A stretch of 64,000 nucleotides of DNA, from the NCBI GenBank assembly GCA_034530875.2, contig JAVRCJ020000031.1, forward strand, positions 1 to 64,000, read 5' to 3'. This stretch comes from Nostoc sp. DedSLP01 (GTDB lineage: Bacteria; Cyanobacteriota; Cyanobacteriia; Cyanobacteriales; Nostocaceae). Of this stretch, positions 1 through 64,000 are shown piece after piece (positions within the stretch are counted from its first letter, which is position 1; each line of letters starts with the position of its first letter). Below the pieces are notes generated by a model. That model was not told the DNA's origin, made no database searches, and was given only the letters and a program-made list of their open reading frames with translations. The position numbers were made by a program, and so were the translations under genes.

Positions 1-90
1 AAAAAACCCCCCCCCCCCCCCCCCCCCGGGTTTTTCACAACACCAAACCCCCCCCCCCCGCTTGGGGGGGGGTGGGGTGGGGGGTGGGTA
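1..90. other. Low-complexity poly-C/poly-G stretch, probably a contig-end or sequencing artefact
   Basis: Homopolymer runs of C and G unlike anything else in this AT-rich window. Confidence 0.6.
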
Positions 91-227
91 AACACGATTG
101 TGGGGCAAGAGTTTGAGCTTAAGTTGAAACGTATCTGTGCGCCCCTACGATAATTTGATTTTTAAGAGTGGATTCCAGTTAATTGAAAACTACTTTATGT
201 TCAATACCCAGGAAGTTTGTACTCTTT

Positions 228-1034
228 TTAATTATTTTTTGGTATTGCCAAACTGTGAGAATCAGAGTGAGTTTGACTCTTTAACCATGTTTGCAGCAGA
301 AATTCTAGTACTTGGTCTTTCACTTCTCTAAATTCATGAGAAAACCATTTTTCAACTTTCAGAATGTGATAACCTAATTTTGTTTGAACCGGGCCAATGA
401 CATCACCATCTTTTGCTTCTGCAATAGCTTGTCCTAGTTCTGGCATTAATTCGGAAACAAAACGAATACCTACAAAGCCACCACTTTCTTTAGATTGCTT
501 ACCTTTAGAATATTGTAGTGCTAAGCTACAAAATGCAGATTTATCTTCTTGTAGCGCTTGAACTATTCTTAAGGCTTCTGTGAGATCGGGTACGAGAATT
601 TGAGATAAAGCAACCCGTTTAAAAATATAAGGATCTACTAGATATTGAGTATCTATAGTCGAGCCAAATAGACGTTCTTTTAACTTTTGTGTCAGCAGTG
701 TAACTTTAATACTTTCAGACCACTGTTCTACTGTTAAACGCTGCTGTGCTAGCCATGCCAAGGTTTCTGAAGCTGTTAATAATTTGTGTTCTTGGCGGAA
801 GGTATCACCTGCGGCTTGCAGTTCATCCTCAGAAACAGTAATGTCTAACTGTTCGCAGAGGCGCAAAATCAAAACTTCTTGTTCGGTATCAGCGGCAATT
901 TGTGCAAGTTTATATGAATGGCGGAGATGGTCTAATATTTGTTCGTTTGTTGCGAGTGAAATTTCTGGCAGTTTTAGGGTTGCTAAAAGATTGTCACCGC
1001 TAGAGATTCTTGGTGTAGCTACATTTCCTGTCAT
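228..1034 (-). CDS. Parvulin/PpiC-type peptidyl-prolyl isomerase (foldase), last visible gene of the RiPP cluster
   Basis: 268 aa with rotamase motifs LSQILV, FCSLALQYS, GGFVG and GPVQTKLGYHILKV; starts 5 nt after the AKR stop. Confidence 0.85.
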   Translation of the reverse strand: MTGNVATPRISSGDNLLATLKLPEISLATNEQILDHLRHSYKLAQIAADTEQEVLILRLCEQLDITVSEDELQAAGDTFRQEHKLLTASETLAWLAQQRLTVEQWSESIKVTLLTQKLKERLFGSTIDTQYLVDPYIFKRVALSQILVPDLTEALRIVQALQEDKSAFCSLALQYSKGKQSKESGGFVGIRFVSELMPELGQAIAEAKDGDVIGPVQTKLGYHILKVEKWFSHEFREVKDQVLEFLLQTWLKSQTHSDSHSLAIPKNN

Positions 1035-1039
1035 AATTA

Positions 1040-2053
1040 TTAAGCTCGGTAAATTAGTTTATCTGTAGGAATATTTTGGGTTTGAAAACGATTGCGATGT
1101 AGATCGCCATAAACGTTAAGATAATCTATTTCTTCTTGGGTGAGTTTACCTTTTTGAATGCCTGCGATCGCTGCGTCTATATGTTCCCGTTTTTCTGAAC
1201 CCATGAGGCACACATCTACACAGTTTTGGCTCAAAGAATAGCGGTATAAATCGGGGACTGAAGGTTGCCAACATCCTTCGGGCAAACCAGCAGGCGGATA
1301 CCAAAGGGGCCCGTGCATTCCGGCTGATTTAAAGGTGACAATACCAGTTCGCTGCGGATCGTCAGCTTCTAAATTGTTGAATACGGTTTGTTGAGCAGTA
1401 CGGTGAGCGACATTATGTCTTACCATTGCTACATCTATTAAAGAATTATTCAGCCATTTATTAGCTAAATTTAAATCGTGAAAAGAAGCACCAATGTAAC
1501 GAACGGCTCCCATTTTTTTCAGACGTTCTGAAACACCAAACATTCTTTCGACGATGCGCTCGTAAATGCTACCGGCACCTCTTAAATCTTGAGAACGGTC
1601 TAAGCATTTTTCAAACATTGGCTCATCACTAGTACCAATCCAGCCCCAAAAGAAGACATCAATATAGTCCATTTTTAGGTCTACAAATTGGTCGATGATG
1701 GCTGCCATTGCCGCATCTGGATTTTTGATATAACTCACCGTTGCCAATACCACTTTTTCTCGTACTGAGGAGCCACGACCGCATAATTTCCGCAGTCCTT
1801 CAGACATGTGGCTGTAAAGATAGTGGTGTAAATCGCTGGAGTAAAAAAAGAAGTTAATTCCGCGATCGAAGGCGTAAAGTGTATCTTCACTAGAGATTTT
1901 ACCGCCACCTCCTAATCCCAGAGCGCTAACAGTTAAATCGGTTCGTCCTAGCTTGCGGTAAAAAGGTAAATCGGACTCAGGAAATTGATTGTTTAAATCA
2001 CTAACTTCGTTGGAAGTTGCTACTTTTGGGGCTGCAAGGTCGAGTATTTGCAT
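1040..2053 (-). CDS. Aldo/keto reductase-fold protein with atypical active site
   Basis: RKLGRTDLTVSALGLG, GINFF, DYIDVF and GAVRYIGAS are AKR signatures; ATG overlaps the upstream TAA (TAATG). Confidence 0.85.
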   Translation of the reverse strand: MQILDLAAPKVATSNEVSDLNNQFPESDLPFYRKLGRTDLTVSALGLGGGGKISSEDTLYAFDRGINFFFYSSDLHHYLYSHMSEGLRKLCGRGSSVREKVVLATVSYIKNPDAAMAAIIDQFVDLKMDYIDVFFWGWIGTSDEPMFEKCLDRSQDLRGAGSIYERIVERMFGVSERLKKMGAVRYIGASFHDLNLANKWLNNSLIDVAMVRHNVAHRTAQQTVFNNLEADDPQRTGIVTFKSAGMHGPLWYPPAGLPEGCWQPSVPDLYRYSLSQNCVDVCLMGSEKREHIDAAIAGIQKGKLTQEEIDYLNVYGDLHRNRFQTQNIPTDKLIYRA

Positions 2054-3174
2054 TAGTTCAACGGTGTGTAGATGTCTTCAGAGTTGGCATTAAGATAAGA
2101 ACGGTGTAATTCGATTCCCAACAGAGAGAAGTTTTCCAGAATCGCTTGCATCCGTTCGTTGGGAGAGTTCTTTCCTTGCTGGCTAGCTTGTAACAAGCCA
2201 TTAGCAATAATTTGACAGCGATTGATACCAAAACTTTCTTGGGCTGCAAATCTTTGGTTTGGTTCTTCTGCCAAACTTAGCCCTGGCATTAGTAATTTTG
2301 TGAATAATGGAACTTCTGGGTTAAAGTGCGATCGCTTTTCTGTATAAACACTTTGTAGAATTGGCCGAACAGTTTCGTAGTAGCTTTTCTCAAAGTAAAG
2401 TACTGCTGAGTCATAGCGGCCGTAGTCGCCGGGATTGTATAGTGCTTTAAATGTAAAAGGAATATTAACTTCGTTGAGTTGCTGCGTCAAGCTACCCATT
2501 ACCGCAACTGCACCTTCAGGACTTAAATTAAAGTAAATGCGTACAGTTTGTGGCTGATGATTTGGATTGCCGATAGTTTGCGGCCCGGCATTACCAACTG
2601 CCAAATAGAACCCATTTTGCACTCGATTTCGAGGTAGTCGAATCGCAACTAAGTCGCCTACTGTTGCCGATTGTTCGGCTGGTTGTAAGTGGTAATCGCG
2701 TTTAATATACAGGGTCAAACCACCTTTTGTCACCATCAAGGTATCGTCATTTACTTCCTTAACTACAGACCAATTACCGTCAAAGTAACCTTCTCCAGTA
2801 TTGCTGTTGTGTAAGCGATCGTAAAACGCTACATCTACCCCTAAAAAAGAGTTATTTTCTAAATCTTGGTGTAATTGCAGATTAGATGAATCAGCATCAA
2901 GCGCTAGAGTCGTTTGTAAAGAGCCATTATAATAAATTCCGTAGAGAAAACTACGCAATTGCAAGTTTGAATATCTATTTTGAACATCCTGAGACATCTT
3001 TTTGAAACGAACTACCACCTCTTCTGGCAGATCCAAAGGCTTATAATTTGGATGGCGAATGCAAAAATTAGACTCTATTTGAACGTTATTAACGATATCT
3101 TCTAAAGCATCCCACAGCCGTCTATCTGCTTGTGCTGATTGGTTTTGGGTAAATTCTAATAGTTGAGCAACCAT
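2053..3174 (-). CDS. HopA1-family phosphoSer/phosphoThr lyase (LanY-like dehydratase subunit)
   Basis: Motifs VRIYFN, FTFKAL, GRYDSAVLY, PLFTKLL..GLSLAEEP and ESFG..RC; clustered with an APH kinase and precursor peptides. Confidence 0.8.
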   Translation of the reverse strand: MVAQLLEFTQNQSAQADRRLWDALEDIVNNVQIESNFCIRHPNYKPLDLPEEVVVRFKKMSQDVQNRYSNLQLRSFLYGIYYNGSLQTTLALDADSSNLQLHQDLENNSFLGVDVAFYDRLHNSNTGEGYFDGNWSVVKEVNDDTLMVTKGGLTLYIKRDYHLQPAEQSATVGDLVAIRLPRNRVQNGFYLAVGNAGPQTIGNPNHQPQTVRIYFNLSPEGAVAVMGSLTQQLNEVNIPFTFKALYNPGDYGRYDSAVLYFEKSYYETVRPILQSVYTEKRSHFNPEVPLFTKLLMPGLSLAEEPNQRFAAQESFGINRCQIIANGLLQASQQGKNSPNERMQAILENFSLLGIELHRSYLNANSEDIYTPLN

Positions 3175-3230
3175 TGAATAAGTTAGTTAATAAATATGGT
3201 GAAAATGCTGGAAACTTCCTATTTTTTTGA

Positions 3231-3260
3231 AGTAACAGTGCTAAATAAAGCACTGTTACT
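3231..3260 (-). promoter_or_regulatory. Perfect 12-bp stem-loop without U-tract between precursor A4 and the lyase gene
   Basis: agtaacagtgct-aaataa-agcactgttact. Confidence 0.6.
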
Positions 3261-3295
3261 CTTGCTGAAAACCAACTACTATATAGCGTCAAATA

Positions 3296-3466
3296 CTATA
3301 AAGTAAAAGTTATTGTAATAGTTACAGTGATAGTTAGAGTGATTCCGAGCAAACCACCATTAACGTTGGTTAATTCTTCAGCATTTAGTTCATTGAGAAA
3401 GCTTTCAGAATCTTGAAATAGTTCGGAACCAGCGGGACTTAAGTCGTGCAATTTGATGTTAGCCAT
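3296..3466 (-). CDS. RiPP precursor peptide A4 (56 aa)
   Basis: Manual translation MANIKLHDLSPAGSELFQDSESFLNELNAEELTNVNGG-LLGITLTITVTITITFTL*; AGGAG RBS upstream; leader shared with three paralogs. Confidence 0.92.
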   Translation of the reverse strand: MANIKLHDLSPAGSELFQDSESFLNELNAEELTNVNGGLLGITLTITVTITITFTL

Positions 3467-3500
3467 GATGATTTATCTCCTAATTGAGTTAATTTAATTA

Positions 3501-3545
3501 AGTTATGAACTTTTTAGTTCATGTTTAAATATTGGCATATTGATT
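3501..3545 (-). promoter_or_regulatory. Duplicated upstream block, copy in front of A4, with ATGAAC-N6-GTTCAT palindrome
   Basis: agttatgaactttttagttcatgtttaaatattggcatattgatt, near-identical to 4629-4673. Confidence 0.6.
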
Positions 3546-3634
3546 TGAGTAAAACAACATAAATACAATGCTTTTTCGGGCAGAACTAAAACCTTTATGT
3601 CATGTTTTATTTTCGTTAGTTATCTTATATAGTC

Positions 3635-3673
3635 AAAAAAATCTGCCTTGAGACAATGTGTCATCGAAGCAGA
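3635..3673 (-). terminator. Probable intrinsic terminator
   Basis: Minus strand TCTGCTTCGATGACACATTGTCTCAAGGCAGA followed by T7. Confidence 0.45.
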
Positions 3674-3842
3674 ACTAAAACCTTACCAATTATAAGTTTG
3701 AGAAAAATTCAGGTTATACAACCATACAATTTCCAGCTAAACAGAAGTTTCATCTCTGTTGCCTGCTGAGTTCTGCATTACCTAGAGGGTTATCTGAAGT
3801 AGGTATCAGTTATAATTTTCAGCTTCTGTCTGCAATCTAAAC

Positions 3843-3879
3843 AAAAAAAAGACAGTTCCGCCAAGCAGAACTGTCTTTT
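3843..3879 (-). terminator. Intrinsic terminator after precursor A3
   Basis: Minus strand AAAAGACAGTTC-TGCTTGGCG-GAACTGTCTTTTTTTT: perfect stem plus U-tract. Confidence 0.8.
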
Positions 3880-3895
3880 AGACAAAATTAAAAAA

Positions 3896-4063
3896 TTACA
3901 CAGTTACAGTCCAAGTCATCGGCCAGCAATAAGTAAATGACTCTGTTTTAAAACCTCCTTGCACTCCCAGTTCTGCATCTGTGAGTTCATTGAGAAAGCT
4001 TTCAGAATCTTGAAATAGTTCGGAACCTGCGGGATTTAAGTCATGAATTTTGATAGTAGCCAT
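3896..4063 (-). CDS. RiPP precursor peptide A3 (55 aa)
   Basis: Manual translation MATIKIHDLNPAGSELFQDSESFLNELTDAELGVQGG-FKTESFTYCWPMTWTVTV*; AAGGA RBS. Confidence 0.92.
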   Translation of the reverse strand: MATIKIHDLNPAGSELFQDSESFLNELTDAELGVQGGFKTESFTYCWPMTWTVTV

Positions 4064-4093
4064 CAGTTCTCATCCTTAAATATTGTGTGAATC

Positions 4094-4130
4094 AAAAAAA
4101 AAGACAGTTCCACTAAGCAGAACCGTCTTT
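4094..4130 (-). terminator. Intrinsic terminator-like hairpin after precursor A2
   Basis: Minus strand AAAGACGGTTC-TGCTTAGTG-GAACTGTC plus T-run; paralog of 3843-3879 with one G-U pair. Confidence 0.7.
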
Positions 4131-4146
4131 AAGCAAAACTAAAAAA

Positions 4147-4326
4147 TTACCAAGTCCAAGACCAAGAGTAAGTAACTGTCAAAGTAATAGAAACAGTAAC
4201 CGATTCTGCTCTCAAACCACCATGTACTCCGAGTTCTGCATCTGTTAATTCATTAAGAAAGCTCTCAGAATCTTGAAACAGTTCAGAACCAGCGGGACTC
4301 AAGTCATGAATTTTGATAGTAGCCAT
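4147..4326 (-). CDS. RiPP precursor peptide A2 (59 aa)
   Basis: Manual translation MATIKIHDLSPAGSELFQDSESFLNELTDAELGVHGG-LRAESVTVSITLTVTYSWSWTW*; GAGGA RBS. Confidence 0.93.
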   Translation of the reverse strand: MATIKIHDLSPAGSELFQDSESFLNELTDAELGVHGGLRAESVTVSITLTVTYSWSWTW

Positions 4327-4366
4327 AAGTTATTATCCTCAAAAAATTAATGTGTGAATTACAAAC

Positions 4367-4401
4367 AAAAAAGACAGTTTGACTAAATATGACTATCTTT
4401 T
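4367..4401 (-). terminator. Weakened terminator-like hairpin after precursor A1
   Basis: Minus strand AAAAGATAGTCATATTTAGTCAAACTGTCTTTTTT; degenerate paralog of the other two hairpins. Confidence 0.5.
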
Positions 4402-4417
4402 AAGTAAAACTAAAAAA

Positions 4418-4597
4418 TTACCAAGTCCAAGACCAAGAGTAAGTAACTGTCAAAGTAATAGTAACCGTAACTGATTCTGCTGCTCGACCGCCGTGTACTC
4501 CCAGTTCTGCATCTGTTAGCTCGTTGAGAAAGCTTTCAGAATCTTGAAACAGTTCGGAACCAGCGGGGCTTAAGTCGTGAATTTTGATAGTAGCCAT
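4418..4597 (-). CDS. RiPP precursor peptide A1 (59 aa)
   Basis: Manual translation MATIKIHDLSPAGSELFQDSESFLNELTDAELGVHGG-RAAESVTVTITLTVTYSWSWTW*; AGGAG RBS. Confidence 0.93.
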   Translation of the reverse strand: MATIKIHDLSPAGSELFQDSESFLNELTDAELGVHGGRAAESVTVTITLTVTYSWSWTW

Positions 4598-4628
4598 GAG
4601 ATTTCTCCTAATTGAATAAAGTTAAATG

Positions 4629-4673
4629 AGTTATGAACTTTTTGGTTCATGTCTAAATATTGGCATAGTGATT
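4629..4673 (-). promoter_or_regulatory. Duplicated upstream block, copy in front of A1, with ATGAAC-N6-GTTCAT palindrome
   Basis: agttatgaactttttggttcatgtctaaatattggcatagtgatt. Confidence 0.6.
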
Positions 4674-4825
4674 CAGAAATTAGCTAATATCAAACAGTAA
4701 CTTTTATCCCTTTAATACATCTTTTTTGTCATCTTTTATATTTTGTATTTTGCTAGGGAAATAAATCTGGTACTGCAAATTTTGCGATCGAAGTATGTAC
4801 CTTAATAGATTACTCAACAATAAAA

Positions 4826-4857
4826 GGTGCGTTAGCCTACGGCATAACACACCCTAC
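4826..4857 (-). repeat. GTAG-type REP-like palindrome
   Basis: Minus strand GTAGGGTGTGTTATGCCGTAGGCTAACGCACC. Confidence 0.5.
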
Positions 4858-4993
4858 GAATATATTGGATTTCGCTCGACACATTTGTTATTGAGATATA
4901 GTTATTTTCAACTTGCAAAAATGCAAGAAATGGTGAAACAACACTGTTGTTATTTCACCTAAACCTTACCAATTGCAATTATCAAAAATTTAT

Positions 4994-6175
4994 TTAATTA
5001 TGAGAGCTACTGAGTTGGGTTAATTCTGCTGCTGTCGTTCCAAAAACGGTAGGAATAGATTGCTCTGGACGACACAACAAACTTTTAGCAACCTGAAGCA
5101 TAGAAATACCCATATTGCCAAAAGATTTTTGATATTGAATTATGGACTGAATTGATTGAATCAATGCCAGACCAGAAAATTGCACGACTCGCTTAATAAA
5201 ATCAGGATAGCGAACCAAAATTTCTGGAAAAGATTCTAAATAAGCGCTAATCAAAGCATAAATAGAAGGTTGGAGGGATTCGAGGGGAGTCGTAGCTAGG
5301 CGTAAAGATTCCTCGATAGTCATTTCTTTACTAACAATTAAGCTGTTGAGCCAAATTTGTAGATAGCTGCCGATAATTGTCCCTAAATCGAAAGCAGGAT
5401 CTCCCCAAGCCGATCGCTCCCAATCAATCAATCGCACAATGCCGTTTCCTGATACTTCGGCTTGAGTAAAGAACTGTTCCCAATCTTGATGCAATAAAAC
5501 GTTGTTGAGTTTGAGGTCGTTGTGCGTCAGACATCGCGGCTTGAAAGCTGTACTCAGTTCTCTGAGTGCTTCTCCCAAGCTATCGTATCGCTGATAGAGG
5601 GCAAAAAACTTTAAGCCATCAGCGGGTACAGAACCAAAAATTTCCGGGCCAATCTGCTCCAATTTCCGAATTAAAAGCAACACCAAATCGGATTTGATAT
5701 TATCGGAATTTTGAGAGAAGAAATCGTGATATTTATCGCTATTGAAGGTTTCACGATGGATTGTCGCTATAAAATTACCAATACCTGCTGCGATCGCTGG
5801 CGGGAATATATTTCCTTTCATATAGAAATCGTTTAAATCCCGATAGTTATCTAGGTATTTAAAGACAATAATCGAATTTTCTTTATCGAAATGCAGCGCT
5901 TCTGGTAAAAATGGTTTTGTGTAATTCAGTTCGGGAAACTTTTGTACTAACTCTTGAATTCGCCATTCGTCTAAAAACTCACCTGCTGTTTTTCCTTCCT
6001 GATTGTGCCGTTCTTGTTTAACTAAAAGCTTGCGACCGTCTGACAGAGTGAGCAATAAATTAAAATTTTTAGCAGCTACAGCCTCAATCTTTGCCACAGA
6101 TTGCTCTGATTGAGCCAATAAGTCACGTTCGACTAAATAATCGAAAACATTGTTAGAGTTCAATATAAATGTCAT
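4994..6175 (-). CDS. APH/phosphotransferase-family kinase (LanK-like dehydratase subunit)
   Basis: LLVKQE, catalytic loop THNDLKLNNVL, LIDWE and GDPAFDLG; directly upstream of the precursor array. Confidence 0.85.
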   Translation of the reverse strand: MTFILNSNNVFDYLVERDLLAQSEQSVAKIEAVAAKNFNLLLTLSDGRKLLVKQERHNQEGKTAGEFLDEWRIQELVQKFPELNYTKPFLPEALHFDKENSIIVFKYLDNYRDLNDFYMKGNIFPPAIAAGIGNFIATIHRETFNSDKYHDFFSQNSDNIKSDLVLLLIRKLEQIGPEIFGSVPADGLKFFALYQRYDSLGEALRELSTAFKPRCLTHNDLKLNNVLLHQDWEQFFTQAEVSGNGIVRLIDWERSAWGDPAFDLGTIIGSYLQIWLNSLIVSKEMTIEESLRLATTPLESLQPSIYALISAYLESFPEILVRYPDFIKRVVQFSGLALIQSIQSIIQYQKSFGNMGISMLQVAKSLLCRPEQSIPTVFGTTAAELTQLSSSHN

Positions 6176-6281
6176 AGAGTATCAAATATGAGTAACAAGG
6201 TTAAGCAGTGCAGTTTTCAGTAAAAGAATTCTTTTGTCTTCTCAGATTGTAGACAAAAGGCAGATTACAGGCTCTATTGTG

Positions 6282-6313
6282 AAAAGTTTTACTCCGACAG
6301 AAGTAAAACTTTT
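6282..6313. promoter_or_regulatory. Perfect 12-bp inverted repeat between trmB and the RiPP kinase (terminator or operator)
   Basis: aaaagttttact-ccgacaga-agtaaaactttt. Confidence 0.45.
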
Positions 6314-6467
6314 ATGTCCCCAATCTCCTCTAACTCATTTATCCTGATATGGGGACTAAAAGCCTTCTAAGAGAACAATGCTCTGTAGTTACTCAACTGT
6401 AAGGCGATCGCAGCAATTGAAATTTTGAGCAGCAACTAAAACATTTATGCCCTAAAAACTTTTGCGT

Positions 6468-7124
6468 CTAGAGATTTTGCTGTTGTTCTTCTCGCCTGAC
6501 AAACAAAGCGCGATACACAGGTTCGCCCTTGTTTTGAGTATATATTTCTCGTTCTGTGGGGACTGGTAGGGGATTTTCAGTTAGCCATTCTTCTGTACCA
6601 ATTTTCTGATAAGCTGGATGGGCAGCAAAGCGATCGCGCATTTCCACAGCAATAAATTCCATATCGGATTGCACAAATACAACCCCCCCAACCGCAAGAT
6701 AATTAGCTAATTCTGCCACTAGTTCTGGTTGAACTACACGACGTTTAGCATGGCGGGTTTTAAACCAAGGATCGGGAAATTGAATTGTCACCCGCTGTAA
6801 ACTACCTAAAGGCAGAGAAGCTAAAAGCGATGTTAATGAATTATTCACATTACAAAATAAGTAATGCAAATTTGTTAAACCTAACTGAGAACGCAACTTA
6901 TTTGCCTCCACCACCAACGGTTCCCGAATTTCCAAGCCGAGGAAATTCCAGTTTGGTTCTATCTTGGCCATATTCAATAAAAACAGTCCCTTCGCACAGC
7001 CAATATCTAAATGTAGCGGTTGATTTGGGTTGGTATAAACTTTTTCCCAGTCAAGAGGATTTGCTGGTGTTTGATACTTTTGGGCAAGTGGGTTGACATG
7101 TTGGCGGACTCGGACTGCTGCCAA
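6468..7124 (-). CDS. trmB: tRNA (guanine-N7)-methyltransferase
   Basis: RVRQHVNPL, LDIGCAKG, GLEIR and FPDPWFKTRHAKRR. Confidence 0.95.
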   Translation of the reverse strand: MAAVRVRQHVNPLAQKYQTPANPLDWEKVYTNPNQPLHLDIGCAKGLFLLNMAKIEPNWNFLGLEIREPLVVEANKLRSQLGLTNLHYLFCNVNNSLTSLLASLPLGSLQRVTIQFPDPWFKTRHAKRRVVQPELVAELANYLAVGGVVFVQSDMEFIAVEMRDRFAAHPAYQKIGTEEWLTENPLPVPTEREIYTQNKGEPVYRALFVRREEQQQNL

Positions 7125-7506
7125 AATTTGTTCTCCTTGTTGGTAATTCGTAATTCTGAGTGTTGAAGAAGAATTCAGAATTCAGAATTCAAGACTCAGA
7201 AGAAATTAATAGTAAATCTGAATTATTCGCTGATTTAAGACTAATAAATCTATCATTTAATAGGTCTTAAATCAGTTTATTTATTCACCAGTCAGAATTC
7301 ATTCTTAATTCTGGCTCCTGACTTCTGAATTCTATTTTAAAATCCATCTCATCAAGCTAAAAGTGAATTGTTACTATAAAGTGTCATTGATGCTGAATGT
7401 TTAAAAATGTTAAGTATACCGATTTATCGGCACTGAAATCAAGTAAGAGTTATACTTTTTGGAAAAGACTTGTTTTAGCTCCTCCTTTTAACATTTTTAT
7501 AAATCG

Positions 7507-8634
7507 ATGGCTCTCAATTTTCGGTTTGCGGTAGTCAGTGACTTACACTTAGCACTTCCCCACACAATCTGGAATCATCCTAGTCGCTTTCATCTGGTGG
7601 AAGTTAGTATTTCGGCATTTGAAAGTGTACTAGAGCATTTAACACAACTAGATTTAGATTTCCTGTTGTTACCAGGAGATTTAACTCAGCACGGCGAACC
7701 AGAAAATCACGCTTGGTTGCAACAAAGGTTAGCGCAGCTACCTTTTCCCACCTATGTTGTTCCTGGGAATCATGACGTTCCTGTGATGTTTGGCGATCGC
7801 CAATCAATTGCTTTTGCCGATTTTCCCTACTATTACACTAAGTGCGGCTATGAAGATCCGCAACAAATGTACTACATTCGTCAGTTGCTACCAGGTGTCA
7901 AGCTGATTGGATTGAATTCTAACTCTTTTAACGACCAAGGCGAGCAGATCGGATGTTTGGATAGCAAACAGCTTCGCTGGTTAGAAGAAGTGCTAGCTGC
8001 GTTCGCCGATGAATTAATTCTGGTGATGGTGCATCATAATGCGATCGAACACTTGCCCAACCAATCGAATCATCCGTTAGCAAATCGCTATATGTTGGCA
8101 AATTCAGCACAATTGGTGCAATTGCTCAAGCGCTACGGAGTAAAGCTAGTGTTTACGGGGCATTTGCACGTTCAGGACGTTGCCTATTCAGACGGGGTGT
8201 ATGATATTACCACTGGTTCTTTAGTTAGCTATCCTCACCCTTATCGAGTGCTAGAGTTCCATCGGGATAACCAAGGTAGAGAATGGTTGCAAATTTTATC
8301 TCATAGGGTAGAGTCAGTGCCCGATTTCCCCGACTTACAGCAGTCATCGCGACAGTGGATGGGCGATCGCTCTTTCCCCTTTTTAATCAAACTACTTACT
8401 AACTCTCCTTTAAACTTACCATTATCACAAGCCAAAGAATTAGCTCCTGGTTTGCGTGACTTTTGGGCAACTATTGCCGATGGCGATGCCGTCTTAGATT
8501 ACCCCCATTTTCCCCAAGAAGTGCGACGCTACATTCAGACTTATGGCGCATCGCAGCCCAACCCAAGCACTCCCACAGGTGGTACTCTAACTTTGATTGA
8601 TAATAACAGTACGCTTTTGCTGGATAGGAGTTAG
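7507..8634 (+). CDS. Calcineurin-like metallophosphoesterase
   Basis: SDLH, PGDLT, PGNHD, HH and TGHLH metal-binding motifs. Confidence 0.9.
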   Translation: MALNFRFAVVSDLHLALPHTIWNHPSRFHLVEVSISAFESVLEHLTQLDLDFLLLPGDLTQHGEPENHAWLQQRLAQLPFPTYVVPGNHDVPVMFGDRQSIAFADFPYYYTKCGYEDPQQMYYIRQLLPGVKLIGLNSNSFNDQGEQIGCLDSKQLRWLEEVLAAFADELILVMVHHNAIEHLPNQSNHPLANRYMLANSAQLVQLLKRYGVKLVFTGHLHVQDVAYSDGVYDITTGSLVSYPHPYRVLEFHRDNQGREWLQILSHRVESVPDFPDLQQSSRQWMGDRSFPFLIKLLTNSPLNLPLSQAKELAPGLRDFWATIADGDAVLDYPHFPQEVRRYIQTYGASQPNPSTPTGGTLTLIDNNSTLLLDRS

Positions 8635-8828
8635 GATTGGGGGCTGGGGACTGGTGACTGGTGACTGGTGACTGGGGACTGGGGAGATAGGGAGATGGGG
8701 AGATGGGGGAGTGGGGGGAGAGAGGGGAGTGTGGGGAGTGTGGGGGGAAAGATTTCTTCCCCATCCTCCTACACCTCCCACACCTCCCACACTCCCCCAA
8801 TCCCTAATCCCCAATCACCAGTCCCCAG
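8633..8828. repeat. STRR-type short tandem/inverted repeat block
   Basis: (gactggt)n, ggggagatg, and the complementary cccacacct/ccccaat/ccagtc tracts between convergent genes. Confidence 0.85.
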
Positions 8829-10061
8829 TCATTGATTTTGCCGACAAATTCCAAATGCTGAAGTATAGGCGTGTAGGAAGGTTCTGCCGCCAACAGGGCC
8901 GATTTCACCGCCACAGAAAAAGCCGCCTACAGGAATATCTTTGAGGTAGCGTCTAAATATTTCGGAATCAAAATTGGGTTTACCATACAGTCCTTCGCCT
9001 CTTCCGAGACAGGCGAACATTAAAGCAGCTGCGGCAGAGGGTTCAGAACTTCGTTGTTCTTGATAACTTTGGAGAAGTAATTCTAAGTCTTCGGCGGAGG
9101 CTTCGGCATCGCGGAGGTGGAATTGTAGCCTTTGGCCGGGACGAACGCGATCGCCAATTGCGATCGCTCCTGCGGTAGGATCTACACCGAGAATACCGCG
9201 AATTAAAAAGTCTCCCTGTTTTAAAGCCAGCTTAAATTCATCCATTGCTACACCCACAAACAAAGAGTGCTGTGCGAGAGTGCGTTCTTCTTCGCTGAGA
9301 CTGGCAATCAAATCTCGTAATACGATTAAAGGTATTTGGTCGTCTAACTCTAGAATGATATTGCGATCGGCTTTTGTGACTTGCAAAGGTTTACCAATGG
9401 GCCGACATCCTTGGGCGACAATAGTTTCCAAAATAATATTTCCAGTCAAAGCTATGCCAAGAGTGCCCTCCCGATACAAGTGTTGACCCAAATCACCGCA
9501 GTCATCTTTACAAAATAGCCCAACACGGCCGCCCATACCGCCGCCACTAGCTTGCCCCCCAACTATAACCGAACCTGGATAAGCAAAATCCAGCCCTTGC
9601 AGCAAATCGTTAATTCCAGAAGCGAAGGAACTAGACAGCAAAATAAACTGGGGTCTGGCTGATGGTGGTACGCCAACCAAATCAACCCAAGCATCCGGCG
9701 AACTATCTAAGTCGGGCAATTCTTCGGCAACGACATGAAACACTCGAACTTCTACCCCTGGAAGATGCGCTAAAGTTAGGCTGATAGCCGGTTCAGCTTC
9801 CAGTTCTTCAGTTTCTCCGCTAACTGTTGTCCCAATCACACCTCCACCACTACAGCCAATCAGCACAGGCACAGAAAGTTTCTCTGCCAGCAGAGGTAAT
9901 AGTCGAGAATACTCACTAGTAAAAGCAGACGAAATGAATACCAGCCCTAAATCCGCAGGCGCTGTTAACGACGAGACAGCTCGTTGTACAACATCTGCAA
10001 CTGCTGCTTCTAATGAATGATGGGTTGATAGGGCATTTGCCCACTGCATTTGGTCTGCCAT
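8829..10061 (-). CDS. FIST N/C domain signal-transduction protein
   Basis: GCSGGGVIG, VAQGCRPIG, QFHLRDA, FACLGRG and GFFCGGEIGP. Confidence 0.9.
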   Translation of the reverse strand: MADQMQWANALSTHHSLEAAVADVVQRAVSSLTAPADLGLVFISSAFTSEYSRLLPLLAEKLSVPVLIGCSGGGVIGTTVSGETEELEAEPAISLTLAHLPGVEVRVFHVVAEELPDLDSSPDAWVDLVGVPPSARPQFILLSSSFASGINDLLQGLDFAYPGSVIVGGQASGGGMGGRVGLFCKDDCGDLGQHLYREGTLGIALTGNIILETIVAQGCRPIGKPLQVTKADRNIILELDDQIPLIVLRDLIASLSEEERTLAQHSLFVGVAMDEFKLALKQGDFLIRGILGVDPTAGAIAIGDRVRPGQRLQFHLRDAEASAEDLELLLQSYQEQRSSEPSAAAALMFACLGRGEGLYGKPNFDSEIFRRYLKDIPVGGFFCGGEIGPVGGRTFLHAYTSAFGICRQNQ

Positions 10062-10436
10062 GAGTTTTGGGCTTCTTTTGCTTGTTAGGCTAGTAGTTTT
10101 TGATTTTTCATTGTGCCGAAGAATTGCATCTTACAAGAGTTGACACCACTTGTTTATATTTACTATCCTACGAAACTGGGGGCTATCATTCCCTAATACA
10201 TGCATCTAAATATATTGTATGATTATCTATCTGTAGTAATAATTCCATCAAATCTTAAAAAATAAAGATGAATTCATTGTAAATGTCATAGTTTCGTGTA
10301 TTGATTAAAAATCAATAGACTAAAAGGTTAACTTAATTATCAGCCGATTGGTTAAAATGGTTAGTAATAAAACCAAAAACTGCCATTTTTCAAGTTTTTC
10401 TATACTAGTACTAACAACACAACGAGACTAAAACCA

Positions 10437-10682
10437 ATGACCAACATTCAAGAAACAGCAAAGAACGACATCCAAGAAAAAATTCAAGAAGGAGTCCAAG
10501 AAGCGCGTACTGTCTGCGATATCAACGGTAGCAACTCACCAGAGTGTGCTGCGGCTTGGGATGCAGTAGAAGAATTACAAGCCGAAGCTTCTCACCAGCG
10601 TCAAAATAAGGTGAAAAATTCACTAGAACAGTATTGCGATGACAACCCAGAAGCAATTGAATGCCGGGTTTACGACGAATAG
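10437..10682 (+). CDS. cp12: Calvin cycle protein CP12
   Basis: C...ECAAAWDAVEEL and YCDDNPEAIECRVYDE. Confidence 0.95.
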   Translation: MTNIQETAKNDIQEKIQEGVQEARTVCDINGSNSPECAAAWDAVEELQAEASHQRQNKVKNSLEQYCDDNPEAIECRVYDE

Positions 10683-11102
10683 AAATTGAGTTGCTGAATT
10701 TTCTTTTTGTTTGCCCACTAAGCAACCAAGATTTATTTATTGATATTATGCACCTTCAGATAACTCCTGTTTACAATCCGAACTCTGGCACATTTGCCAT
10801 CTTTGCGAGATGGTAAAGAATTGCCTAAAAATCTAGAGTTAGGGATTTTTATTTACGAGGTAAAACTTTACACCTTAAAGAATTCGGAGTTTTCAGCAAA
10901 ACTGTCAAATGTAAAGCTACTGAGTTAGTTTAATAACTTTTGCAAATGCTATTACATTTAAGTAGTGCAAAATCAAAATTTAAAATCATTGAATTGTTTG
11001 TTGTTTTGGCAAATAGAGAAATTCAGGAAAGTCAATTAAGTAACTGAGACAACTTGATCCTGTAATACGTGTTACAAATATTTTTGTAACAAATTAATTC
11101 TT

Positions 11103-11132
11103 TGTAGGGGCGTACATGAGTGCGCCCCTACA
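11103..11132. repeat. GTAG-type REP-like palindrome
   Basis: tgtaggggcgtac-atga-gtgcgcccctaca; a half copy (gtgcgcccctac) lies at about 137-148. Confidence 0.65.
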
Positions 11133-11341
11133 ATATTTCTAAGTCTTCGCATTCTTTGCGTTCTTAGTCGCTAATTAAAAAAGCAATTTTCACAAATGGA
11201 ATAGAATTGCTATATTTAATACCTTAGAGATATGTCAGAGTTGATTGACTGGGACAATAATTTTTCGTACCACTTTCCAGAACTGATTAATTCTGAATTC
11301 TAAATTCTCGATTCTTCTTCAGCGATCGTTTGAGAAAAACT

Positions 11342-11938
11342 ATGGATTATAATATTTGGTTTCGCCCTTTTGTCTGGATTGATTACCGACTGGCAGTATT
11401 ATTTCTGGTAATTATTCCGCTAATTCTGCTGATTTGGGCATTTGTGCAAAAAGCGGAAGGCATACAAAAGTTGTTAAGTATATATTGGCGCGTATCAAGC
11501 TTGCTGGCAATCACAGTTTATCTAATGATTGCTCAGTATCCAGTGAGCTTTATTTCCGCATTGATGGCTCAGATTTTGATCCCGATTTCGCTATGGTTTT
11601 GGGTGGATATCAACGATGAAATTGAGTATCAAAATAGTGGCTCGTTAAAGTTAATTTTTACTTCTTGGCGCTGGGCAGCAACTGTTTATTGTCTTTTAGG
11701 TGCAGTAGCTTCTACACTTTTTTTAGGTTGTGCTTTTTCTGGTAATCTCCTGAAAACCTCCTATTGTCGCGTCTGGTTCGAGGCTCCATTAATGTTCAAA
11801 GAATATTTTCACGCTAATAGTAAAGCTGAGTTTTTAGGTTTCCTGGGCATCACAAGTTTAGTAATTTATGTACTGTATTTAAGTTATTTTGTCCTGATTA
11901 AGCTAGGGAAGCAGGGACGTACAGCTACCCCTCACTAA
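11342..11938 (+). CDS. Conserved cyanobacterial membrane protein (DUF3177-like)
   Basis: DYRLAVLF, YWRVSSLLAITVYL and SLWFWVDIN; several TM segments; ATG at 11342 preferred. Confidence 0.75.
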   Translation: MDYNIWFRPFVWIDYRLAVLFLVIIPLILLIWAFVQKAEGIQKLLSIYWRVSSLLAITVYLMIAQYPVSFISALMAQILIPISLWFWVDINDEIEYQNSGSLKLIFTSWRWAATVYCLLGAVASTLFLGCAFSGNLLKTSYCRVWFEAPLMFKEYFHANSKAEFLGFLGITSLVIYVLYLSYFVLIKLGKQGRTATPH

Positions 11939-11984
11939 TCATCATTGTGCTGCAATTTAAAATTGAAAATTTCAATTTCCAAAG

Positions 11985-12281
11985 ATGAATTCCATTGGCA
12001 AGCGACTGGAACAATATACTATTAAACGTCCCCAAGAAGTTTTACTAGTAACAGTAGAAATTGCTGGCAACGAAGATACGATTGCTATTTTTAAAGGTTT
12101 TTCTAGTTCCTTGATGCACCCTACAGCATTCGATCCGGATGTGCCAGTTCTACCAGATGGGGCAATTATTCTCAATATTGACCGGGTAGCTAGTCCTTAC
12201 AATCCTGAAGCTCCTCGTTACATTCAACAAGGAGTTTCTTGGGAAGCTATGCAAATTCTATTGTCAGAGGTGGGAGCCTAA
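11985..12281 (+). CDS. Conserved cyanobacterial hypothetical protein
   Basis: 98 aa; IFKGFSSSLMHPTAFDPD and IDR..SPYNP. Confidence 0.75.
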   Translation: MNSIGKRLEQYTIKRPQEVLLVTVEIAGNEDTIAIFKGFSSSLMHPTAFDPDVPVLPDGAIILNIDRVASPYNPEAPRYIQQGVSWEAMQILLSEVGA

Positions 12282-12398
12282 GTAATACCAATTCGCAATG
12301 GGCTACGCCCCGCTACACTAACGCAATTAAGAAAATCAGATATAGTCTATGTTTCGGGGCTTAGATGTGTTGCCTGATTTTAGAGAATTGGTATTACT
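12281..12398. mobile_element. MITE-like short element with 14-bp terminal inverted repeats
   Basis: agtaataccaattc ... gaattggtattact; non-coding interior. Confidence 0.5.
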
Positions 12399-12575
12399 CT
12401 ATACCTTATGTAAATGAAATCTGCTGTATCTTCAAACAAAAAGCCCCGCGAGAAGATACGGGGCGAATACGTGCTATTTCACCTTATAGAACAATTGTAC
12501 TATAAAGAGTATTAAAAACAAAACCTAAGGTTGTGTAGAGTTTTCCTTTCCTAGAACCCAAACCTTTTAATTGAT

Positions 12576-15500
12576 TTAACTAACAAGCTTCTCTCCTTTG
12601 AGCATCCGTGATGCAGCTTCTAGTAACGCTTCTTCAAGATAAGGCTTGGTAAAGTAGCCACTTGCACCGAGTTGAACTGCCATTTGTCTGTGCTTGTCTG
12701 CACCCCGTGAGGTGAGCATCGCAATGGGTAGGTGGTTGAGGTTGGAATCTTTCTGGATGCGAGAGAGTAACTCCAGACCATCGCAACGCGGCATCTCAAT
12801 GTCACAGAATACGATATCACAAGGTAGACCAGAACGGAGTTTATCCCAAGCTTCCTGACCATCACGCGCTTGTTCTACGCGATAACCTGCTTTGTTGAAT
12901 GTCAAAGAAAGCAATTCTCGGACTGTGATTGAGTCATCAACAATTAGCACCGTTGGGTCAATCTTGGTAGCTGGAGCATCTGTAGGAGTAGATTTTTGTT
13001 GCCAAGAACCGCCACCAACTTGTGTAGAAATTCTTCCTTGGAAGATGTCGATGATTTCTAGCACGTCGGCGATAGGCATAATCCGACCATCACCGAGAAC
13101 TGTGGCGCCAGCTACACCAATGGGTTTAGGCGCTGGCCCTTCAAATTGTTTAATTACAATTTCTTGTTCGCTCAACACCAAATCAATCTGTAGAGCAATC
13201 AGCGTATTTGCCGATCGCACCACAACCACAGAAACCATATCATCATCTCGGTTACCGCCATACACATTACCGCGACTAATTTGGCGATTGAAAGTTAAAA
13301 GTTCTTTCAAAGGTCGGAATGGCAGCAGAGTATCGCGCCAGGAAATAAATGATTGTCCGTTGGCGTTATGCTGAATGTTTTTGACTGGGATATCGAGGGT
13401 ATCTTCTACACCGTCCATCGGGAAAGCAATTCTGGCTCTATCGGAGACACAACACAGAGCTTTACAAATACTCAAAGTCAGCGGCAAACGAATTGTGAAA
13501 GTCGTTCCCTTGCCAATTGCAGAATCGGTATTTACTGTACCCCGAATTTCGCTAATTGCCGAACGCACCACATCCATACCGACGCCGCGGCCAGAAATTT
13601 CGTCTGCCTGGTCTTTGATGCTAAACCCAGACTGGAATAATAGATCGTAGACTTCCAGGCGAGATATGGTTTTCGCCTGAGCTTCTGTAATCATGCCAAT
13701 TTTGATTGCCTTAGCCTTAACCCGTGCGGGATCGATACCTGCGCCGTCATCGCCTACAGAAATTACAGTTTGATTACCTTGGTGGAAGGCACGGATAGTA
13801 ATGATGCCTACAGGTGGCTTACCAGCAGCTTGCCTTTGTTCTGGCGTTTCAATCCCGTGAGCGATCGCATTATTGAGCATGTGCGTCAGCGGATCGGTGA
13901 GATGATCTAAAATCATCTTGTCAATTAAAGTATCGCCACCTTCAATTACCAACTCCACTTGTTTGCCGCACTTGATGGCATTGTCGCGCACACCCCGCCG
14001 CCAGCGATCGATTGTTTGGGCAAAAGGCACCATTCGCGCTCTAGTCAGTCCCTCTTGTAGCTGGGTAGTTACCTGGCGGAATTGCCGTGCGACTCGTTCG
14101 GTTTCTTCGGTAACGAAATCAATGTCACTAGCTGACTCCCGCACTCGGACAATACGCTCAATCATCTGCTGGGAGAGGGTGTGGAAGGGAGTAAAGCGAT
14201 CCATTTCTAGTTCGCTAAAACCTCTATCGGAATTAGAGTCCTGTGAATCGGAGCCAGAGTCTTTACCTTTGCGTCCGGCTAACAAAGAAGCTTCTAAAAG
14301 CGATCGCTCGTACAACTCTTGCATCCTTGCTCCCACATCCGAGAGTTGTTGCACCTGAATCAGCAAGTTATCTAGTGATTGCCGCAGTCTTTCGTGATCC
14401 TGCTCCAAGGTGTTGCGATTCACCACCAACTCGCCAACTAAATTACTCATATCGTCCAGTTGCTTAACTGGAACCTTCATCGTTTCTTCAAATCTTGTAG
14501 CACGACGATTAGAGGGACGTGGAGTTTTATTATTTGTGTTTGTTTTTGCCAGCGCCGAGTGTGATATTGTTTGATCCGCTTCTGCCAGCAACTTCTCCAA
14601 GTCGCTAAATTCATCTATGCGTGGTGATGGAGTCGCAGTTGTCGCTGGGATTGGTTGAGTTAAAGGTTGGGGTTGGCGTAATCCGTCGTAAGCACCGCTA
14701 GATACGGCTGGCTCATTCTTATCTGTACCCAGCAATTCTTCCAAAGCAGCAAAATCTAAGTCTGGTATCTCCTTAGCTTTGGAGACAGGCGCAACTTCTT
14801 CTCCTAGTAACGCTTCCAAATTCGCAAATTCATCTTCTACAGCAGCTACTTCAACCGTTTCTGCTAATTCTTCAGTAGGTGCAACAGTGCTTTCTGATTC
14901 TAGTGCAATTGCCAAATTCGCTTTTAGATTATCATCTGTTTCTACACTTTCTTGAATAGTTGTTTGTCCAAATTCTGCTGCGTCTTCTCCTAATTCTGTT
15001 TCTAACAAAGGAGTTTCTGTAAACAAAAAATCATTCGCAAAATTCAGGTCTGCACTTTCCAAAGCTGCATTTTCTGCGAACTCCAAAGCAGTTTCTAAAC
15101 TATTATTTTCAGTATTTAAAACTTCTGGGTTTGTCTGGAATAAAGTAGAAGTTTCTAAAGCCAATAATTCAGCCGCCACATCATCTGTGGTTTCCATCTG
15201 AATATAGGTGGCATCATTAACGGCTACATCCTCAAACAGTAGCTGTGAATTTTCATCAACAGAATCGAATAAATCGCCTAGTTGTGCTTGGGGTAATTCG
15301 GAAGTTTCTAAAGCCGATAATTCAGCCACCACATCATCTGTGGTTTCCATCTGGATATAGGTGGCATCATTAACGGCTACATCCTCAAACAGTAGCTGTG
15401 AATTTTCATCAACAGAATCGAATAAATCACCTAGTTGTGCTTGGGGTAATTCGGAAGTTTCTAAAGCCGATAATTCAGCCGCCACATCATCTGTGGTTTC

Positions 15501-18164
15501 CATCTGGATATAGGTGGCATCATTAACGGCTACATCCTCAAACAGTAGTGGTGAATTTTCATCAACAGAATCGAATAAATCACCTAGTTGTGCTTGGGGT
15601 AATTCTGAAGTTTCTAAAGCCGATAATTCAGCCACCACATCATCTGTGGTTTCCATCTGGATATAGGTGGCATCATTAACGGCTACATTCTCAAACAGCA
15701 GTTGTGAATTTTCATCAACAGAGGCAAAAGAATCAAGGTCTAGTTCCGGAGGTGTTTGAGCAGAATCAATAGTAGATATCTCTGGGGACTGATTAGTAAA
15801 TTCTGGAATAAAATCTACAGCTTCTGGTTGTTGCGATAAGTTGTGAATTTCCTCTACTACAGGATACTGAGCGAATAATGGGGTTGATTCTTCTATTAGC
15901 AGTGATTCGCTAATTTCAGGAAAAATTGTTGAATTATTTGGTGTTAAATCCTCAAATAAATCATCATTAGTATCCGATGATAATATCAGATCTAGTTGTT
16001 CTTCATCCTGGAAATTTAAATCAAAATCTTCTATTTCAAAACTGTTTATAGGAGAAGCAGCAGACTGTTGACTATCAGCAAAAATATCATCAGTCGCAGT
16101 AAATAAATTTTCTTCTAAGGCATTTTCTATATTATGTTCAATTAAGGAGTCAAATTCGTTTTCTAGTTGTACTGTAGTTTCTTGATTCCAGAAATTGCTC
16201 AAATCGTCTTCTGTTGGAGAAAAATCAGATGCCGTTTCCGGAGGTGTATCAAATAAATTACTAATTTGTGAATCAGTCGTAGATAATAATTCTTCTGTTT
16301 CTATTTCAAATGGATTTTCTAATTCCAAATCTTGTGACTGAGGTAATTCTATGTAGTCATTAGAAGTAATTTCTTTTACCCAGTTTTTATTTTCAGTTTC
16401 TAACAAGAAGTTATCAAGATTATTTTCTCGATCGCTCGATAATTCTATACTCTGGTTAACCTCATTTTCTGATTGAGTTACATCGCCTATACTCAAGAGG
16501 TCGTTTTCATCATCTAGTGTTATTGCCAATAAATCTGCAAACAAATCGTTATCATTGTCGCTGGTTTTGACAATTTCTTCTATTGGTTGTTCTAAAAATT
16601 CTTGTAAAATATTCTCGGAATTTAAATCGAGTTCGTTGAGTTCGTTTAACTCTATATTCGTCGCCAAGATTTCTCGATCTTGCTGTTTGGGATTTTCCTT
16701 TTCTAGGAAGTTTTCACCAAATAACAGAGATAAATCTTCTGTCTTAGCTGTGGTTGTGGCTTGCTGTTCGTTACTGGCGGTATCTTCATCAAATGAGAGT
16801 AAATCTGATAAATCACCATCAGTATCCTCAGTTTCATTGCTGGCGAAGTCAATTCCTAATGCATCTGTATCAGTAATATCTAAACTTGCTTCTGGTTGCC
16901 AATTTTCATCTAGGTCGGGAGTTTCGCCTTCAAATAAATCGGCAAGGGTATTTAACTCAGCTATTCCTACCTCTGGGCCATTCGGATCGTGGTTTTTACT
17001 GATGGGATGCACTTCCTCATGTGATGTGAGAGGAAAGTTAATTAAAGGTGCGGCGTTGAGCGATCGTTGTAACTCGAAAGACGAGGATTCATTAATATCT
17101 TCGTCTAGATTAAGTTCTTCAATTGGCTCAGATAAGTTAGTTATAGCTAACTGTTGGCTGTCCTCAGTCTCTTGAGGAATTGGTTCTGGTAAAGACTGTT
17201 CGTCAGCCAAATTAGCAGCAACTTCTAACAACTCAATTTCTGCGAAGTTCAAAAGTGCTTCTAGTTGTTGACTAATTGCAATTTCGGCTTCCCTGCCTTG
17301 TAGAACTAATTCTTGAGCTTGCTTGATTTCAGTGATGACAATTTTAGCTAAAGTGAGATAAGTATTTTCTGGATTGGCGATCGCACTTGCTGCGGCTTGA
17401 CACAAACCGCACCAGTTGGGCAAATTCCAAGCCTCACCAAGTTTGACTAACTGGTAACAGCATTCTTGGAGATTTTGCCGAGTTGAAGATGTTGTTGTTT
17501 GCTTAAACAGTTGCAACATTTCCCGCAGTGTTTGTAGCACCTGGGTTTGAAACTCGCTCCAATCGCGATTTTCGTTGGCGTTGGCTGAGGATGATGCCTC
17601 CCCAGATGCAGAGAAAGATATTTCTGTAGTTTCTTCTGCCGAACCGGGAATATCTCGCCGCAGGAAAAGTTCTGTGAGTGTGGAGACATTCTCTACAGAA
17701 CCTGCCAGTTCTGTTGCAGATGTGGCTGCTCCACTGTTTCCTTGTTCTACAAGTTGTTCTAAATGCTCGTTTAGCCACTTAAAGACAGGCTCGGTTTCTG
17801 ACATTAATGTATTAGCTGTCTCTTCAGAAAGCCCATAAGGCCCGCTTAAATGCTCTAATAGTGCTTTGAGGGTATCAGAGACGCCGAGAAATAAAGACTC
17901 TAACTTTTGGTCAATCTGAACCGGATGTTCTTTAAGAACTTTGAAACAATCTTCCAGACGGTGGGATGTATGCTGGATGCTAGTCAAGCCAAGCATTGCA
18001 GCTCCTCCTTTGATAGAGTGAGCCGCCCGGAAGACTTCGCTAATCATTTCCGGGTCGTTGAGGGTACTTTCCAGATTTAGCAACCCTTGCTCAATGGTAT
18101 TGAGATGGTCTCTGGCTTCTTCAATAAAGTAACCCAAAATCCGCTGTTGTTGTTCCGGCAGCAT
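12576..18164 (-). CDS. hmpE: CheA-like hybrid kinase (Hpt, acidic linker, HATPase, CheW, REC)
   Basis: FRAAHSIKG Hpt, NNAIAHGIE, DDGAGID, SGRGVGMDVV, CheW domain and C-terminal receiver. Confidence 0.9.
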   Translation of the reverse strand: MLPEQQQRILGYFIEEARDHLNTIEQGLLNLESTLNDPEMISEVFRAAHSIKGGAAMLGLTSIQHTSHRLEDCFKVLKEHPVQIDQKLESLFLGVSDTLKALLEHLSGPYGLSEETANTLMSETEPVFKWLNEHLEQLVEQGNSGAATSATELAGSVENVSTLTELFLRRDIPGSAEETTEISFSASGEASSSANANENRDWSEFQTQVLQTLREMLQLFKQTTTSSTRQNLQECCYQLVKLGEAWNLPNWCGLCQAAASAIANPENTYLTLAKIVITEIKQAQELVLQGREAEIAISQQLEALLNFAEIELLEVAANLADEQSLPEPIPQETEDSQQLAITNLSEPIEELNLDEDINESSSFELQRSLNAAPLINFPLTSHEEVHPISKNHDPNGPEVGIAELNTLADLFEGETPDLDENWQPEASLDITDTDALGIDFASNETEDTDGDLSDLLSFDEDTASNEQQATTTAKTEDLSLLFGENFLEKENPKQQDREILATNIELNELNELDLNSENILQEFLEQPIEEIVKTSDNDNDLFADLLAITLDDENDLLSIGDVTQSENEVNQSIELSSDRENNLDNFLLETENKNWVKEITSNDYIELPQSQDLELENPFEIETEELLSTTDSQISNLFDTPPETASDFSPTEDDLSNFWNQETTVQLENEFDSLIEHNIENALEENLFTATDDIFADSQQSAASPINSFEIEDFDLNFQDEEQLDLILSSDTNDDLFEDLTPNNSTIFPEISESLLIEESTPLFAQYPVVEEIHNLSQQPEAVDFIPEFTNQSPEISTIDSAQTPPELDLDSFASVDENSQLLFENVAVNDATYIQMETTDDVVAELSALETSELPQAQLGDLFDSVDENSPLLFEDVAVNDATYIQMETTDDVAAELSALETSELPQAQLGDLFDSVDENSQLLFEDVAVNDATYIQMETTDDVVAELSALETSELPQAQLGDLFDSVDENSQLLFEDVAVNDATYIQMETTDDVAAELLALETSTLFQTNPEVLNTENNSLETALEFAENAALESADLNFANDFLFTETPLLETELGEDAAEFGQTTIQESVETDDNLKANLAIALESESTVAPTEELAETVEVAAVEDEFANLEALLGEEVAPVSKAKEIPDLDFAALEELLGTDKNEPAVSSGAYDGLRQPQPLTQPIPATTATPSPRIDEFSDLEKLLAEADQTISHSALAKTNTNNKTPRPSNRRATRFEETMKVPVKQLDDMSNLVGELVVNRNTLEQDHERLRQSLDNLLIQVQQLSDVGARMQELYERSLLEASLLAGRKGKDSGSDSQDSNSDRGFSELEMDRFTPFHTLSQQMIERIVRVRESASDIDFVTEETERVARQFRQVTTQLQEGLTRARMVPFAQTIDRWRRGVRDNAIKCGKQVELVIEGGDTLIDKMILDHLTDPLTHMLNNAIAHGIETPEQRQAAGKPPVGIITIRAFHQGNQTVISVGDDGAGIDPARVKAKAIKIGMITEAQAKTISRLEVYDLLFQSGFSIKDQADEISGRGVGMDVVRSAISEIRGTVNTDSAIGKGTTFTIRLPLTLSICKALCCVSDRARIAFPMDGVEDTLDIPVKNIQHNANGQSFISWRDTLLPFRPLKELLTFNRQISRGNVYGGNRDDDMVSVVVVRSANTLIALQIDLVLSEQEIVIKQFEGPAPKPIGVAGATVLGDGRIMPIADVLEIIDIFQGRISTQVGGGSWQQKSTPTDAPATKIDPTVLIVDDSITVRELLSLTFNKAGYRVEQARDGQEAWDKLRSGLPCDIVFCDIEMPRCDGLELLSRIQKDSNLNHLPIAMLTSRGADKHRQMAVQLGASGYFTKPYLEEALLEAASRMLKGEKLVS
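15148..15722 (-). repeat. 153-bp (51-aa) near-perfect tandem repeat, about 3.8 copies, inside the HmpE linker
   Basis: DSVDENSQLLFEDVAVNDATYIQMETTDDV(V/A)AELSALETSELPQAQLGDLF; tcatctgtggtttccat recurs every 153 nt. Confidence 0.95.
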
Positions 18165-18175
18165 AGCAAAAGTTA

Positions 18176-18263
18176 TGAGTTATGAGTTGTGAGTTGTGAG
18201 TTATGAGTTGTGAGTTATGAGTTGTAATTTTTATTTTTAACTCCTCACTCCTAACTCCTAACT
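18176..18263. repeat. STRR 7-nt tandem repeat with inverted partner
   Basis: (tgagtta/tgagttg)n ... (taactcc)n. Confidence 0.8.
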
Positions 18264-18266
18264 TTT

Positions 18267-21206
18267 TTACCTACTTTCCAAGGTTTCCACTCGGAAACGT
18301 TCCACGGAGGCTATCAAGTCACGGGATACACCTACTAAGTGTTGTAGGGCACCAGAAACTCGCTGTGCTTCTTGGGAGGTTTCTTGGGCTGTGAGTTCTA
18401 CTGATTGCATTACATGAGCAACGGCGCGGGAAGTCTCGGTCTGTTCCACAGTATCGCTAGTGATGGAACGTACTAGAATATCGATGCGATTTGCCACTTG
18501 AATGATGTTTTCTAGCGATCGCTTGGCTTCTTCTGCCAATTTTGTGCCTTTAATTACTTGTTGTGTACCTTCTTCCATCGCGGTCATTACTGAGCCTGTT
18601 TCGCTTTGGATTTGCATCACAATTTGTTCGATTTCTTTCAAGGATTTGGCAGATTTATCTGCTAACTGGCGCACTTCATCTGCTACGATCGCAAATCCGC
18701 GTCCAGCTTCTCCCGCCCTTGCCGCCTCAATACTGGCGTTGAGTGCCAGCAAGTTGGTTCTGGAAGCAATCTGAGAAATCAACGCCACAATTTTAGAAAT
18801 TTCTTGTGAAGATTCCGCTAATCTCTTCACTTTTCGAGTTGTTTCGGCAACGGTTTCTCGAATTTCTAAAATCCCTGCCACAGTATTTTCTACTGCTTCG
18901 CCACCCTTGAGAGCGATCGTACTTGCATCGCGGGCGACGGTTTCGGCTTCCCGCGCCGCCTCTGCTACCCGCTGAATCGAGTCGGTCATCACCTGTACGG
19001 AATTCAGCGTTACTGCCAATTCTTCTGCTTGGCGCAAAGCATCGCTAGATAAAGCTCTAGCAAAGGTTTCCGAATTGGTTGCACCTTTGGTCACTTCCTT
19101 GGCAGCGACTTTTACCTGTTGAACGATATCCCGTAGGTTTTGAATTGTCAGGTTAAAGGCGTCGGCTACGGCTCCCAAGACGTCAGCTGTGACTTCAGCT
19201 TGCACGGTTAAATCACCTCTAGCAGCTCCTTCCACATCGTCCAGCAGGCGAATCACCTGGCGTTGCAGATTTTCTTTAGCTTCCTCTTGTTCGTCAGCTT
19301 TGCGTTGGGCTTCATTTGTGGTCGAGAAAATTACTCGCGCCATTTCATTAAAGCCACTGGCTAAATGTCCCAATTCATCTTCGGAATACACCGTGGCTTG
19401 AGCATTGAGATTTCCTTGACGCACAGCCTCAAACTGATTTTGCAAATCCTTAGTTGTGCGGCGAATTTGCTTGAGTGTCAGATTCCCCATAAAGCCAGCG
19501 GTAGCAAAACCAGTCAGTCCAGCAGCTAGTGCCATTGCCCAACCTGTATTTCGCACACTTTCCCTTTGTTGGGGAACAGAAAATGTGGTGGCGGCAAAGC
19601 TGACTGTAGCAACAACTAGTGCTGAGGCAATACCCACAGTCCCAGCAATTAACCATTGCTTTCTTTCTATGGGTGCATTTTCTAATGGTGCTAACCAGCC
19701 TTGCTCGACGCTAACATTGGGTTCTACCTTCGAGACATCTGGTTGGGTAAAAGCTGGAACTGGTTCGTGCGAACCAGTAATCGAAAATAATTCCTCTTCC
19801 CGATCTGCTGCATTACTTGAAAAAGCTTCGACAACTTGAGGGCGTCCGCTACTACCGATTTCTGCTGCGGCAGAATGCATTGCCACATCACCAAAATCAG
19901 AATCTCCTTCAATGAGGTCAAACCCTGGAATATTCCCTAAATCATCAAATTCCTCAAAGTCATCTAAAAATTCAATATTGCTCCTAGAATTTTCTCGACT
20001 CAGTATATTATTTGAGCCTTCATCAGAGCTGATGTTGTCCGACCCAAAAGCAGACTCAAATGCTTCAATATCAAAGCTTTCATCGTCATCAAAGCTATTT
20101 TGAGTGAAGAATTCAGCTGATTGAAATTGCTGCTTTTTATCCAAGATGAAATTGTTGCTTGCAGATGGAGAATCATCAGAAAAACTTGGTTGAAATTCCG
20201 ACTCTGTATCCAAGTCTTTTTGTTCTAACCAATTCTTGGGTTCAGTTTCTGATAAATCATCTTGAGTTTGAAATTCTAAACTATTGGTTGCAAAACTATT
20301 GTTCAGCTCTTTCTCAGCAATCAGTAGAGTTTCTTCTTGAAAATGAGGTTGTTTATGGTTTAAACTCTCAGTACTCAAATTTTGAGTCTGTGGCTCACTC
20401 AAAAACTCAGCAAAATTATCTTTAGTATTATCATTGTCTGAGTTAGAAGATGAAGAGTAGTTAAGGTCTTCAATAGGTGGAATTTCGTTCGTGTAACTTA
20501 TTTCATTTTGTGTAAAATGATTATTACCTAATGATTCTTCTGCAATCTCTTCAGAACTATCTTCTTGCCAAAAAGCAGGTAACTCTAATGCTGTTTTTTC
20601 CTCCCAACTGTTGCCATTTGATTCTTCCTCTAATTCTTCATTGAGGGCAAAAGGATCTTCAGCAAAAGGAGAAGAATCTGAGATGTTTTCTGTTGCAATA
20701 CTGGCTTCTGTGGGTATATCAAATGGGTTATTTGAAGATAGTTCTTCAACTGCATTCACAGTTTCTGGAATCTCTTCAAAAAAGTTCAAATCCAGGTTTT
20801 TGCTGTCAAATTCATCACTAGCGGGCAAATCTTCTAATTCTTCTTCCCTATATCCCAGTGGGTCGGACATCTCTAGGGAATTTATTTGCTCTTGACTTGC
20901 GGATGTATCAATCTGACCGCCAAATGACTGTAGGTATTGATTGATATTCTCAATCCCATTATTGGCAAAACCAATAATTTCTGGGTCGTTAGTCAAGTTT
21001 AATACCTGTTGATATTCTTGTTTTGCGACATCGTACTGCTGCAAAACGTAGTAGATGTGACCCCTTAATAAATGGGAGTTCGGGTCATCGGGTAAACTTT
21101 GCACCACCTGGTCAACTAATGTGGCGGCAACGTCATAATTTCTTTGAACGTAGGCGGTCATCGCCTGTTGATATGTTGGCTCGTAATCATCAATACTTGC
21201 TGCCAT
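18267..21206 (-). CDS. hmpD: Methyl-accepting chemotaxis protein with N-terminal TPR (PilJ-like)
   Basis: TPR, 2 TM, HAMP and [34 protein letters not shown]; start moved to ATG 21206 with GGAGGAGG RBS. Confidence 0.9.
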
Positions 21207-21220
21207 TTCCTCCTCCAATT

Positions 21221-21751
21221 TCATCCTGCCCATCGCGCGCTCCGTAAAATAGCCGTTTGATCGAGCAGTCGTAGACACTGATTATTTTTAGCACCTAATA
21301 CCCACTCGCCACGTAAAAAAGGAGCCATAGTATCTGGAACGCTAGTTGGTGGCATGAGATTCTGGACATCGAGCCAGTCCATACCACCGATTTCCTCTAC
21401 AGCTAAACCCACTATTGTGTCTTGTTCTTCAATGGCAATTACTGGAATTTCAGCTTTATCCGTGTTTAATGCACTTGGTTCGCCTAAAAATTGACCCAAA
21501 TCAGCCACCCAAATAACTCGACCTCGTAAATTTAGAGTACCCAAAAGTAAAGGAGAAGCATTAGGAATCGGGGTGATTCTATCAGGACTTAGTTCAATTA
21601 CTTCCCGGATGCCAGTTGCTTGTAGTGCAAACTCCTGATGCGAGGGAATGTAAAACCTCAAATGTAACTCACCTTCAGGACTTTCTACTTGTAATTCTGG
21701 TCGGAAATGATCTTGACCACTGCCACTTAAAAAGTCCGGTTTGCTGACCAT
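21221..21751 (-). CDS. hmpC: CheW-like adaptor
   Basis: [27 protein letters not shown]. Confidence 0.9.
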
Positions 21752-21763
21752 ATTGCTTTATCC

Positions 21764-22129
21764 TTATCCTCGCAGCAGTTGTTTGACTGTTCCGACCAGC
21801 TCAGTTGGCTGAAATGGTTTGGCGATGTAGGCGTCTGCACCTTGTTTCATGCCCCAGTAGCGATCGAATTCTTCACCTTTGGAAGAACACATCACCACAG
21901 GCACATTTTGGGTTTTTGGATCGGATTTTAACCGCCGACAAACTTCGTAGCCGTTCATTCTGGGCATGACAATATCCAATACCACTAAATCGGGAGGTGC
22001 TACTTGAACTGCCTCCAATGCTTCTACTCCGTCACTGGCATGGGTGACTGTTAGTCCAGTTGCTTTTAGGAGGTCTGTAATCATCTCCCTTTGCGCGATA
22101 CTGTCTTCTACAATCAGAACTGTACTCAT
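21764..22129 (-). CDS. hmpB: CheY-like response regulator (PilH-like)
   Basis: Single receiver: IVEDS, LDIVMPRMNG and YIAKPF. Confidence 0.9.
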   Translation of the reverse strand: MSTVLIVEDSIAQREMITDLLKATGLTVTHASDGVEALEAVQVAPPDLVVLDIVMPRMNGYEVCRRLKSDPKTQNVPVVMCSSKGEEFDRYWGMKQGADAYIAKPFQPTELVGTVKQLLRG

Positions 22130-22420
22130 AAGTGTCTATCTACCTCCTGATGTAACGTTCCTATTTGGAACATTCCCTGATTCCCCCGCAAGTATTAACT
22201 GTATAAATTAAATTTAGTTGTTCACTAATTTCCTGGATATTGAGGCTTCACGGTGTTGGCTCATTCTGTGATAACATCTTTTACCTCATCTTTTAGTAAA
22301 TCCACAAGTCTATAAATTTTTTTATATGCTCAATGCCCCTTACTCGCTGAATTTTAGGTTTTGGATTTGAGATTTTTCAATCCAAAATCCACAATTCTTC
22401 TGCCCCATGCCCCATTTTCA

Positions 22421-23596
22421 TTAGTTGTTAATATATTTTTCTACGAGCATGATTAATTCTGTATCTGTAAAGGGTTTTGTTAAATAATCTGTTGCCCCGA
22501 CCATCTTAGCTTTGACGCGATCGAGAAATCCATCTTTACCAGTCAGCATGATAATCGGTGTCAGCCGAAATGCTGTTGAGTGTCGCAGCATGGCGCAAAC
22601 TTCGTATCCTTCCAATTCCGACATGGCAATGTCGCATAAAATCAAATCCGGTTTGAGCTGAAAAACCAGACTAATTGCCTCTAGGGGATTAGTGAGGACG
22701 ATCGCTTCATAACCTTGCCCTTGTAAGATCGAATTTATAGTCTCACCGATGGCGATCGCATCGTCAATACATACTATCCGCCCTTTATTTTTTCTCTTCA
22801 CTTCCCAGCTATCAGTGTGAGTCTCTGGGTTATCAGTCGCTGAATATACTAGTTGTAGCCAACTTTGCTGCACGTATGGATATATTGCTTGAGCAACTGT
22901 CAAAATGTCTCGGTTGAGATAACGGGCTAGTTGACGCAGCGATGTTTTACCATCAGCCCAATGTTGTAGTTTATTAACGGTTGCTGGTGGTAGCGACGAG
23001 TGGATTTGAATTTTGTCAGATAGCACTAGCAATTGTTCGGGAGACTGAATGTGTGGATAAAGTTGCTTCCACTCCTGCACCTGTTTGGTAATTTGTGCCA
23101 CAAAAGGAGCAATCTCGAAAGTATTTAATTGTGGGGTAAGTGCTGCACCTTGACGAAAGATAAAATTACCTTGGTGTAAGCTCAGTAGATCGAACAGGGT
23201 CTCATGCACTAGGCCGTGAATTATACTAGCTGCTGTCTTGGGACTGATGATATTCTGCTCTAAAAGTGCCCAAAGATAGGCATACTCTGGGGCGTCAGTT
23301 GATGGTAAAGTGGCAATTTGTTTGTCAACAAGTCGCTTCTCAACTCGGTAATGACGTAAATAATCGCTAATTCTGGATAAACTACTTTCCCCTTGTTGGC
23401 AATAGATAATTTGACCATTGAGGAAAAAAACAAACCAAGACTTTTGTTTGGCAATATATTCAGTAGCTCTATCTCCACTAGGTTGATTGTGATGGTGAAA
23501 GCTATGAGCTTCTATCCATAATTGCCCAGTTCGCTGTCCCAACTCAATTAGTTGCAAGATACTGCAAATATCAATTTCATTTAAATTTCCCTGCAT
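22421..23596 (-). CDS. hmpA: PatA-type response regulator (PilG-like)
   Basis: MQGNLNEIDICSILQLIELGQRTG PATAN domain plus C-terminal receiver. Confidence 0.85.
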   Translation of the reverse strand: MQGNLNEIDICSILQLIELGQRTGQLWIEAHSFHHHNQPSGDRATEYIAKQKSWFVFFLNGQIIYCQQGESSLSRISDYLRHYRVEKRLVDKQIATLPSTDAPEYAYLWALLEQNIISPKTAASIIHGLVHETLFDLLSLHQGNFIFRQGAALTPQLNTFEIAPFVAQITKQVQEWKQLYPHIQSPEQLLVLSDKIQIHSSLPPATVNKLQHWADGKTSLRQLARYLNRDILTVAQAIYPYVQQSWLQLVYSATDNPETHTDSWEVKRKNKGRIVCIDDAIAIGETINSILQGQGYEAIVLTNPLEAISLVFQLKPDLILCDIAMSELEGYEVCAMLRHSTAFRLTPIIMLTGKDGFLDRVKAKMVGATDYLTKPFTDTELIMLVEKYINN

Positions 23597-24147
23597 TTAG
23601 CTAAACAGTACTCCTCATGGTGGGGTTTATATTATTTATGAATTTTGTCCGTCAACTTTTTCATGTTTCGAGCAGGTAGTTTAATTTGGGAATCAGAAGT
23701 ACAAACACAATTAACCGCTTGTGTACGGAACTAAAGAACTGTTTCTCTTCACTGCTTTCCTTCACTTCCACTATTGCTGAATTCTCTTAGCGCAGCGGCG
23801 CATAGCCCATTCTCACTTCTGTTTAAGTATTGATTATGGAGTATTGGAAAGATTTTGACCCTATCCCTTGTTCTCATCCAGTAATCAATTAAGCCATAAA
23901 ACTTAATGTTTTGTAATACACCTTGGTAAACTTAGTGTTAACACGGAAGTCATCATCGCTGTCATCAGTACAAAATATAAAGGCGCGGTCAAGTCGCTTC
24001 TATAGATATCAAGACATAATATCTCTCGTATATTAAGTTTTATCTGTTTTGCTCTCCTAAACTGTAGTTCAGTGAGACAAGGTAACAGAATTATTTCAGG
24101 TATATCCCAAAACACGAACTTTAAGTGCATCAATAAGGACTAACAGT

Positions 24148-25908
24148 GTGCTGTATTTAGCAGAAGTACAAAAACAGAAAGGTGGTTTACTTAGTGGTAG
24201 TGGCAAAACCGAACTGAAACTACTAGCTTGTCAGCGAACTGACCAGAATTGGAGTACTGTGTCGGAAGAAGTGATTGCCGCTGAGGACGCAAGCAAATTA
24301 AATGATGGTGCTTTGGTATTAGTTGAACTGAATCCGAATCGTCAAGTACAACGGATTCAAGAAGCAGGGCGTCCCCTAGTGAATATTTTGCAGAATTTTT
24401 CCCGCCAGTTGGAGAAATTTAAGCTCAAGGAAGATGAGATCGATCAGTGGAAACAGTCGTTGACATTTCAGGCGCAAGAGTTGAATCGCCGTGAAATGGA
24501 AATGGAAGCACGGCTAGAACAGTTGCAAAACATGGAAGAGGATTTGCAACAACTGGAAGAACAAAAGCAGGAAGTTGATACATCTCGTGGGGAGATTGAA
24601 AAGTTACAAGCAGAAATTGAACGCAACCGTCAGGAATTGGAAGGCGCTTGGGAGCATTTACGCGGCGAACAGCGTCGGCTAGAGGAGCGTCAAGCAGATT
24701 TCAAACAAGGGACGGTTTTGGATGAGGAGCAAAGTAAGGCGATGAGTGAATTGCTCGATCGCTTATCGAGTCGCATTCCTCCTACAGAAAAAGTAAAAGA
24801 ACATTTTCAACTTGTCTGTGAATTAGTAGAAAATCAGCAAGCTATCCTGACTCCACACTGGGAACAACTCCAGCACCAAAAAACTGCCATTTCTCAACAA
24901 CAGGAAGAAGTTGAGCGCTTGTCACAAATATTTAGCGATCGCCAAAATGCCTGGCAACAAGGACAAAAGTCTCTAGCTCAGCAAACAGCCCAATTGCAGA
25001 TCAGTACAGCAGAGCTTAAGAGCAAGCAAGAATATATTCAAACACTTAAAGATCGATTACGCAATCAAGAAGATTTATATCAACAAATTCATAGCTTGGC
25101 TGCAACATCTGGTGATGTGGTTTTAGGTCAGCCAGTTGATGTGGAAGCTTTACAAAAAATGCCTTTAGATGAACTACAAAAAATAGTCCAAGACTTAGAG
25201 CAGAAATTAGAAATAGATGCAAGCTTTGTTCACGATCAAGAACAAGAACTTAAATATAAGCAAGAAGCTATAGAAGAACTGCAAAATAAATTAAAGCAAG
25301 CATCTGACCAAGACCACATCAATTTAGAACTGGAACTAAGGGATGAAACCGACCACTATCAGATGTTAAATTCCAGTTTAGTGGGACAACGCCGCAATAT
25401 GTTACAGCGGCAGAAGTATCTCAAGCAACATCAAAATATATTGCTGCGGCGGCAAGGACATACTCTTACTGACGAACAAGAGAGCAATCAAATTAATTTA
25501 GAGCCGATTCTGTCACAAATTGAAACCCACCGACAACAATATTCCCAAGAAATCCAAAAGTTGGAACGTGAAATCGAGCAGATGCGTGCTGGTATCGATT
25601 TAGCTCAGGGTATGATTGACAATCAAACCCACGATTTGGATGAAAAACAGCAAGAACTTAAAGCGATCGAAGAAAACTTGCTGTCTTTAAGAGCAGCAAC
25701 TGCTCAATGCTGCGGTCGAGTCAATCTTTATGAGGAAGTGCTACAACCAATCCAGGATTGTATAGACAACTTACGCCAAAAGCTTCAAGGAATTGGAGAA
25801 TCTTTGGATGGATTCAAGGAAACTGGCGATCATCAACTCCAAGCGATCGCTCAGTTGCGCCAAACTCTCCAGAGTTTGATATCTCAGCCAGAATTATTAG
25901 CGTCTTAA
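24148..25908 (+). CDS. hmpF: Coiled-coil motility protein HmpF
   Basis: MLYLAEVQKQ..ELKLLACQR N-terminus and long coiled coil; divergent from hmpA. Confidence 0.85.
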   Translation: MLYLAEVQKQKGGLLSGSGKTELKLLACQRTDQNWSTVSEEVIAAEDASKLNDGALVLVELNPNRQVQRIQEAGRPLVNILQNFSRQLEKFKLKEDEIDQWKQSLTFQAQELNRREMEMEARLEQLQNMEEDLQQLEEQKQEVDTSRGEIEKLQAEIERNRQELEGAWEHLRGEQRRLEERQADFKQGTVLDEEQSKAMSELLDRLSSRIPPTEKVKEHFQLVCELVENQQAILTPHWEQLQHQKTAISQQQEEVERLSQIFSDRQNAWQQGQKSLAQQTAQLQISTAELKSKQEYIQTLKDRLRNQEDLYQQIHSLAATSGDVVLGQPVDVEALQKMPLDELQKIVQDLEQKLEIDASFVHDQEQELKYKQEAIEELQNKLKQASDQDHINLELELRDETDHYQMLNSSLVGQRRNMLQRQKYLKQHQNILLRRQGHTLTDEQESNQINLEPILSQIETHRQQYSQEIQKLEREIEQMRAGIDLAQGMIDNQTHDLDEKQQELKAIEENLLSLRAATAQCCGRVNLYEEVLQPIQDCIDNLRQKLQGIGESLDGFKETGDHQLQAIAQLRQTLQSLISQPELLAS

Positions 25909-26000
25909 ATAGTGCGTTGACTCTTGACCGTTGATTGTGAACAGTGGGATATTTTTTTTGGAAGTTCCTAACGATTGTAAAATGATGCCGAGTTATTTGC

Positions 26001-26606
26001 ATGACTAAGGAACGAGAACAAGCGTTTTTAGCAATTCGTGATGCAATCGCTACTGGTATTAAAAATTTTTTACCTGCTTTTAGGCACGATTGGGCTAACG
26101 AAACAATGTATGGATTTCTTCTGGAAGCTGTTTGGGAAGGAACCTCTGTAGAAGCTGTCGCTGCAACTGAAGAAGGATTATTGCGTATTGCTAAGTATTA
26201 TGCAGTCGATCAAGGTAAGGAAGATGAACAATCCATTAATCATCAACGCATTCAATTACGTTGGGGAAGCCCTGAAGATGGCTGGTACGCTAACTATGAT
26301 GCAAATTTTTTTGCTAGAGCCAATCAGTTACTTGCCCAGGCTCATGAAACAGGATTGATGGAACTAGGCGATCAACAATTACAGCAGTTGTGTCTTGAGG
26401 TACTACGAGAGCTAGATAGTGCTGGAGTTTTCGCAAGTGCTGAGATTCGCCAAAACATTGTAATAGGTGTTTGTGACGTAGGCGGCGACAATACTGAGGA
26501 AGATTTCTTACAGTGGGCAGAAGCAGTTAATCCACTAGTAGTGATGGAACGATTACGCCGTGAATTGCAAGAGGCAAATGAGGCATACGCGCGATCGCTT
26601 TTATAG
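26001..26606 (+). CDS. Hypothetical protein (DUF4303-like)
   Basis: ETMYGF, ATEEGL, LRWGSPEDGW and LRELDSAGVF pattern. Confidence 0.55.
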   Translation: MTKEREQAFLAIRDAIATGIKNFLPAFRHDWANETMYGFLLEAVWEGTSVEAVAATEEGLLRIAKYYAVDQGKEDEQSINHQRIQLRWGSPEDGWYANYDANFFARANQLLAQAHETGLMELGDQQLQQLCLEVLRELDSAGVFASAEIRQNIVIGVCDVGGDNTEEDFLQWAEAVNPLVVMERLRRELQEANEAYARSLL

Positions 26607-26613
26607 ATAGTTA

Positions 26614-27015
26614 TTATTCTATAAATAAACTAGGTTCTACATGAAAAAATTTTCCTAGCTTATCCGCTTGTTCTGTATTTATCTTCTCTTGTCCAGTTAA
26701 AATCTTATCAACCAAATCTTCTGAACCTAATACGGCTACTAAATCATCTCTACTTTTTTCAGATTCCTCTAAAATAAATAACAAGATAGATACAGGATTA
26801 TTCTGCTGGTTTGGCTGATAATATTCTTGTTCAAACTTTTCAATTAAAGTAATTAATAGCTGATACAGTTCGTCTTCTTCTGGAGTGCGTTCTCCGTGCA
26901 TTAAATCTTCCACTATTCTTAAAGCTTGTTCATTTTCAGCTTCACTTTTTATCAATTTGGGAAGATAAGCTATTAATAATTCCTTATATTTATCTGGATT
27001 AAAAGTAAAGGTCAT
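26614..27015 (-). CDS. higA: HigA-like antitoxin (HTH)
   Basis: P..IKSEAENEQAL, LLITLIEKFE and C-terminal HTH (QADKLGKFFHV); ATG 27015 overlaps the toxin end. Confidence 0.75.
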   Translation of the reverse strand: MTFTFNPDKYKELLIAYLPKLIKSEAENEQALRIVEDLMHGERTPEEDELYQLLITLIEKFEQEYYQPNQQNNPVSILLFILEESEKSRDDLVAVLGSEDLVDKILTGQEKINTEQADKLGKFFHVEPSLFIE

Positions 27016-27298
27016 TTTTCCAGTTCTCCTTATCGTATTCTGCATGAGTGACAATATACTTAATATAAATTAACTGTCCTTCATAATCTATACTAACAAT
27101 CAAGCGATATTTATTTCCTTTAATATTGAAAACTGTAAAATTACCAACAGATTCAGCTTTAGGAAAAACCTGCTGTACTTCAACTAAATTTGACCATTTA
27201 GCTTTATTAGCAACTTTATACCAATTACTTAATACTTCCTGACAATCTGCATGATTTTCTGCATATTCTCTTAAAATTCTAAAACTAATAATGTGCAT
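26999..27298 (-). CDS. higB: HigB-like toxin (RelE superfamily)
   Basis: MHIIS, WYK, VFNIKGNKYRLIV and THAEYDK. Confidence 0.85.
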   Translation of the reverse strand: MHIISFRILREYAENHADCQEVLSNWYKVANKAKWSNLVEVQQVFPKAESVGNFTVFNIKGNKYRLIVSIDYEGQLIYIKYIVTHAEYDKENWKNDLYF

Positions 27299-27328
27299 TA
27301 TCCCCGCTAACAAAAAGACTTTAAATAA

Positions 27329-28318
27329 CTATTTCAAATAAATCCAATCGCCTTGTACTTGAGCGATCGCACCACCAGGAAAAGGATCGGTTTGCGATCG
27401 ATTTGGTGCTGTAATTAAAGTCGTTAATTTTTCAATATGCTCAAAACTAGGTGCGTCAGGAAGTACTTGCTGCAATAACTGACGCATCACCCGACGTTGC
27501 AGCGCCAATGGCGCTTTCTGCAATACCCGACGATTTAACCGTAAGGGAACTGAATTTTCTTCATCCCCCATGCCCCACACCATCGCCTTTTCCCGCAACT
27601 GCTGGGCAGCTTTTTCTAAATACTCTACTTCTGCTTGTAGAAGTTCTGCTGTTTGGGCTAAGGCTGATTCTACTTGAGGGTTAAAATTTTGCCGCAAATA
27701 TGGCAGTAACTCTTGGCGGATGCGGTTGCGGGCGTATTGTAAATCTTGATTAGTCGAATCTTCCCAAATTGGTAGTTGAAAATCTTGGCAAAATTGCTGT
27801 GTTTGCGTGCGAGTAATTTCTAAAAGTGGACGCACTACCATAATGCCCGTATTTAGCGGGCGTTGCCAAGTCAGGGCTTGCAAGCCATCAGCACCAGTAC
27901 CGCGCATTAAATTGTAAAGGAGGGTTTCGGCGCGATCGCTCTTCGTATGTCCTGTAACTATATATTGATAATGATTTGCTTGAGCGATCGCACTTAAAGC
28001 TTCATACCGCCAATCCCGTGCAGCAGCTTCACTATTTATAGGTTCGTTGGCTGTTTCTAAATAAAAGGATATACCCCAACTTTTAGCTAAATTTTGGACG
28101 TGATTAGCATTAGCTTGGGAGTCAGAACGCCAGCGATGATCGCAATGAGCAATACCTAAATACCATCCCCATTTGGATTGTAAATCTAAAAGTAATTTTA
28201 TTAAACACAGAGAATCTTGTCCGCCAGAGACAGCGATTAATAGACGCTGGTTGCGTTCAAATAAATGGCGCGATCGGATGGTGCGATGGATTTTTGCGTG
28301 TATGGGAGTCCATACCAT
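27329..28318 (-). CDS. tilS: tRNA(Ile)-lysidine synthetase
   Basis: AVSGGQDS, EAAARDWRY, TGHTKSDRAET, RPLL and RNRIR. Confidence 0.95.
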   Translation of the reverse strand: MVWTPIHAKIHRTIRSRHLFERNQRLLIAVSGGQDSLCLIKLLLDLQSKWGWYLGIAHCDHRWRSDSQANANHVQNLAKSWGISFYLETANEPINSEAAARDWRYEALSAIAQANHYQYIVTGHTKSDRAETLLYNLMRGTGADGLQALTWQRPLNTGIMVVRPLLEITRTQTQQFCQDFQLPIWEDSTNQDLQYARNRIRQELLPYLRQNFNPQVESALAQTAELLQAEVEYLEKAAQQLREKAMVWGMGDEENSVPLRLNRRVLQKAPLALQRRVMRQLLQQVLPDAPSFEHIEKLTTLITAPNRSQTDPFPGGAIAQVQGDWIYLK

Positions 28319-28330
28319 TTTTACAACTTC

Positions 28331-28639
28331 TCATAGTTTTTGGATTTGACTTGCAGCAACAACTTGTTTAACAGTTAACGCTAGTTCCGGGAAAGTAGTA
28401 GAGATAATGCGATCGTTGCCCGTAAACTTTTGGACTTGGTATTGACCATCAACCAACTGATAAACAAAAATCGTGGGGAGTTTAGGATTACCGAGATAAG
28501 CACGAGAAGCGATCGCTAGATAATCTACAATCCAATACTCAGGAATACCCAGTCGTTGATACTCATCTAGCTTGTCAACATAATCATCATCCCAGTTTGT
28601 TGAGGTAACTTCTACAGCAAGTTGAATCGGCTCAATCAT
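28331..28639 (-). pseudogene. Uma2-family endonuclease, C-terminal part only
   Basis: LAVEVTS..DYVDKLDEYQRLGIPEYWIVD; about 100 aa and lacks the usual N-terminal half. Confidence 0.6.
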
Positions 28640-28690
28640 GCCTTATTTTAGACAATTGCTACAACACAAAGTAAATAATTTAGAAATGCT

Positions 28691-28717
28691 TTCTTCTTTG
28701 CGCCTTTGCGTGAGATA
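28691..28717. repeat. Left arm of 27-bp inverted repeat
   Basis: ttcttctttgcgcctttgcgtgagata; reverse complement matches 32445-32471 with 1 mismatch. Confidence 0.8.
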
Positions 28718-28747
28718 AAAATACTGTATAAATTCGCAGATCGCTTT

Positions 28748-29074
28748 ATGGCAGAAATTCAAATTGGAATTGAAGGTGAAGGCGCACCAGCCGCAGCCGA
28801 GGCTTTGCTAGAAATTCCTGGAATATCGGGAAGCTACGAAGTACCGACGCAAAGAGAGGGAACTCTGGCGGCTATTGCTACTGTTGTTGGCATTGTAGGT
28901 GGTGTGGCGGCTTTAGCCGAACAAATTCGCAAATGGTATCAAGAATGGCGAAAATCCCATCCAGGGAAGCAATTTGATGTGGTAATTCTTGACCCTGATA
29001 CGGGAAACAGGATTTTACTTGAGGACGCTACTATAGAGGAAATCACGGAAATCCTCAAATCTATCAGCAAGTAA
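28748..29074 (+). CDS. Small single-TM protein, EACC1-like, coupled to the CHAT-NTPase-TPR gene
   Basis: 108 aa; central LAAIATVVGIVGGVAALAEQI helix, then W-containing helix and beta-hairpin; stop is 1 nt before the next start. Confidence 0.6.
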   Translation: MAEIQIGIEGEGAPAAAEALLEIPGISGSYEVPTQREGTLAAIATVVGIVGGVAALAEQIRKWYQEWRKSHPGKQFDVVILDPDTGNRILLEDATIEEITEILKSISK

Positions 29075-29075
29075 A

Positions 29076-32000
29076 GTGCAAACTATCCGCATTCAACTTC
29101 GGGAAAGTACCCAGGAAACGGTTGAACTCAGGTATTGGCTACCTCAACAAAAGCACTATGAATCACGCCGCCTGAAATTAGCAGAAATCGCTAATTTCCT
29201 CCAGCAAGGAGAACGCGATTATTATAAACTGCTGCCTAATTTAAAGGGAATTGGGCAGCAATTATTTTTTTGGTTGGATGGCGAGGGACGGTGGTTGAGT
29301 CGAGGAATTGGTGAGTGTCGCGGTGAGGGGTTGGTAATTGCCATTGATACCGGGAAACAACTGGCGCATCTACCTTGGGAAGTGTTGCATGATGGTGGGG
29401 ATTTTTTGGTGAAGCGGGTTAACCCGGTGGTTTTGCCTGTGCGTTGGGTTGAGAAAGAAACGGCTGGGTTTCTCGTGGAAGCACGACAATTGCGCGTATT
29501 GTTTATGGCAACAGATCCAGAAGATGTGGAATCAAAGTTAGATTTTGAACAGGAAGAAGCGAAAATTCTGGCTGATACGCGAGATTTTGCTTTAGATTTG
29601 CGGGTGGAAGAAAGCGGCTGTGTTAGCGAGTTGGGTAAGGTGTGGAGTCGCTATCTTGAGGACTTTGATGTGTTTCACCTCGCAGGACACGCCTCAATTA
29701 AAGATGCAGCACCTTACACGCCTTACTTTATTACGGAGACGGAAATCGGGGAACGCCACGAAACTACAGCCGCAGAACTGGCTGAAGTCTTTCGGTTTCG
29801 CTTTCCCAAATTGGTGTTTTTATCTGGGTGTCGGACTGGACAAGCACCAGATAAAGGGGCTGTCCCTTCAATGGCTGAGGCACTTATTGCACAAGGGGCG
29901 AGGGCGGTTTTAAGTTGGGGGCGACTTGTGGAAGACCGGACAGCTACAGCCGCAGCCGCCCACCTCTACGGCAAATTGGCAGCAGGATATGAATTAGCCC
30001 AAGCACTCGCTAGCACTTACCAGCAGTTGTTTAAACAGAAAGTGCGTGACTGGCATTTGTTACGGTTATATGTCCAGGGCGAATGTCCGGGTGCGTTGGT
30101 GGATGTGTTGGGAGATGTGCCACCCTCTGCGCCGGAACCTGCTTATCAACAGTTTTTAGACCCCGATACCCAACAGGTGCGGGTGGCGAAACCGTCGGAG
30201 TTTGTTGGCAGACGGCGGAATTTGCAACGTTGTCTCAAAGCCATTCGCACTTCATTAGGGGTACTCATTCACGGAATCGGGGGTGTGGGTAAGAGTACGG
30301 TGACGGCACGACTATTAGAAAGGATGGTTGGGTATCACAGGCTGGTGATTTTTCGGCAACTGGATGAGGATAAATTGCTGAAAATTCTGGCTGAACAATG
30401 TACCTCGGAACGGGGGCATGAAATTCTCAATGGCAAGTTACCGTTGATGCAGTGCCTCACTAAGTTTTTCACCGAAGGACTCAATAGCAAAGAACAGCGC
30501 TTTGTTTTTGTGCTGGATGACTTTGAGGCAAATTTGGAATTACGCAATGGGGTTTATGTGTTGCAAGCACAAGTTGTGGAGGTAATGCTGGCGTTGCTGA
30601 AGGCGATGCAAAATTCCCAACTTCCCCACAAGGTAATTATTACCTGTCGCTACGATTTCCAATTGTCGGAACTGAATCATCGTCTGTACTGCGAACCTCT
30701 GGCGGCTTTGGCTGGGGCAGATTTAATTAAAAAGTATAATCGTCTGGATTCGTTTAATGGCAGTTGGCAATTTCAGCCAGATTTGCCCGAACGTGCTAAA
30801 CAAGCAGCAGATGGAAATCCTCGGCTGTTGGAATGGTTAGATAAGATTTTGCAAAATTCCCCGAAGTCGCCAGAAGCCGAGAGGGGAGTTGAGATGATTC
30901 TGCAAAAGATGGCAGATAAGGAAAAGGAATTTCGTGAGGATATTTTGGCACAGGTATTGCTGAAGCAGCAAACTCCAGCTTTGCGGAAGATGCTGGGGAA
31001 GTTGTTGGTGTATGAGTTACCTGTTCCTCAAGCTGCGATTTCCCCGATTTGTGAGGATATCTCAAGTTGGGAAAGTCATATTCAACGCGCTGAAATTTTG
31101 GGTTTGTTGGAAGTTACCCTCACTAACAACAAAGAGAGGTTGTATCGTGTTCCCCGGATTTTGTCACCGTTGCTAGAGTTTCCAGAAAACCCCAAGGGTG
31201 AAGAGTTGTATAAACAAGCTGCACAAATTTTGTATCGTCTGTGGTGGGAGGCAGGAACTGCTACGGAAGCACAAAAGTTAGAAATTCATCGCTTGGCGTT
31301 GCTGGGGAAGGATGAAGGAATTGCGGGGAAAATAGCTAGTTCATTAGCAAACTGCTTGCGTAATCAAAGTCGATTTCGAGAAGCAATACATCTGTGCAAA
31401 TCAACTTTAGAAATTACTAATAATCATAGTGTTCTCAAAGAAATTGCTTATTGTGAACACCAAATGGGTGAGGTTGATCGAGCATTAAACTATTACCAAC
31501 AAGCTTTAAATCTTTGTCCCGCAGAAGACGAACAAGAATTAGCATCAATTTATCATCATTTTGGAATGCTGAAAGCCGACAAAGGGGAAATGGATGAAGC
31601 GATCGCACTCTACGATCAGTCTTTGGAACTATGGGAACGCATTGGAGATGTCCAAGGCAAAGCGGCGACGTTGCAAGAACTGGGACGTATCTACGCCAAC
31701 AAAGGGGAAGTTGATGAAGCAATCGCACTCTACGATCAGTCTTTGGAACTATGGGAACGTATTGGAGATGTCCAAGGCAAAGCGGCGACGTTGCACAATC
31801 TGGGATATATCTACGCCAACAAAGGGGAAGTAGATCAAGCGATCGCACTGTACAATCAGTCTTTGGAAATAGAAGAATGCATTGGTAATGTTCAAGGCAA
31901 AGCGACGACGTTGCACAATCTAGGATATATCTACACCGACAAAGGGGAAGTGGATCAAGCGATCGCACTCTACAACCAGTCTTTGGAAATAAAAGAACGC

Positions 32001-32423
32001 ATTGGAGATGTCCAAGGCAAAGCGGCGACGTTGAACGATCTGGGATATATCTACGCCGACAAAGGGGAAGTGGATAAAGCGATCGCACTCTACAATCAGT
32101 CTTTGGAAATAAGTCAACGCATTGGAGATGTCCAAACCAAAGCGGCGACGTTGCACTGTCTGGGATATATGTACGCCAACAAAGGGGAAGTGGATAAAGC
32201 GATCAGACTCTACAATCAGTCTTTGGAAATAAGTCAACGCATTGGTGCTGTCCGAACTCAAGCAATGACTCTGCGGAGGTTAGGAGATTTGGCAGAACAG
32301 CAGGGTGAATACACTAAAGCGATATCCTATTTGCAACCAGCTTTAGAGATTTTGCAGCGATTGCAATCACCAGATGCTGAAGGTGTGCGTGCAAGTCTTG
32401 ATAGGCTAATGCGTAATTCGTAA
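29076..32423 (+). CDS. CHAT (caspase-like) protease - P-loop NTPase (STAND-like) - TPR protein
   Basis: LPWEVLH, HLAGHA and LSGCRTG dyad; FVGRR, GIGGVGKST and FVLDDFE; GNPRLL; C-terminal 40-aa TPR array. Confidence 0.85.
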   Translation: MQTIRIQLRESTQETVELRYWLPQQKHYESRRLKLAEIANFLQQGERDYYKLLPNLKGIGQQLFFWLDGEGRWLSRGIGECRGEGLVIAIDTGKQLAHLPWEVLHDGGDFLVKRVNPVVLPVRWVEKETAGFLVEARQLRVLFMATDPEDVESKLDFEQEEAKILADTRDFALDLRVEESGCVSELGKVWSRYLEDFDVFHLAGHASIKDAAPYTPYFITETEIGERHETTAAELAEVFRFRFPKLVFLSGCRTGQAPDKGAVPSMAEALIAQGARAVLSWGRLVEDRTATAAAAHLYGKLAAGYELAQALASTYQQLFKQKVRDWHLLRLYVQGECPGALVDVLGDVPPSAPEPAYQQFLDPDTQQVRVAKPSEFVGRRRNLQRCLKAIRTSLGVLIHGIGGVGKSTVTARLLERMVGYHRLVIFRQLDEDKLLKILAEQCTSERGHEILNGKLPLMQCLTKFFTEGLNSKEQRFVFVLDDFEANLELRNGVYVLQAQVVEVMLALLKAMQNSQLPHKVIITCRYDFQLSELNHRLYCEPLAALAGADLIKKYNRLDSFNGSWQFQPDLPERAKQAADGNPRLLEWLDKILQNSPKSPEAERGVEMILQKMADKEKEFREDILAQVLLKQQTPALRKMLGKLLVYELPVPQAAISPICEDISSWESHIQRAEILGLLEVTLTNNKERLYRVPRILSPLLEFPENPKGEELYKQAAQILYRLWWEAGTATEAQKLEIHRLALLGKDEGIAGKIASSLANCLRNQSRFREAIHLCKSTLEITNNHSVLKEIAYCEHQMGEVDRALNYYQQALNLCPAEDEQELASIYHHFGMLKADKGEMDEAIALYDQSLELWERIGDVQGKAATLQELGRIYANKGEVDEAIALYDQSLELWERIGDVQGKAATLHNLGYIYANKGEVDQAIALYNQSLEIEECIGNVQGKATTLHNLGYIYTDKGEVDQAIALYNQSLEIKERIGDVQGKAATLNDLGYIYADKGEVDKAIALYNQSLEISQRIGDVQTKAATLHCLGYMYANKGEVDKAIRLYNQSLEISQRIGAVRTQAMTLRRLGDLAEQQGEYTKAISYLQPALEILQRLQSPDAEGVRASLDRLMRNS
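31575..32250 (+). repeat. 120-bp tandem repeats (about 6 copies) encoding TPRs
   Basis: aaaggggaa at 31581, 31701, 31821, 31941, 32061 and 32181. Confidence 0.95.
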
Positions 32424-32444
32424 TTACAGCATCGAAAAATTTTC

Positions 32445-32471
32445 TATCTCACGTAAAGGCGCAAAGAAGAA
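32445..32471. repeat. Right arm of 27-bp inverted repeat
   Basis: tatctcacgtaaaggcgcaaagaagaa. Confidence 0.8.
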
Positions 32472-32473
32472 CA

Positions 32474-32584
32474 CTAGTACCGCTTCGCGTAATTCGTAAT
32501 TCGTAATTCATAATTCGTAATTACTGTTGCGTAAGGGTTTTAGGCATTTCAAATAGTATGTTTATTTCCGCCGTGCTGTACTAG
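32474..32584. mobile_element. MITE-like element with ctagtac...gtactag ends and internal (cgtaatt)n
   Basis: ctagtaccgc ... gctgtactag. Confidence 0.45.
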
Positions 32585-32617
32585 AGCGTTTTCTAAATAA
32601 ATTAAAATTGCTGTAAT

Positions 32618-32792
32618 GAGTCTTTGATACTCGTGAGCGAGTCTTTGATACTCGCGGACGAGTCTTTGATACTCGTGAATGAGTCTTTTATACTCGCGGA
32701 CGAGTCTTTTATACTCGCGCGAGAGTCTTTTATACTCGTGAATGAGCCTTTGATACTCGTGAGCGAGTCTTTTATACTCGTGGACGAGTCTT
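32618..32792. repeat. 21-bp tandem repeat, 8 copies plus a partial
   Basis: gagtcttt(g/t)atactcg plus 5 variable nt; minus frame encodes (SIKDSxx)n. Confidence 0.95.
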
Positions 32793-32899
32793 GGAACTTC
32801 ATTAATGAGTTTTTAAGCTATTCAGGTGAGAGAATCAGGATCTATGCCGAGCGATCGCAATCGTTCTAATTTATTTCCTTAATGAATTTTGATAACAAT

Positions 32900-33619
32900 T
32901 TAAATGAGAGAATCAGGATCTATGCCGAGCGATCGCAACCGTTCTCGTAATAATTGGGTTTCTTGCTGTGCTTGCTGAGCTTTTTGTTCTGCCTGCTGAG
33001 CTTTTTGTTCTGCAAGTTTTTCCTTTTCTTCTGGTGTTAAAAACCGTTGTCCTTGCTGGTTATACCAATATATCCACTCCCGTGGTATGCCTAGATAAGT
33101 TCCTCGTTCGATGCCAATTCCTAAACCTATTTCTGGCAACCAAACAGGATTACCATCATGTAATTCATAAGCATTGTTAACTAATTTGTAAACTTCTAAA
33201 GGTGTCTTGTCACAACGAAATGGGTTGTAAACTACATAATACAAAAACCCCAATTTTGCATACTCTACTTTCTTGCTTGAGTACTCACCTCGATCTATGT
33301 GAGATACCACCTCAAGTACTAATATAGGTAGTTTCTTTTCTTCCCAAAGCACATAACTGGGACGGAGATTTTCATCATAAAATCGCTTTACACCCAAACT
33401 CAAAAACGCATCTGGGACTATCGCTGGTAAATTTGGGTCATAATAAATACCCATGCGAATACCAAAAAACCAATCCATGCTATCTGCCCAAGTTATTGCT
33501 AATACGCTTCTGAGTAAATCAGGAATTGATTTTTGTAATTGATTATCTACTGGAGTATCGTCAGAGTCAGGTAGCTCTTTTGAAGAGGGCAAACGAGCTG
33601 ATGGATCGTAATTTACCAT
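32900..33619 (-). CDS. Uma2-family (DUF820) endonuclease-like protein
   Basis: LPDSDDTPVDN, IVPDAFL, LVLEVVS, K..EYAKLG and AEQKAQQ tail. Confidence 0.9.
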   Translation of the reverse strand: MVNYDPSARLPSSKELPDSDDTPVDNQLQKSIPDLLRSVLAITWADSMDWFFGIRMGIYYDPNLPAIVPDAFLSLGVKRFYDENLRPSYVLWEEKKLPILVLEVVSHIDRGEYSSKKVEYAKLGFLYYVVYNPFRCDKTPLEVYKLVNNAYELHDGNPVWLPEIGLGIGIERGTYLGIPREWIYWYNQQGQRFLTPEEKEKLAEQKAQQAEQKAQQAQQETQLLRERLRSLGIDPDSLI

Positions 33620-33677
33620 GATGGATTTACCGTTCCTCAGTTATGAGTACACCTTTATTTTATTAATGAATTGAACA

Positions 33678-33808
33678 GGGGGTAGGGTGTAGGGGGTCAA
33701 TTGGATGGGGATTCAAACCCCAACCCTCTTGTTGACACCGTAAAAGACGGTGGGGTCTTAAACCCAATTGCTCAGTAAGTGCGGGGTTGTTCCCCACACC
33801 CCACACCC
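33678..33808. repeat. Structured intergenic element with G-rich/C-rich complementary ends and internal hairpins
   Basis: gggtgtaggggg...ccccacaccccacaccc; internal ggggattcaaacccc, caccgt-aaaag-acggtg and gggtcttaaaccc. Confidence 0.5.
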
Positions 33809-33935
33809 AGGAGCGAAGCGAAGATTTATCACCCAAGATACTAGTATTTAGTTGCCAATGAAGGGATAATGTTTAGCGATCGCCGTTTTCGTAGGATGTG
33901 GCAAACCCTAGTTAGATTCTGATTCATCTTTGAAC

Positions 33936-35279
33936 ATGGCTGTTTCCGAAAATAGAGAAGCATTTATTCCCTATACTCGCAGTGATATTATCAAACTTTG
34001 TCTGCAAGACGGTCAGCTAAATCAAGCTGATGCCGAAAAATTTCAAGATTTCTGCAAAATCCTCGCTGCATACTATCATTTTCGCTTCCACAAAACCTTA
34101 GAAATCATTAAAGATAACTACATACCCTTTAACCCTAATGCAGATATTCAACCAATAATTCCACCAACATTTGACCAATATGATGACATGGAGTCGAAAG
34201 TAATTGAAGCCTTTCAGCATATTGTCGAAAGAGCTAATTATATTCTTTTACCTGAATCGATTGTCAAACGAGCGCTGGTCACTAAATGTCTAATTGAATT
34301 GAAAACTCAAGTGAATTTTGAGGATTTTGACCGCTTTCTCTGTTATTACCGGGGTGATAGTTCTAAAAATATTTCGGTGAAAAAGTTCTTCTTTTGGCGA
34401 CAAGAAAAGACAATTGAGATTTTTGAACGGATTGTTTTATTAGTCAAGTTCAAAGAAGCGGCTTACTTTCGTGCGAAGAAAGACAAGATTCAAGAATTAA
34501 AATTTATTCCTGGTAAGATGTATGTTTACTTCTACAAAAATATTCCCAAACTAGATGTTGAGTTAATTTTTCCCAATGTCAAAACAAGTATGACCTGGAA
34601 AGATCGGTTACTATTTGGAATTCCGGCAATTGGGGCGGCAATTCCTTTAATATTAAGAACATTGCCGAATTTATTATTGCTAGTCGCTGCAATTTTATTA
34701 GTACTAAATGTTACTTTTTTGGTTGAATCATTAAATGTAGAGTTGGAGAAAGTCACAAGTTTTATGCCCGTATTGGTGGCAACTTTATCATTAGCGATCG
34801 CTTTAGGTGGATTTGCCTTTAAGCAATATGATAGTTACAAAAATAAAAAAATTCAATTTCAAAAACTTGTGACTGATACTCTATTTTTCAAAAATTTAGC
34901 TAACAATAATAGTGTTTTTCAAATGTTTATTGAGTTGGCAGAAGAAGAAGAATGTAAGGAAATTATTTTGGCATACTATCACTTACTTACTAGCCCTACA
35001 CCATTAACTCCTGAAAAATTAGATTCTCGTATCGAAACTTGGATGGAAGATAAACTAGGGACAAAGATTAATTTTGATATTCAAGGGCCCCTAAGTAATC
35101 TAGAAGATATTCGCGGTCGAGTAATTCAAAATAGCGAAACAACAGACAATGTACCAGAAATCCCTTTACTAAACTACGACCATCAGGGAGCATGTCACGT
35201 TTTATCTTTGGATGATGCTAAAGCAGTGATTGATTATGTTTGGGATAATGCTTTTCGATATAACGGAATAATCTTGTAG
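33936..35279 (+). CDS. DUF3754/TMEM143-like membrane protein
   Basis: REAFIP, LKDNY-like, KNIPKLDVELIFP, two TM segments and AEEEECKEIILAYY. Confidence 0.75.
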   Translation: MAVSENREAFIPYTRSDIIKLCLQDGQLNQADAEKFQDFCKILAAYYHFRFHKTLEIIKDNYIPFNPNADIQPIIPPTFDQYDDMESKVIEAFQHIVERANYILLPESIVKRALVTKCLIELKTQVNFEDFDRFLCYYRGDSSKNISVKKFFFWRQEKTIEIFERIVLLVKFKEAAYFRAKKDKIQELKFIPGKMYVYFYKNIPKLDVELIFPNVKTSMTWKDRLLFGIPAIGAAIPLILRTLPNLLLLVAAILLVLNVTFLVESLNVELEKVTSFMPVLVATLSLAIALGGFAFKQYDSYKNKKIQFQKLVTDTLFFKNLANNNSVFQMFIELAEEEECKEIILAYYHLLTSPTPLTPEKLDSRIETWMEDKLGTKINFDIQGPLSNLEDIRGRVIQNSETTDNVPEIPLLNYDHQGACHVLSLDDAKAVIDYVWDNAFRYNGIIL

Positions 35280-35453
35280 ACTCTCAAGAAGCACTTGTTC
35301 AAACCCTTATCAAATCAAGCTTTTGATTAATGAAGTGTTTCTTTAATTCCTAGCGAGAGGGTTTAATATTTTCGTATTTGATACTCGCTAAATATCGAGA
35401 GGTTCAGATCCTCGACTTCTTGAAAAAATCGGGGATCTTTTGCTCCTTGAATA

Positions 35454-35762
35454 TTAGTTTTCTACTTGTTTGAGTTTTTCCAAAATTTCCTCAAGTGGTG
35501 ATTCACAACCCTCAGGGCAAAATTCTAAAGCAAGTCTAACTTTTCCCTTTTTCCATCCCTGAGTACTAAATTGTAAAACTTCACAGTTTAAACCTTGACT
35601 ATACAAATCTGCTTCATTTGTATTTTCTGCGCCAATATAATCCTTAATTGCTGTAATTAAATCGCGAACTTTAAAAGTTTTAGCAATATTTAGCTTATTA
35701 AAAGTGTCTGGTTCTATAGACACAACTTCATCATGATTTAGTCTCTCGAATCCATCTATCAT
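35454..35762 (-). CDS. KGK-domain protein
   Basis: GLNCEVL..GWKKGKVRLALEFCP. Confidence 0.85.
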   Translation of the reverse strand: MIDGFERLNHDEVVSIEPDTFNKLNIAKTFKVRDLITAIKDYIGAENTNEADLYSQGLNCEVLQFSTQGWKKGKVRLALEFCPEGCESPLEEILEKLKQVEN

Positions 35763-35917
35763 AAAAATCTCCTGTCACTAAATCTATCTCTTCCAAAGAT
35801 TTAGTAGCACATCCGAAATAAAATGATGATTTTGTAGATTTAGTGGCTGTAATAAATGAGAAATGCTAAGTGATAAGCAAAAAATACTTAACACTTAGCA
35901 CTATTTTGGTGACCTTT

Positions 35918-36997
35918 TTAGAAAAACCAACCGTAAGAATGCAAACCTTTACCCAAAAGATTTACACCGAGATAGCAAACCCAGACGACGACAAAGCCAG
36001 AGGCAGCTAAAATTGCGGGACGACGACCTTGCCAACCGCGAGTAATTCTCGCATGGAGATAGGCGGCGAACACTAACCAGGTGATTAATGCCCAAGTTTC
36101 TTTGGGATCCCAACTCCAATAGGAACCCCAGGCTTCGTTAGCCCAAACCCCACCGGCAATAATGCCAATTGTCAGCAGAGGAAATCCTAAGCCGATGATG
36201 CGATAGCTAATGTTGTCGAGGGTTTCGGCAAGGCTTAGGCGTTGCGGTGAAAGGGGTTCAGAATTTTGGATTTCGGATTTCGGATTTGCAATTTGGGTTG
36301 TTGTAACTAAACCCAATACAGCAGTGTTAGCGTTACCGTTACCGTTACCGTTGCTAGTACTTTCAAAACGAGCAAAGCCATTATTTTCTACAGGGGGTGC
36401 TGGTAGTTCAGAAACCAGTTCGGCTGCTTTGTGTAAGCGGTAGCCGTTGCTGCGATAGCCGCCAGTACCAACAGAACTGCCTTGTAGTTGGATGTTTTGG
36501 CCGCGAGTGACAATTAGAAAAGCGATCGCCAATAGCGAACCTACCATCAAAGCTGAATAGCTCAACATCATGACACTGACATGCATCATCAGCCAATTTG
36601 ACTTTAAAGCAGGTACTAGGGGTTCTGACATTTGCATTTGCGATGGTAGGGTCATCGTAGCAAAAGCCGTAATCCCCATTGCCACCGGAGCTGTCACAAC
36701 TCCAACTAAGCGGCTACGGCTACTATTTTCAGCAATCAGATGAACTGCGGTAATTCCCCAAGTCAAGAAAAACAAAGATTCATACAAATTGCTTAAAGGA
36801 AAGTAACCCGCTTCTATCCATCGTGCCCCTAACAGTGTAGCTATACACAAATTAGCGATCGCCATCCCAGCTGTCCCCAAAGCGGCTAGATAAGGCAGAT
36901 TCGGAAAAGCCGCGCCTCCCCAATACACCAGCATTGTCAGGAATAATACGGCAAAGGAAGCATTGTCCAGCCAGTTCTGGAGTACAACCAGATTCAT
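35918..36997 (-). CDS. ccsB: Cytochrome c biogenesis protein (system II CcsA/CcsB)
   Basis: [23 protein letters not shown] and [19 protein letters not shown]. Confidence 0.93.
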
Positions 36998-37176
36998 AAA
37001 GTCTTCTCTCCGTCGATTGATTATTTAAAATATCGATTCTGACTGTTTCGATCCTATCTGCATTAGAGGGGAATGGGGAATATGGTACGGAAAAGAGGAC
37101 ACGGGGACAAGGATAAAGAGAGGATGAAGAGAAAGACTATTACTTTAGTTGTTACCTTGTGTCCAGTTCCTACTCT

Positions 37177-38028
37177 CTACCGCCTTTGACATTGAGGGCA
37201 AAAGTGACTCGATCGCCCAGCAAGCTTAATCCGCATAATAGGCGTATCACAAACTCGACAGGGTTCTCCAGCGCGGTTATAAACCCAGGCTACGCCTCCA
37301 TAGTTGCCATTGACACCCTTAACATTAAGAAAATTACTAAAAGTCGTACCACCAGCTTCAATGCTGGTTTCTAAAACTTGAATTATCGCTGTTCGTAAAT
37401 CGTCAATTTGCTTGAGTTCTAAATCAGTACACAAAGTTTCTGGTACGATTCCACTTTTAAATAAGGCTTCATCAGCGTAAATATTACCTAATCCCGCTAC
37501 CACGGACTGATCGAGTAGCGCAGTCTTAATAGGACGGCGGCGTTTGTGGAGTTTACTTGCTAGATAGTCAACGGTGAATTCCGGTGAAAATGGGTCTGCT
37601 GCCAATTTTGCTAAACCCGTTATAATACTTTCTACCGCAACGCCAGGTGGAACCCACCACATTTGTCCGAAAGTACGCTGATCTACAAACCGTAATTCTT
37701 GGCGATCCCCGAAGAATAATCTGACTCGCGTGTGCTTGTGTAATGGTTCATCTCGATCCACCCACAATAGTTGACCGGTCATTCGCAGATGAACCCCTAG
37801 CCAACTGGTTGAGGAGGGAGATGAAGCGATGAGTTCAGCTAGCAAATACTTGCCGCGACGATGCCAAATAGCGATGGCATTATTTTTCATCCCATCAACA
37901 AACTCGCCGACAGAAAACGGGTAGGCGATGGTGCGATCGAGCAACACATCTCCACCCGTAATTTTTTGGTTGAGGGTCAATTGATTTAGACCCCTCCGTA
38001 CTGTTTCAACTTCAGGCAGTTCAGGCAT
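37177..38028 (-). CDS. mutM: Formamidopyrimidine-DNA glycosylase
   Basis: MPELPEVETV, RRGKYL, HLRMTG, GLGNIYADE and C-terminal Zn finger. Confidence 0.97.
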   Translation of the reverse strand: MPELPEVETVRRGLNQLTLNQKITGGDVLLDRTIAYPFSVGEFVDGMKNNAIAIWHRRGKYLLAELIASSPSSTSWLGVHLRMTGQLLWVDRDEPLHKHTRVRLFFGDRQELRFVDQRTFGQMWWVPPGVAVESIITGLAKLAADPFSPEFTVDYLASKLHKRRRPIKTALLDQSVVAGLGNIYADEALFKSGIVPETLCTDLELKQIDDLRTAIIQVLETSIEAGGTTFSNFLNVKGVNGNYGGVAWVYNRAGEPCRVCDTPIMRIKLAGRSSHFCPQCQRR

Positions 38029-38280
38029 TCAAGCTGATTAAGCAAGCAAATTTTAGTGTATTCGGGGACTAAGGAATTCAGAGATTACCTACTCTGTAAA
38101 GACCTATAGGTGGCTTTACGATTCTACTGAAAAGAAACCGTAAATACCCGCAGGGCGCCTTCTCATAGATAGAGTAGGCTTAGAGCAAGGATGAAACAGC
38201 TGAAAGTTTCATATTTCAGAGTTCATACTTGAGACTTCCCTTCATCATCCCATTAAACAGTCCCCTTGTGGGTTTGCTGC

Positions 38281-38493
38281 TTATTTTTTCGCTTTAGCCT
38301 TTGGTGCTTCGACTTCTAATAGTTCGTCTGCGGCAAAATTGTTGGTATTGATACCAGCGTAATTTACCTTTTCAAAACGGACAATTACTGGGTATTTGAT
38401 GCCGCTTTGATCGACGGAAGCCACGGTTCCTACATCTTGAAACCAGTAGGATTCAGGGCGGAGAATACGTACTTTAGAGCCACGTTGAACCAT
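38281..38493 (-). CDS. psaE: Photosystem I subunit IV
   Basis: [14 protein letters not shown]...[12 protein letters not shown]. Confidence 0.97.
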
Positions 38494-38801
38494 GATTATT
38501 TCCCTTTTAGTTAATCAATTGCCAATTTAGAGGGCTAATTGATTTCACTCTACAACCTGAAGGTCGCAGCAAGAGGCTTTGTTAAGTTATTTGTCTGAAT
38601 TTAGGTGTAGGGAATGGGGCAGAGCGGATGGGGAGGTGTGGGAGGTGTGGGAGGTGTGGGGAGAATAATAACTCCTAACTCACCAGTCACCAGTGCCCAG
38701 TCACCGATCCCCAGTCACCAGTTCAAAATAGTGTCTAAGTTTTCTTGACAAAGGTTCCATGATGATGTAACTTCGTTCGCAAACAGTACTTTTGCATAAG
38801 C

Positions 38802-39401
38802 TTATGTTTTACTCAATACGAACACACTTCCCTCATTACCCCTACCGATCCGCAGATCGTTATCTATATAAGTAATATCTAACCAGCCTTGCTGTTGATT
38901 TCTATTTAAAGTAATATCAATCCCGGGAAATTTTCTACCAGCTTCAATTTGTTGGATAAAAGTTACCGGAGAATTGTATTCTATTAAACGTTGTAAGCCG
39001 ATAATAGATCTCTCAAAATTTACTTGGACGCGCCTGGCTGAAACTGGTTCAAATTTTGCAGCAACACTGACTAATCCTTCTAAATAAGGTAAGCCGTAAA
39101 TCTCTGCTATGTTGTAAACGCTGGTAGTTTCTACCCGAATACACTGATAAATTTGACCTAGTTTGCACAAAGGTAGACGATCTAAATTTAAAAGACCCGA
39201 ACTTGTGGTGTATAGCAATCGCCAATCGCCATCTAGTAAGTCTTTAGCTTCCAGCGGACGTGGTGTAGGGTTAAAGCCTTCTAAGTTCGCGATCGCTGCT
39301 AAGATAGCCTGTTTCTGTTGTTCAGTCGCCAATAAACCGCGATTTGTACCAGCGATCGCATCAATAAGAGCCGCTTTTCCGATCATCGCCTGTGACCTCA
39401 A
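38802..39401 (-). CDS. PAP/fibrillin family protein
   Basis: NRGLLA, NPTP, GDWRLLYTT and GWLDITYIDNDLRIGRGNEGSVFVL. Confidence 0.9.
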   Translation of the reverse strand: MRSQAMIGKAALIDAIAGTNRGLLATEQQKQAILAAIANLEGFNPTPRPLEAKDLLDGDWRLLYTTSSGLLNLDRLPLCKLGQIYQCIRVETTSVYNIAEIYGLPYLEGLVSVAAKFEPVSARRVQVNFERSIIGLQRLIEYNSPVTFIQQIEAGRKFPGIDITLNRNQQQGWLDITYIDNDLRIGRGNEGSVFVLSKT

Positions 39402-39627
39402 AAATCACTCACTTTCCATCAGCATAAACAAGTTATTCATCACCTATGTGTAAACCCAAAAAAATTACTAACAACTACTTCCCGTAAACCATTACGGTAT
39501 TAAATAAAAATTTCTATCTGAATGCGGATTTATCAACTCAAGGGTTGAAAGGATAACTAAAATAATCCGTGTCGAGTGATAGACTCTAAATGTCAAGTTA
39601 CTTCAACCTTTTTTTGTCTTCGTCGAT

Positions 39628-39867
39628 ATGTTGAACTCTCCATTACGTGAAGCACCTCGTAATCAGCGAGCTAGCGTCATCCCCCTAAAGCAAGAATCTT
39701 CGCTCTTAGATTGGTTACAAAGTAACGGTCGTCTTATAGCGCGTGACGTTCACGAACAGGATTTTCAAGACGACGAAGAAGAAATAGACTCCCTAATGGG
39801 CGTAGAAGATGGAATTGGCGATTACGACCTTGATGATGACGACGATATCGGAATCGCAGAAGATTAA
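39628..39867 (+). CDS. Small conserved cyanobacterial protein (DUF3134-like)
   Basis: NSPLREAPR..ASVIPLKQESSLLDWLQSNGRL plus acidic tail. Confidence 0.75.
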   Translation: MLNSPLREAPRNQRASVIPLKQESSLLDWLQSNGRLIARDVHEQDFQDDEEEIDSLMGVEDGIGDYDLDDDDDIGIAED

Positions 39868-39945
39868 GAATTTGTCTTTAGGAACTTGGTAATATACCTA
39901 GTTTCTGCTATTTACTTTGTAAGTGTGGAGTGAAGGGAAACTGTT

Positions 39946-41049
39946 GTGGACGCTAAATTATCTCCTGAGCAAGGATTGAATATTTCTGGAATCGCTCTAG
40001 CCTCTTTATTAGCCGCGGGGTTAGGCACGACCGCATTATTCTTAGATTGGATGGCAAATCGGTTACCTTGGCAAGCGATGTCGCTAACCCTGCCACTATT
40101 GTTGTGTGCTGTGGGTTCGGGTATCGCCGGTTATTTGGTAATACCTATATTACAAGCACTTAAAACCGGACAAATAATCCGCGAAGATGGGCCTCAAGCT
40201 CATCTGAAAAAGGCAGGAACTCCCACAATGGGCGGTATATTCTTTATACCTGTGTCTGTAATCCTTGCCTGCGTATTGTCTAACTTCTCGAAAGAAGTAC
40301 TTGCAGTTTCGGCATTGACCATCGGCTACGGCTTGATTGGCTGGCTCGATGATTGGCAAATTCTCCGCCGCAAGTCAAATAAAGGTATATCTCCCCGGAT
40401 GAAACTGACTTTACAAGTAAGTTTTGCGGTGGTGTTTTGTTTGTGGCTGATGTTTAATCAACCTTCTAATATTACAAATATAGCTTTGCCTTGGGTTAGC
40501 TTCGCACTACCCTTAGGGTTCTTATTCTGGCCTCTGGCAGGTTTTGTGCTAGTTGCAGAAAGTAATGCTACTAATTTAACTGATGGTATTGATGGTTTGG
40601 CAGGCGGAACAGTAGCGATCGCTCTTTTAGCCTTAGGTGCCTTAATCGCGCCTACAGCGCCTGGTTTGATGGTTTTTTGTGCGGCTTTAAGTGGCGGTTG
40701 CTTAGGTTTCTTAGCCCATAACCGTAACCCAGCCCGCGTTTTCATGGGAGATACAGGTTCCCTCGCACTGGGAGGAGCTTTAGGGGCTGTGGCGCTGTTG
40801 ACAAATAGCTTGGTAGCACTGTTCATTCTCAGCGGTATCTTCTTCGTAGAAACTCTGTCTGTAATGGCACAGGTAAGTTATTACAAAGCCACTAAAGGCC
40901 CTGATGGCAAAGGCAAGCGTCTTTTAAAAATGGCACCTCTACACCATCATTTAGAGTTAACAGGCTGGTCAGAATTACAAGTAGTTGGAGTGTTTTATAT
41001 AATTGCTGCGATTTTAGCTGCTGTTTGTTTAGCGATCGCTCCATTCTAA
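39946..41049 (+). CDS. mraY: Phospho-N-acetylmuramoyl-pentapeptide transferase
   Basis: KAGTPTMGG, NLTDGIDGL, FMGDTGSL and MAPLHHHLE. Confidence 0.97.
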   Translation: MDAKLSPEQGLNISGIALASLLAAGLGTTALFLDWMANRLPWQAMSLTLPLLLCAVGSGIAGYLVIPILQALKTGQIIREDGPQAHLKKAGTPTMGGIFFIPVSVILACVLSNFSKEVLAVSALTIGYGLIGWLDDWQILRRKSNKGISPRMKLTLQVSFAVVFCLWLMFNQPSNITNIALPWVSFALPLGFLFWPLAGFVLVAESNATNLTDGIDGLAGGTVAIALLALGALIAPTAPGLMVFCAALSGGCLGFLAHNRNPARVFMGDTGSLALGGALGAVALLTNSLVALFILSGIFFVETLSVMAQVSYYKATKGPDGKGKRLLKMAPLHHHLELTGWSELQVVGVFYIIAAILAAVCLAIAPF

Positions 41050-41086
41050 AATTTGATTTGAATGTTTTAAAAACTCATTTAAAACC

Positions 41087-41122
41087 AAAAAACAACCTCC
41101 GTAGATGCAGGGGTTGTTTTTT
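41087..41122. terminator. Bidirectional terminator between convergent mraY and moaB-like genes
   Basis: aaaaaacaacc-tccgtagatgcag-gggttgtttttt. Confidence 0.65.
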
Positions 41123-41154
41123 ATTTGCCAATACTACTGAACTCGCGTTTTAGC

Positions 41155-41658
41155 CTATTTCCGCATTTGACTTACTAAATGAGCCAGTTCAGGTAAAATC
41201 AATTTTTCCATAGCCAGCCGCACAGCATTACTCGAACCGGGAAGCGAGAAGATTAATTTATTTTGATAAATACCAGCAACAGCGCGAGAAGCGATCGCCC
41301 GCGAACCAATTTCTTGATAACTTAAAAAACGAAATAACTCACCAAATCCCGGCAAGGTTTTCTCTAATAACTGTTCAATTGCATCATAAGTAGTATCTCT
41401 CGGTGCAATACCCGTACCACCATTAAAAATTACAGCATCTAAGTTTGTACTTTTACCCAGATTTTCTATCTGCTTTTGAATTTGTGTTGGCTCATCTTTA
41501 ATAATCGTGTATGCTCCCACAGCATGATTGGCAGCAATGAGTAACTGTTGAATTAGCTGGCCGCTTTTGTCTGTTTCCGCCGTGCGTGTATCGCTGACAG
41601 TAACCACAGCACAAGTCAGCGTAATTCCAGATGAGTCTGGGTGGGGTTGTTTTGTCAT
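41155..41658 (-). CDS. moaB: MogA/MoaB molybdopterin biosynthesis protein
   Basis: [28 protein letters not shown] and LPGS; start moved to ATG 41658 because the upstream extension is STRR. Confidence 0.85.
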
Positions 41659-41659
41659 A

Positions 41660-41800
41660 GGGAGGCAAGGGGAGATGGGGAAGTGTGGGGAGTGTGGGGA
41701 GAGAAGGAGGAAAGATTTCTTCCCCATCCTCCCACACCTCCCACACCTCCCACACCTCTCACACTCCTTGCTTGCCCCATGCCCTATGCCCTATGCCCTA
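41660..41800. repeat. STRR block
   Basis: gtgtgggga / cccacacct / tgcccta tracts. Confidence 0.8.
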
Positions 41801-42136
41801 TTCATTTTTACTGAGTCCAAGACCGTTCTCATCGCCATATCGCTGCATGAAGCGCATGAAACGATCCCATTCTTCGGGAGACTTCATCAAATAAACTGCT
41901 TCTAATGCTTCGGGTCTTCCGTTGATAAATTTAGCTTTAACTTCGCGGGTGACGATTTCGCCTTCTTCGTCAATCAGATACATCCCAGTGATGTCGTCGG
42001 TACTTCCTTGGTCTAAAATTTTGGGATTTTCAAAAATAAATGTTGCCGTGCCAGTTTCACCGCTACGCCCTCGCGTTAAACGCACGTCTGGAACTACTTC
42101 TTCGTCAACACCTCTAGCAAACTGTATTTTGGCCAT
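41798..42136 (-). CDS. psb28: Photosystem II protein Psb28
   Basis: [19 protein letters not shown]...[12 protein letters not shown]. Confidence 0.95.
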
Positions 42137-42242
42137 GATAAATGAATTTAAACTTTCACGATCGTTAGTTTAATATTCTCTCATCAATTAGAACTCCACA
42201 GTCTAGAGCAACTGTAATTTGTATTTTTAGTAGTGTATATAC

Positions 42243-42695
42243 TTATACTGCTTCTTTCTCAAGTAACAAAGTTACCGGGCCATCATTTTCGATTGTAACT
42301 TGCATCATCGCACCAAATTGGCCGGTTTCTACCTGCAAACCACTAGCTCTTAACTTGGTAACAAAACGATTGTATAAATCTTCTGCTGCTTGAGGAGTAG
42401 CTGAACGGTCAAAAGAAGGACGGCGGCCTTTGCGACAGTCACCATAAAGGGTAAATTGGCTGACTACCAACAACTGACCGCCAATTTCTCGTACAGATTT
42501 TGAAAAGCGTTCGTCTCCTTCTTCATCGGGAAACAACCGCAATTCTAAACACTTGCGCACCATCCAGTCGAGTTCAGCATCAGTATCGCTATTAGCAATG
42601 CCTACGAGTAAGTTGAGTCCCCGTCCGATTTTGCCAATAATTTCGCCGTTAACAATAACTTGTGATGATTGAACTCGCTGGATAACAACACGCAT
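42243..42695 (-). CDS. dtd: D-aminoacyl-tRNA deacylase
   Basis: [22 protein letters not shown] and NDGPVT. Confidence 0.97.
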
Positions 42696-42749
42696 AAAAG
42701 CTTGACTTTAATTAGAAAAAGTACAGGTTTCAATGTAGACGTGTTTTAG

Positions 42750-43229
42750 TTAAAACACCACAGATTGAGCTGTTCCTTTCAAATTGATAATTGTGTAAGT
42801 CTGTGTTTGCCCAAGATTAAATTGCGGAATCACAGAAAAACGGTTGATTGTTGTGATTCCCTTAGTTTCAATTGGGACTTGGTAATTTTTTCCTAAATTT
42901 ACTCGAGGTAGCAGTACGCTGAATGTAGTTGAACCAGTATCTACCGTTCTGACGATAGTTACCGTCACTAACGTGCCAATTTCCAATTCCGTAGTGCGGA
43001 TATCACTTCCTGAAAAGTTTAATGTTTGTTTCTGGTCTCGATAGGTGAAAAGAGGCTTACCAGTAATGCTTGAGCTTGAGTAATTAACTTGGATTTTAGC
43101 TCCCCTGTTGTTATAACCAGTCAGATTGTACAAGTTCGGTGTTCTTGTTTCTGCATGACATGGGATTACAGATATTGCTGTTAATGTCACACCTAATGCC
43201 AATGATGAAATGAAATTTCTTGTTTGCAT
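42750..43229 (-). CDS. Secreted beta-rich hypothetical protein
   Basis: Signal peptide ending in CHA; Thr/Val-rich mature part. Confidence 0.7.
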   Translation of the reverse strand: MQTRNFISSLALGVTLTAISVIPCHAETRTPNLYNLTGYNNRGAKIQVNYSSSSITGKPLFTYRDQKQTLNFSGSDIRTTELEIGTLVTVTIVRTVDTGSTTFSVLLPRVNLGKNYQVPIETKGITTINRFSVIPQFNLGQTQTYTIINLKGTAQSVVF

Positions 43230-43728
43230 CTTTCAAAAAGTTATTACTAGTTTGATAAAGATTTATACTTTCACAGGCTTAAAAATAATAAGCCTAAAAT
43301 CGATTTTACAAGTAAAATTTCTGAAACTAGAGTAAGATGAAATACATTGCAAAATTTATTAATATATAAGAATCTGGTTTGATTACTGAAATGATTTTTG
43401 TAGGCAGGGAGTAGGGAGTGGGAAAGAAGTCTTGTTTGGGTGTACTGATTTCTGAAAAAATTTAGGTAGATATAGAGCGTGTTCTCACGTAAACTAAAGC
43501 ATCAAAAGCTTTGGATGGCGATCGCTCTACAAAGATAACTCAATGTTATACGTTAGAATTTCATTATCGAAGTTAGAAACGCTCGACAATGTAGCTATCA
43601 GAGTTAGATAGTTTAATTACCTATTTTGTAATAATTGTTAATAATATCTGAACCAATAAAAATAAATTCCCAGGTGTAAACCTGGGAAAGAGTAACAATT
43701 TTAACTATTAACTTCTCGGTTGTAACTT

Positions 43729-44856
43729 TTATTTCCCAAACCCTTTACCGCGACTAGTAGAAGGTAGGCAAATACAGTTTTGTATTTGAGTAAGTAAAGT
43801 TTCACGATCCAAATTCTGACCAATCAGCACTAATTGGTTTTTGGGTTCACCTTGCCAATCATCATCATCCAAAGTGAAGCGTTTTCCACAAAGGTGGAAA
43901 ATATGACGCTTTGGACTTTCATCAAACCACATAATACCTTTGGCGCGGAAGATATTCGAGGGTAGCTGATTATCTAAGAAATACTGGAACTTCCTAATAG
44001 AAAAAGGCTTGTCACTTTGGAAAGAGATGGAAGTAAAGCCATCATTTTCTAAATGGTCAGAGTGGTGATGATGGTGGTCATGGTCGTGGTCATGATGGTC
44101 ATGACCGCATGTTGAATGGTCATGGTCGTGGTCGTGGTCGTGATGATGATGGTCGTGACGATCGTGGTCGTGATGGTCGCGTTCATCCACCACTGTGTCA
44201 AAATATTTGTCAGACTCAAATAGACCGACACTGAGAATTAAAGGCAGTGGTACTTGCGATCGCGTGGTACGGAGAATTCTTGCTCCTTCCTTGACTTCGT
44301 TAATTTTCCTCTCTAACTCATTCAAAGTGTCTTCATCAACCAGATCTGTTTTGTTGAGAATAATCACATCGCCGTAAGCAACCTGGTTGTATGCTGCTTG
44401 AGAATTGAATAAATCTAGACTGTAATTCGCCGCATCTACAACGGTAATAATCGAATCCAAGCGAGTTAAATCTCGCAATTCTGTACCTAGAAATGTGAGA
44501 GCTACTGGTAGCGGATCTGCCAAACCAGTTGTTTCTACTACTAAATAATCTAAATTTTCTTGGCGTTCTAAAACTTTGTAAACTGCATCCACTAAATCAT
44601 TATTAATAGTGCAGCAGATACAACCATTATTTAGTTCCACCATGTTCTCACCAGTGGAAACGATTAGCTCGTTGTCGATGCCAATTTCGCCAAACTCATT
44701 GACTAAAACAGCGGTTTTTAAACCCTGTTGGTTGTTGAGGATATGATTAAGTAAAGTCGTTTTGCCACTACCAAGGAAACCCGTAATAATTGTTACTGGC
44801 ATTCCTTGTTTAGGTGCATCCATTGCCTGAGATTCGGAAGTAGCTGCTGATTGCAT
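43729..44856 (-). CDS. COG0523/CobW-family metallochaperone GTPase
   Basis: GFLGSGKT, NEFGE, GCICC, ETTG, NKTD and His/Asp-rich insert. Confidence 0.92.
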   Translation of the reverse strand: MQSAATSESQAMDAPKQGMPVTIITGFLGSGKTTLLNHILNNQQGLKTAVLVNEFGEIGIDNELIVSTGENMVELNNGCICCTINNDLVDAVYKVLERQENLDYLVVETTGLADPLPVALTFLGTELRDLTRLDSIITVVDAANYSLDLFNSQAAYNQVAYGDVIILNKTDLVDEDTLNELERKINEVKEGARILRTTRSQVPLPLILSVGLFESDKYFDTVVDERDHHDHDRHDHHHHDHDHDHDHSTCGHDHHDHDHDHHHHHSDHLENDGFTSISFQSDKPFSIRKFQYFLDNQLPSNIFRAKGIMWFDESPKRHIFHLCGKRFTLDDDDWQGEPKNQLVLIGQNLDRETLLTQIQNCICLPSTSRGKGFGK

Positions 44857-44992
44857 AGCGCTGTTATCAAAAAATCAAAAATAGTAATGTAGCGCAGATA
44901 GTCCAGAAAACACTAGCATAGGGATGCTGGACTGACATCCCAGTTGCTTACTTTAATTATTGCGTATCTCTCTATTTCAGCATTAGTTGATT

Positions 44993-46504
44993 ATGACCCT
45001 AACCCTTTACAATACCCTCACCCGTCGTCAAGAACCGTTTGAAACAGTCGAACCAGGCAAGGTTAAGATGTATTACTGCGGCGTGACGGTATATGATTAT
45101 TGTCATTTGGGTCATGCCAGAGCTTGCATCGTTTGGGACGTAGTACGTCGATACCTCCAGTTTATCGGCTATGAAGTACGTTACATTCAAAATTTTACTG
45201 ATATTGATGACAAAATTCTCAACCGAGCCTGTGCTGAGCATTCATCAATGGAAGCTGTAGCCGATCGCTTCATCAAAGCATATTTTGAGGACATGGCACG
45301 CTTGGGAATCAAAGAAGCCGATGAATATCCCCGTGCTACTCACACGATGAATGGAATTTTACGCTTAATTCATGAGTTAGAAAATAAAGGCTTTGCTTAT
45401 CCCGCTGACGGCGATGTGTATTATGCAGTACGACAGTTTTCTGAGTATGGAAAACTTTCAGGACGCAGGTTAGAAGATATGCAAGCCGGAGCTAGCGATC
45501 GCGTTAACGTCGAAGATCCAGAATATCAGAAAAAGAAAGACCCCTTTGATTTTGCTCTGTGGAAAGCAGCAAAACCGGGAGAACCTGCTTGGAAGTCACC
45601 TTGGGGCGCAGGGCGTCCGGGATGGCACATTGAATGCTCGGCAATGGTACGCGATCGCTTAGGCGATACCATAGATATTCACGCCGGTGGTGCTGACTTA
45701 ATTTTTCCGCACCACGAAAACGAAATTGCCCAATCCGAAGCTGTTACAGGAAAATCCTTAGCTCGTTACTGGTTACATAACGGCATGGTGAAAGTGGATG
45801 GTGAAAAAATGTCCAAATCCTTGGGCAACTTTATCACCATTCGAGAATTGCTGGATCGGGGAGTTGACCCGATGGCGGTGCGCTTGTTAGTGCTGACAGC
45901 CCAATATCGCACACCCATCGATTTTACCGACGAAGCGATCGCAGATAAAACAAACGCTTGGCACACCCTCAAAGCAGGTTTACTCTTCGGTTACCAACAC
46001 GGTAAACAACTGGGTTGGGAAGTGGGGAGTGGGGAGTGGGGAGTGGAGAGTGAGAAAGGAAATAATACTAACCCCTATTCCCCATTCCCTATTCCCCATT
46101 CCCTACTCCCTGAAATTGTTGAACGCTTCCAAGAACTCGTCAATGATGACTTTAATTTTCCTGGTGGCTTAACAGTGCTGTTTGAATTGGCAAAAGAACT
46201 CCACCGTGAAGGAAATATTCTTGTGCATCAAGGAAAAACCGAAACACCAGCTTTGGAGTTACAACGTCAATGGCAAACACTGGTTACATTAGCCGGAGTC
46301 TTGGGTTTAGAAGCCAAACTAGAAGCAGAAACTTCGACAACAGAAGGTTTAAGCGATGCGGAAATTGAGGCCAAAATTCAGCAAAGACAAGCAGCACGTC
46401 AAGCAAGAGATTTTGCCGAAAGCGATGGCATTCGTAACGAACTCCAAGCCCAAGGTATTACGCTAATTGATAGCCGTGAAGGCACGCGTTGGCATAGAAA
46501 TTAG
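44993..46504 (+). CDS. cysS: Cysteine--tRNA ligase
   Basis: [24 protein letters not shown] and KMSKS. Confidence 0.97.
46016..46110 (+). repeat. STRR inverted-repeat element in frame within cysS
   Basis: (agtgggg)n ... (attcccc/t)n, translated as [32 protein letters not shown]. Confidence 0.85.
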
Positions 46505-46506
46505 AG

Positions 46507-46647
46507 AAAGTGGGGAGTAGGGAGTAGGGGAGATGGGGAAAAGGTTAAAGGTTAAAGGGAAAAGGAATAAATTTAATCTTTCCCCCTTACCCCTTTCCCT
46601 TTCCCCATTCCTATGCCCCATTCCCCATTCCCCATTCCTCATTCCCT
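46507..46647. repeat. STRR block between cysS and tldD
   Basis: gggagta, aaaggtt and ccccatt tracts. Confidence 0.75.
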
Positions 46648-46653
46648 AAAATT

Positions 46654-48093
46654 ATGTTCTCTGAACTCAAAAAAGCGATCGCTAGTTTCGATATTCCTGC
46701 TGATTGGATTGGTATCAGAGCCGTCAAGGAAACTTCTACTAATCGTTTAGTCCGTGACGGCTTACCCCAAGTTAACGGCAAATCCTTTACTGTGGGAGCC
46801 ATGCTGGAAGTTCTAGTCAATGGCTGTCTCGGTTATGCAGCTACCAACTCCCTAGAATTGTCATCCTTACAAGCTGCTGCCCGAACAGCCTATAACCAGG
46901 CACTAGCAGCTAGCGAATGGTGGATACATCCCTTCCGCCAAAGCGAACGTCCTAAAGTTGTTGGTGAATATAAATCTCCATTCCTTGAGCCACTGGACGC
47001 TTTAAGCCCTGGAGAAATCAACGATTTACTAATTCGCATTTGCCAAACCTTGAAAGTTGACGACAAAATTGTGCAAACCATCGCTGGCGTTGGCACAACC
47101 GAGAAAGAGTCCTGGTTTGTCAGCAGCAATGGCTCAGAAGTTTATCAAAAATTTCTATCCATAGGCACTCATTACGGAGCCACAGCCCAAGATGGAGCTA
47201 TTGTACAGCAACGCAGCTACAACGGCGCTCAAGCAAACTGTTACCAAGGCGGACTAGAACTTTTAGAAATAGAAAACTTATGGCATCGGGTGCGGCAAAT
47301 TGGCGAACAAGCAATAGAACTCTTAACAGCAGAAGAATGCCCAAACATCCGTACTAATTTAGTTTTAGCCCCAGACCAAATGATGTTGCAAATTCATGAA
47401 AGTGTCGGGCATCCCCTAGAAATTGACCGCATTTTAGGAGATGAACGTAACTATGCTGGGGGCAGTTTTGTCAGCAAAAGTGATTTTGGCAAACTAGTAT
47501 ACGGTTCGCCATTGATGAATATCACCTTCGATCCTACCGTCCCTGGTGAATTTGCCAGTTATGGTTTTGATGATACCGGTGCTGTAGCAACGCGAGAATA
47601 TTTAATCAAAGAAGGCGTACTGCAACGGGGTTTGGGCAGCTTGGAGAGTCAAGCTAGAGCAGGTGTACCGGGAGTAGCTTGTGCCCGTGCTTCCTCGTGG
47701 AATCGACCAGCCATAGATCGTATGGCAAACTTGAATTTAGAACCTCTAAACGCTAGTTTTGAAGACATAATTGCTGACATAGAACATGGCGTTTACATGG
47801 AATCGAATCGTTCTTGGTCAATTGACGATCGCCGCTATAAATTTCAATTTGGTTGCGAATACGCCAAATTAATCGAAAACGGTAAATTCACCAAAACACT
47901 CCGCAATCCCAACTATCGCGCCACAACACCAGAGTTTTGGCACAGCTTAATTAAAGTAGGAAACGCCAACAACTGGCAAATGTACGGTACTCCCCATTGT
48001 GGCAAAGGAGAACCAAATCAAGCTATTTGGGTAGGACATGGTTCGCCTGTTTGTGTATTTGCTAACGTCGAAGTTTTTGGCGGAGGAACTTGA
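46654..48093 (+). CDS. tldD: TldD-family metalloprotease
   Basis: IHESVGHPLEIDR (HExxxH), YGFDDTG, DRMANL and CGKGEPNQ. Confidence 0.85.
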   Translation: MFSELKKAIASFDIPADWIGIRAVKETSTNRLVRDGLPQVNGKSFTVGAMLEVLVNGCLGYAATNSLELSSLQAAARTAYNQALAASEWWIHPFRQSERPKVVGEYKSPFLEPLDALSPGEINDLLIRICQTLKVDDKIVQTIAGVGTTEKESWFVSSNGSEVYQKFLSIGTHYGATAQDGAIVQQRSYNGAQANCYQGGLELLEIENLWHRVRQIGEQAIELLTAEECPNIRTNLVLAPDQMMLQIHESVGHPLEIDRILGDERNYAGGSFVSKSDFGKLVYGSPLMNITFDPTVPGEFASYGFDDTGAVATREYLIKEGVLQRGLGSLESQARAGVPGVACARASSWNRPAIDRMANLNLEPLNASFEDIIADIEHGVYMESNRSWSIDDRRYKFQFGCEYAKLIENGKFTKTLRNPNYRATTPEFWHSLIKVGNANNWQMYGTPHCGKGEPNQAIWVGHGSPVCVFANVEVFGGGT

Positions 48094-48230
48094 AAGAGAC
48101 AAAATTTCAGAGTTAGGAGTTAAGAGTTAAGAGTTAGAAATTAAAAAACTTTCAACTTTAATTCATAACTCCTAACTCCTCACTCCTAACTTTTAACTTT
48201 TAAACTATCCCCTATTAATAGTTAATATCT

Positions 48231-49577
48231 ATGAAAATTGAGGAATTATCTACTTTAGAAACCAGTTTTAATCAATTGATTGAAACTTTGCTAATTAAAA
48301 AAGCAGAAAATGAAGAATTTACTGTAAAGCTCAGTAGCGAACGCAGTCAATTTACTCGTTTCAATAATGCAAAAGTTCGACAAACTGGTTGTGTTGCTGA
48401 TGGTTGGGTCGAACTAACTTTGATGAAAGAACAGCGTAGTAGCTTTCGCCTATTTCCCTTTACTGGAAATTGGGGAGTAGATTGGCAGGTAGCCTATACT
48501 GCTTTGCTGGAACTACGCGATGAACTGACTCTACTGCCCATCGATCCCTACTTGGTTTTACCCTCAGGAAATAATACCAGTCGAGAAATACATTCTGGAA
48601 ATTTATTGCCAGAAGAAGCAGTAGTAGAAACTATCCTGGAATTAGTTGCAGATTTAGATTTTACTGGTATATATGCTGGTGGAGTTGTAGTTAAAGGTTA
48701 TGGTGATTCCAGCGGACAGAAACACTGGTTTGCTACTGATTCTTTTACTTTAGATTATTCTTTATTCATTACATCTGGGCAAGCAGTTAAAGGTACATTT
48801 GCAGGTAGCGATTGGAATAAAGCTGCATATATAGCTAAAATTAACGAAGGTAAAAAGCAACTAGAACTACTTTCTCATCCAGCTAAAGAATTACCACGAG
48901 GACAGTATAAAACTTATTTTGCTCCTGCTGCTGTTGCAGATTTATTAACGATGCTTTCTTGGGGATCTTTAAGCGAAGCTGATATCCAACAAGGAAACAG
49001 TTCTTTAGCATCTCTATGGCGTCAAGAAAAAATACTATCTCCAAAATTCAGTTTGAAAGAAAATTTTCAACAAGGATTAGTGCCACGATTTAATGAATTA
49101 GGAGAAATGGCACCATTGGAATTAGCTGTAATAGAAAAAGGATATTTAGTAAATAGTCTAGTTAATTCTCGCACTGCTAAAGAATATGGAAAAATCGCTA
49201 ATGGTGCAAATGGTGCAGAGACATTACGCGCGCCAGAAGTGAGTCCGGGAAATTTAGTATTTGAGGAGATTATTCCGAGTTTAGAGACAGGATTGTATGT
49301 ATCGAATTTACATTATTTAAATTGGAGCGATCGCCAAACTGGTAGAATCACAGGTATGACTCGTTACGCTTGTTTTTGGGTAGAAAACGGAGAAATTATC
49401 GCCCCCATCGAAAACTTACGTTTTGACGAAACTCTCTATCGCTTCTGGGGAGAAAACCTCATAGATTTGACTACTTTTCAAGAATTTATTCCCGAAGTCG
49501 GAACTTATGAAAGTCGTCAACTAGGAGGTAGTTTAGTTCCTGGTATGTTGGTCGAAGATTTTACCTACACGCTGTAA
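48231..49577 (+). CDS. TldE/PmbA-family protein
   Basis: TRFNNAKVRQ, YFAPAAV, LHYLN, ITGMTR and NLRF; follows tldD. Confidence 0.8.
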   Translation: MKIEELSTLETSFNQLIETLLIKKAENEEFTVKLSSERSQFTRFNNAKVRQTGCVADGWVELTLMKEQRSSFRLFPFTGNWGVDWQVAYTALLELRDELTLLPIDPYLVLPSGNNTSREIHSGNLLPEEAVVETILELVADLDFTGIYAGGVVVKGYGDSSGQKHWFATDSFTLDYSLFITSGQAVKGTFAGSDWNKAAYIAKINEGKKQLELLSHPAKELPRGQYKTYFAPAAVADLLTMLSWGSLSEADIQQGNSSLASLWRQEKILSPKFSLKENFQQGLVPRFNELGEMAPLELAVIEKGYLVNSLVNSRTAKEYGKIANGANGAETLRAPEVSPGNLVFEEIIPSLETGLYVSNLHYLNWSDRQTGRITGMTRYACFWVENGEIIAPIENLRFDETLYRFWGENLIDLTTFQEFIPEVGTYESRQLGGSLVPGMLVEDFTYTL

Positions 49578-49578
49578 G

Positions 49579-49737
49579 TGGGGAGATGGGGAGATGTAGG
49601 CAGAGGGGCAGGGGAGATGGGGAAGTGTGGGGAGTGTGGGGACTAGGGGGGAAAGATTTCTTCCCCATCCTGCCACACTTCTCACACTTCCCACACCTCC
49701 CACACCTCCCACACTCCCGGCTTGCTCAATGCCCCAG
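49579..49737. repeat. STRR block
   Basis: ggggagatg / gtgtgggga / cccacacct tracts. Confidence 0.8.
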
Positions 49738-49809
49738 TACCTAAAATTGGCATAAGCATTTGCTGTATATCTGCTAATAATAGAGGAGTAGGTTTTTTCA
49801 GGATTTGGG

Positions 49810-50067
49810 ATGATTAGTCCGCAGCAAGTTGAAGCAATGATTAAGGCGGAACTGCCAGACGCCCAGGTTCAAGTGCAAGACTTGACTGGTGGCAATGACC
49901 ACTATCAAGTCACTGTAGTTTCATCGCATTTTGCAGGTAAAGGACTAGTGCAGCAGCACCAATTAATTTATGGTGCGTTGCAAGAAGCTATATCAACTCA
50001 AGCGATTCACGCTTTGTCTCTAAAAACATATACTCCCGAAGCTTGGCAAGCAACATCAGCTTCGTAA
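49810..50067 (+). CDS. bolA: BolA-family protein
   Basis: [25 protein letters not shown]. Confidence 0.9.
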
Positions 50068-50074
50068 ATATAGA

Positions 50075-50102
50075 GTAGAGACGTGATGAATCACGTCTGT
50101 AC
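50075..50102. repeat. GTAG-type REP-like palindrome
   Basis: gtag-agacgtgat-ga-atcacgtct-gtac. Confidence 0.6.
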
Positions 50103-50176
50103 AAAAGTTAGGAGCGATTTTTACTTTTTACTCCTAATGCCCGATTCTTGAATGTAACATAGGAAACACGAATACC

Positions 50177-50500
50177 ATGACACCAGAAATCAAAGAGAAA
50201 ATTGATAAATTGGTACAAGAGAACAAGATTTTGGTTTTCATTAAGGGAACCAAATTAATGCCCCAATGTGGTTTCTCCAACAATGTTGTCCAAATTCTGA
50301 ACAGTTTGGGAGTTCCTTTCAAGGATGTTAACGTTCTAGCAGACGATGAAATCCGTCAGGCAATTAAAGAATATTCCAACTGGCAAACATTTCCCCAAGT
50401 CTATATCGACGGTGAATTTATTGGCGGTTCTGACATTATGATTGAACTCTACCAACAAGGTGAATTACAGCAAAAGGTAGAAGTAGCACTAGCTTCTTAA
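50177..50500 (+). CDS. grxD: Monothiol glutaredoxin (CGFS)
   Basis: PQCGFS, WQTFPQVYI and GGSDI; adjacent to bolA. Confidence 0.93.
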   Translation: MTPEIKEKIDKLVQENKILVFIKGTKLMPQCGFSNNVVQILNSLGVPFKDVNVLADDEIRQAIKEYSNWQTFPQVYIDGEFIGGSDIMIELYQQGELQQKVEVALAS

Positions 50501-50637
50501 AGCCCTGTTTACAGCAAACTGAGGTTATCCTGCTGAATTTGCTCTTGACTATCAAGGCAATATCTAGTTTTTACCGCCTTTGAAAGGGGAGAAAAGTAAT
50601 ACCTCCCATTTCAAGGGTTTTTAAATTGGCTGTAAGC

Positions 50638-51339
50638 TTATTCTTGCCAGTTTACTTTTACAAAATGCGCTTCACGTCCCCAAACGTCGCGTGTACGGAC
50701 GATGTTTTCAATTGCTAGGTTAAAAGGAATGGCTGTTGTTAAGTAACGCTGTGCCATAGAACCTAAATCAGGTGCGAGTTCAGCGGCTGTAGTGGCGGCT
50801 AAGCCCAAACCTATAAGTTGCTCGATTGGTCGGAATGGTAGCAATAGATGCACGCCTACAGCTAATCCAGCAGTTAAAAACATTGCTACTGAGAGATTTG
50901 TGCCACAACGGGGATGTACGGCCAAATCCCATTCTCCACTGGTCAGGCGCTGTCGGGCAACTATGACTGCACGTCGCAAATCACTAATATTGACTTCACC
51001 GTAGAGGTAAAATCCCAGCTCCGTAGATAAACCGCCTAATAGTTCGTTATCTAGCTGAAGTTTATTAGGTTCCCTTGTGGTGTTATATGCATTATTTGAT
51101 TCGCTCAAAACCCATACAGTGGCATGTTCTAAAGCGTGAACTTGCCGTAGCATTAAAATTTCTTTCAATCCTGGAACGAACGACAGCTGCCTAAGCAAGT
51201 CAGCATCTTGTGTGGAATGCGGAAAGTCTAAGGATTGAGATTCTGAAGTTGGAACTTTCCCCGACACAGGTGTTGTCAAATCAAAGTTGAAAAAATTAAA
51301 GGGAAAAGAGCCACCTTGAAAAGAAGCAGAAGTATTCAT
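50638..51339 (-). CDS. Conserved hypothetical protein (DUF6391-like)
   Basis: RQVHALEHAT, GFYLYG and LAVHPRCGTN; ATG 51339 preferred. Confidence 0.7.
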   Translation of the reverse strand: MNTSASFQGGSFPFNFFNFDLTTPVSGKVPTSESQSLDFPHSTQDADLLRQLSFVPGLKEILMLRQVHALEHATVWVLSESNNAYNTTREPNKLQLDNELLGGLSTELGFYLYGEVNISDLRRAVIVARQRLTSGEWDLAVHPRCGTNLSVAMFLTAGLAVGVHLLLPFRPIEQLIGLGLAATTAAELAPDLGSMAQRYLTTAIPFNLAIENIVRTRDVWGREAHFVKVNWQE

Positions 51340-51753
51340 TGGAACACTACTCTCCAAACCGATGGAGCAACATAGATTTTTATCAAATGTAACGCTTGCA
51401 CTACTGAATTGTTGCAAATTTTTGTTATTGGAGGGGGGAAGAGGCAAAGGGGTAGAGGAGAAGTTGCAGTAAGCGTTTCTCCTTTTCCTTTGTCTCCTTG
51501 TCCTCTTCCCAATGCCCTAGTCCCTAATGTTGTGCTGAATTTGCAGAGAAATTCCGATTCTTGATAGTTTCCGAGTCCGGAGGATCGGCTGGCTACATTC
51601 ATATAAATTCCAGCTGAGTTAAGGACTCGGAACTTTTGGTAGAGTGTTCACGCTGAAACGAAGGTGTGAGGAGAAAAACAATCAGTCAAGCTCAATGATT
51701 GGCTTCTTGAGCATACTACACCAGAATCAATGCTGTTGCTTCAAGTCAATTAT

Positions 51754-52017
51754 TTATTCGATCTGCTCAGGCAGAGGACAGCAATTGACATCATTCAAAC
51801 AGACTTTGCCCCACTGTAAAGCCCAGCGGACAAGAGCCACTCGATTTTCTGTCTCGGTCTTAGTGAGAATGTTGCTGATATGGTTATCAACTGTACGCTT
51901 GCTAATTTCCAGTTTGACTGCAATCTCTTGGTTAGTTAAGCCAGCGGCCACTAAGTCGATTATTTGCAGCTCTCTGTCTGACAGACTAACAGGGGTCTCA
52001 GACTTGCCACCAGCCAT
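51754..52017 (-). CDS. pedR: Small LuxR-type regulator, PedR-like
   Basis: LSDRELQII..GLTNQEIA..ISKRTVDNHISNIL; C-terminal VC...CC cysteines. Confidence 0.8.
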   Translation of the reverse strand: MAGGKSETPVSLSDRELQIIDLVAAGLTNQEIAVKLEISKRTVDNHISNILTKTETENRVALVRWALQWGKVCLNDVNCCPLPEQIE

Positions 52018-52381
52018 GACTATTTCTATCCTCCCTTGGTATATGTACTTAATCATCCTTTCTAATTCTAGAAGATTCTTTTGTTAGTAGGGGTTTCAAC
52101 TTGTTAGCAGTAATACGATTGTCAATATTTTTTTTCGATTTCAATTTGCATTAATCTAATTAATAAAAATTAAATGTAAAAAATGTGACATTTTTAAGAG
52201 TAAAAAAGCAGTTATATTACTTAAATAAATTTAGTGCATATTAGAGCGATATATATGTTATGAGAGTACTAAAAATTGCTATTTCATTCTATGAAGGACT
52301 GGCGACAGATTAGCAAAAACTATTGTAGATTTTATACTGGAAATTTTTAATCCAAAATCACAACCTCAAATCTAAAATGAA

Positions 52382-53359
52382 ATGAGCAATCCCCGTGTTT
52401 TGTGCCTTGGCGAGATTTTGTTTGATTGTTTAGCCGACCAATTGGGGCTAAAGCTGGAAGAGGTGAAATCTTGGACTCCCTATCCAGGAGGAGCGCCAGC
52501 TAATGTGGCCTGTGCTTTAATCAAACTGGGAACGCCAACTGCGTTTATTGGCGCTGTTGGGGAAGATGAACCAGGAAATGCACTGGTAAAGCTATTACAA
52601 GATGTGGGTGTAGACACGACAGGGGTGCAACGCCATCCTACAGCACCAACACGGCAAGTTTATGTGACGCGGGATCTGGCTGGCGATCGCACTTTCGCTG
52701 GATTTGGTCAGTATGATACCTCTGAATTTGCCGATACTCGCCTTATTGCTAAACAATTACCAGATTCACTGTTTCAAGAGGCAGATTTTCTGGTTTTAGG
52801 TACTTTGGAATTAGCCTATCCTGAAAGCGAACAGGCAATTTACCGCGCCCTAGAACTAGCAGAACAATACGACTTGAAGATTGTGCTGGATGTCAACTGG
52901 CGTCCTGTATTTTGGCACGATCCAAATATCGCTCATCAAAAAATTCCAGAATTATTTAATAAAGTCGATTTCCTCAAACTTTCCAAAGAAGAAGCTGAAT
53001 GGTTATTTGAAACCACAGATCCGGGAGCCATTACTTACCGTCTAGCTTCTATTGAAGGAGTACTAGTCACAGATGGAGAAAACGGTTGTAGCTATTGTCT
53101 AGGTGAGAATGAAGGCAAATTACCTTCGTTTTCCATTCCTGTAGTTGATACAACCGGTGCAGGGGATAGCTTTTTAGCGGGATTCATCCACCAATTGAGC
53201 CAGCATGGTATCCATAGCTTGCAAGATGCACAAACAGCAAAACGCATTGTCACTTATGCCAGTGCTGTTGGGGCACTGACTACCATTAAACCAGGTGCGA
53301 TCGCCTCTCAACCTACGGCTGCTGAAGTCGAAGCTTTTTTAGCCACACATCAACTTTAG
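52382..53359 (+). CDS. PfkB-family carbohydrate kinase
   Basis: GGAPANVA, DVNWR and DTTGAGDSF. Confidence 0.93.
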   Translation: MSNPRVLCLGEILFDCLADQLGLKLEEVKSWTPYPGGAPANVACALIKLGTPTAFIGAVGEDEPGNALVKLLQDVGVDTTGVQRHPTAPTRQVYVTRDLAGDRTFAGFGQYDTSEFADTRLIAKQLPDSLFQEADFLVLGTLELAYPESEQAIYRALELAEQYDLKIVLDVNWRPVFWHDPNIAHQKIPELFNKVDFLKLSKEEAEWLFETTDPGAITYRLASIEGVLVTDGENGCSYCLGENEGKLPSFSIPVVDTTGAGDSFLAGFIHQLSQHGIHSLQDAQTAKRIVTYASAVGALTTIKPGAIASQPTAAEVEAFLATHQL

Positions 53360-53730
53360 GAACTAGCAGCGCAAGCCAAAAGTCAAAATTAACAGGGAAC
53401 AAAGAACAGGCAGCAAGCGACAGTTTAATACTCCCTAATCCAATAATGGGGATTTTTATAAGGGCGTATTGTCTCGAACAGTTCAGATGTTTGAAGACAA
53501 GCCGCCCTTGCGTTCTCTATAGAGAAAACCATCGCTTTGCTTTTCGCTTTTTCTCAGCATCAGGTCTGGAAAAAATTTTTTATCTTGTTCGTAAATAATG
53601 GTGCTTTACCAAATATTTGGACAAGTTTTTCAAGTTGTTTACTGTTACTTGCTGTATTCTAATTTACTAATTTTGCTGTAAGTTTTTTAGAAAGCTATCT
53701 TAGAATTGTCGGTTGCTAAAATTGGAATTA

Positions 53731-55197
53731 ATGAATGAACAGGCGAAAGCAATACTAGTTGGTTGGTGCAGTTCAATGGATTTGCCCCAATCCCAAGATT
53801 TGACCCTCAAGTTTGAGTGGATTCAAGTTGATACTTCAACCTTATCTAATAAAGATTTTGATGTTGTTGTACTCGACATTAAAACTTTTGAAAACCTAGA
53901 GCAAGTCAAGTCTAGATACACCAATATTGGTTTACCGACAGTAGTTTTGATAGATACGATTGAGCAAGAATCTAATACCCTTAGTTGGCTGGAAGCAGGA
54001 GATGAGACGTGTCTACGCGATGCAATTTATGGGCAAATAGGTCTGCGTTTGCAGCGTGCTATATCCTACAACAAGCAAAAGCATTTATTAAACCTTGATA
54101 AGCTAACGGGAATCGCTAGTATTCGTAAATTTAACGATTATGCGATTGAGCTTTTAAACTCTAAGGAAGATGTAGAACTTGTATGTTTGATTTACCTGGA
54201 TATTGACCGTTTCAAGTTTATTAACGACGCTTACGGTCATATTGCAGGCGATCGCATATTGGAGGCATTTGGCCAGATTCTCCAAAAGTACTCGCTAGGA
54301 GCAACCATTGTCGCTCGTACAGGTGGTGATAAATTCGCTATTTGTATGCGTGGCAATATAGAACAGGGAAAAGCCTTTGCAGAATTTCTCAGGACTCAGA
54401 TCGAGACTTATGAATTCAAGCTGAACGAACAGTCTTACGTTCATATCACAGCTTCCTTGGGGGTAGCGCCGATGACCGGACACTCATCTATTGAGCAACT
54501 ATGGCAGGAAATCAATCAATGTGTTTATGCTGCCAAGCAAAAAGGACGCAACCAAGTTGTGACCACTGAAGAATTTGATGCTATTGCAGACGCTTCTGGA
54601 CAAGACAAGCTAATCACTGATTTTGAGCATCGAATTCGCGTAACTGCGGAACGAATGATTAATGAAATGGTGCTTAAGGCAAGTCGTCTAGCTAAGAAGT
54701 ACCGAGCAGAAGCAGAACGCGATGGTTTGACTGACATTTTCAATCGGCGCTATCTCGACAGATTGCTACCACGCGAAATAGAAAAGTCTCAAAAATATCA
54801 GCAACCACTCACAATCGTACTCCTCGACTTAGATCGTTTCGGTGAAGTGAATCGAACCTACGGCTTCCCAACTGGCGATTTAGCTCTCAAAACTGCCGCA
54901 GAAATATTTAAAAATAACGTCAGGGCTGTGGATTGGGTTACACGGTATGGTGGAGAGGAGTTTTGTATTGTCATGTCCGATACTGGCTTGAATACAGGGT
55001 TTCAGATAGCTGAACGAATTCGCCTAGCTCTAAGTGAGGAAATCCTCACAGCTTACAACGGTCAAAAGTTTCAGCTGACTACCAGCATTGGAGTTGTCGA
55101 ATTCATACCAGAAGATAGTCCTGTGTCTTTATTGCAGCGTGCTAGCGACAAAGTTCGAGAGGCGAAAAAGAACGGACGCAATCAAACTCGGTTCTGA
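53731..55197 (+). CDS. Diguanylate cyclase with two GGDEF domains
   Basis: First domain GGDKF (degenerate); second RAVD..RYGGEEF; receiver-like N-terminus. Confidence 0.85.
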   Translation: MNEQAKAILVGWCSSMDLPQSQDLTLKFEWIQVDTSTLSNKDFDVVVLDIKTFENLEQVKSRYTNIGLPTVVLIDTIEQESNTLSWLEAGDETCLRDAIYGQIGLRLQRAISYNKQKHLLNLDKLTGIASIRKFNDYAIELLNSKEDVELVCLIYLDIDRFKFINDAYGHIAGDRILEAFGQILQKYSLGATIVARTGGDKFAICMRGNIEQGKAFAEFLRTQIETYEFKLNEQSYVHITASLGVAPMTGHSSIEQLWQEINQCVYAAKQKGRNQVVTTEEFDAIADASGQDKLITDFEHRIRVTAERMINEMVLKASRLAKKYRAEAERDGLTDIFNRRYLDRLLPREIEKSQKYQQPLTIVLLDLDRFGEVNRTYGFPTGDLALKTAAEIFKNNVRAVDWVTRYGGEEFCIVMSDTGLNTGFQIAERIRLALSEEILTAYNGQKFQLTTSIGVVEFIPEDSPVSLLQRASDKVREAKKNGRNQTRF

Positions 55198-55414
55198 AGG
55201 TAATAGGGTTGAGCTAAGTACAGATTTGTATAAAATGGTGGGGAATTGAGGGTTCAAATTTAAACGCAAAGTACCACAGAGGTAAGCGCATAGGCGCTTC
55301 GCCTTCCCGCAGGGTAGGGACGCAGAGAGTTCGCTAGGAATTCATGAAATGCTGTACTTAGCAAATTGATATCTCAAAGCGGGTAAGGAAAGCAGCGAGA
55401 GAATATGGAGAATG

Positions 55415-56080
55415 TTACCGTTGCCATAGAGTGTCAACAGTGACAAATTCATAGCCTTGTTGGAGCAGTTGAGGAATGAGAATTTCGATTGTGGCAGCAA
55501 CATCTTGTCCGCCACAAACACCATCGTGTAAGACAATTAGGGAACCATTTTTGACTTGCTGCATAACTCGCTTGACGACGGTATTCACGCCTGGGCGTAC
55601 CCAGTCTTCTGGTACAACGCTCCACATCACTGGGCGGTAATTCCACTGAGAAAATAATTTTAAAGTAGCAGGTGTGAATAAACCATTGGGCGGACGGACA
55701 TCCCGTACTTGTTCGGGTTGTAGATTGCAGGCATTGTAGATGGCGATTTGGGTTTTTTCTAAACTCTCCTTGAGTTCATTGGGGGAAAGCATGGGAAAAG
55801 AGCGATGATCGTAACCATGCAATCCGATCCAGTGTTGGCGATCGCTAACTGCTTTGGCAATTTCTGGCGAACGGTTAACGCAAACGCCCAACCAAAAAAA
55901 ACTCGCTTTGATATTGTAGCGGTCTAAAACTGCCAAAACTTCTGGCGTGTATTGAGGATGAGGCCCATCATCGAATGTTAAAGCGATCGCTTTGGTATGG
56001 GGATTGCCAACCCAAAGGCAATTGGGAAAACTCGGCTGAAGAATCCGGTAGAAAATTGGGAACAGAGGAGCTAGCTGCAT
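55415..56080 (-). CDS. Polysaccharide deacetylase (NodB-like)
   Basis: LTFDDGP, HGYDH, RPPNG, DW and IVLHD. Confidence 0.92.
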   Translation of the reverse strand: MQLAPLFPIFYRILQPSFPNCLWVGNPHTKAIALTFDDGPHPQYTPEVLAVLDRYNIKASFFWLGVCVNRSPEIAKAVSDRQHWIGLHGYDHRSFPMLSPNELKESLEKTQIAIYNACNLQPEQVRDVRPPNGLFTPATLKLFSQWNYRPVMWSVVPEDWVRPGVNTVVKRVMQQVKNGSLIVLHDGVCGGQDVAATIEILIPQLLQQGYEFVTVDTLWQR

Positions 56081-56231
56081 TTTACTTTTTTTTGCTGCTG
56101 AAAACTTTTTGTAGGTGTTGCTGGCGAAATCGCCATATTTGCGACTGACTACACCTATGTTTCCGACGATAAAGCATATTTTGTTAAATGGTGTTAATCT
56201 CCAAAACTCGAAAAGCGAGAGTTTTTAGACT

Positions 56232-56326
56232 TATACTAAGTTGCGTTCAGAAATAGTATTCCTATTCCCCACTCCCTACTCCCTACTCCCAGCCCAAGTT
56301 ACTATCTTTGATTGCAACTTGGTATT
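56232..56326. mobile_element. MITE-like element with terminal inverted repeats and internal STRR
   Basis: atactaagttgc ... gcaacttggtat (1 mismatch), with internal (ctcccta)n. Confidence 0.45.
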
Positions 56327-56428
56327 AGTGCTTTATTTTGTAACAAAATCTGTAACAGCAATATTATTTGAGCTAACACTCGTCTAAATTGATGAGAAAT
56401 CTAGGGGGAATCCCTGAATTAACGGATA

Positions 56429-57361
56429 ATGTTGCTCAAAGATATACGAGACTATCAAATTCTATTTCTCGCCTCTTTCCTAGTCTTGGGAATAGGTACG
56501 CGAGACTGGACGCTGCGGCCAGAGTTAATTGCAGTAGCGATCGCCACAAGTCTTTCAACTCAATTGGTATTGTCATTAGTCTTCTCTTACAAAGTTCCGA
56601 TCGGAGGAAACCTCCGCTCAGACTTTGCGCTTAGTCATTGGTCATTGGCAAACAACAAAGGACAAATGACAGATGACAAAAAACAAAACCTAAATCTTCG
56701 CAGTGCCTTAATTACCTCTTTGGGACTCAGCTTGCTGTTACGGGCTGACCATTGGACAACAATGGCGATCGCAGTAGCAAGTGCGATCGCCAGTAAATTT
56801 ATCTTCCGATTTGGCGATAAGCATTTCTTTAATCCCGGCAATTTTGGCATTATTTCTGCCTTGATTCTCACCCGCGATGCTTGGGTTTCACCAGGACAGT
56901 GGGGTGAGGAGTGGTGGTATGGGCTAATATTTGCGGGTACTGGCGGTATGGTTTTACAACGAATTGGTCGCTGGGACACCACAGCCGCTTTTTTGGGCGC
57001 ATACTCCCTGCTAGAAGCGGTTCGCAATTTCTGGCTGGGTTGGACTTGGGATGTTTATTGGCATCGATTGATGAGTGGGTCTTTACTGCTGTTTGCCTTA
57101 TTTATGATTACCGATCCGCGATCGATTCCCAATTCGCGAATTGGGCGTATAGTTTGGGCAATCTGCATCGCTGGATTAACTTTTATTCTCCGGAATTATT
57201 TCTTTATTTCCACCGCAGTTTTTTGGGCGCTTTTCGTTCTTGCACCATTAACCGTCCTGTTGGATTTCCTGTGGTTAGCCCCGAGGTTTTCTTGGCAAAA
57301 GGTAGATGAAGCAGCAGGGGAGAACTCTTATAACTCCTCACTCTTAACTCCTAACTCATAA
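56429..57361 (+). CDS. RnfD/NqrB-like membrane protein
   Basis: SALITSLGLSLLL, KHFFNPGNFG and FMITDPRS. Confidence 0.75.
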   Translation: MLLKDIRDYQILFLASFLVLGIGTRDWTLRPELIAVAIATSLSTQLVLSLVFSYKVPIGGNLRSDFALSHWSLANNKGQMTDDKKQNLNLRSALITSLGLSLLLRADHWTTMAIAVASAIASKFIFRFGDKHFFNPGNFGIISALILTRDAWVSPGQWGEEWWYGLIFAGTGGMVLQRIGRWDTTAAFLGAYSLLEAVRNFWLGWTWDVYWHRLMSGSLLLFALFMITDPRSIPNSRIGRIVWAICIAGLTFILRNYFFISTAVFWALFVLAPLTVLLDFLWLAPRFSWQKVDEAAGENSYNSSLLTPNS

Positions 57362-57383
57362 CTTAAAAATACAGAGGTATAAA

Positions 57384-58763
57384 ATGAAATTTTTTCGACT
57401 TTTAACGCCATTATTGTTGGCAATTGTTGTTTTTTTCTGTTTTACACCGACAGCTTGGGCATTTTGTGGATTTTATGTAGCCAAAGCCGATACAAAGCTT
57501 TATAACAAAACGTCTCAGGTAGCGATCGCCCGGGATGGCGATCGGACTGTCCTGACAATGGCAAACGATTTTCAAGGCGAAGTTAAAGATTTTGCAATGG
57601 TTGTACCAGTACCAACGGTACTGAAAAAAGAGCAAGTCCGCGTGGCTGAACCCAAAATTATCGAACGTTTGGATGCTTTTAGCGCGCCGCGATTAGTAGA
57701 ATATTTTGACTCAGATCCTTGTGCCCCACTTGAAGAATATGACTTACCACAAGCCGCACCCAGACCATCAGCAATGAATGAGTCAGCGGGTGCGAGACGC
57801 GATGATGCTAGCTTGGGTGTGACAGTGGAAGCGCGTTTCAACGTCGGTGAATACGACATCGTGATTCTCAGTGCTAAAGAATCTGGCGGACTGGAAACTT
57901 GGCTGCAACGCAATGGCTACAAAATTCCTAGAGGCGCGAAACAGTTACTTAAACCCTACATTCGTTCCTCAATGAAATTCTTTGTTGCGAAAGTCAACTT
58001 AGATAAATTTGAGAAATCTGGCTACCAGTTCCTTCGTCCGCTACAAATTTCTTACCAGTCACCCAAATTCATCCTGCCAATTCGTTTGGGCATGATTAAT
58101 GCCACAACAGAACAGGATTTAATTATTTACATTCTCTCCCCCGAGGGACAAACAGAAATCACTAACTACCGCACAGTGAAAATCCCCTCGGATGCCAACA
58201 TTCCCTTATTTGTTAAAGATGAATTTGGTGAATTTTATAAATCTATGTTTCAAACTATCTATACAAAAGAAGACAAGAAAGTTGGCTTTTTGGAATACGC
58301 TTGGGACATGAGTAACTGCGATCCCTGTTCTGCCGATCCCTTAACATCAGAGGAACTCAAGCAAGCAGGCGTATTTTGGCTAGATGATAATTCTGAAAGT
58401 GATGTACCAGCACCCCCGAACTTTCGTCGTCCCTTGCCTAGAAGTAATGTCTTTATCTCTCGCTTACACGTCCGCTATACCCGTAATAAATTCCCAGAAG
58501 ACCTGATATTTCAAGAAACTGGTAATCGCGATTCCTTCCAAGGACGCTATGTTTTGCAACATCCCTTCCAAGGAGAACTCAAGTGTCAAGCGGGTAGAGA
58601 ATATAAGCGTTCTTTGCCCAGACGTTTTGAACAAGAAGCGCAAACTCTAGCTAAGCTAACCAACTGGAATATCCAAGATATTCGTAACAAAATGAAGCTG
58701 AGTACAAGTAATCTAAGATTTTCTTTGTGGGAAAATATTCTGTCTTGGTTGGGACTTTATTAA
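57384..58763 (+). CDS. Exported DUF2330-like protein
   Basis: Signal peptide AWA-FCGFYV, FAMVVPVP, WLQRNGY, PIRLG and CDPC. Confidence 0.8.
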   Translation: MKFFRLLTPLLLAIVVFFCFTPTAWAFCGFYVAKADTKLYNKTSQVAIARDGDRTVLTMANDFQGEVKDFAMVVPVPTVLKKEQVRVAEPKIIERLDAFSAPRLVEYFDSDPCAPLEEYDLPQAAPRPSAMNESAGARRDDASLGVTVEARFNVGEYDIVILSAKESGGLETWLQRNGYKIPRGAKQLLKPYIRSSMKFFVAKVNLDKFEKSGYQFLRPLQISYQSPKFILPIRLGMINATTEQDLIIYILSPEGQTEITNYRTVKIPSDANIPLFVKDEFGEFYKSMFQTIYTKEDKKVGFLEYAWDMSNCDPCSADPLTSEELKQAGVFWLDDNSESDVPAPPNFRRPLPRSNVFISRLHVRYTRNKFPEDLIFQETGNRDSFQGRYVLQHPFQGELKCQAGREYKRSLPRRFEQEAQTLAKLTNWNIQDIRNKMKLSTSNLRFSLWENILSWLGLY

Positions 58764-58767
58764 TAGG

Positions 58768-58912
58768 ATTGGGTATGGGGCAAGCAAGAGGTGTGGGAGG
58801 TGTGGGAAGATGGGGAAGAAATCTTTCCCCCCTCTCCCCCCACACTTCCCCATCTCCTCATCTCCCCCCACACTCCCCACACTTCCCCATCTCCCCACTC
58901 TCTCACCCCATA
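58768..58912. repeat. STRR block
   Basis: gtgtgggag / ccccatctc / cccacact tracts. Confidence 0.8.
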
Positions 58913-58973
58913 TCTCGTGATGAAAGGTAATTTTCTAGGGCGTTGTTATAGGCAATACTAAGATATTCTTGCT

Positions 58974-59642
58974 TTGTTCCTGAAGATTGTCATGTTTCAA
59001 TTCGATGAACAGCTACGCCGCTTAGTTACCGAAGCCTGTGGATACCCACCTGGAAGCCCTCAGCGTCAGAAGCTGCTCACACAAATTATTCGTTTGACAG
59101 CAAGTAGACTCTGGAGGGAAAGCACTCCCTACTATCAAGACGCGCTGCAACAAACTTGGTTGTATTTCTGCCGTAATGTTTGTGAAGGTTTGACAGGCCA
59201 AACTTACGATCCGGCTTATGGTACTGTTATCACGTGGTTGAATGCTTACCTAAAACGTAGACTACAAGACTTTTACCTGAATCAAAACCGGGAACAAGCT
59301 ACAACTGTCCCTCTTAGGGTTCGTCAGTCTACATCTGGTGGAACAGGTGAAACCATCGATCCTGTAGATAACCTCGCGGCTACCCCCGAACCGCCTCCAA
59401 TTTTGGAAGAGTTGGAGATGTGGGCAAAGACGGACTCTAATGGAGAACTACGCAGTACTTACATCAAAGGACGTCCAGATGTGAATTGTCAGCTGCTAAT
59501 TCTCAAACGCCTACCCCCGGAAGTTAGCTGGAGAGAATTGTCTGAGGAGTTCGGGTTGTCAATTCCGACTTTGAGTAGTTTTTATCAGCGCCAGTGTCTA
59601 CCGCGTTTGCGTAAATTCGCTGAATCGGAGGGATTGTTATAG
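58974..59642 (+). CDS. Sigma-70-like (ECF/HetZ-related) DNA-binding protein
   Basis: YQDALQQTWLYFC, TWLNAYL and C-terminal HTH SWRELSEEFGLSIPTLSSFY. Confidence 0.65.
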   Translation: MFLKIVMFQFDEQLRRLVTEACGYPPGSPQRQKLLTQIIRLTASRLWRESTPYYQDALQQTWLYFCRNVCEGLTGQTYDPAYGTVITWLNAYLKRRLQDFYLNQNREQATTVPLRVRQSTSGGTGETIDPVDNLAATPEPPPILEELEMWAKTDSNGELRSTYIKGRPDVNCQLLILKRLPPEVSWRELSEEFGLSIPTLSSFYQRQCLPRLRKFAESEGLL

Positions 59643-59667
59643 GAAAAGGTGGAGATATCCCATATAG

Positions 59668-59779
59668 GGCAATACGCTTGGTTAAAGAATTTATCTGTTC
59701 GGGCAGGCAGAGGAAGCAGAGGAAGCAGAGGAAGCAGAGGAGGCAGAGGGGGAAAAAAGCTTAACTGAACGGTATTGCC
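59668..59779. mobile_element. MITE-like element with imperfect terminal inverted repeats and internal 9-nt repeats
   Basis: ggcaatacgcttggttaa ... ttaactgaacggtattgcc; internal (gcagaggaa)n. Confidence 0.45.
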
Positions 59780-60185
59780 ATATAGGGACAAAAAGTCTTG
59801 TTTCCCTACATATTTACAAATAATTTGGGATAATACTAATTCAAAAAATCTTGGCAACGTATCAAAAATCGATAGAGGCGCAAGGCTTTGCGCCTCTATC
59901 CAATTTATCTGTTTTATTATTTTTACAAATAAATTACATTTATTTTTTTTATTTCTTGTTGATAAATTATTGTCCGTATGCAAGCGATCGCTAGCTGAAA
60001 GCTTCAACAACACAAAGCTCAGACAAATATCGCTGTAAAAATAAAACTTAAATCTAGCTTTAATAAATAAGATTCTAAAAGCTCAGTAATGAGCTATGGA
60101 TGCAAATGGTACCATTACTTTGTTAGTCCAACTACCTACAGCTAATGCTGTAGTTGGTAATTATCATCTGCCTCTTGCCAGACCC

Positions 60186-62867
60186 ATGAGTGAAAAAATT
60201 AGGATTGTTGGCACGAATTCTCTAAAAGTTCAAAGGCAAAAAGCAATACGTTTTTGTCTCTACTTCCTAATGGGTTTGTTATGCATTCTCAGTTCGCCTG
60301 TGCTGGCAAAAGTTCCTAGTTCTATCGATGATTCAAAGCAACTGCCAATTAAAACTACTACCTCATTGGTTGTAGCTTCTCATGCTGCATCATTAGTACA
60401 AGAAGGGAAAGTTTTATACGATGCAGGAAACTTCGCCCAGGCAATAGAAGTGTTGCAACAAGCTGTCCAGGCATATAAGCAGCAAGGGGAAGATCTGAAA
60501 TTAGCAGCAACATTGAGTAATCTTTCTTTAGCCTATCAGCAGCTTGGTGCATGGAATGAGGCGCAAGAGGCAATTGCAGAGAGTTTAAATTTGCTCAAAG
60601 CTCGAGATAAAAATCAAAATCTGCAAATATTTGCCCGATCGCTAGATATTCAAGGTCGTTTGCAACTGTCAATGGGACGAGCCGAAGCGGCTTTAGCAAC
60701 TTGGCAGCAGACGGAAGAAATTTATAAACAAGCAGATAATCAAAATGGTGTGGTGCGATCGCTAATTAATCAAGCGCAAGCTTGGCAAGCCCAAGGATTT
60801 TACCCCCGTGCCATTAAAACACTCGAGAAAGTAAGTCAGAACTTACAATCTCAACCAGACTCCATAGAAAAAACGGTAAGTTTGCGATCGCTCGGCGATG
60901 CTCTTTTGGTAGTTGGCGATCTTAAAAAGTCTTACGAAGTTCTACAACAAAGCCTGAAAGTTTCTCAAAACCTAAAATCAAGTGCAAATATTGGCGCAAG
61001 TCTATTCAGCTTGGGAAATAACGCTCGCAAACAACACGATAAGCTAAATGCGATCGCTTATTATCAACAAACAGTTGCATTATCTCCCTCACCTCTGACA
61101 AAAGTCCAAGCGCAGCTCAATCAACTAAGTTTACTTATTGAAGACCAACAATGGCCAGAGGTACAAACTCTTTTACCATCCATTGAATCTCTACTCGACC
61201 AACTCCCCCTCAGCCGTGCTACTATCTATGCTCGGATTAATTATGCACAAAGTTTAACCAAAGTCAAAGATAATTATCCCCAAGTATCAAATAAAAATTC
61301 TTCTTCCCCACTCTCCACTCACCCTTCAGCACTGTTACTCGCCAGTGCCGTCGAACAAGCCCGCAGTTTAGGCGACAGGCGCGCAGAAGCTTATGCCTTG
61401 AAGAGTTTGGGCGGCTTGTACGAAGAAACTAAACAGTGGTCGGAGGCACAAAACCTAACTCTGCAAGGATTAGCTTTGGCACAAAGCTCTAATGCATCAG
61501 AAATTATGTATATATTAGAGTGGCAGTTAGGTAGATTACTCTGGGCACAAAAAGATATTAATGGTGCGATCGCAGCTTATGATTCTGCTGTAGATACTCT
61601 CCAATCTCTTCGCAGAGATTTAGTAGTCAGCAACGACATAGGTAATCAAGATGTACAATTCAACTTTCGGGACAGCGTAGAACCCGTTTACAGACAGTCA
61701 GTAGAATTATTGCTGCAATCTCAACAAGGAAAACCAGACGAAAAAATACTAGAGAAAGTACGGCAGCGAATCGAAGCACTCCAACTAGCAGAATTAGACG
61801 ACTTCTTCCGCGAAGCTTGTCTGCAAGGTCAAAGAGTAGCCCTTGATAATGTAGTAGACCGAGAGAATGCCAAGGCTGCAATTATCTATCCAATTATTCT
61901 GCCCCAAGAACTCCAGGTAATTGTCAAAATCCCCAAACAACCCCTACAAAATTACACTAACAAGATTTCCCAAACAAAAGTAGAAAAACTCTTAGTAGAC
62001 CTGCGGAGAAATCTTGTTAATCCCACCGCTACCAAAACTGTTAAAACCCAGTCACAACAAGTTTATAACTGGTTACTCAAACCCATTGAGTCAGAATTGC
62101 AAAAAAGTGGAGTCAATACCTTAGTATTTGTTCTAGACGGTGTATTACGCAATATACCAATGTCGGCTCTCTACGATGGTCAAAAATATTTAGTTGAGAA
62201 ATATGCAGTCGCTTTGAGTGTGGGTCTGCAACTCCTAGACCCAAAACCGCTGGTGGAACAGAAGTTAGTAGCCCTCACCGCAGGATTGACTCAGCCCCCG
62301 CCAGGATTTTCTAACTTTGCACCCTTACTGGGAATCAAATCTGAATTCGACGGTATTAACAAAGCAGGAGTTTCCACAACTAGTTTGCTGGATGGGGATT
62401 TTAAGAAAAAGAATTTAGAAAGTGAAATTTCGGCTGCTTCATTCAACATCGTGCATTTAGCAACCCACGGCCAGTTTAGTTCTCGTCTTGAAGACACTTT
62501 TATTTTGGATTATGACGGTCAAATTAACGTCAAAGATTTCGATACTCTCTTTCGCAGTCAAAGTAAAAGCGTAGTAGAACTATTAGTTTTGAGTGCTTGC
62601 CAAACAGCAACAGGAGACAGCCGTGCAGCCCTTGGTCTAGCAGGAGCAGCAGTCCGAGCAGGGGCGCGCAGTACCATCGCCTCTCTGTGGCAAATTGACG
62701 ATAAATCAACTGCGATGTTTGTGAGTGCGTTTTATCAAGAACTCAAAAGTGGCAAAATTACCAAAGCCGAAGCAGTCCACCGCGCTCAGTTAAAACTGCT
62801 GAGACATCCTAACTACAAAGCACCAAGCTTTTGGTCTTCCTATGTGTTAATTGGCAATTGGTTATGA
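60186..62867 (+). CDS. Exported TPR-CHAT domain protein
   Basis: N-terminal hydrophobic segment, TPRs, HLATHGQFSS, LSACQT, ASLW and FWSSYVLIGNWL; start uncertain (60096 or 60186). Confidence 0.85.
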   Translation: MSEKIRIVGTNSLKVQRQKAIRFCLYFLMGLLCILSSPVLAKVPSSIDDSKQLPIKTTTSLVVASHAASLVQEGKVLYDAGNFAQAIEVLQQAVQAYKQQGEDLKLAATLSNLSLAYQQLGAWNEAQEAIAESLNLLKARDKNQNLQIFARSLDIQGRLQLSMGRAEAALATWQQTEEIYKQADNQNGVVRSLINQAQAWQAQGFYPRAIKTLEKVSQNLQSQPDSIEKTVSLRSLGDALLVVGDLKKSYEVLQQSLKVSQNLKSSANIGASLFSLGNNARKQHDKLNAIAYYQQTVALSPSPLTKVQAQLNQLSLLIEDQQWPEVQTLLPSIESLLDQLPLSRATIYARINYAQSLTKVKDNYPQVSNKNSSSPLSTHPSALLLASAVEQARSLGDRRAEAYALKSLGGLYEETKQWSEAQNLTLQGLALAQSSNASEIMYILEWQLGRLLWAQKDINGAIAAYDSAVDTLQSLRRDLVVSNDIGNQDVQFNFRDSVEPVYRQSVELLLQSQQGKPDEKILEKVRQRIEALQLAELDDFFREACLQGQRVALDNVVDRENAKAAIIYPIILPQELQVIVKIPKQPLQNYTNKISQTKVEKLLVDLRRNLVNPTATKTVKTQSQQVYNWLLKPIESELQKSGVNTLVFVLDGVLRNIPMSALYDGQKYLVEKYAVALSVGLQLLDPKPLVEQKLVALTAGLTQPPPGFSNFAPLLGIKSEFDGINKAGVSTTSLLDGDFKKKNLESEISAASFNIVHLATHGQFSSRLEDTFILDYDGQINVKDFDTLFRSQSKSVVELLVLSACQTATGDSRAALGLAGAAVRAGARSTIASLWQIDDKSTAMFVSAFYQELKSGKITKAEAVHRAQLKLLRHPNYKAPSFWSSYVLIGNWL

Positions 62868-63119
62868 TGATTTAGCGCCGAAAACCGTCGCTCCAAGATT
62901 GCATAAAATCTAAATTTTTATTATTTCTAACCGCCCATCTTTAACCAACCAAAAACTTGATTGACGCTTAGTGTAAGTTCAATTTCTGATAATACAGACA
63001 AAAAATCATCAATGTTTTTTTAGTTTAGCAAGATGTATGAATGGATGCGTACCCGAACGCACCCATCCATACATCAACATAAAAACTACAACTTTGTAGT
63101 TGTAACTCTTAATTACGAA

Positions 63120-63659
63120 TTATTTATGCACTACTACTAAAGTCCCCGTTGAAGCCCAGTTGTAAAGATTGCGAGCTTGCTTAACAGGTAAATTCACACA
63201 ACCGTGGCTGACTGGAGTGCCAAAACGGTTATGCCAGTAGGCACCGTGGATGGCGTAACCTCTGTAGAAATACATTGTGTAAGGAACATCAGGAATATTG
63301 TAGCCCCGACCTCGCATCCTATGAGTGCGATACTTAGAATTAATCCGAAATCGACCTATGGGTGTGGGAGTCGATCGCTTACCGCCGGAAATTCGGTATG
63401 AATGAACGAGTTTGTTACCTTCCCATGCACGTAAGCGTTGTTCTGACAAGTCAATTTCAATCCAGCGAGGTTGGGATATTTGGCTGATACTAGATACAGT
63501 GATGCTGTTTTCATCGACTGACGTGGCTTTAGCTGTAGTAGAGTTGGGGTTACCTGCTAACGGCGGCGACCAAGAAAAGAAAGTCGCTACCATTAGCGCC
63601 ACGCCTGTACAAAAAGTTTTTGAGGAACGAATTCCACCACTGCGAATCCTGAATTGCAT
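63120..63659 (-). CDS. L,D-transpeptidase (YkuD domain)
   Basis: [23 protein letters not shown] and SHGCVNL. Confidence 0.92.
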
Positions 63660-64000
63660 TATGCCTCACCTTTTAAACTAATTAGTCATTAGTCATGAGC
63701 CATTAGTCCTTAGTTAAAGGATGAGTTTTAACTAAGAAACAATGACAAAAAATCTGTAGTTTAAATACAAAATGCAAAATTTCCCCAAATTATTTGCATT
63801 TGTAAGTTCGCACAGCAATTGTCAGGATTTACGCTTATTTATTTTAGGCAAATTGTGTCATTTCCAAATGGAATAGATAGAATTTTGGACATTTATGGTA
63901 CATTCTTTCAATCCAAAACGCTAAATCTAAAATTCCAAATTTGTATTTATGCCGTACTCTATATATTACTTGAAATAGAGTAATTGCGATTCCGAAGATT

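Follow-up and report, generated by a model that had tools for sequence, protein, structure and literature searches.

A Nostoc cluster with a LanK/LanY-type dehydratase, a divergent aldo-keto reductase and alternating Ser/Thr precursors: a possible source of ribosomal L/D peptides

Genes and features of the cluster

The window analysed here, 64,000 nucleotides of Nostoc sp. DedSLP01 (contig JAVRCJ020000031.1, positions 1 to 64,000; C31 below), carries eight genes that the initial annotation had read as a candidate RiPP system. Their coordinates, their order (kinase, precursors A1 to A4, HopA1-like protein, aldo-keto reductase or AKR, PPIase) and their placement on the minus strand are confirmed, as is the TAATG overlap between the lyase stop and the AKR start. 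The domain assignments proposed for them are borne out by profile searches, with matches to APH (2.9e-8), HopA1 (4.5e-58), Aldo_ket_red (1.4e-8) and Rotamase (3.8e-15). The features are as follows.

4994..6175, minus strand: APH-fold Ser/Thr kinase, LanK-like, 393 aa (Pfam APH, NCBIfam LxmK)
4932-4959, minus strand: separate hairpin, 3' of the kinase gene
4418..4597, minus strand: precursor A1, 37-aa double-glycine leader, 22-aa core (4421-4486)
4147..4326, minus strand: precursor A2, 95% identical to A1, 22-aa core (4150-4215)
3896..4063, minus strand: precursor A3, 18-aa core (3899-3952) with six Ser/Thr in one phase
3847..3879, minus strand: hairpin with T-run, 3' of A3; related copies after A2 (4100-4130) and A1 (4365-4416)
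3296..3466, minus strand: precursor A4, 18-aa core (3299-3352) in which seven Thr alternate with Ile, Leu, Val and Phe
2053..3174, minus strand: HopA1-family phospho-Ser/Thr lyase, LanY-like, 373 aa (PF17914, 4.5e-58)
1040..2053, minus strand: divergent AKR, 337 aa, translationally coupled to the lyase, candidate dehydroamino-acid reductase
228..1034, minus strand: PpiC-type PPIase-like protein with SurA-like N-terminus, 268 aa, related to TIGR04500 peptide-maturation proteins
1..110, no strand: contig end, G/C-rich repeat; the cluster goes on outside the window, on contig G000:C2
Contig C2, to about 7150: Rce1/CAAX protease (212-1165), second PPIase-like gene, HlyD, C39-peptidase ABC exporter and HTH protein (Pfam)

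The window begins at a contig end, and all eight orthologous loci (L001-L008) match C31 first and carry on along C2 from near position 160; the exporter encoded there has the C39 catalytic Cys motif. Whole-genome family searches place no LanC, flavoprotein or YcaO on C31 or C2, in keeping with the initial annotation: the sole LanC domain in the genome lies within a LanM on C40, beside a paralogous cluster, while flavoprotein matches occur only on C6 and C19 and YcaO only on C4 and C23. No kinase-fold partner, flavin decarboxylase or cyclase was found on C31, on C2 or in the eight orthologous loci, and no radical-SAM gene in the cluster or these orthologues; the radical-SAM gene of other family loci is a Nif11-type maturase. 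The hairpins may stabilise or terminate precursor-rich transcripts, and a promoter scan gave chance-level results only (15 versus 16.7).

The PPIase-like protein is a probable chaperone, and close homologues are present at 44 of 80 lyase loci and in 39 of 40 AKR-picked regions. The CAAX protease occurs in nine of 126 loci (L001-L008 and L226); it was rejected as an exclusive marker, six of its eight more distant homologues having no such precursors nearby.

The dehydratase pair and its relation to known classes

The proposal that the kinase and the HopA1-like protein form a LanK/LanY-type dehydratase is supported by retained class V catalytic residues and by the fold of the lyase. The kinase matches the LxmK model at 2.1e-27 and 96 bits, well short of the cut-off of 315 bits, so that it is a homologue and not an equivalog; it carries K53, H218, D220, K222, N225 and D251-W-E, which are kept in most of 83 homologues. 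The lyase matches 9dk1_B in sequence (2.4e-9), its structure model matches the lyase of the lexapeptide dehydratase LxmKY (E 6e-13), and its R212, K243, R253 and Y260 are spaced as R187, K219, R229 and Y236 of CaoY. That the two proteins act as a Ser/Thr dehydratase is thus well supported by homology.

The same split kinase and HopA1 lyase, with the same residues and fold, are found in class V lanthipeptides (lexapeptide LxmK/Y, cacaoidin CaoK/Y) and in thioamitides (TvaC/D, TsaC/D). What sets the Nostoc cluster apart from these is the absence of LanC, of a flavin decarboxylase, of a second protein with the kinase fold and of a YcaO/TfuA pair. It shares with class V the LanK/LanY pair, but not the ring-forming or AviCys Cys, the cyclase, the kinase-fold partner or the decarboxylase, and export would be by a C39 transporter; nor does it contain the YcaO and AviCys decarboxylase of a thioamitide cluster, YcaO being encoded elsewhere, on C4 and C23. 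Class V clusters reduce Dha and Dhb to D-residues by LanJC, whereas here the AKR would replace the F420-dependent reductase.

The initial annotation held that this gene set could not be assigned to a described class. The set is not undescribed, since it belongs to Family 1A of Eyles, Vior, Lacret and Truman (2021; PMC8153245), but we found no product-based class for it in the literature. Family 1A comprises 570 peptides and 183 clusters, defined in silico with products left open, and the Nostoc cluster shares its traits: HopA1 beside a phosphotransferase in a cyanobacterium, and several precursors with a conserved double-glycine leader. The datasets of that study include the cluster's orthologue from Nostoc linckia NIES-25, which they score as having a kinase, PPIase, AKR, peptidase and transporter but no LanC, flavoprotein or YcaO, and they print its near-identical precursors under Network 1 (PMC8153245). 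The lyase of this orthologue (WP_096537472; L002) is 92% identical to the one described here. The text of the study describes the cores as highly variable and without conserved Ser, Thr or Cys, and makes no mention of alternation or of a role for the AKR (PMC8153245). The literature searched, which included few subscription papers, reports no product for Family 1A and describes no AKR acting on dehydroamino acids; nostolanthin, according to its preprint, is a class II system, and the lipoavitide preprint and PMC10034643 contain nothing relevant to this family. The cluster family is therefore one already catalogued by genome mining, without a characterised product.

A divergent AKR beside three kinds of dehydratase

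The AKR aligns with a (beta/alpha)8 barrel (Z 24.4, rmsd 2.7, 253 residues aligned; HHalign probability 99.7), although its catalytic columns have changed. In both alignments the Lys column of the tetrad is V106 and the His column G137, and the Asp and Tyr columns are F70/L75 or Y71/H76, as set by a one-residue gap. By alignment this is a distinct family in which the canonical Asp-Tyr-Lys-His tetrad is replaced, with all four residues lost. A new polar set, D74, H76, Y80, Y108, H192, R212 and N214, is invariant in the family from 59% down to 25% identity, and cofactor-site columns such as S190, F241 and G285 are retained. Such a tetrad-less protein could be inactive or could have another function.

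AKR genes of this family are present in 99 of 389 genomes of the Nostocaceae. In a survey of 80 lyase loci the AKR lies within 150 nt after the lyase in 44 of the 45 loci that have it, and conversely all 40 AKR-picked regions contain the kinase and the lyase; one AKR-HopA1 fusion occurs (P0174). Members of the family also adjoin LanM (L179 and L180) and, in dereplicated metagenome groups, LanB (23 of 58, and 10 of the 16 with at least 5 kb, as raw counts), with no LanB at the other six of these 16 long non-cyanobacterial loci. The AKR family is thus found beside three unrelated Ser/Thr dehydratases (LanK/Y, LanM and LanB), a link that we found in no paper searched. Steroid 5-beta-reductase is a precedent for an AKR that reduces C=C bonds, on which our literature search returned no paper.

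Dehydration followed by reduction is an established route to D-Ala and D-Abu, by way of three other enzyme folds. The enzymes LanJA, LanJB and LanJC (LtnJA, RodJA, BsjJB and LxmJ-type) share the proposed reaction and pathway position of the AKR, but their folds are zinc-, flavin- or F420-dependent, whereas the Nostoc candidate is an AKR TIM barrel.

Alternating cores and the product they suggest

The A1 core has nine Ser/Thr at positions 5, 7 and so on to 21 and ends in Y-S-W-S-W-T-W; A2 has nine phase-locked Ser/Thr and the same aromatic tail. The four cores, A1 to A4, contain 9, 9, 6 and 7 Ser/Thr, and the earlier statement that three of them have no Cys is correct, A3 alone containing one; none ends in Cys. 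Alternation in A1, A2 and A4 is not due to chance, as judged from within-core shuffles (p about 0.0002-0.0004). A3 lacks an extended alternating run (p 0.16); its six Ser/Thr nevertheless share a single phase (P 0.009), and its Cys (position 9) and Pro (position 11) fill gaps in that phase. Among 26 distinct cores of the clade Ser/Thr are in phase 198 times and off phase twice, compared with 440 and 473 in 137 other cores, and 24 of 26 clade cores are single-phase as against none of 111 others; these counts are not independent events, as the alternating cores perhaps come from two related lineages. We found this locking of Ser/Thr to every second position in no paper searched. In the alternating cores Thr is encoded by more than one codon and Ser by codons of both families, which indicates that the pattern is maintained at the protein level, and DNA slippage as its sole origin was rejected because the codons vary. 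PF27893 is annotated on many precursors.

A second alternating lineage, in another genus (L226 and L258), has different cores with Arg between the Thr, from which it follows that the alternation is not simply one of polar and non-polar residues. The two alternating lineages come together in the AKR (85.8/87) and PPIase (82.8) trees but not in those of the kinase and lyase, for which AU tests nonetheless fail to reject the grouping (p-AU 0.17 and 0.39), so that a closer co-evolution of the AKR with alternation than of the kinase or lyase is not borne out. Most AKR clusters have non-alternating, helix-like cores, so that alternation need not accompany an AKR.

Gramicidin A has Trp at positions 9, 11, 13 and 15, D-residues at even positions 4-14, and blocked termini (PMC7531004). 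The last 15 residues of A1 and A2 have aromatics at 9, 11, 13 and 15 and Ser/Thr at even positions, a register absent from A3 and A4 and found in no paper searched; at the first aromatic site A1 and A2 have Tyr, whereas their orthologues have four Trp. Clusters of Trp at the C-terminus, however, are widespread as membrane anchors. The likeness to gramicidin A therefore consists of a predicted strict L/D alternation, hydrophobicity and these four aromatics. Gramicidin A is non-ribosomal and contains D-Leu and D-Val, while the Nostoc peptides are ribosomal with predicted D-Ala and D-Abu; their cores also differ in length (18-22 residues), in keeping charged residues near the N-terminus and in having an unblocked carboxylate, and among the cluster genes no enzyme for capping by formyl or amide groups was found. 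Polytheonamides, which are proteusins, are ribosomal with many D-residues (18 in a 48-mer), and polytheonamide is an alternating, beta-helical channel. There the radical-SAM epimerase PoyD, of which the Nostoc cluster has no counterpart, installs the D-residues, and the leader is of another type.

The earlier suggestion of a linear, dehydrated and possibly reduced product is supported, as is the absence of a cyclase. By homology, the kinase would bind the shared leader and phosphorylate core Ser/Thr, and the HopA1 lyase would eliminate the phosphate to give Dha and Dhb. From its gene context, the AKR may then transfer hydride from NAD(P)H to these residues to yield D-Ala and D-Abu, with protonation perhaps by His76 or Tyr108 and not by the usual Tyr/Lys pair. 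The PPIase-like proteins may hold the hydrophobic precursor soluble, the C39 exporter would cleave at Gly-Gly for secretion through HlyD, and the CAAX protease possibly confers self-protection. With Ser/Thr at alternate positions throughout the clade, the products of such a pathway would alternate L and D, and we give an even chance to linear alternating L/D peptides formed by dehydration and AKR reduction. They would be almost wholly hydrophobic, and those of A1 and A2 would close with four aromatics placed as in gramicidin A. We suggest, tentatively, that they form beta-helices in membranes and serve as ion channels directed at competitors or grazers. The Cys of A3 is not accounted for by the alternating L/D reading. 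Equally tentative is the full proposal of a ribosomal pathway convergent with gramicidin A, whose products would be Trp-anchored, fully alternating L/D beta-helical channels made via the AKR, which would be a widespread, hitherto overlooked fourth kind of LanJ serving LanB and LanM clusters as well, in several phyla.

It is possible, if doubtful, that the product is instead a linear poly-dehydro peptide in which Dhb and Dha alternate with L-residues, as in linaridins, and that the AKR is a non-catalytic partner, a cofactor sensor or a reductase of few sites. The missing tetrad would fit, as would the non-enzymatic barrels (Kv-beta subunits, SmbA) among the AKR fold matches and the 35 of 80 lyase loci without a visible AKR (some of them incomplete), and flat alternating dehydro residues could also give a regular shape; but the AKR family retains an invariant polar set and its cofactor-site columns, and it would be unexpected for a scaffold to be shared by three unrelated dehydratases. 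Amphipathic beta-strand cores with few modified sites (amyloid, surfactant, sheath or Thr-ladder surfaces), the alternation reflecting polar and non-polar faces, are improbable. Repeats such as (Thr-Ile)n and (Thr-Val)n are typical of beta-strands, and Thr flanked by beta-branched residues may be a poor kinase substrate, but the polar face in clade cores is nearly all Ser/Thr with few Pro or Cys and never Asn, Asp or His (Gln, Lys and Glu occur in the other phase only), 24 Arg stand among the in-between residues of L226 and its relatives, on the supposed non-polar face, and the dehydratase residues are intact.

ElxO is the ketoreductase of epilancin biosynthesis, and the AKR could similarly reduce an N-terminal pyruvyl or oxobutyryl group after cleavage, internal residues staying dehydrated. 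Carbonyl reduction is the normal AKR reaction and removal of the first four residues would expose Ser5, but we consider this very unlikely: none of 22 clade cores starts with Ser/Thr, such starts are not enriched with the AKR (12 of 104 with, 7 of 48 without), the lost AKR residues are the carbonyl-activating ones, and the cluster has no trimming peptidase except the CAAX protease. Least probable is a poly-phosphorylated end product or a lanthipeptide cyclised in trans by the C40 LanM, for although about 10 of 90 family lyases have no catalytic Lys, a LanM adjoins the paralogous cluster and A3 has one Cys, none of the four catalytic residues is missing from the lyase here, Cys is absent from three of the four cores, and LanM is found at eight of 80 lyase loci only and at none of the eight orthologues.

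Among the uncharacterised RiPP families of cyanobacteria, Family 1A ranks with the largest, and the alternating clade offers the cleanest test of its product: if fully modified, A1 to A4 should lose 9, 9, 6 and 7 waters and gain as many increments of +2 Da. Should the AKR be the reductase, it would be a new, probably oxygen-tolerant NAD(P)H enzyme that writes D-Ala and D-Abu into gene-encoded peptides, and the orphan AKRs in LanB and LanM clusters would be explained. If the products are beta-helical, the design of non-ribosomal channel antibiotics would gain a ribosomal counterpart, made by a chemistry unlike that of polytheonamide.

Gene set and dehydratase pair

The initial annotation had described eight co-oriented genes, and all eight open reading frames were found in that order on the minus strand, with the TAATG overlap of the lyase and aldo-keto reductase (AKR) genes confirmed:

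4994-6175, minus strand: kinase (Pfam APH)
4418-4597, minus strand: A1 precursor (ORF)
4147-4326, minus strand: A2 precursor (ORF)
3896-4063, minus strand: A3 precursor (ORF)
3296-3466, minus strand: A4 precursor (ORF)
2053-3174, minus strand: lyase (Pfam HopA1)
1040-2053, minus strand: AKR (Pfam Aldo_ket_red)
228-1034, minus strand: PPIase-like protein (Pfam Rotamase)

The window starts at the end of its contig (C31), and the cluster extends beyond it: for each of eight orthologous loci in named Nostoc genomes (L001-L008), with lyases 90-92% identical, the alignment passes from C31 to contig C2, entering C2 at about position 160. The C2 part comprises an Rce1/CAAX protease, a second PPIase-like gene, HlyD, a C39-peptidase ABC exporter with its catalytic Cys motif present, and an HTH protein. 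After Gly-Gly, the A1-A4 cores hold 9, 9, 6 and 7 Ser/Thr respectively, and Cys occurs in A3 only, so that three of the four cores lack it as originally described. The reported lack of LanC, LanD/AviCys decarboxylase and YcaO also stands, as whole-genome family searches place no LanC, flavoprotein or YcaO on C31 or C2; the genome's single LanC domain is on C40, its flavoproteins are on C6 and C19, and its YcaO proteins on C4 and C23. A 78-nt repeat (86%) at 3468-3545 and 4596-4673, directly upstream of A4 and A1, may be a promoter or regulator site common to both, which would suggest separate precursor transcripts.

The kinase scores below threshold against NCBIfam LxmK (2.1e-27, 96 bits; cut-off 315) and has K53, H218, D220, K222, N225 and DWE all present, while the lyase model matches the lyase chain of lexapeptide LxmKY (E 6e-13). 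According to Liang et al. (PMC9486802), CaoY requires R187, K219 and R229, with Y236 conserved; the window lyase has R212, K243, R253 and Y260 at the same spacing, apart from a first pair one residue closer, and these residues recur in 78-79 of 90 homologues. From the intact catalytic residues and the fold match we infer with good confidence that the pair is intact and would dehydrate core Ser/Thr. By analogy with characterised homologues, phosphorylation, elimination, Gly-Gly cleavage and export would be the steps involved. The system works like a class V dehydratase, although with Cys in a single core and no cyclase by the cluster it is not a class V lanthipeptide system.

Of the 90 lyases surveyed about 10 are missing catalytic residues, as are 10 of the 83 kinases. 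These proteins probably belong to the second pair of tandem kinase-lyase-precursor-kinase-lyase loci (L014, L017, L019, L020, L027, L030-L032, L034, L038), which have no AKR and encode short cores with a Ser-Leu-Leu-Leu-Cys-like motif; the second pair may consist of pseudo-enzymes serving as cyclase. The window's own genome holds a paralogous kinase-lyase-AKR-PPIase cluster (C40:24413-40704, L082; 62-68% identity) beside LanM, with five non-alternating precursors and its own exporter, and an orphan, degenerate kinase-lyase pair (C24:12563-15444, L083) with neither precursor nor AKR, whose lyase lacks the catalytic Lys and whose kinase lacks the HxD...NN loop.

Alternating cores and the comparison with gramicidin

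Ser/Thr residues of the window and orthologue cores (26 distinct) fall at odd positions 198 times and at even positions twice, against 440 and 473 in 137 cores of other loci. All Ser/Thr are in a single phase in 24 of these 26 cores, which as close kin represent one strong pattern and do not imply many independent events, and in none of 111 other cores with at least four Ser/Thr. The counts cover cores of at least six residues, free of X and with a called Gly-Gly; L007, which has no core in its locus, contributes none. Within the window clade most length differences between cores are multiples of two; Ser and Thr replace one another, and Ser codons come from both families.

Beyond this clade, 40 regions picked by AKR score yielded 135 cores, of which only two have at least five alternations; both are in L226, a locus of another genus, with 12 and 13 alternations, Thr-Arg-Thr-Arg included, and L258 is a second locus of this type. 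A search with a profile built from alternating precursors, and hence biased towards alternation, found runs of at least five in 50 among the 120 clusters listed, with both phases with respect to the leader represented. Trees of the AKR, PPIase, kinase and lyase lend a common origin of these alternating clusters no more than moderate support, and the AKR does not stand out among them. In one family precursor (P0356) Thr and Gln take turns over 15 steps, giving the pattern a polar form.

In 14 among the 120 clusters listed, the window's included, the C-terminal eight non-Ser/Thr residues alternate with seven Ser/Thr, and aromatics occupy positions 9, 11, 13 and 15 of the last 15 residues, a register in which both A1 and A2 lie. 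Gramicidin A, as described in PMC7531004, with which PMC12887759 agrees, is 15 residues long with D and L alternating; Trp occupies 9, 11, 13 and 15, D-residues stand at 4, 6, 8, 10, 12 and 14, position 2 is Gly, and its two termini are blocked. The Ser/Thr of A1 and A2 stand exactly at gramicidin's D positions. The window peptides have no caps and carry charged residues at the start. A head-to-head dimer is therefore doubtful, and one might speculate that a double helix or trimming is required instead. A3, which has Cys and Pro, falls outside the register, as does A4 with its purely aliphatic make-up. Most AKR-bearing clusters carry ordinary helix-like cores, a point against reading the products as alternating L/D peptides. 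A beta-helical channel function, suggested by context, is a tentative proposal and less probable than not. Neither the alternating, gramicidin-register cores nor the dehydratase-linked AKR family turned up in the literature searched, though papers behind subscription and supplements under closed access may be relevant; PMC10880069, in the portion concerned, is silent on both.

The AKR and its candidate substrate

The AKR model (pLDDT 77.7) folds as an AKR barrel, with Z 24.4 and an rmsd of 2.7 over 253 residues. Aligned to Kv-beta2 and to 15 canonical AKRs encoded in the window's genome, it has V106 and G137 in the catalytic Lys and His columns, and either F70/L75 or Y71/H76 in the Asp/Tyr columns, one gap deciding. 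Even at 25% identity, family members retain D74, H76, Y80, Y108, H192, R212 and N214, and the cofactor-site columns S190, F241 and G285 are among those kept; judged from these alignments, the active site is remodelled and conserved.

Among 80 lyase loci surveyed, the kinase occurs in 76 and the AKR in 45, within 150 nt of the lyase in 44 of those 45. Across the window's family, 99 of 389 genomes carry the AKR. In 401 genomes of the phylum the AKR family has 14 matches, 12 in kinase-lyase clusters and two beside LanM. LanB is in the locus for 23 of 58 groups of distant metagenome relatives (dereplicated at 90%), and in 10 of the 16 with at least 5 kb. The LanB queries, confirmed by Pfam, were taken from four of these metagenome loci. 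Further distant relatives lie downstream of peptide exporters and Gly-Gly peptide arrays, and one representative (P0174) is a HopA1-AKR fusion. A dehydroamino acid is the common product of the three unrelated dehydratases and hence a candidate substrate, and we consider it somewhat probable, from this context, that the AKR reduces dehydro residues. Set against this, 35 of the 80 lyase loci have no AKR seen, and no LanB was found in six of the 16 long distant loci. Ene-reduction by AKRs has precedent, although the literature searched yielded none. Near-complete conversion of core Ser/Thr with D stereochemistry, again judged from context, would be an even chance. The monoisotopic core masses calculated for no modification, for full dehydration and for dehydration plus reduction are 2557.29, 2395.19 and 2413.33 for A1, 2585.32, 2423.22 and 2441.36 for A2, 2226.02, 2117.95 and 2130.05 for A3, and 1933.18, 1807.10 and 1821.21 for A4. 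PMC11519912 and PMC9811515 describe three known classes of the dehydroamino-acid reductase LanJ (zinc-, flavin- and F420-dependent), all giving D-residues.

Alternatively the AKR may be catalytically dead; the structures that its fold matches include non-enzymatic barrels. Action on an N-terminal keto group is disfavoured, since the first core residue is seldom Ser/Thr (0 of 22 cores in the window clade; 12 of 104 where the AKR is present, 7 of 48 where it is absent).

Other settings of the family were also seen. Remoter relatives are fused to HEAT repeats, JmjC or an ABC domain (P0258, P0259, P0265, P0249, P0224, P0236). At L179:5870-16003 and L180:6009-18501 the family adjoins two LanM genes and many Nif11/NHLP-type precursors, mostly without Cys. 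Four metagenome loci (L097, L096, L101, L120) combine it with a peptide exporter, LanB, a B12-type radical SAM, a JmjC protein and as many as nine short peptides whose Lys-rich leaders end in Gly-Gly. Next to many family clusters (L198, L200, L202 and others) lie a Nif11-class radical SAM maturase (TIGR04103) and its small partner, and the two systems apparently share one exporter.

Possible self-protection and place in a catalogued family

Nine loci among 126 (L001-L008 and L226) carry the CAAX protease, and inside the genus the eight genomes with it are also those that have the closest AKR; six of eight distant homologues have no such precursors nearby. CAAX-type proteases have an immunity role, and its presence fits a membrane-active product needing self-protection. 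L226 also encodes a membrane protein of 232 aa (9101-9799), located between its precursors and its CAAX protease; this protein recurs in L258, has no NCBIfam match and is a candidate immunity factor.

The initial annotation could not assign the gene set to a described class, but Eyles et al. 2021 (PMC8153245) had already catalogued it as Family 1A. In that paper the family comprises 183 cyanobacterial clusters and 570 peptides with a conserved double-glycine leader and variable cores, its products being left undetermined. Its datasets record the orthologue from N. linckia NIES-25 as having PPIase, AKR, peptidase and transporter but no LanC, flavoprotein or YcaO, so that the gene set counts as already catalogued; the precursors printed there are identical to those of L002. 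The cluster is a real, intact member of a catalogued yet uncharacterised cyanobacterial RiPP family.

Follow-up and report, generated by a model that had tools for sequence, protein, structure and literature searches.

The window, that is, the whole 64,000-nucleotide stretch of Nostoc sp. DedSLP01 DNA analyzed here, contains close to its first position four short genes on the minus strand, A1 to A4, which sit between the genes for a LanK-like kinase and a LanY-like lyase. A1 (4418..4597) and A2 (4147..4326) each encode 59 amino acids (aa): A1 consists of a 37-aa leader ending in a double glycine (GG) and the 22-aa core RAAESVTVTITLTVTYSWSWTW, and A2 of a 37-aa leader and the core LRAESVTVSITLTVTYSWSWTW. 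The 55-aa product of A3 (3896..4063) also has a 37-aa leader, and its core, FKTESFTYCWPMTWTVTV, is the only one of the four that bears a cysteine. A4 (3296..3466; 56 aa) combines a 38-aa GG leader with the uncharged core LLGITLTITVTITITFTL. In each of the four genes, an AGGAG/GAGGA-like ribosome-binding site is located 5-9 nt 5' of the ATG. The first-pass annotation of the locus, which described four small double-glycine precursor genes with ribosome-binding sites, a conserved leader and variable cores, is borne out by this reading of the sequence. Its description of these genes as unannotated holds only in part: they are missing from the open reading frame (ORF) track because the scan used a 60-aa ORF cut-off, but all four exact peptides are already contained in NCBI nr, where the members of their clusters are named “hypothetical protein”, except for one “bacteriocin-like protein”.

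The leaders of all four precursors have the common form MA(T/N)IK(I/L)HDL(S/N)PAGSELFQDSESFLNEL...GG and end in ...L(T/N)(D/A)(A/E)EL(G/T)(V/N)(H/Q/V)(N)GG, which can be summarized as L-x3-E-L-x-V-x-G-G. Double-glycine leaders typically conform to a consensus of the L-x3-E-L-x2-(I/V)-x-G-G type, and, compared with this generally known pattern, the leaders of A1-A4 are of the GG kind that is found in peptides exported by C39 peptidase transporters. Both glycines, G36 and G37, are invariant among 65 aligned precursors. The precursor leaders are under strong purifying selection, with pN/pS values of 0.17 for 27 unique DNA sequences of 37-aa leaders and 0.07 for 10 unique 38-aa leaders; between A1 and A2, the leader DNA differs by 12 synonymous and no nonsynonymous changes. 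TIGR03949, a class IIb bacteriocin family, is weakly matched by the end of the A4 leader (19.7 bits; cut-off 21.5). A match of A1 to an ATP-grasp target family (0.0067; 16 bits, cut-off 32) was discarded as noise.

Attenuator hairpins are usual behind RiPP precursor genes, and two terminator- or attenuator-like hairpins followed by a T run were detected on the minus strand of this locus, one with a 14 bp stem directly 3' of A2 (4100..4130) and one with a 15 bp stem directly 3' of A3 (3847..3879). A4 is preceded by a 429 bp non-coding spacer (3467..3895; no strand assigned) that shows 78-88% identity across the orthologous loci and could serve A4 and the enzyme genes that follow it as a promoter or 5' UTR. 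No remnants of a lost precursor were found in this A3-A4 spacer by tblastn with the leader, and Rfam searches of positions 1-7500 gave no match in the precursor region or the spacer; a match of an Rfam miRNA model to a G/C hairpin at the contig end was attributed to chance.

The LanK-like Ser/Thr kinase encoded upstream of A1 (4994..6175, minus strand; 393 aa) has the aminoglycoside-phosphotransferase (APH) fold (Pfam APH, 2.9e-8). Its match to the NCBIfam model for the class V lanthionine synthetase subunit LxmK (96 bits, E 2.1e-27; equivalog cut-off 315) indicates, at the sequence level, a relative of LxmK and not an equivalog. The residues H218, D220, K222, N225 and D251, which make up the HxDxKxxN and DWE motifs, are retained in 72-73 of the 73 homologues. 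The LanY-like phospho-Ser/Thr lyase of the HopA1 family (2053..3174, minus strand; 373 aa; Pfam HopA1, 4.5e-58) is similarly well conserved, with R212, K243 and Y260 present in all 81 homologues and R253 in 79. The K-x9-R-x6-Y spacing in this protein equals that of K219, R229 and Y236 in CaoY (numbering per PMC9486802), a correspondence established by spacing and not by alignment to CaoY. With the kinase as the query, phmmer at E 1e-5, a threshold past which more diverged kinase-fold proteins would escape detection, yielded one match each in the window and in the orthologous loci, and no LanX-type second kinase-fold protein was found. Elsewhere in the family, a second kinase/HopA1 pair does occur (L015, L018 and L020, among others).

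The lyase gene overlaps by 1 nt, at its stop codon, the start of the gene for a divergent aldo-keto-reductase (AKR)-fold protein (1040..2053, minus strand; 337 aa; Pfam Aldo_ket_red, 34.6 bits, cut-off 24), and a natural fusion protein, P0054, carries both HopA1 and AKR-like domains. The AlphaFold2 model of the AKR-fold protein, obtained with a 103-row alignment that replaced an earlier, poor model from 34 close homologues (pLDDT 52), reaches a pLDDT of 89.7 and displays the (beta/alpha)8 AKR fold; its best Foldseek matches are AKRs (E 1e-12, TM 0.6), and the protein atlas gives “aldo/keto reductase” labels only. A single-sequence search of the PDB gave marginal matches (best E 0.0075), and a profile search was used instead. 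In the resulting profile alignment to 1ynp and 1pyf, the AKR catalytic tetrad is absent, with F70, L75, V106 and G137 at the sites of D, Y, K and H, which we presume, from the AKR motifs DxxxxY, xTK and xxH, to be the tetrad residues of these templates. The nicotinamide-holding Asn and Gln of AKRs align with F191 and M210, and a Phe-Lys-Ser-x-Gly stretch is found at the expected position of the stacking Tyr-Ser-Pro-Leu-Gly loop. Pfam searches covering every ORF in the window cluster and in the orthologous locus L003 detected no LanJA (zinc), LanJB (flavin) or LanJC (F420H2) genes, the sole oxidoreductase-like protein being the AKR-fold one, which is a candidate either for a Dha/Dhb reductase or for a non-redox subunit of the lyase.

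The AKR-like gene is always accompanied by a gene for a parvulin-type peptidyl-prolyl isomerase, here located at 228..1034 on the minus strand (268 aa; Pfam Rotamase, 3.8e-15). This protein has a ~140-aa N-terminal domain and weakly matches TIGR04500, “putative peptide maturation system protein” (65 bits; cut-off 180); it appears to be cytoplasmic, with no obvious N-terminal signal peptide in the translation as read by eye. A complex prediction for the precursor, the AKR-like protein and the parvulin scored 0.20, against a mark of 0.32, and is evidence neither way. The remainder of the cluster, namely, a CPBP protease, HlyD and a C39 ABC exporter, is found on another contig of the same genome (C2:212-5975), the exporter being outside the window because the contig ends. 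The orthologous locus L003 includes the C39 peptidase/ABC exporter, HlyD and CPBP; there, 14901-17117 encodes Peptidase_C39 (3.4e-41), ABC_membrane and ABC_tran domains next to HlyD, and the copy at C2:3762-5975 in this genome is 97% identical to this exporter. Thiazole/oxazole (YcaO) and ATP-grasp chemistries were considered and rejected, there being no such enzyme in the cluster.

When positions are counted from the GG, all 31 Ser/Thr residues in the cores of A1-A4 are at odd positions. A1 and A2 contain Ser or Thr at each odd position from 5 to 21, A4 has G3 and then Thr at the odd positions 5-17, and the odd positions of A3 are occupied by T3, S5, T7, C9, P11, T13, T15 and T17. The even positions starting from 6 are hydrophobic or aromatic (V/I/L/M/F/Y/W) in 32 of 32 cases and form an ordered series, aliphatic and then aromatic, as opposed to one repeated residue. 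Each of the claims made previously on the positions of Ser/Thr and on the even positions of these four cores is correct on direct reading. In 5000 residue shuffles per core, the odd/even imbalance had p = 0.0008, 0.0006, 0.0076 and 0.0018 for A1, A2, A3 and A4, respectively, in tests that are not independent, A1-A4 being paralogues.

The same alternating cores are present at the orthologous locus in 9 of the 127 Nostoc species genomes, and collecting them upheld the odd register: it is kept in all 37 precursors from the orthologous loci of eight genomes (26 unique cores, 8 loci) as well as in the ninth genome, and 198 of the 200 Ser/Thr residues in the unique cores are at odd positions, although, the nine genomes being closely related and the core types paralogous, the independent observations of the register are few, about five core types. 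In all 26 unique cores, positions 5, 13 and 15 are Ser or Thr and nothing else, and substitutions at odd positions remain within Ser/Thr. The first Ser or Thr is always at position 3 or 5, and the first four residues differ among the five core types (RAAE, LRAE/LRVA, FKTE/FRTQ, IISL and LLGI/LFSI). Core length is even in 25 of the 26, and the lengths differ by multiples of two residues. Cysteine is present in 5 of the 26, and the motif SFTYCWP is kept in all 5 unique cores of the A3 type. Pro occupies odd position 7, 11 or 17 in some of the cores.

The leader family is present in 83 of the 127 Nostoc species genomes searched, and a leader HMM retrieved 205 precursors in 78 of 82 loci, all of them cyanobacterial records; the kinase and the lyase are neighbors in 79 of the 82 loci. 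At p<0.01, Ser/Thr periodicity was found in none of the 163 unique cores from 73 other loci and in none of the 74 unique cores from 36 metagenome loci. Moreover, in the DedSLP01 genome itself, contig C40 contains a paralogous kinase/lyase/AKR-like/parvulin cluster that carries aperiodic cores. These comparisons do not bear out an invariant register for the leader family or for its enzymes: none of these cores of the wider family, including those of the C40 cluster, is periodic, and the register is therefore not a family-wide enzyme rule. Of the enzyme- or structure-imposed selection that the first-pass annotation had suggested, it is selection on the structure of the product that is favored.

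A narrower version of the enzymatic explanation would have the kinase/lyase complex fix the leader and thread the core in an extended form such that only one parity, counted from the GG, reaches the active site, with the cores adapted accordingly. The same parity in all 26 unique cores and in five core types despite their different first four residues speaks for such a mechanism, as do the kinase/lyase clade of their own that the alternator loci form (90-92% identity inside, <=68% to the rest) and their distinct gene order, with the precursors between the kinase and the lyase. However, related enzyme sets, the C40 paralogue included, pair with aperiodic cores at 59-68% lyase identity, and in two T-rich cores that are distant relatives (L055 and L056), the alternation follows the other or a slipping register. 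Furthermore, according to Liang et al. (PMC9486802), CaoK-CaoY introduce 8 dehydrations into CaoA, acting on eight of its nine Ser/Thr, the adjacent S1-S2 as well as alternating residues, and the common parity can be accounted for by a single ancestral gene with two-codon indels. We consider this explanation unlikely; selection on the product fits the odd register better than a ruler intrinsic to the enzyme family, and descent and 6-nt repeat slippage also help preserve the register.

The reading that we consider reasonably probable is that A1-A4 are LanK/LanY (class-V-lanthipeptide-type) RiPP precursors in which the odd Ser/Thr residues are dehydrated and the register reflects selection of the product. 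The conserved leader would dock the precursor on the LanK-LanY pair, whereupon the kinase would phosphorylate the Ser/Thr found at alternate core positions and the lyase of the HopA1 type would eliminate the phosphate, converting 7-10 residues per peptide to Dha/Dhb that alternate with unmodified L-hydrophobic or aromatic residues; in A3, a single thioether might additionally form from Cys9. The lyase-coupled AKR-fold protein and the parvulin could act next or alongside, the leading candidate for their step being reduction of Dha/Dhb to D-Ala/D-Abu, as in cacaoidin. The C39-peptidase ABC exporter and HlyD encoded on contig C2 would cut after the GG and secrete the very hydrophobic 18-22-mers, and the CPBP-type membrane protease might provide self-protection. 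Under this scenario, the register would assign every second residue to a single face or a single stereochemical class, selected at the level of the product and held in phase by descent and two-codon indels. The likely products are peptides of an unusual kind, heavily modified and membrane-seeking. Odd-position Pro fits poorly with the simple picture in which all odd positions are modified alike. Because three of the four cores lack Cys, A1-A4 are not lanthipeptides in the strict sense.

Alternatively, the products could be largely unmodified amphipathic beta-strand bacteriocins, with a hydroxyl and a hydrophobic face, that self-assemble or form beta-sheet pores, the kinase and the lyase modifying few or no positions or serving other precursors. 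Thr, Val and Ile have a strong tendency to form beta structure, and (Val-Thr)n peptides are established models for fibrils; alternation of polar and beta-branched hydrophobic residues is the classic beta-strand pattern. Unmodified class II bacteriocins are also equipped with a GG leader, a C39 exporter and CPBP, and the “bacteriocin-like protein” label in nr points in the same direction. Nevertheless, such peptides are improbable here, given that the genes lie within a kinase-lyase operon, that Ser/Thr account for 37% of the alternating cores compared to 19-20% of other cores in the leader family, and that substitutions at odd positions preserve the hydroxyl and not beta-branching or size, as a dehydration substrate needs but a plain strand face does not strictly require. 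Neutral slippage, in which the cores are expanded (ACT-NTN)n hexanucleotide repeats gaining and losing whole dipeptide units without selection on the pattern, would agree with the period-6 and period-12 arrays that Tandem Repeats Finder detects within the cores, with the use of ACT for 18 of the 23 Thr codons in the A1-A4 cores, compared to 254 of 687 (37%) among 23 long ORFs from the window, and with the two-residue steps in core length, but appears very unlikely because the repeats are imperfect (77-92% matches, 2-3 copies), the even positions form an ordered series, the pattern persists in nine species, in which odd-position residues are exchanged only between Ser and Thr, and the A3-type cores are periodic yet are not repeats.

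An extension of the favored dehydration pathway, which we regard as speculative and rather doubtful, is that every odd Ser/Thr undergoes dehydration and that the lyase-coupled, tetrad-less AKR-fold protein, as what would be a fourth LanJ class of the NAD(P)H type, then performs the hydrogenation to D-Ala/D-Abu; the product would be a strictly alternating D/L peptide with an aliphatic N-terminal half and a Trp-rich C-terminal half that forms a gramicidin-A-like beta-helical membrane channel. The D-amino-acid step is weakly founded because none of the four AKR tetrad residues is present in the sole reductase-like protein. If the AKR-fold/parvulin module does reduce, it would be a simple, oxygen-tolerant, genetically encoded means to place a D-residue at every second position, and its product would provide gramicidin with a ribosomal counterpart; otherwise, a new activity would be expected of an AKR-fold protein that lost its catalytic tetrad. 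More generally, the locus bears on whether a LanK/LanY pair is able to produce linear peptides in which as many as ten dehydroamino acids occur at even intervals; to our knowledge, linear poly-dehydro peptides of this type have not been reported. For the large branch of kinase/lyase RiPP pathways in cyanobacteria, no product is known from any member, and the alternating subgroup is the easiest entry point to it, the predicted modification sites being both unambiguous and numerous.

By their conserved leader of the GG type, their hypervariable cores, the presence of several precursors in each cluster, the adjacent HopA1/phosphotransferase pair and the restriction to Cyanobacteria, A1-A4 belong to the HopA1-associated precursors designated “Family 1A” by Eyles et al. 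2021 (PMC8153245) and “type-B” by Liang et al. 2022 (PMC9486802). The supplementary peptide table of these authors (Network 1) includes, as rows, alternating orthologues from Nostoc linckia NIES-25 and z15; the family is already catalogued bioinformatically but uncharacterized. Both articles (PMC8153245, PMC9486802) portray the cores as highly variable, with no conservation of Ser, Thr or Cys, and an alternating subgroup is not mentioned in the text searched. Literature searches, from which most subscription journals were outside, found no characterized product of Family 1A/type-B, and those on AKRs in lanthipeptide D-amino-acid formation, HopA1-associated precursors, a ribosomal gramicidin-like product and the motif strings found no characterization of these peptides.

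Among the closest known systems are cacaoidin and the other class V lanthipeptides (lanthidins; CaoK/CaoY, LxmK/LxmY), which likewise combine an APH-type kinase, a HopA1-type lyase and a leader-bearing precursor with many Ser/Thr; for A1-A4, modification of these residues is what we infer. Unlike the actinobacterial class V clusters, the cyanobacterial Nostoc cluster lacks a LanX-type cyclase, a cysteine decarboxylase and an F420H2 reductase, has no Cys in three of the four cores, and employs a double-glycine leader and a C39 exporter. The cacaoidin core contains Ser/Thr at every second position over 11 residues (S10-S20), which are turned into Dha, D-Ala or D-Abu, whereas the alternation in A1-A4 extends over almost the entire core. 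In Nostoc punctiforme, the Npn cluster (NpnA/NpnJA) also has Ser/Thr-rich, Cys-free precursors, for which, according to a review, linear D-amino-acid peptides made by dehydration and subsequent hydrogenation have been proposed; the LanJ-dependent D-amino-acid peptides lacticin 3147, carnolysin and bicereucin are comparable. However, Npn uses a different dehydratase and a zinc/NADPH LanJA reductase, and the A1-A4 cluster has no gene of the LanJA, LanJB or LanJC type.

If the Ser/Thr residues of A1-A4 became D-residues, the chain would alternate between D and L, as in gramicidin A and the polytheonamides. The cores of A1 and of an orthologue, with aliphatic L-residues followed by four alternating aromatic/Trp residues, look to us like the L-positions of gramicidin A, which we take to be a resemblance only. 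In contrast to gramicidin A, which is non-ribosomal, the A1-A4 cluster has no formyl or ethanolamine capping machinery, and some of the cores have charged N-termini or odd-position Pro; furthermore, the route to D-residues in these Nostoc peptides would be dehydration and hydrogenation, as opposed to the NRPS of gramicidin A or the radical-SAM epimerase of the polytheonamides, which are ribosomal.

The four precursor genes are on the minus strand (A1, 4418..4597; A2, 4147..4326; A3, 3896..4063; A4, 3296..3466). Each ORF was read from the sequence together with an upstream ribosome-binding site of the AGGAG/GAGGA type, and all four share a GG-terminated leader of 37-38 aa. Counting from the GG, all 31 Ser and Thr residues of the window's four cores occupy odd positions, and each of the 32 even positions from 6 on holds V, I, L, M, F, Y or W; our recount agrees with the first-pass annotation on the four ORFs and on every positional detail of their cores. 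When residues were shuffled within each core, the odd/even imbalance gave p = 0.0006 to 0.0076 for these genes, which are paralogues of one another. Judged from sequence, all four genes are coding; between the leaders of A1 and A2 there are 12 synonymous differences and no nonsynonymous ones, and pN/pS of the leader is 0.07-0.17 among orthologous loci. The cores show period-6 and period-12 repeats and use ACT for 78% of Thr codons compared with 37% elsewhere; the core of A4 is entirely uncharged. Hairpins followed by a T run are found 3' of both A2 and A3. All four exact sequences are present in NCBI nr, where cluster members are named “hypothetical protein” or, in one case, “bacteriocin-like protein”.

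The same strand encodes a kinase of the APH fold (4994-6175), a HopA1-family protein, the putative lyase (2053-3174, E 4.5e-58), a protein with a weak aldo-keto reductase (AKR) match (1040-2053), the start of which overlaps the HopA1 stop by 1 base, and a parvulin-type isomerase (228-1034). The window covers the first 64 kb of contig C31, and the cluster is cut at the contig end; the assembly may have stopped there because of a C9/G12 homopolymer hairpin at 47-73. In Nostoc linckia NIES-25, the cluster at the orthologous locus (L003) extends further, to a CPBP/Rce1-like membrane protease; a second parvulin, HlyD and an ABC exporter with a C39 peptidase domain are encoded there on the opposite strand. 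Copies of these four genes, 88-97% identical to those of L003, form the start of another contig of the same genome (G000:C2:1-5975). Upstream of the kinase are housekeeping-type genes (a trmB-like methyltransferase, a metallophosphoesterase and FIST); because L003 is flanked by the same gene types, the borders of the cluster are clear. Farther along the minus strand (12576-22129) is a chemotaxis-like gene set unrelated to the precursors, comprising a 1862-aa CheA-type hybrid kinase (Hpt, HATPase, CheW and receiver domains), a 1003-aa methyl-accepting protein with TPR and HAMP, and CheW and CheY-like genes.

Upstream of A4 is a 429-bp non-coding spacer (3467-3895), 78-88% conserved in orthologous loci, in which we found no ORF, leader remnant or Rfam match. 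This A3-A4 spacer carries two copies of GCAGAACTAAAACCTT, near 3581 and 3670, and some orthologues have one or two additional precursor genes, of the IIS... and LFS... types, beside it.

A search of species-representative genomes yielded 521 confirmed relatives of the HopA1 protein, and the best 80 of their loci were all from cyanobacterial records. With a leader HMM, 205 precursors were detected in 78 of 82 loci. Eight of the loci are orthologous (the window, L002-L007 and L009; lyase identity 90-92%), and L008 also belongs to this group but lacks the upstream flank. The orthologous loci encode 37 precursors, whose 26 unique cores fall into five types; in these cores, 198 of 200 Ser/Thr residues are at odd positions and even positions are hydrophobic. 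Every one of the 26 has S or T at positions 5, 13 and 15, with both residues used, and positions 7, 9 and 11 are T or S with some P or C; core length is even in 25 of the 26. Thus, the odd register that the first-pass annotation described as invariant is indeed kept at orthologous loci but does not extend to the leader family as a whole: at p<0.01, none of the 163 unique cores from the remaining 73 loci and none of the 74 from 36 metagenome loci retrieved with A1 was periodic. Among 127 species genomes of Nostoc, the leader family was found in 83 and the alternating locus in nine. These nine genomes are closely related and the five core types paralogous, which leaves few independent events behind the register. 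Two T-rich cores from Coleofasciculaceae (L055, L056) show partial alternation with a slipping register. In one of the nine genomes (L121:2601-2900, G026:C40), an A4-type gene retains the leader and “LLG”, followed by the unrelated sequence LLGASQFCKNKERK..., and is apparently a disrupted copy.

Aperiodic cores are present in this very genome. A second cluster (contig C40, 24413-40704; L001:2413-18704) encodes five precursors of the same leader family with long aperiodic cores, followed by a kinase, a HopA1 lyase, an AKR-like protein, a parvulin and a class II LanM (DUF4135 and LANC_like domains); the opposite strand carries a transposase-like HTH gene, a C39 ABC exporter bearing a cNMP-binding domain at its N-terminus, HlyD and another parvulin. 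Many aperiodic cores in L010-L081 begin with x-(S/T)-P, often (S/T)-P-x-C. An [ST]P within the first six residues was found in 35 of the 108 unique cores contributed by loci with the AKR-like/parvulin module, in 3 of 52 without it and in none of the 26 alternating cores, counts that, the sequences being related, provide only a lead. Phosphorylated Ser/Thr-Pro, if made by a kinase encoded beside a parvulin, would recall Pin1-type recognition. Loci without the module (L015, L018, L020, L021, L028, L031-L033, L035 and L039) encode a second kinase/HopA1 pair, which is divergent, and their short cores end in motifs of the S-L-L-L-C type; they appear to be genuine cyanobacterial lanthipeptide clusters in the style of class V. 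Another recurrent core type, with a different internal periodicity, carries repeated N-A-N-T-x or N-x-N-T motifs (e.g. ...NANTVNANTYGNANTVV; L058, L059, L074, L080, L082, L089, L090, L130, L132, L133 and L136).

Most likely, as far as sequence can tell, the flanking kinase and lyase act on A1-A4 and would convert the alternate hydroxyl residues to Dha and Dhb. The C39 exporter would then cut the leader after the GG and export the very hydrophobic products, and protection of the producer is a possible role of the CPBP protein. The first-pass annotation suggested selection imposed by enzyme or structure. In our reading, the constraint comes from the product and not from the enzymes, mainly because aperiodic cores occur with related enzyme sets, even within this genome. 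The product would need one kind of residue at every second place, perhaps to present a single face along an extended chain or, should they be reduced, a single stereochemical class. Core length changes in two-codon steps. The comparison of the alternating peptides with gramicidin is one of resemblance.

The AKR-like gene lies 3' of the lyase gene in 48 of 82 loci, its parvulin in about as many, and both are absent together from the rest. The AKR-like protein has 548 relatives at E<0.001, and its sequence is better conserved than that of the lyase (at least 63% identity among 34 sequences). In P0054, a single 591-aa protein, a HopA1-like N-terminal domain (27% identity to the window lyase, E 2e-29) is fused to an AKR-like C-terminal domain (30%, E 2e-31), in the order of the window's two overlapping genes, which ties the AKR-like protein functionally to the lyase. 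The AlphaFold2 model of the AKR-like protein is confident (pLDDT 89.7, 103-row alignment), and it best matches aldo-keto reductases (E 1e-12, TM about 0.6). In profile alignments with two solved AKRs, F70, L75, V106 and G137 stand opposite the Asp-Tyr-Lys-His residues that we take to form the AKR tetrad, the nicotinamide-holding Asn and Gln align with F191 and M210, and another set of polar residues is near-invariant in the family (N67, R98, D132, H192, D207, R212, N214, Y270 and R271). These replacements and the separate polar set indicate an AKR fold with a different active site; a role in hydride transfer is possible, without support from the usual signatures. Distant relatives of the AKR-like domain form the C-terminal part of proteins of 700-1100 aa that contain long HEAT-repeat regions, and in one case the domain follows a JmjC/cupin domain (P0138, P0139, P0142, P0145, P0147, P0149, P0129 and P0104). 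Three classes of LanJ, the dehydroamino-acid reductases, are known, dependent on zinc, flavin or F420H2 (PMC9811515); an AKR-type LanJ would be new.

The precursor family itself has been mined before, as “Family 1A”, with 570 peptides in 183 clusters (PMC8153245), and as “type-B” LanA candidates (PMC9486802). Rows of the supplementary table of PMC8153245 are alternating peptides from two Nostoc linckia strains; the text of that paper characterises the cores as highly variable and lacking conserved Ser, Thr or Cys, and, as far as searched, contains no mention of alternation. Our literature search, which most subscription journals lay outside, did not turn up a product, structure or activity of any cyanobacterial member, and a 2025 review still describes class V lanthipeptides as known from actinobacteria only. 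The alternating peptides are a real, sharply defined and previously unremarked subgroup of an uncharacterised pathway.

The kinase is related to LxmK, a class V lanthionine synthetase subunit (96 bits against the LxmK model, equivalog cut-off 315), and its HxDxKxxN and DWE motifs are retained in 72-73 of 73 homologues. In the lyase, R212, K243 and Y260 are present in all 81 homologues and R253 in 79, and the K-x9-R-x6-Y spacing equals that of K219, R229 and Y236 of the cacaoidin lyase CaoY, a correspondence drawn from spacing. Mutagenesis reported in PMC9486802 showed that CaoY K219, R229 and R187 matter for phosphate elimination; according to the same paper, a heterodimer of CaoY and the kinase CaoK dehydrates the cacaoidin precursor CaoA eight times. 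For Nostoc punctiforme, a review reports Ser/Thr-rich, Cys-free precursors that were proposed to yield linear D-amino-acid peptides. In the core of CaoA, every second residue from position 10 to 20 is Ser or Thr (PMC8068269), and cacaoidin thus provides an experimental precedent for dehydration of alternate Ser/Thr residues by a kinase/lyase pair and their conversion to D-residues.

What the first reader, a model, noticed from the sequence alone, without database searches (positions are those of the whole stretch)
4147..4597. A1/A2 cores resemble a ribosomal gramicidin mimic
Seen: cores end ...SVTV(T/S)ITLTVTYSWSWTW, with aliphatic residues first and Trp at alternate C-terminal positions. Established: gramicidin A alternates L and D residues, is aliphatic at the N-terminus, ends Trp-D-Leu-Trp-D-Leu-Trp, and folds into a membrane beta-helix; polytheonamide does similarly via epimerases. 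Established: LanJ enzymes reduce Dha/Dhb to D-Ala/D-Abu. Inference: dehydrating then reducing every second residue would give an alternating D/L hydrophobic 18-mer that could form an ion channel. Alternatives are a poly-Dhb peptide or an amphipathic beta-strand/amyloid.
Basis: inference. Interest (0 to 1): 0.8.

Follow-up and report, generated by a model that had tools for sequence, protein, structure and literature searches.

The report
Candidate ribosomal gramicidin-like peptide cluster
A cyanobacterial gene cluster encodes short peptides in which every second residue is Ser or Thr, together with enzymes that probably convert those residues to mirror-image (D) amino acids, which would give a ribosome-made look-alike of the membrane antibiotic gramicidin; none of the chemistry has been tested.

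Summary
Observation confirmed. A1 and A2 are double-glycine precursors whose cores carry nine Ser/Thr at strictly alternate positions (2 of 200,000 shuffles each). They lie in a catalogued but uncharacterised cyanobacterial cluster type (Eyles 2021, Family 1A): LanK-like kinase, HopA1/LanY lyase, PPIase, exporter. No LanJ of a known type is present. The only reductase candidate is an aldo-keto-reductase-fold protein that lacks the AKR Asp, Lys and His but has its own invariant residues. This family sits beside three unrelated Ser/Thr dehydratases (LanK/LanY, LanM, LanB; 48 of 52 informative metagenome loci) and is sometimes fused to LanY, so it probably acts on Dha/Dhb. In 26 cores of the close relatives, 198 of 200 Ser/Thr fall on one parity. 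Very similar Cys-free, Trp-tailed alternating cores recur with other leaders beside LanM or LanB plus the same AKR-like gene. Best reading (about 0.5): dehydration then reduction gives an alternating D/L, probably beta-helical, membrane-active peptide. A true gramicidin-type channel is less certain (about 0.35) because the cores start with charged, uncapped residues. Most clusters with this AKR-like gene have non-alternating cores. No activity was tested.

The parts
4418..4597 (-). Precursor A1 (leader 4487-4597, core 4421-4486; 3 Ser + 6 Thr at alternate positions, no Cys)
4147..4326 (-). Precursor A2 (leader 4216-4326, core 4150-4215; 4 Ser + 5 Thr at alternate positions, no Cys)
   Evidence: tandem duplicate of the A1 unit
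3896..4063 (-). Precursor A3 (18-aa core; Ser/Thr at 3,5,7,13,15,17 with Cys9 and Pro11 on the same parity)
3296..3466 (-). Precursor A4 (18-aa core; seven Thr alternating with aliphatic residues, Gly3 on the same parity)
   Evidence: weak GG-leader HMM hits
4994..6175 (-). LanK-like Ser/Thr kinase (APH family), 393 aa
   Evidence: Pfam APH E 2.9e-8; NCBIfam LxmK E 2.1e-27, 96 bits, below the 315 cutoff; kinase motifs at K53, H218-x-D220, D251
2053..3174 (-). HopA1/LanY-type phosphoSer/Thr lyase, 373 aa
   Evidence: Pfam HopA1 E 4.5e-58; PDB 9dk1_B 'Lyase' E 2.4e-9; R212, K243, R253, Y260 spaced 31/10/7 against 32/10/7 for CaoY R187/K219/R229/Y236 (PMC9486802 passages)
1040..2053 (-). AKR-fold protein without the canonical Asp/Lys/His; candidate Dha/Dhb reductase, 337 aa; start overlaps the lyase stop codon
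228..1034 (-). PpiC-type peptidyl-prolyl isomerase / chaperone, 268 aa
   Evidence: TIGR04500 below cutoff
4100..4130 (-). Terminator-like hairpin after A2 (similar ones at 3847-3879 after A3 and 4932-4959 after the kinase)
   Evidence: 4 found, shuffle mean 1.7; consensus match only
1..227 (.). Contig end. The cluster's remaining genes lie at G000:C2:212-7104: CPBP/Rce1-like protease, second PPIase, HlyD, C39-peptidase ABC exporter, HTH protein
   Evidence: window = C31:1-64000; tblastn/blastn from relatives' loci; families of the L002 orthologues

Best explanation
A RiPP pathway that makes linear peptides of alternating chirality. (1) LanK phosphorylates and LanY eliminates the core Ser/Thr to Dha/Dhb (inferred by homology). 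(2) The AKR-fold protein reduces Dha/Dhb to D-Ala/D-Abu, as a fourth fold doing the LanJ job (inferred from gene neighbourhood; cofactor, chemistry and stereochemistry not shown). (3) The C39 ABC exporter removes the GG leader and exports the cores; the CPBP protease may trim the charged head (speculative). (4) With every second residue D and all side chains hydrophobic, A1/A2 fold as gramicidin-like beta-helices anchored by the C-terminal aromatics and act on membranes (inferred). My odds: alternating D/L product about 0.5; a conducting gramicidin-type channel about 0.35.
For: Alternation is far beyond chance. In 26 unique cores from the window and 7 related Nostoc loci, 198 Ser/Thr lie at odd and 2 at even positions; the 246 odd positions from residue 3 on hold no Asn, Gln, Lys, Glu, Asp, Arg or His, unlike a generic polar strand face; 25 of 26 cores have even length. 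10 of 11 A1/A2-type cores have aromatics at positions 9, 11, 13, 15 of their last 15 residues, the gramicidin A register (positions 9 and 13 recalled; 11 and 15 seen in passages of PMC4964399 and PMC7018991). The AKR-like gene is within 300 bp of the lyase in 61 of 71 cyanobacterial loci and fused to it in 3 protein clusters and L052. Of 52 metagenome loci with its D74/H76 motif and at least 1.5 kb upstream, 48 have a dehydratase within 3.5 kb: 25 LanK/Y, 18 LanM, 5 LanB (Pfam and NCBIfam confirmation for a subset). These proteins form one clade against 6 outgroup AKRs (SH-aLRT 100, quick tree). Cys-free alternating cores recur with unrelated leaders: L156 (LanM + AKR-like; core TSITVTVTYTWTWTWNIHTK, aromatics at 9, 11, 13, 15 from the N-terminus) and L138 (LanB + AKR-like + B12 radical SAM); 21 of 35 unique cores homologous to the L156 precursor have six or more alternating Ser/Thr.
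Against: No activity, mass or chirality data. The AKR-like protein has Phe70, Val106 and Gly137 where AKRs have catalytic Asp, Lys and His, so reductase activity cannot be assumed. Most clusters with this gene have non-alternating cores: outside the close clade only 2 of 157 unique cores reach five alternating Ser/Thr, so the gene does not predict a gramicidin-like product. The recurrent alternating cores at L156 and L138 were found by searching with the AKR-like protein, an ascertainment bias; the close clade is one lineage, not independent samples. Two thirds of A1 sites are Thr, and LanJA enzymes mostly reduce Dha only (PMC11519912 passages). Gramicidin dimerises through its formylated N-termini (PMC7018991 passage); A1/A2 start with a free amine and Arg/Glu, and no formylating gene was seen. 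D-Ala/D-Abu are much smaller than D-Leu. L096, L097, L139 and L205 carry the gene with no dehydratase in the stretch fetched.
Confidence: 0.5

Rival explanations
1. Poly-dehydro peptide: Ser/Thr become Dha/Dhb and stay so (or only Dha is reduced). The AKR-fold protein is a non-catalytic partner of the dehydratase, or reduces only an N-terminal pyruvyl/2-oxobutyryl group after trimming.
For: AKR catalytic Asp/Lys/His are absent; AKR folds with regulatory roles are among the structural matches (Kv-beta, SmbA); fusion to LanY fits a partner role; a CPBP protease lies downstream; 17 of 35 L156-type cores start with Ser/Thr.
Against: A scaffold for one dehydratase would hardly accompany three unrelated ones. 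Polar residues D74, H76, Y80, Y108, H192, N214, H217 are invariant in 17 sequences down to 27% identity, which looks like an active site. 0 of 26 clade cores start with Ser/Thr, and only 26 of 157 other AKR-cluster cores do, against 19 of 71 in clusters without the gene.
Confidence: 0.25
2. The cores are amphipathic all-L beta-strands (amyloid, surfactant or sheath peptides), unmodified or only partly phosphorylated/dehydrated; the enzymes' main substrates are other peptides.
For: Hydrophobic/Thr alternation is the classic beta-strand pattern; no cyanobacterial LanK/LanY product turned up in my literature searches; the genome has a kinase-lyase pair at C24 with no precursor detected.
Against: Only Ser/Thr, never other polar residues, fill the polar positions; all four precursors between the kinase and the lyase share one leader; catalytic motifs are intact; the same core design recurs next to LanM with intact motifs and LanB.
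Confidence: 0.12
3. The AKR-fold protein performs other chemistry on Dha/Dhb, for example adding water back to give D-Ser/D-allo-Thr (net epimerisation, no mass change) or adding another nucleophile; the product is still alternating but hydroxylated.
For: The remodelled, His-rich set of invariant residues and apparent loss of the adenine-contacting Asn position (Ala295, alignment; role of that Asn recalled) leave non-redox chemistry open; association with dehydratases fits any Dha/Dhb-acting enzyme.
Against: The N-terminal Gly-rich loop, Ser190 and Gly285 of the AKR cofactor site are kept; reduction is the established fate of surplus Dha/Dhb (PMC11519912, PMC9811515 passages). No precedent found for rehydration.
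Confidence: 0.1

Closest known systems
Family 1A HopA1/phosphotransferase clusters of cyanobacteria (Eyles et al. 2021, PMC8153245; section 16 and two supplementary spreadsheets seen)
   Same: Same gene pair, GG leaders, multiple precursors. The supplement lists near-identical precursors from Nostoc linckia and has aldo/keto reductase (PF00248) as a co-occurring column.
   Different: No product characterised; the paper calls the cores highly variable without conserved Ser/Thr/Cys; the main text's only 'aldo' hit is 'retro-aldol', and the section read does not discuss alternation.
Class V lanthipeptides (cacaoidin, lexapeptide): LanK + LanY + LanJC (PMC9486802 passages)
   Same: Split kinase/lyase dehydratase; D-amino acids by dehydration then reduction.
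   Different: A1, A2 and A4 have no Cys, so no Lan/AviCys; no LanD, LanC or F420-dependent LanJC gene in the cluster.
LanJA/LanJB/LanJC pathways (lacticin 3147, NpnJ of Nostoc punctiforme, bicereucin, rodencin; PMC11519912, PMC12328550 passages)
   Same: Proposed chemistry (Dha/Dhb to D-Ala/D-Abu); homologues of the AKR-like gene sit between two LanM genes in several loci.
   Different: Different fold (AKR barrel); up to nine alternating sites rather than a few.
Linear gramicidin A/B/C (PMC4964399, PMC5345515, PMC7018991 passages)
   Same: Hydrophobic, aliphatic N-half, four aromatics on alternate C-terminal positions, predicted alternating chirality.
   Different: Gramicidin is non-ribosomal, 15 residues, N-formyl and C-ethanolamine, with D-Leu/D-Val; here 22 residues, charged head, free termini, small D residues, all predicted.
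Polytheonamides (proteusins; PMC9811515 passage)
   Same: Ribosomal peptide with many D residues; beta-helical pore (recalled).
   Different: 48-mer, radical-SAM epimerase PoyD, NHLP leader; none of these is in this cluster.

Membership tests
Eyles Family 1A cluster | HopA1 protein next to a phosphotransferase in a cyanobacterium | tested here: met
Eyles Family 1A cluster | Several precursors with conserved double-glycine leader | tested here: met
   near-identical precursors are in the paper's network 1
Class V lanthipeptide | LanK kinase + LanY lyase with catalytic residues | tested here: met
   Motifs and spacing; LxmK HMM is hit below its cutoff; activity not tested
Class V lanthipeptide | Lanthionine/AviCys ring (needs Cys, usually LanD or LanC) | tested here: not met
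   No Cys in A1, A2, A4; no LanD/LanC among cluster genes
LanJA / LanJB / LanJC | Zn-dependent dehydrogenase, flavin-dependent or F420H2-dependent fold | tested here: not met
   Only Pfam PF00248 is hit; fold matches are AKR barrels
LanJA / LanJB / LanJC | Reduces Dha/Dhb to D-Ala/D-Abu | not testable with these tools
   Neighbourhood evidence only
Canonical aldo-keto reductase | AKR (beta/alpha)8 barrel | tested here: met
   Model pLDDT 78; Z 23.1, rmsd 2.9 over 256 residues to 7svq
Canonical aldo-keto reductase | Catalytic tetrad Asp/Tyr/Lys/His | tested here: not met
   Asp, Lys, His positions hold Phe70, Val106, Gly137 in HMMER alignments to Kv-beta, L-galactose dehydrogenase, IolS, AKRtyl; Tyr position ambiguous; tetrad identity recalled
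Canonical aldo-keto reductase | NAD(P)H binding | tested here: inconclusive
   Some cofactor-site positions kept, others changed; no structural check of the pocket was possible
Linear gramicidin | Non-ribosomal synthesis with N-formyl and C-ethanolamine caps | tested here: not met
   Ribosomal ORFs; no such genes in the cluster
Linear gramicidin | Four aromatics on alternate positions at the C-terminus | tested here: met
   10 of 11 A1/A2-type cores
Linear gramicidin | Alternating D/L chirality, beta-helix, cation channel | not testable with these tools
   Inference only
Proteusin / polytheonamide | NHLP or Nif11 leader and radical-SAM epimerase | tested here: not met
   37-aa GG leader; no radical SAM gene in the window cluster or its C2 continuation

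The most novel reading that the evidence does not exclude
An undescribed AKR-fold enzyme family with a rebuilt active site is a fourth kind of LanJ that has been recruited by class I, class II and class V-type dehydratases, and at least three lineages use it to make ribosomal gramicidin analogues: short, Cys-free, strictly alternating D/L peptides that form membrane beta-helices, with the L156 type even gaining an uncharged N-cap from its first Thr.
Probability: 0.4. Interest if true: 0.88.

Novelty: new variant of a known kind. Interest (0 to 1): 0.77.

Why it matters
It would give a function to a large catalogued but uncharacterised class of cyanobacterial RiPP clusters, add a new enzyme fold for installing D-Ala/D-Abu (possibly processive over nine or ten sites, useful for peptide engineering), and show a ribosomal route to gramicidin-like architecture without epimerases. 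The test is cheap: four small genes in E. coli and a mass spectrum.

Tried and rejected
Complex prediction of the AKR-like protein with A1 and NADP: no verdict. RNA runs: no RNA holder listed. Rfam on 1-8000: nothing at gathering score. Single-sequence PDB search with the AKR-like protein: no hit. AKR-blind DNA pattern searches for alternating cores were swamped by hexamer repeats read in another frame; of the 90 loci fetched (30 per search; 62, 50 and 16 genomes had matches, so not exhaustive) 18 had a GG leader, from 9 genomes that all carry the 93-100% identical AKR-like gene; no AKR-less example was found, but the control is weak. A chance or microsatellite origin of the cores was rejected: codons vary and the register is conserved across core types. 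A known-type LanJ in the cluster was not found; I did not search the whole genome for one acting in trans. N-terminal ketoacyl reduction as the main role was down-weighted. No decayed precursor was found between A3 and A4. Earlier scan notes held nothing relevant. The AKR tree is the quick one; the careful search did not finish. Literature searches found no AKR-type LanJ and no ribosomal gramicidin mimic by dehydration-reduction; the library lacks most subscription journals.

Full report
OBSERVATION. The two ORFs are present as described: A1 4418-4597 and A2 4147-4326, minus strand, 59 aa, tandem duplicates with a terminator-like hairpin after A2. After the GG of the leader the cores are RAAESVTVTITLTVTYSWSWTW and LRAESVTVSITLTVTYSWSWTW. 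Nine Ser/Thr occupy positions 5 to 21 at every second residue; 2 of 200,000 shuffles of each core reached that run. A3 (3896-4063) and A4 (3296-3466) share the leader; A4 has a run of seven (46 of 200,000), A3 is not significant by run length (35,613 of 200,000) but all six of its Ser/Thr are on the same parity.

CLUSTER. On the minus strand: APH-family kinase (4994-6175), A1-A4, HopA1 protein (2053-3174), AKR-like protein (1040-2053), PpiC (228-1034). The window starts at a contig end; the genes that follow in relatives (CPBP protease, second PPIase, HlyD, C39 ABC exporter, HTH protein) are at the start of contig C2 at 87-95% identity. Closest relatives are Nostoc records with 92-94% identical AKR-like proteins. 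The kinase hits the LxmK model below cutoff; the HopA1 protein matches a solved RiPP-type lyase, 9dk1_B, and has R212, K243, R253, Y260 in the spacing of the CaoY residues discussed in PMC9486802 (passages). Dehydration of core Ser/Thr is therefore likely, by homology only. The cluster type is Family 1A of Eyles et al. (PMC8153245; section 16 read); their spreadsheets list near-identical precursors and PF00248 as a co-occurring family. The supplementary figures were not held as text and could say more.

THE CORES IN RELATIVES. In the window and 7 related loci with precursors (37 cores, 26 unique), 18 of 26 have six or more alternating Ser/Thr. Counted from the GG, 198 Ser/Thr are at odd and 2 at even positions; the odd positions from residue 3 on (246 residues) otherwise hold Ala, Pro, Ile, Cys, Gly, Leu, Val, Phe and no other polar residue; 25 of 26 cores are of even length. 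10 of 11 A1/A2-type cores have aromatics at 9, 11, 13, 15 of the last 15 residues; the eleventh has a two-residue tail. These genomes are one lineage, so the counts show conservation, not independent trials. Outside it the pattern is rare: 2 of 157 unique cores from 55 other AKR-bearing loci and 0 of 71 from 34 AKR-less HopA1 loci reach five alternating Ser/Thr (only loci where my leader profile found precursors are counted, and the AKR-less loci were the better-scoring part of the list).

THE CANDIDATE REDUCTASE. No Zn-dependent, flavin-dependent or F420-dependent LanJ is in the cluster (the three known kinds: PMC11519912 and PMC9811515, passages). The AKR-like protein folds as an AKR barrel (pLDDT 78; Z 23.1, rmsd 2.9, 256 residues to 7svq), but HMMER alignments put Phe70, Val106 and Gly137 at the catalytic Asp, Lys and His positions (tetrad recalled). 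Instead D74, H76, Y80, Y108, H192, N214 and H217 are invariant across 17 sequences down to 27% identity. It was found in 42 of 401 genomes of the order (HopA1 in 113 of 401) and 45 of 127 of the genus. In 71 fetched cyanobacterial loci it has a HopA1 gene on the same strand in 65, within 300 bp in 61; three protein clusters and L052 fuse the two. A metagenome scan with distant members kept 80 of 128 confirmed loci. 63 show the D74/H76 motif; of the 52 with at least 1.5 kb upstream, 48 have a Ser/Thr dehydratase within 3.5 kb (25 LanK/LanY, 18 LanM, 5 LanB), two more have one further off (L146, L202) and two have none in the stretch (L139, L205). None of the other 17 loci (12 outgroup AKRs, 5 truncated) has one, but only 4 of these had long flanks. 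Several loci are near-duplicates. LanB was confirmed by Pfam for L138, L140, L142, L144, L146, L171 and LanM for L074, L145, L156. A quick tree of 54 chosen rows makes the motif-bearing proteins one clade (SH-aLRT 100) with 7 changes of partner label. What LanB, LanM and LanK/LanY share is the product Dha/Dhb, so the simplest reading is that this family acts on it. L096 and L097 carry the gene beside NHLP precursors with no dehydratase in the stretch fetched, which is unexplained.

RECURRENCE OF THE DESIGN. L156 (LanM + AKR-like at 42% identity, mersacidin/lichenicidin-type leaders) encodes Cys-free alternating cores, one being TSITVTVTYTWTWTWNIHTK, with Ser/Thr at 2 to 14 and aromatics at 9, 11, 13, 15; its first Thr could become an uncharged 2-oxobutyryl cap (inference). 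Of 39 homologues of that precursor (35 unique cores, no genomic context), 21 have six or more alternating Ser/Thr, 26 lack Cys and 9 have Trp-Ser/Thr-Trp; several resemble the A1, A4 and other Nostoc core types closely. L138 (LanB + AKR-like + B12 radical SAM) also has Cys-free alternating cores. Convergence and transfer of core cassettes cannot be told apart here. These examples were found through the AKR-like gene; an AKR-blind control was weak.

MECHANISM AND ODDS. Shown: sequence pattern, gene content, fold, residue changes, neighbourhoods. Inferred: dehydration (about 0.85), reduction by the AKR-like protein at both Dha and Dhb with D outcome (overall about 0.5), beta-helix and membrane action, with a true channel about 0.35. 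Gramicidin is 15 alternating residues with formyl and ethanolamine caps and dimerises through the formyl ends (PMC5345515, PMC7018991, PMC4964399; passages); A1/A2 are longer, have a charged head and would have small D side chains, so they may need trimming, form double helices or act otherwise. Rivals: poly-dehydro peptide (0.25), all-L amphipathic strand (0.12), non-redox chemistry on Dha/Dhb (0.10).

COMPARISON AND NOVELTY. It is a member of Family 1A, works like a class V pathway but is not a lanthipeptide (no Cys in A1, A2, A4), and is not a gramicidin, proteusin or known LanJ system by their defining features. Nine relevant literature searches (listings only) and passages of 10.1101/2020.03.13.990614, 10.1101/2023.10.25.564083, PMC12328550, PMC6497799 and PMC10880069 gave no AKR-type LanJ and no reading of these cores as alternating D/L peptides; subscription journals and bioRxiv supplements were not visible. 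Verdict: real, catalogued but uninterpreted, with a testable new enzyme family; new variant of a known kind; interest 0.77.

Noticed in passing
G000:C40:24413-40704: A second kinase-lyase-AKR-like-PPIase cluster in the same genome with six non-alternating precursors, its own exporter and a neighbouring LanM.
   Followed up: partly
G000:C24:12563-15444: A kinase-HopA1 pair with no precursor, AKR-like gene or exporter detected nearby; all 27 same-family genomes sampled have a HopA1 match, so an orphan pair may have another substrate.
   Followed up: no
L138:833-15637: High-GC metagenome cluster: three or more Cys-free alternating Ser/Thr precursors, TonB-dependent receptor, AKR-like gene, LanB and a B12 radical-SAM C-methyltransferase; polytheonamide-like tailoring on a dehydration-based scaffold.
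   Followed up: partly
L156:5604-10921: LanM with intact cyclase motifs but three Cys-free precursors, followed by the AKR-like gene; the closest match to gramicidin register seen.
   Followed up: partly
L148, L150, L153, L154, L162, L180, L190: The AKR-like gene lies between two LanM genes in two-component lanthipeptide-like clusters; good targets for finding D-Ala/D-Abu.
   Followed up: no
L144:3-10927: Thiopeptide-like cluster (nitroreductases, ThiF, LanB, Ser/Cys-rich precursors) that also carries the AKR-like gene and a CPBP protease.
   Followed up: no
L096:1922-5643, L097:10859-12325, L074:106-1290, L176:10937-12121: Proteins of 350-500 aa with no Pfam hit next to the AKR-like gene and NHLP precursors; possible unknown RiPP enzymes.
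   Followed up: no
L052:7843-9987: One 714-codon frame joining the HopA1 lyase and the AKR-like domain; similar 702-704 aa fusions are P0271-P0273.
   Followed up: partly
window 3896-4063: A3-type cores place their single Cys, and a Pro, on the Ser/Thr parity; the Cys might be dethiolated or form a ring.
   Followed up: no
window 15208-15679: Three or more near-identical 153-bp (51-aa) tandem units inside the CheA-like kinase gene 12576-18164.
   Followed up: no
window 1-110: Long G/C homopolymer runs at the contig end; probably a repeat or assembly artefact that broke the cluster between C31 and C2.
   Followed up: partly
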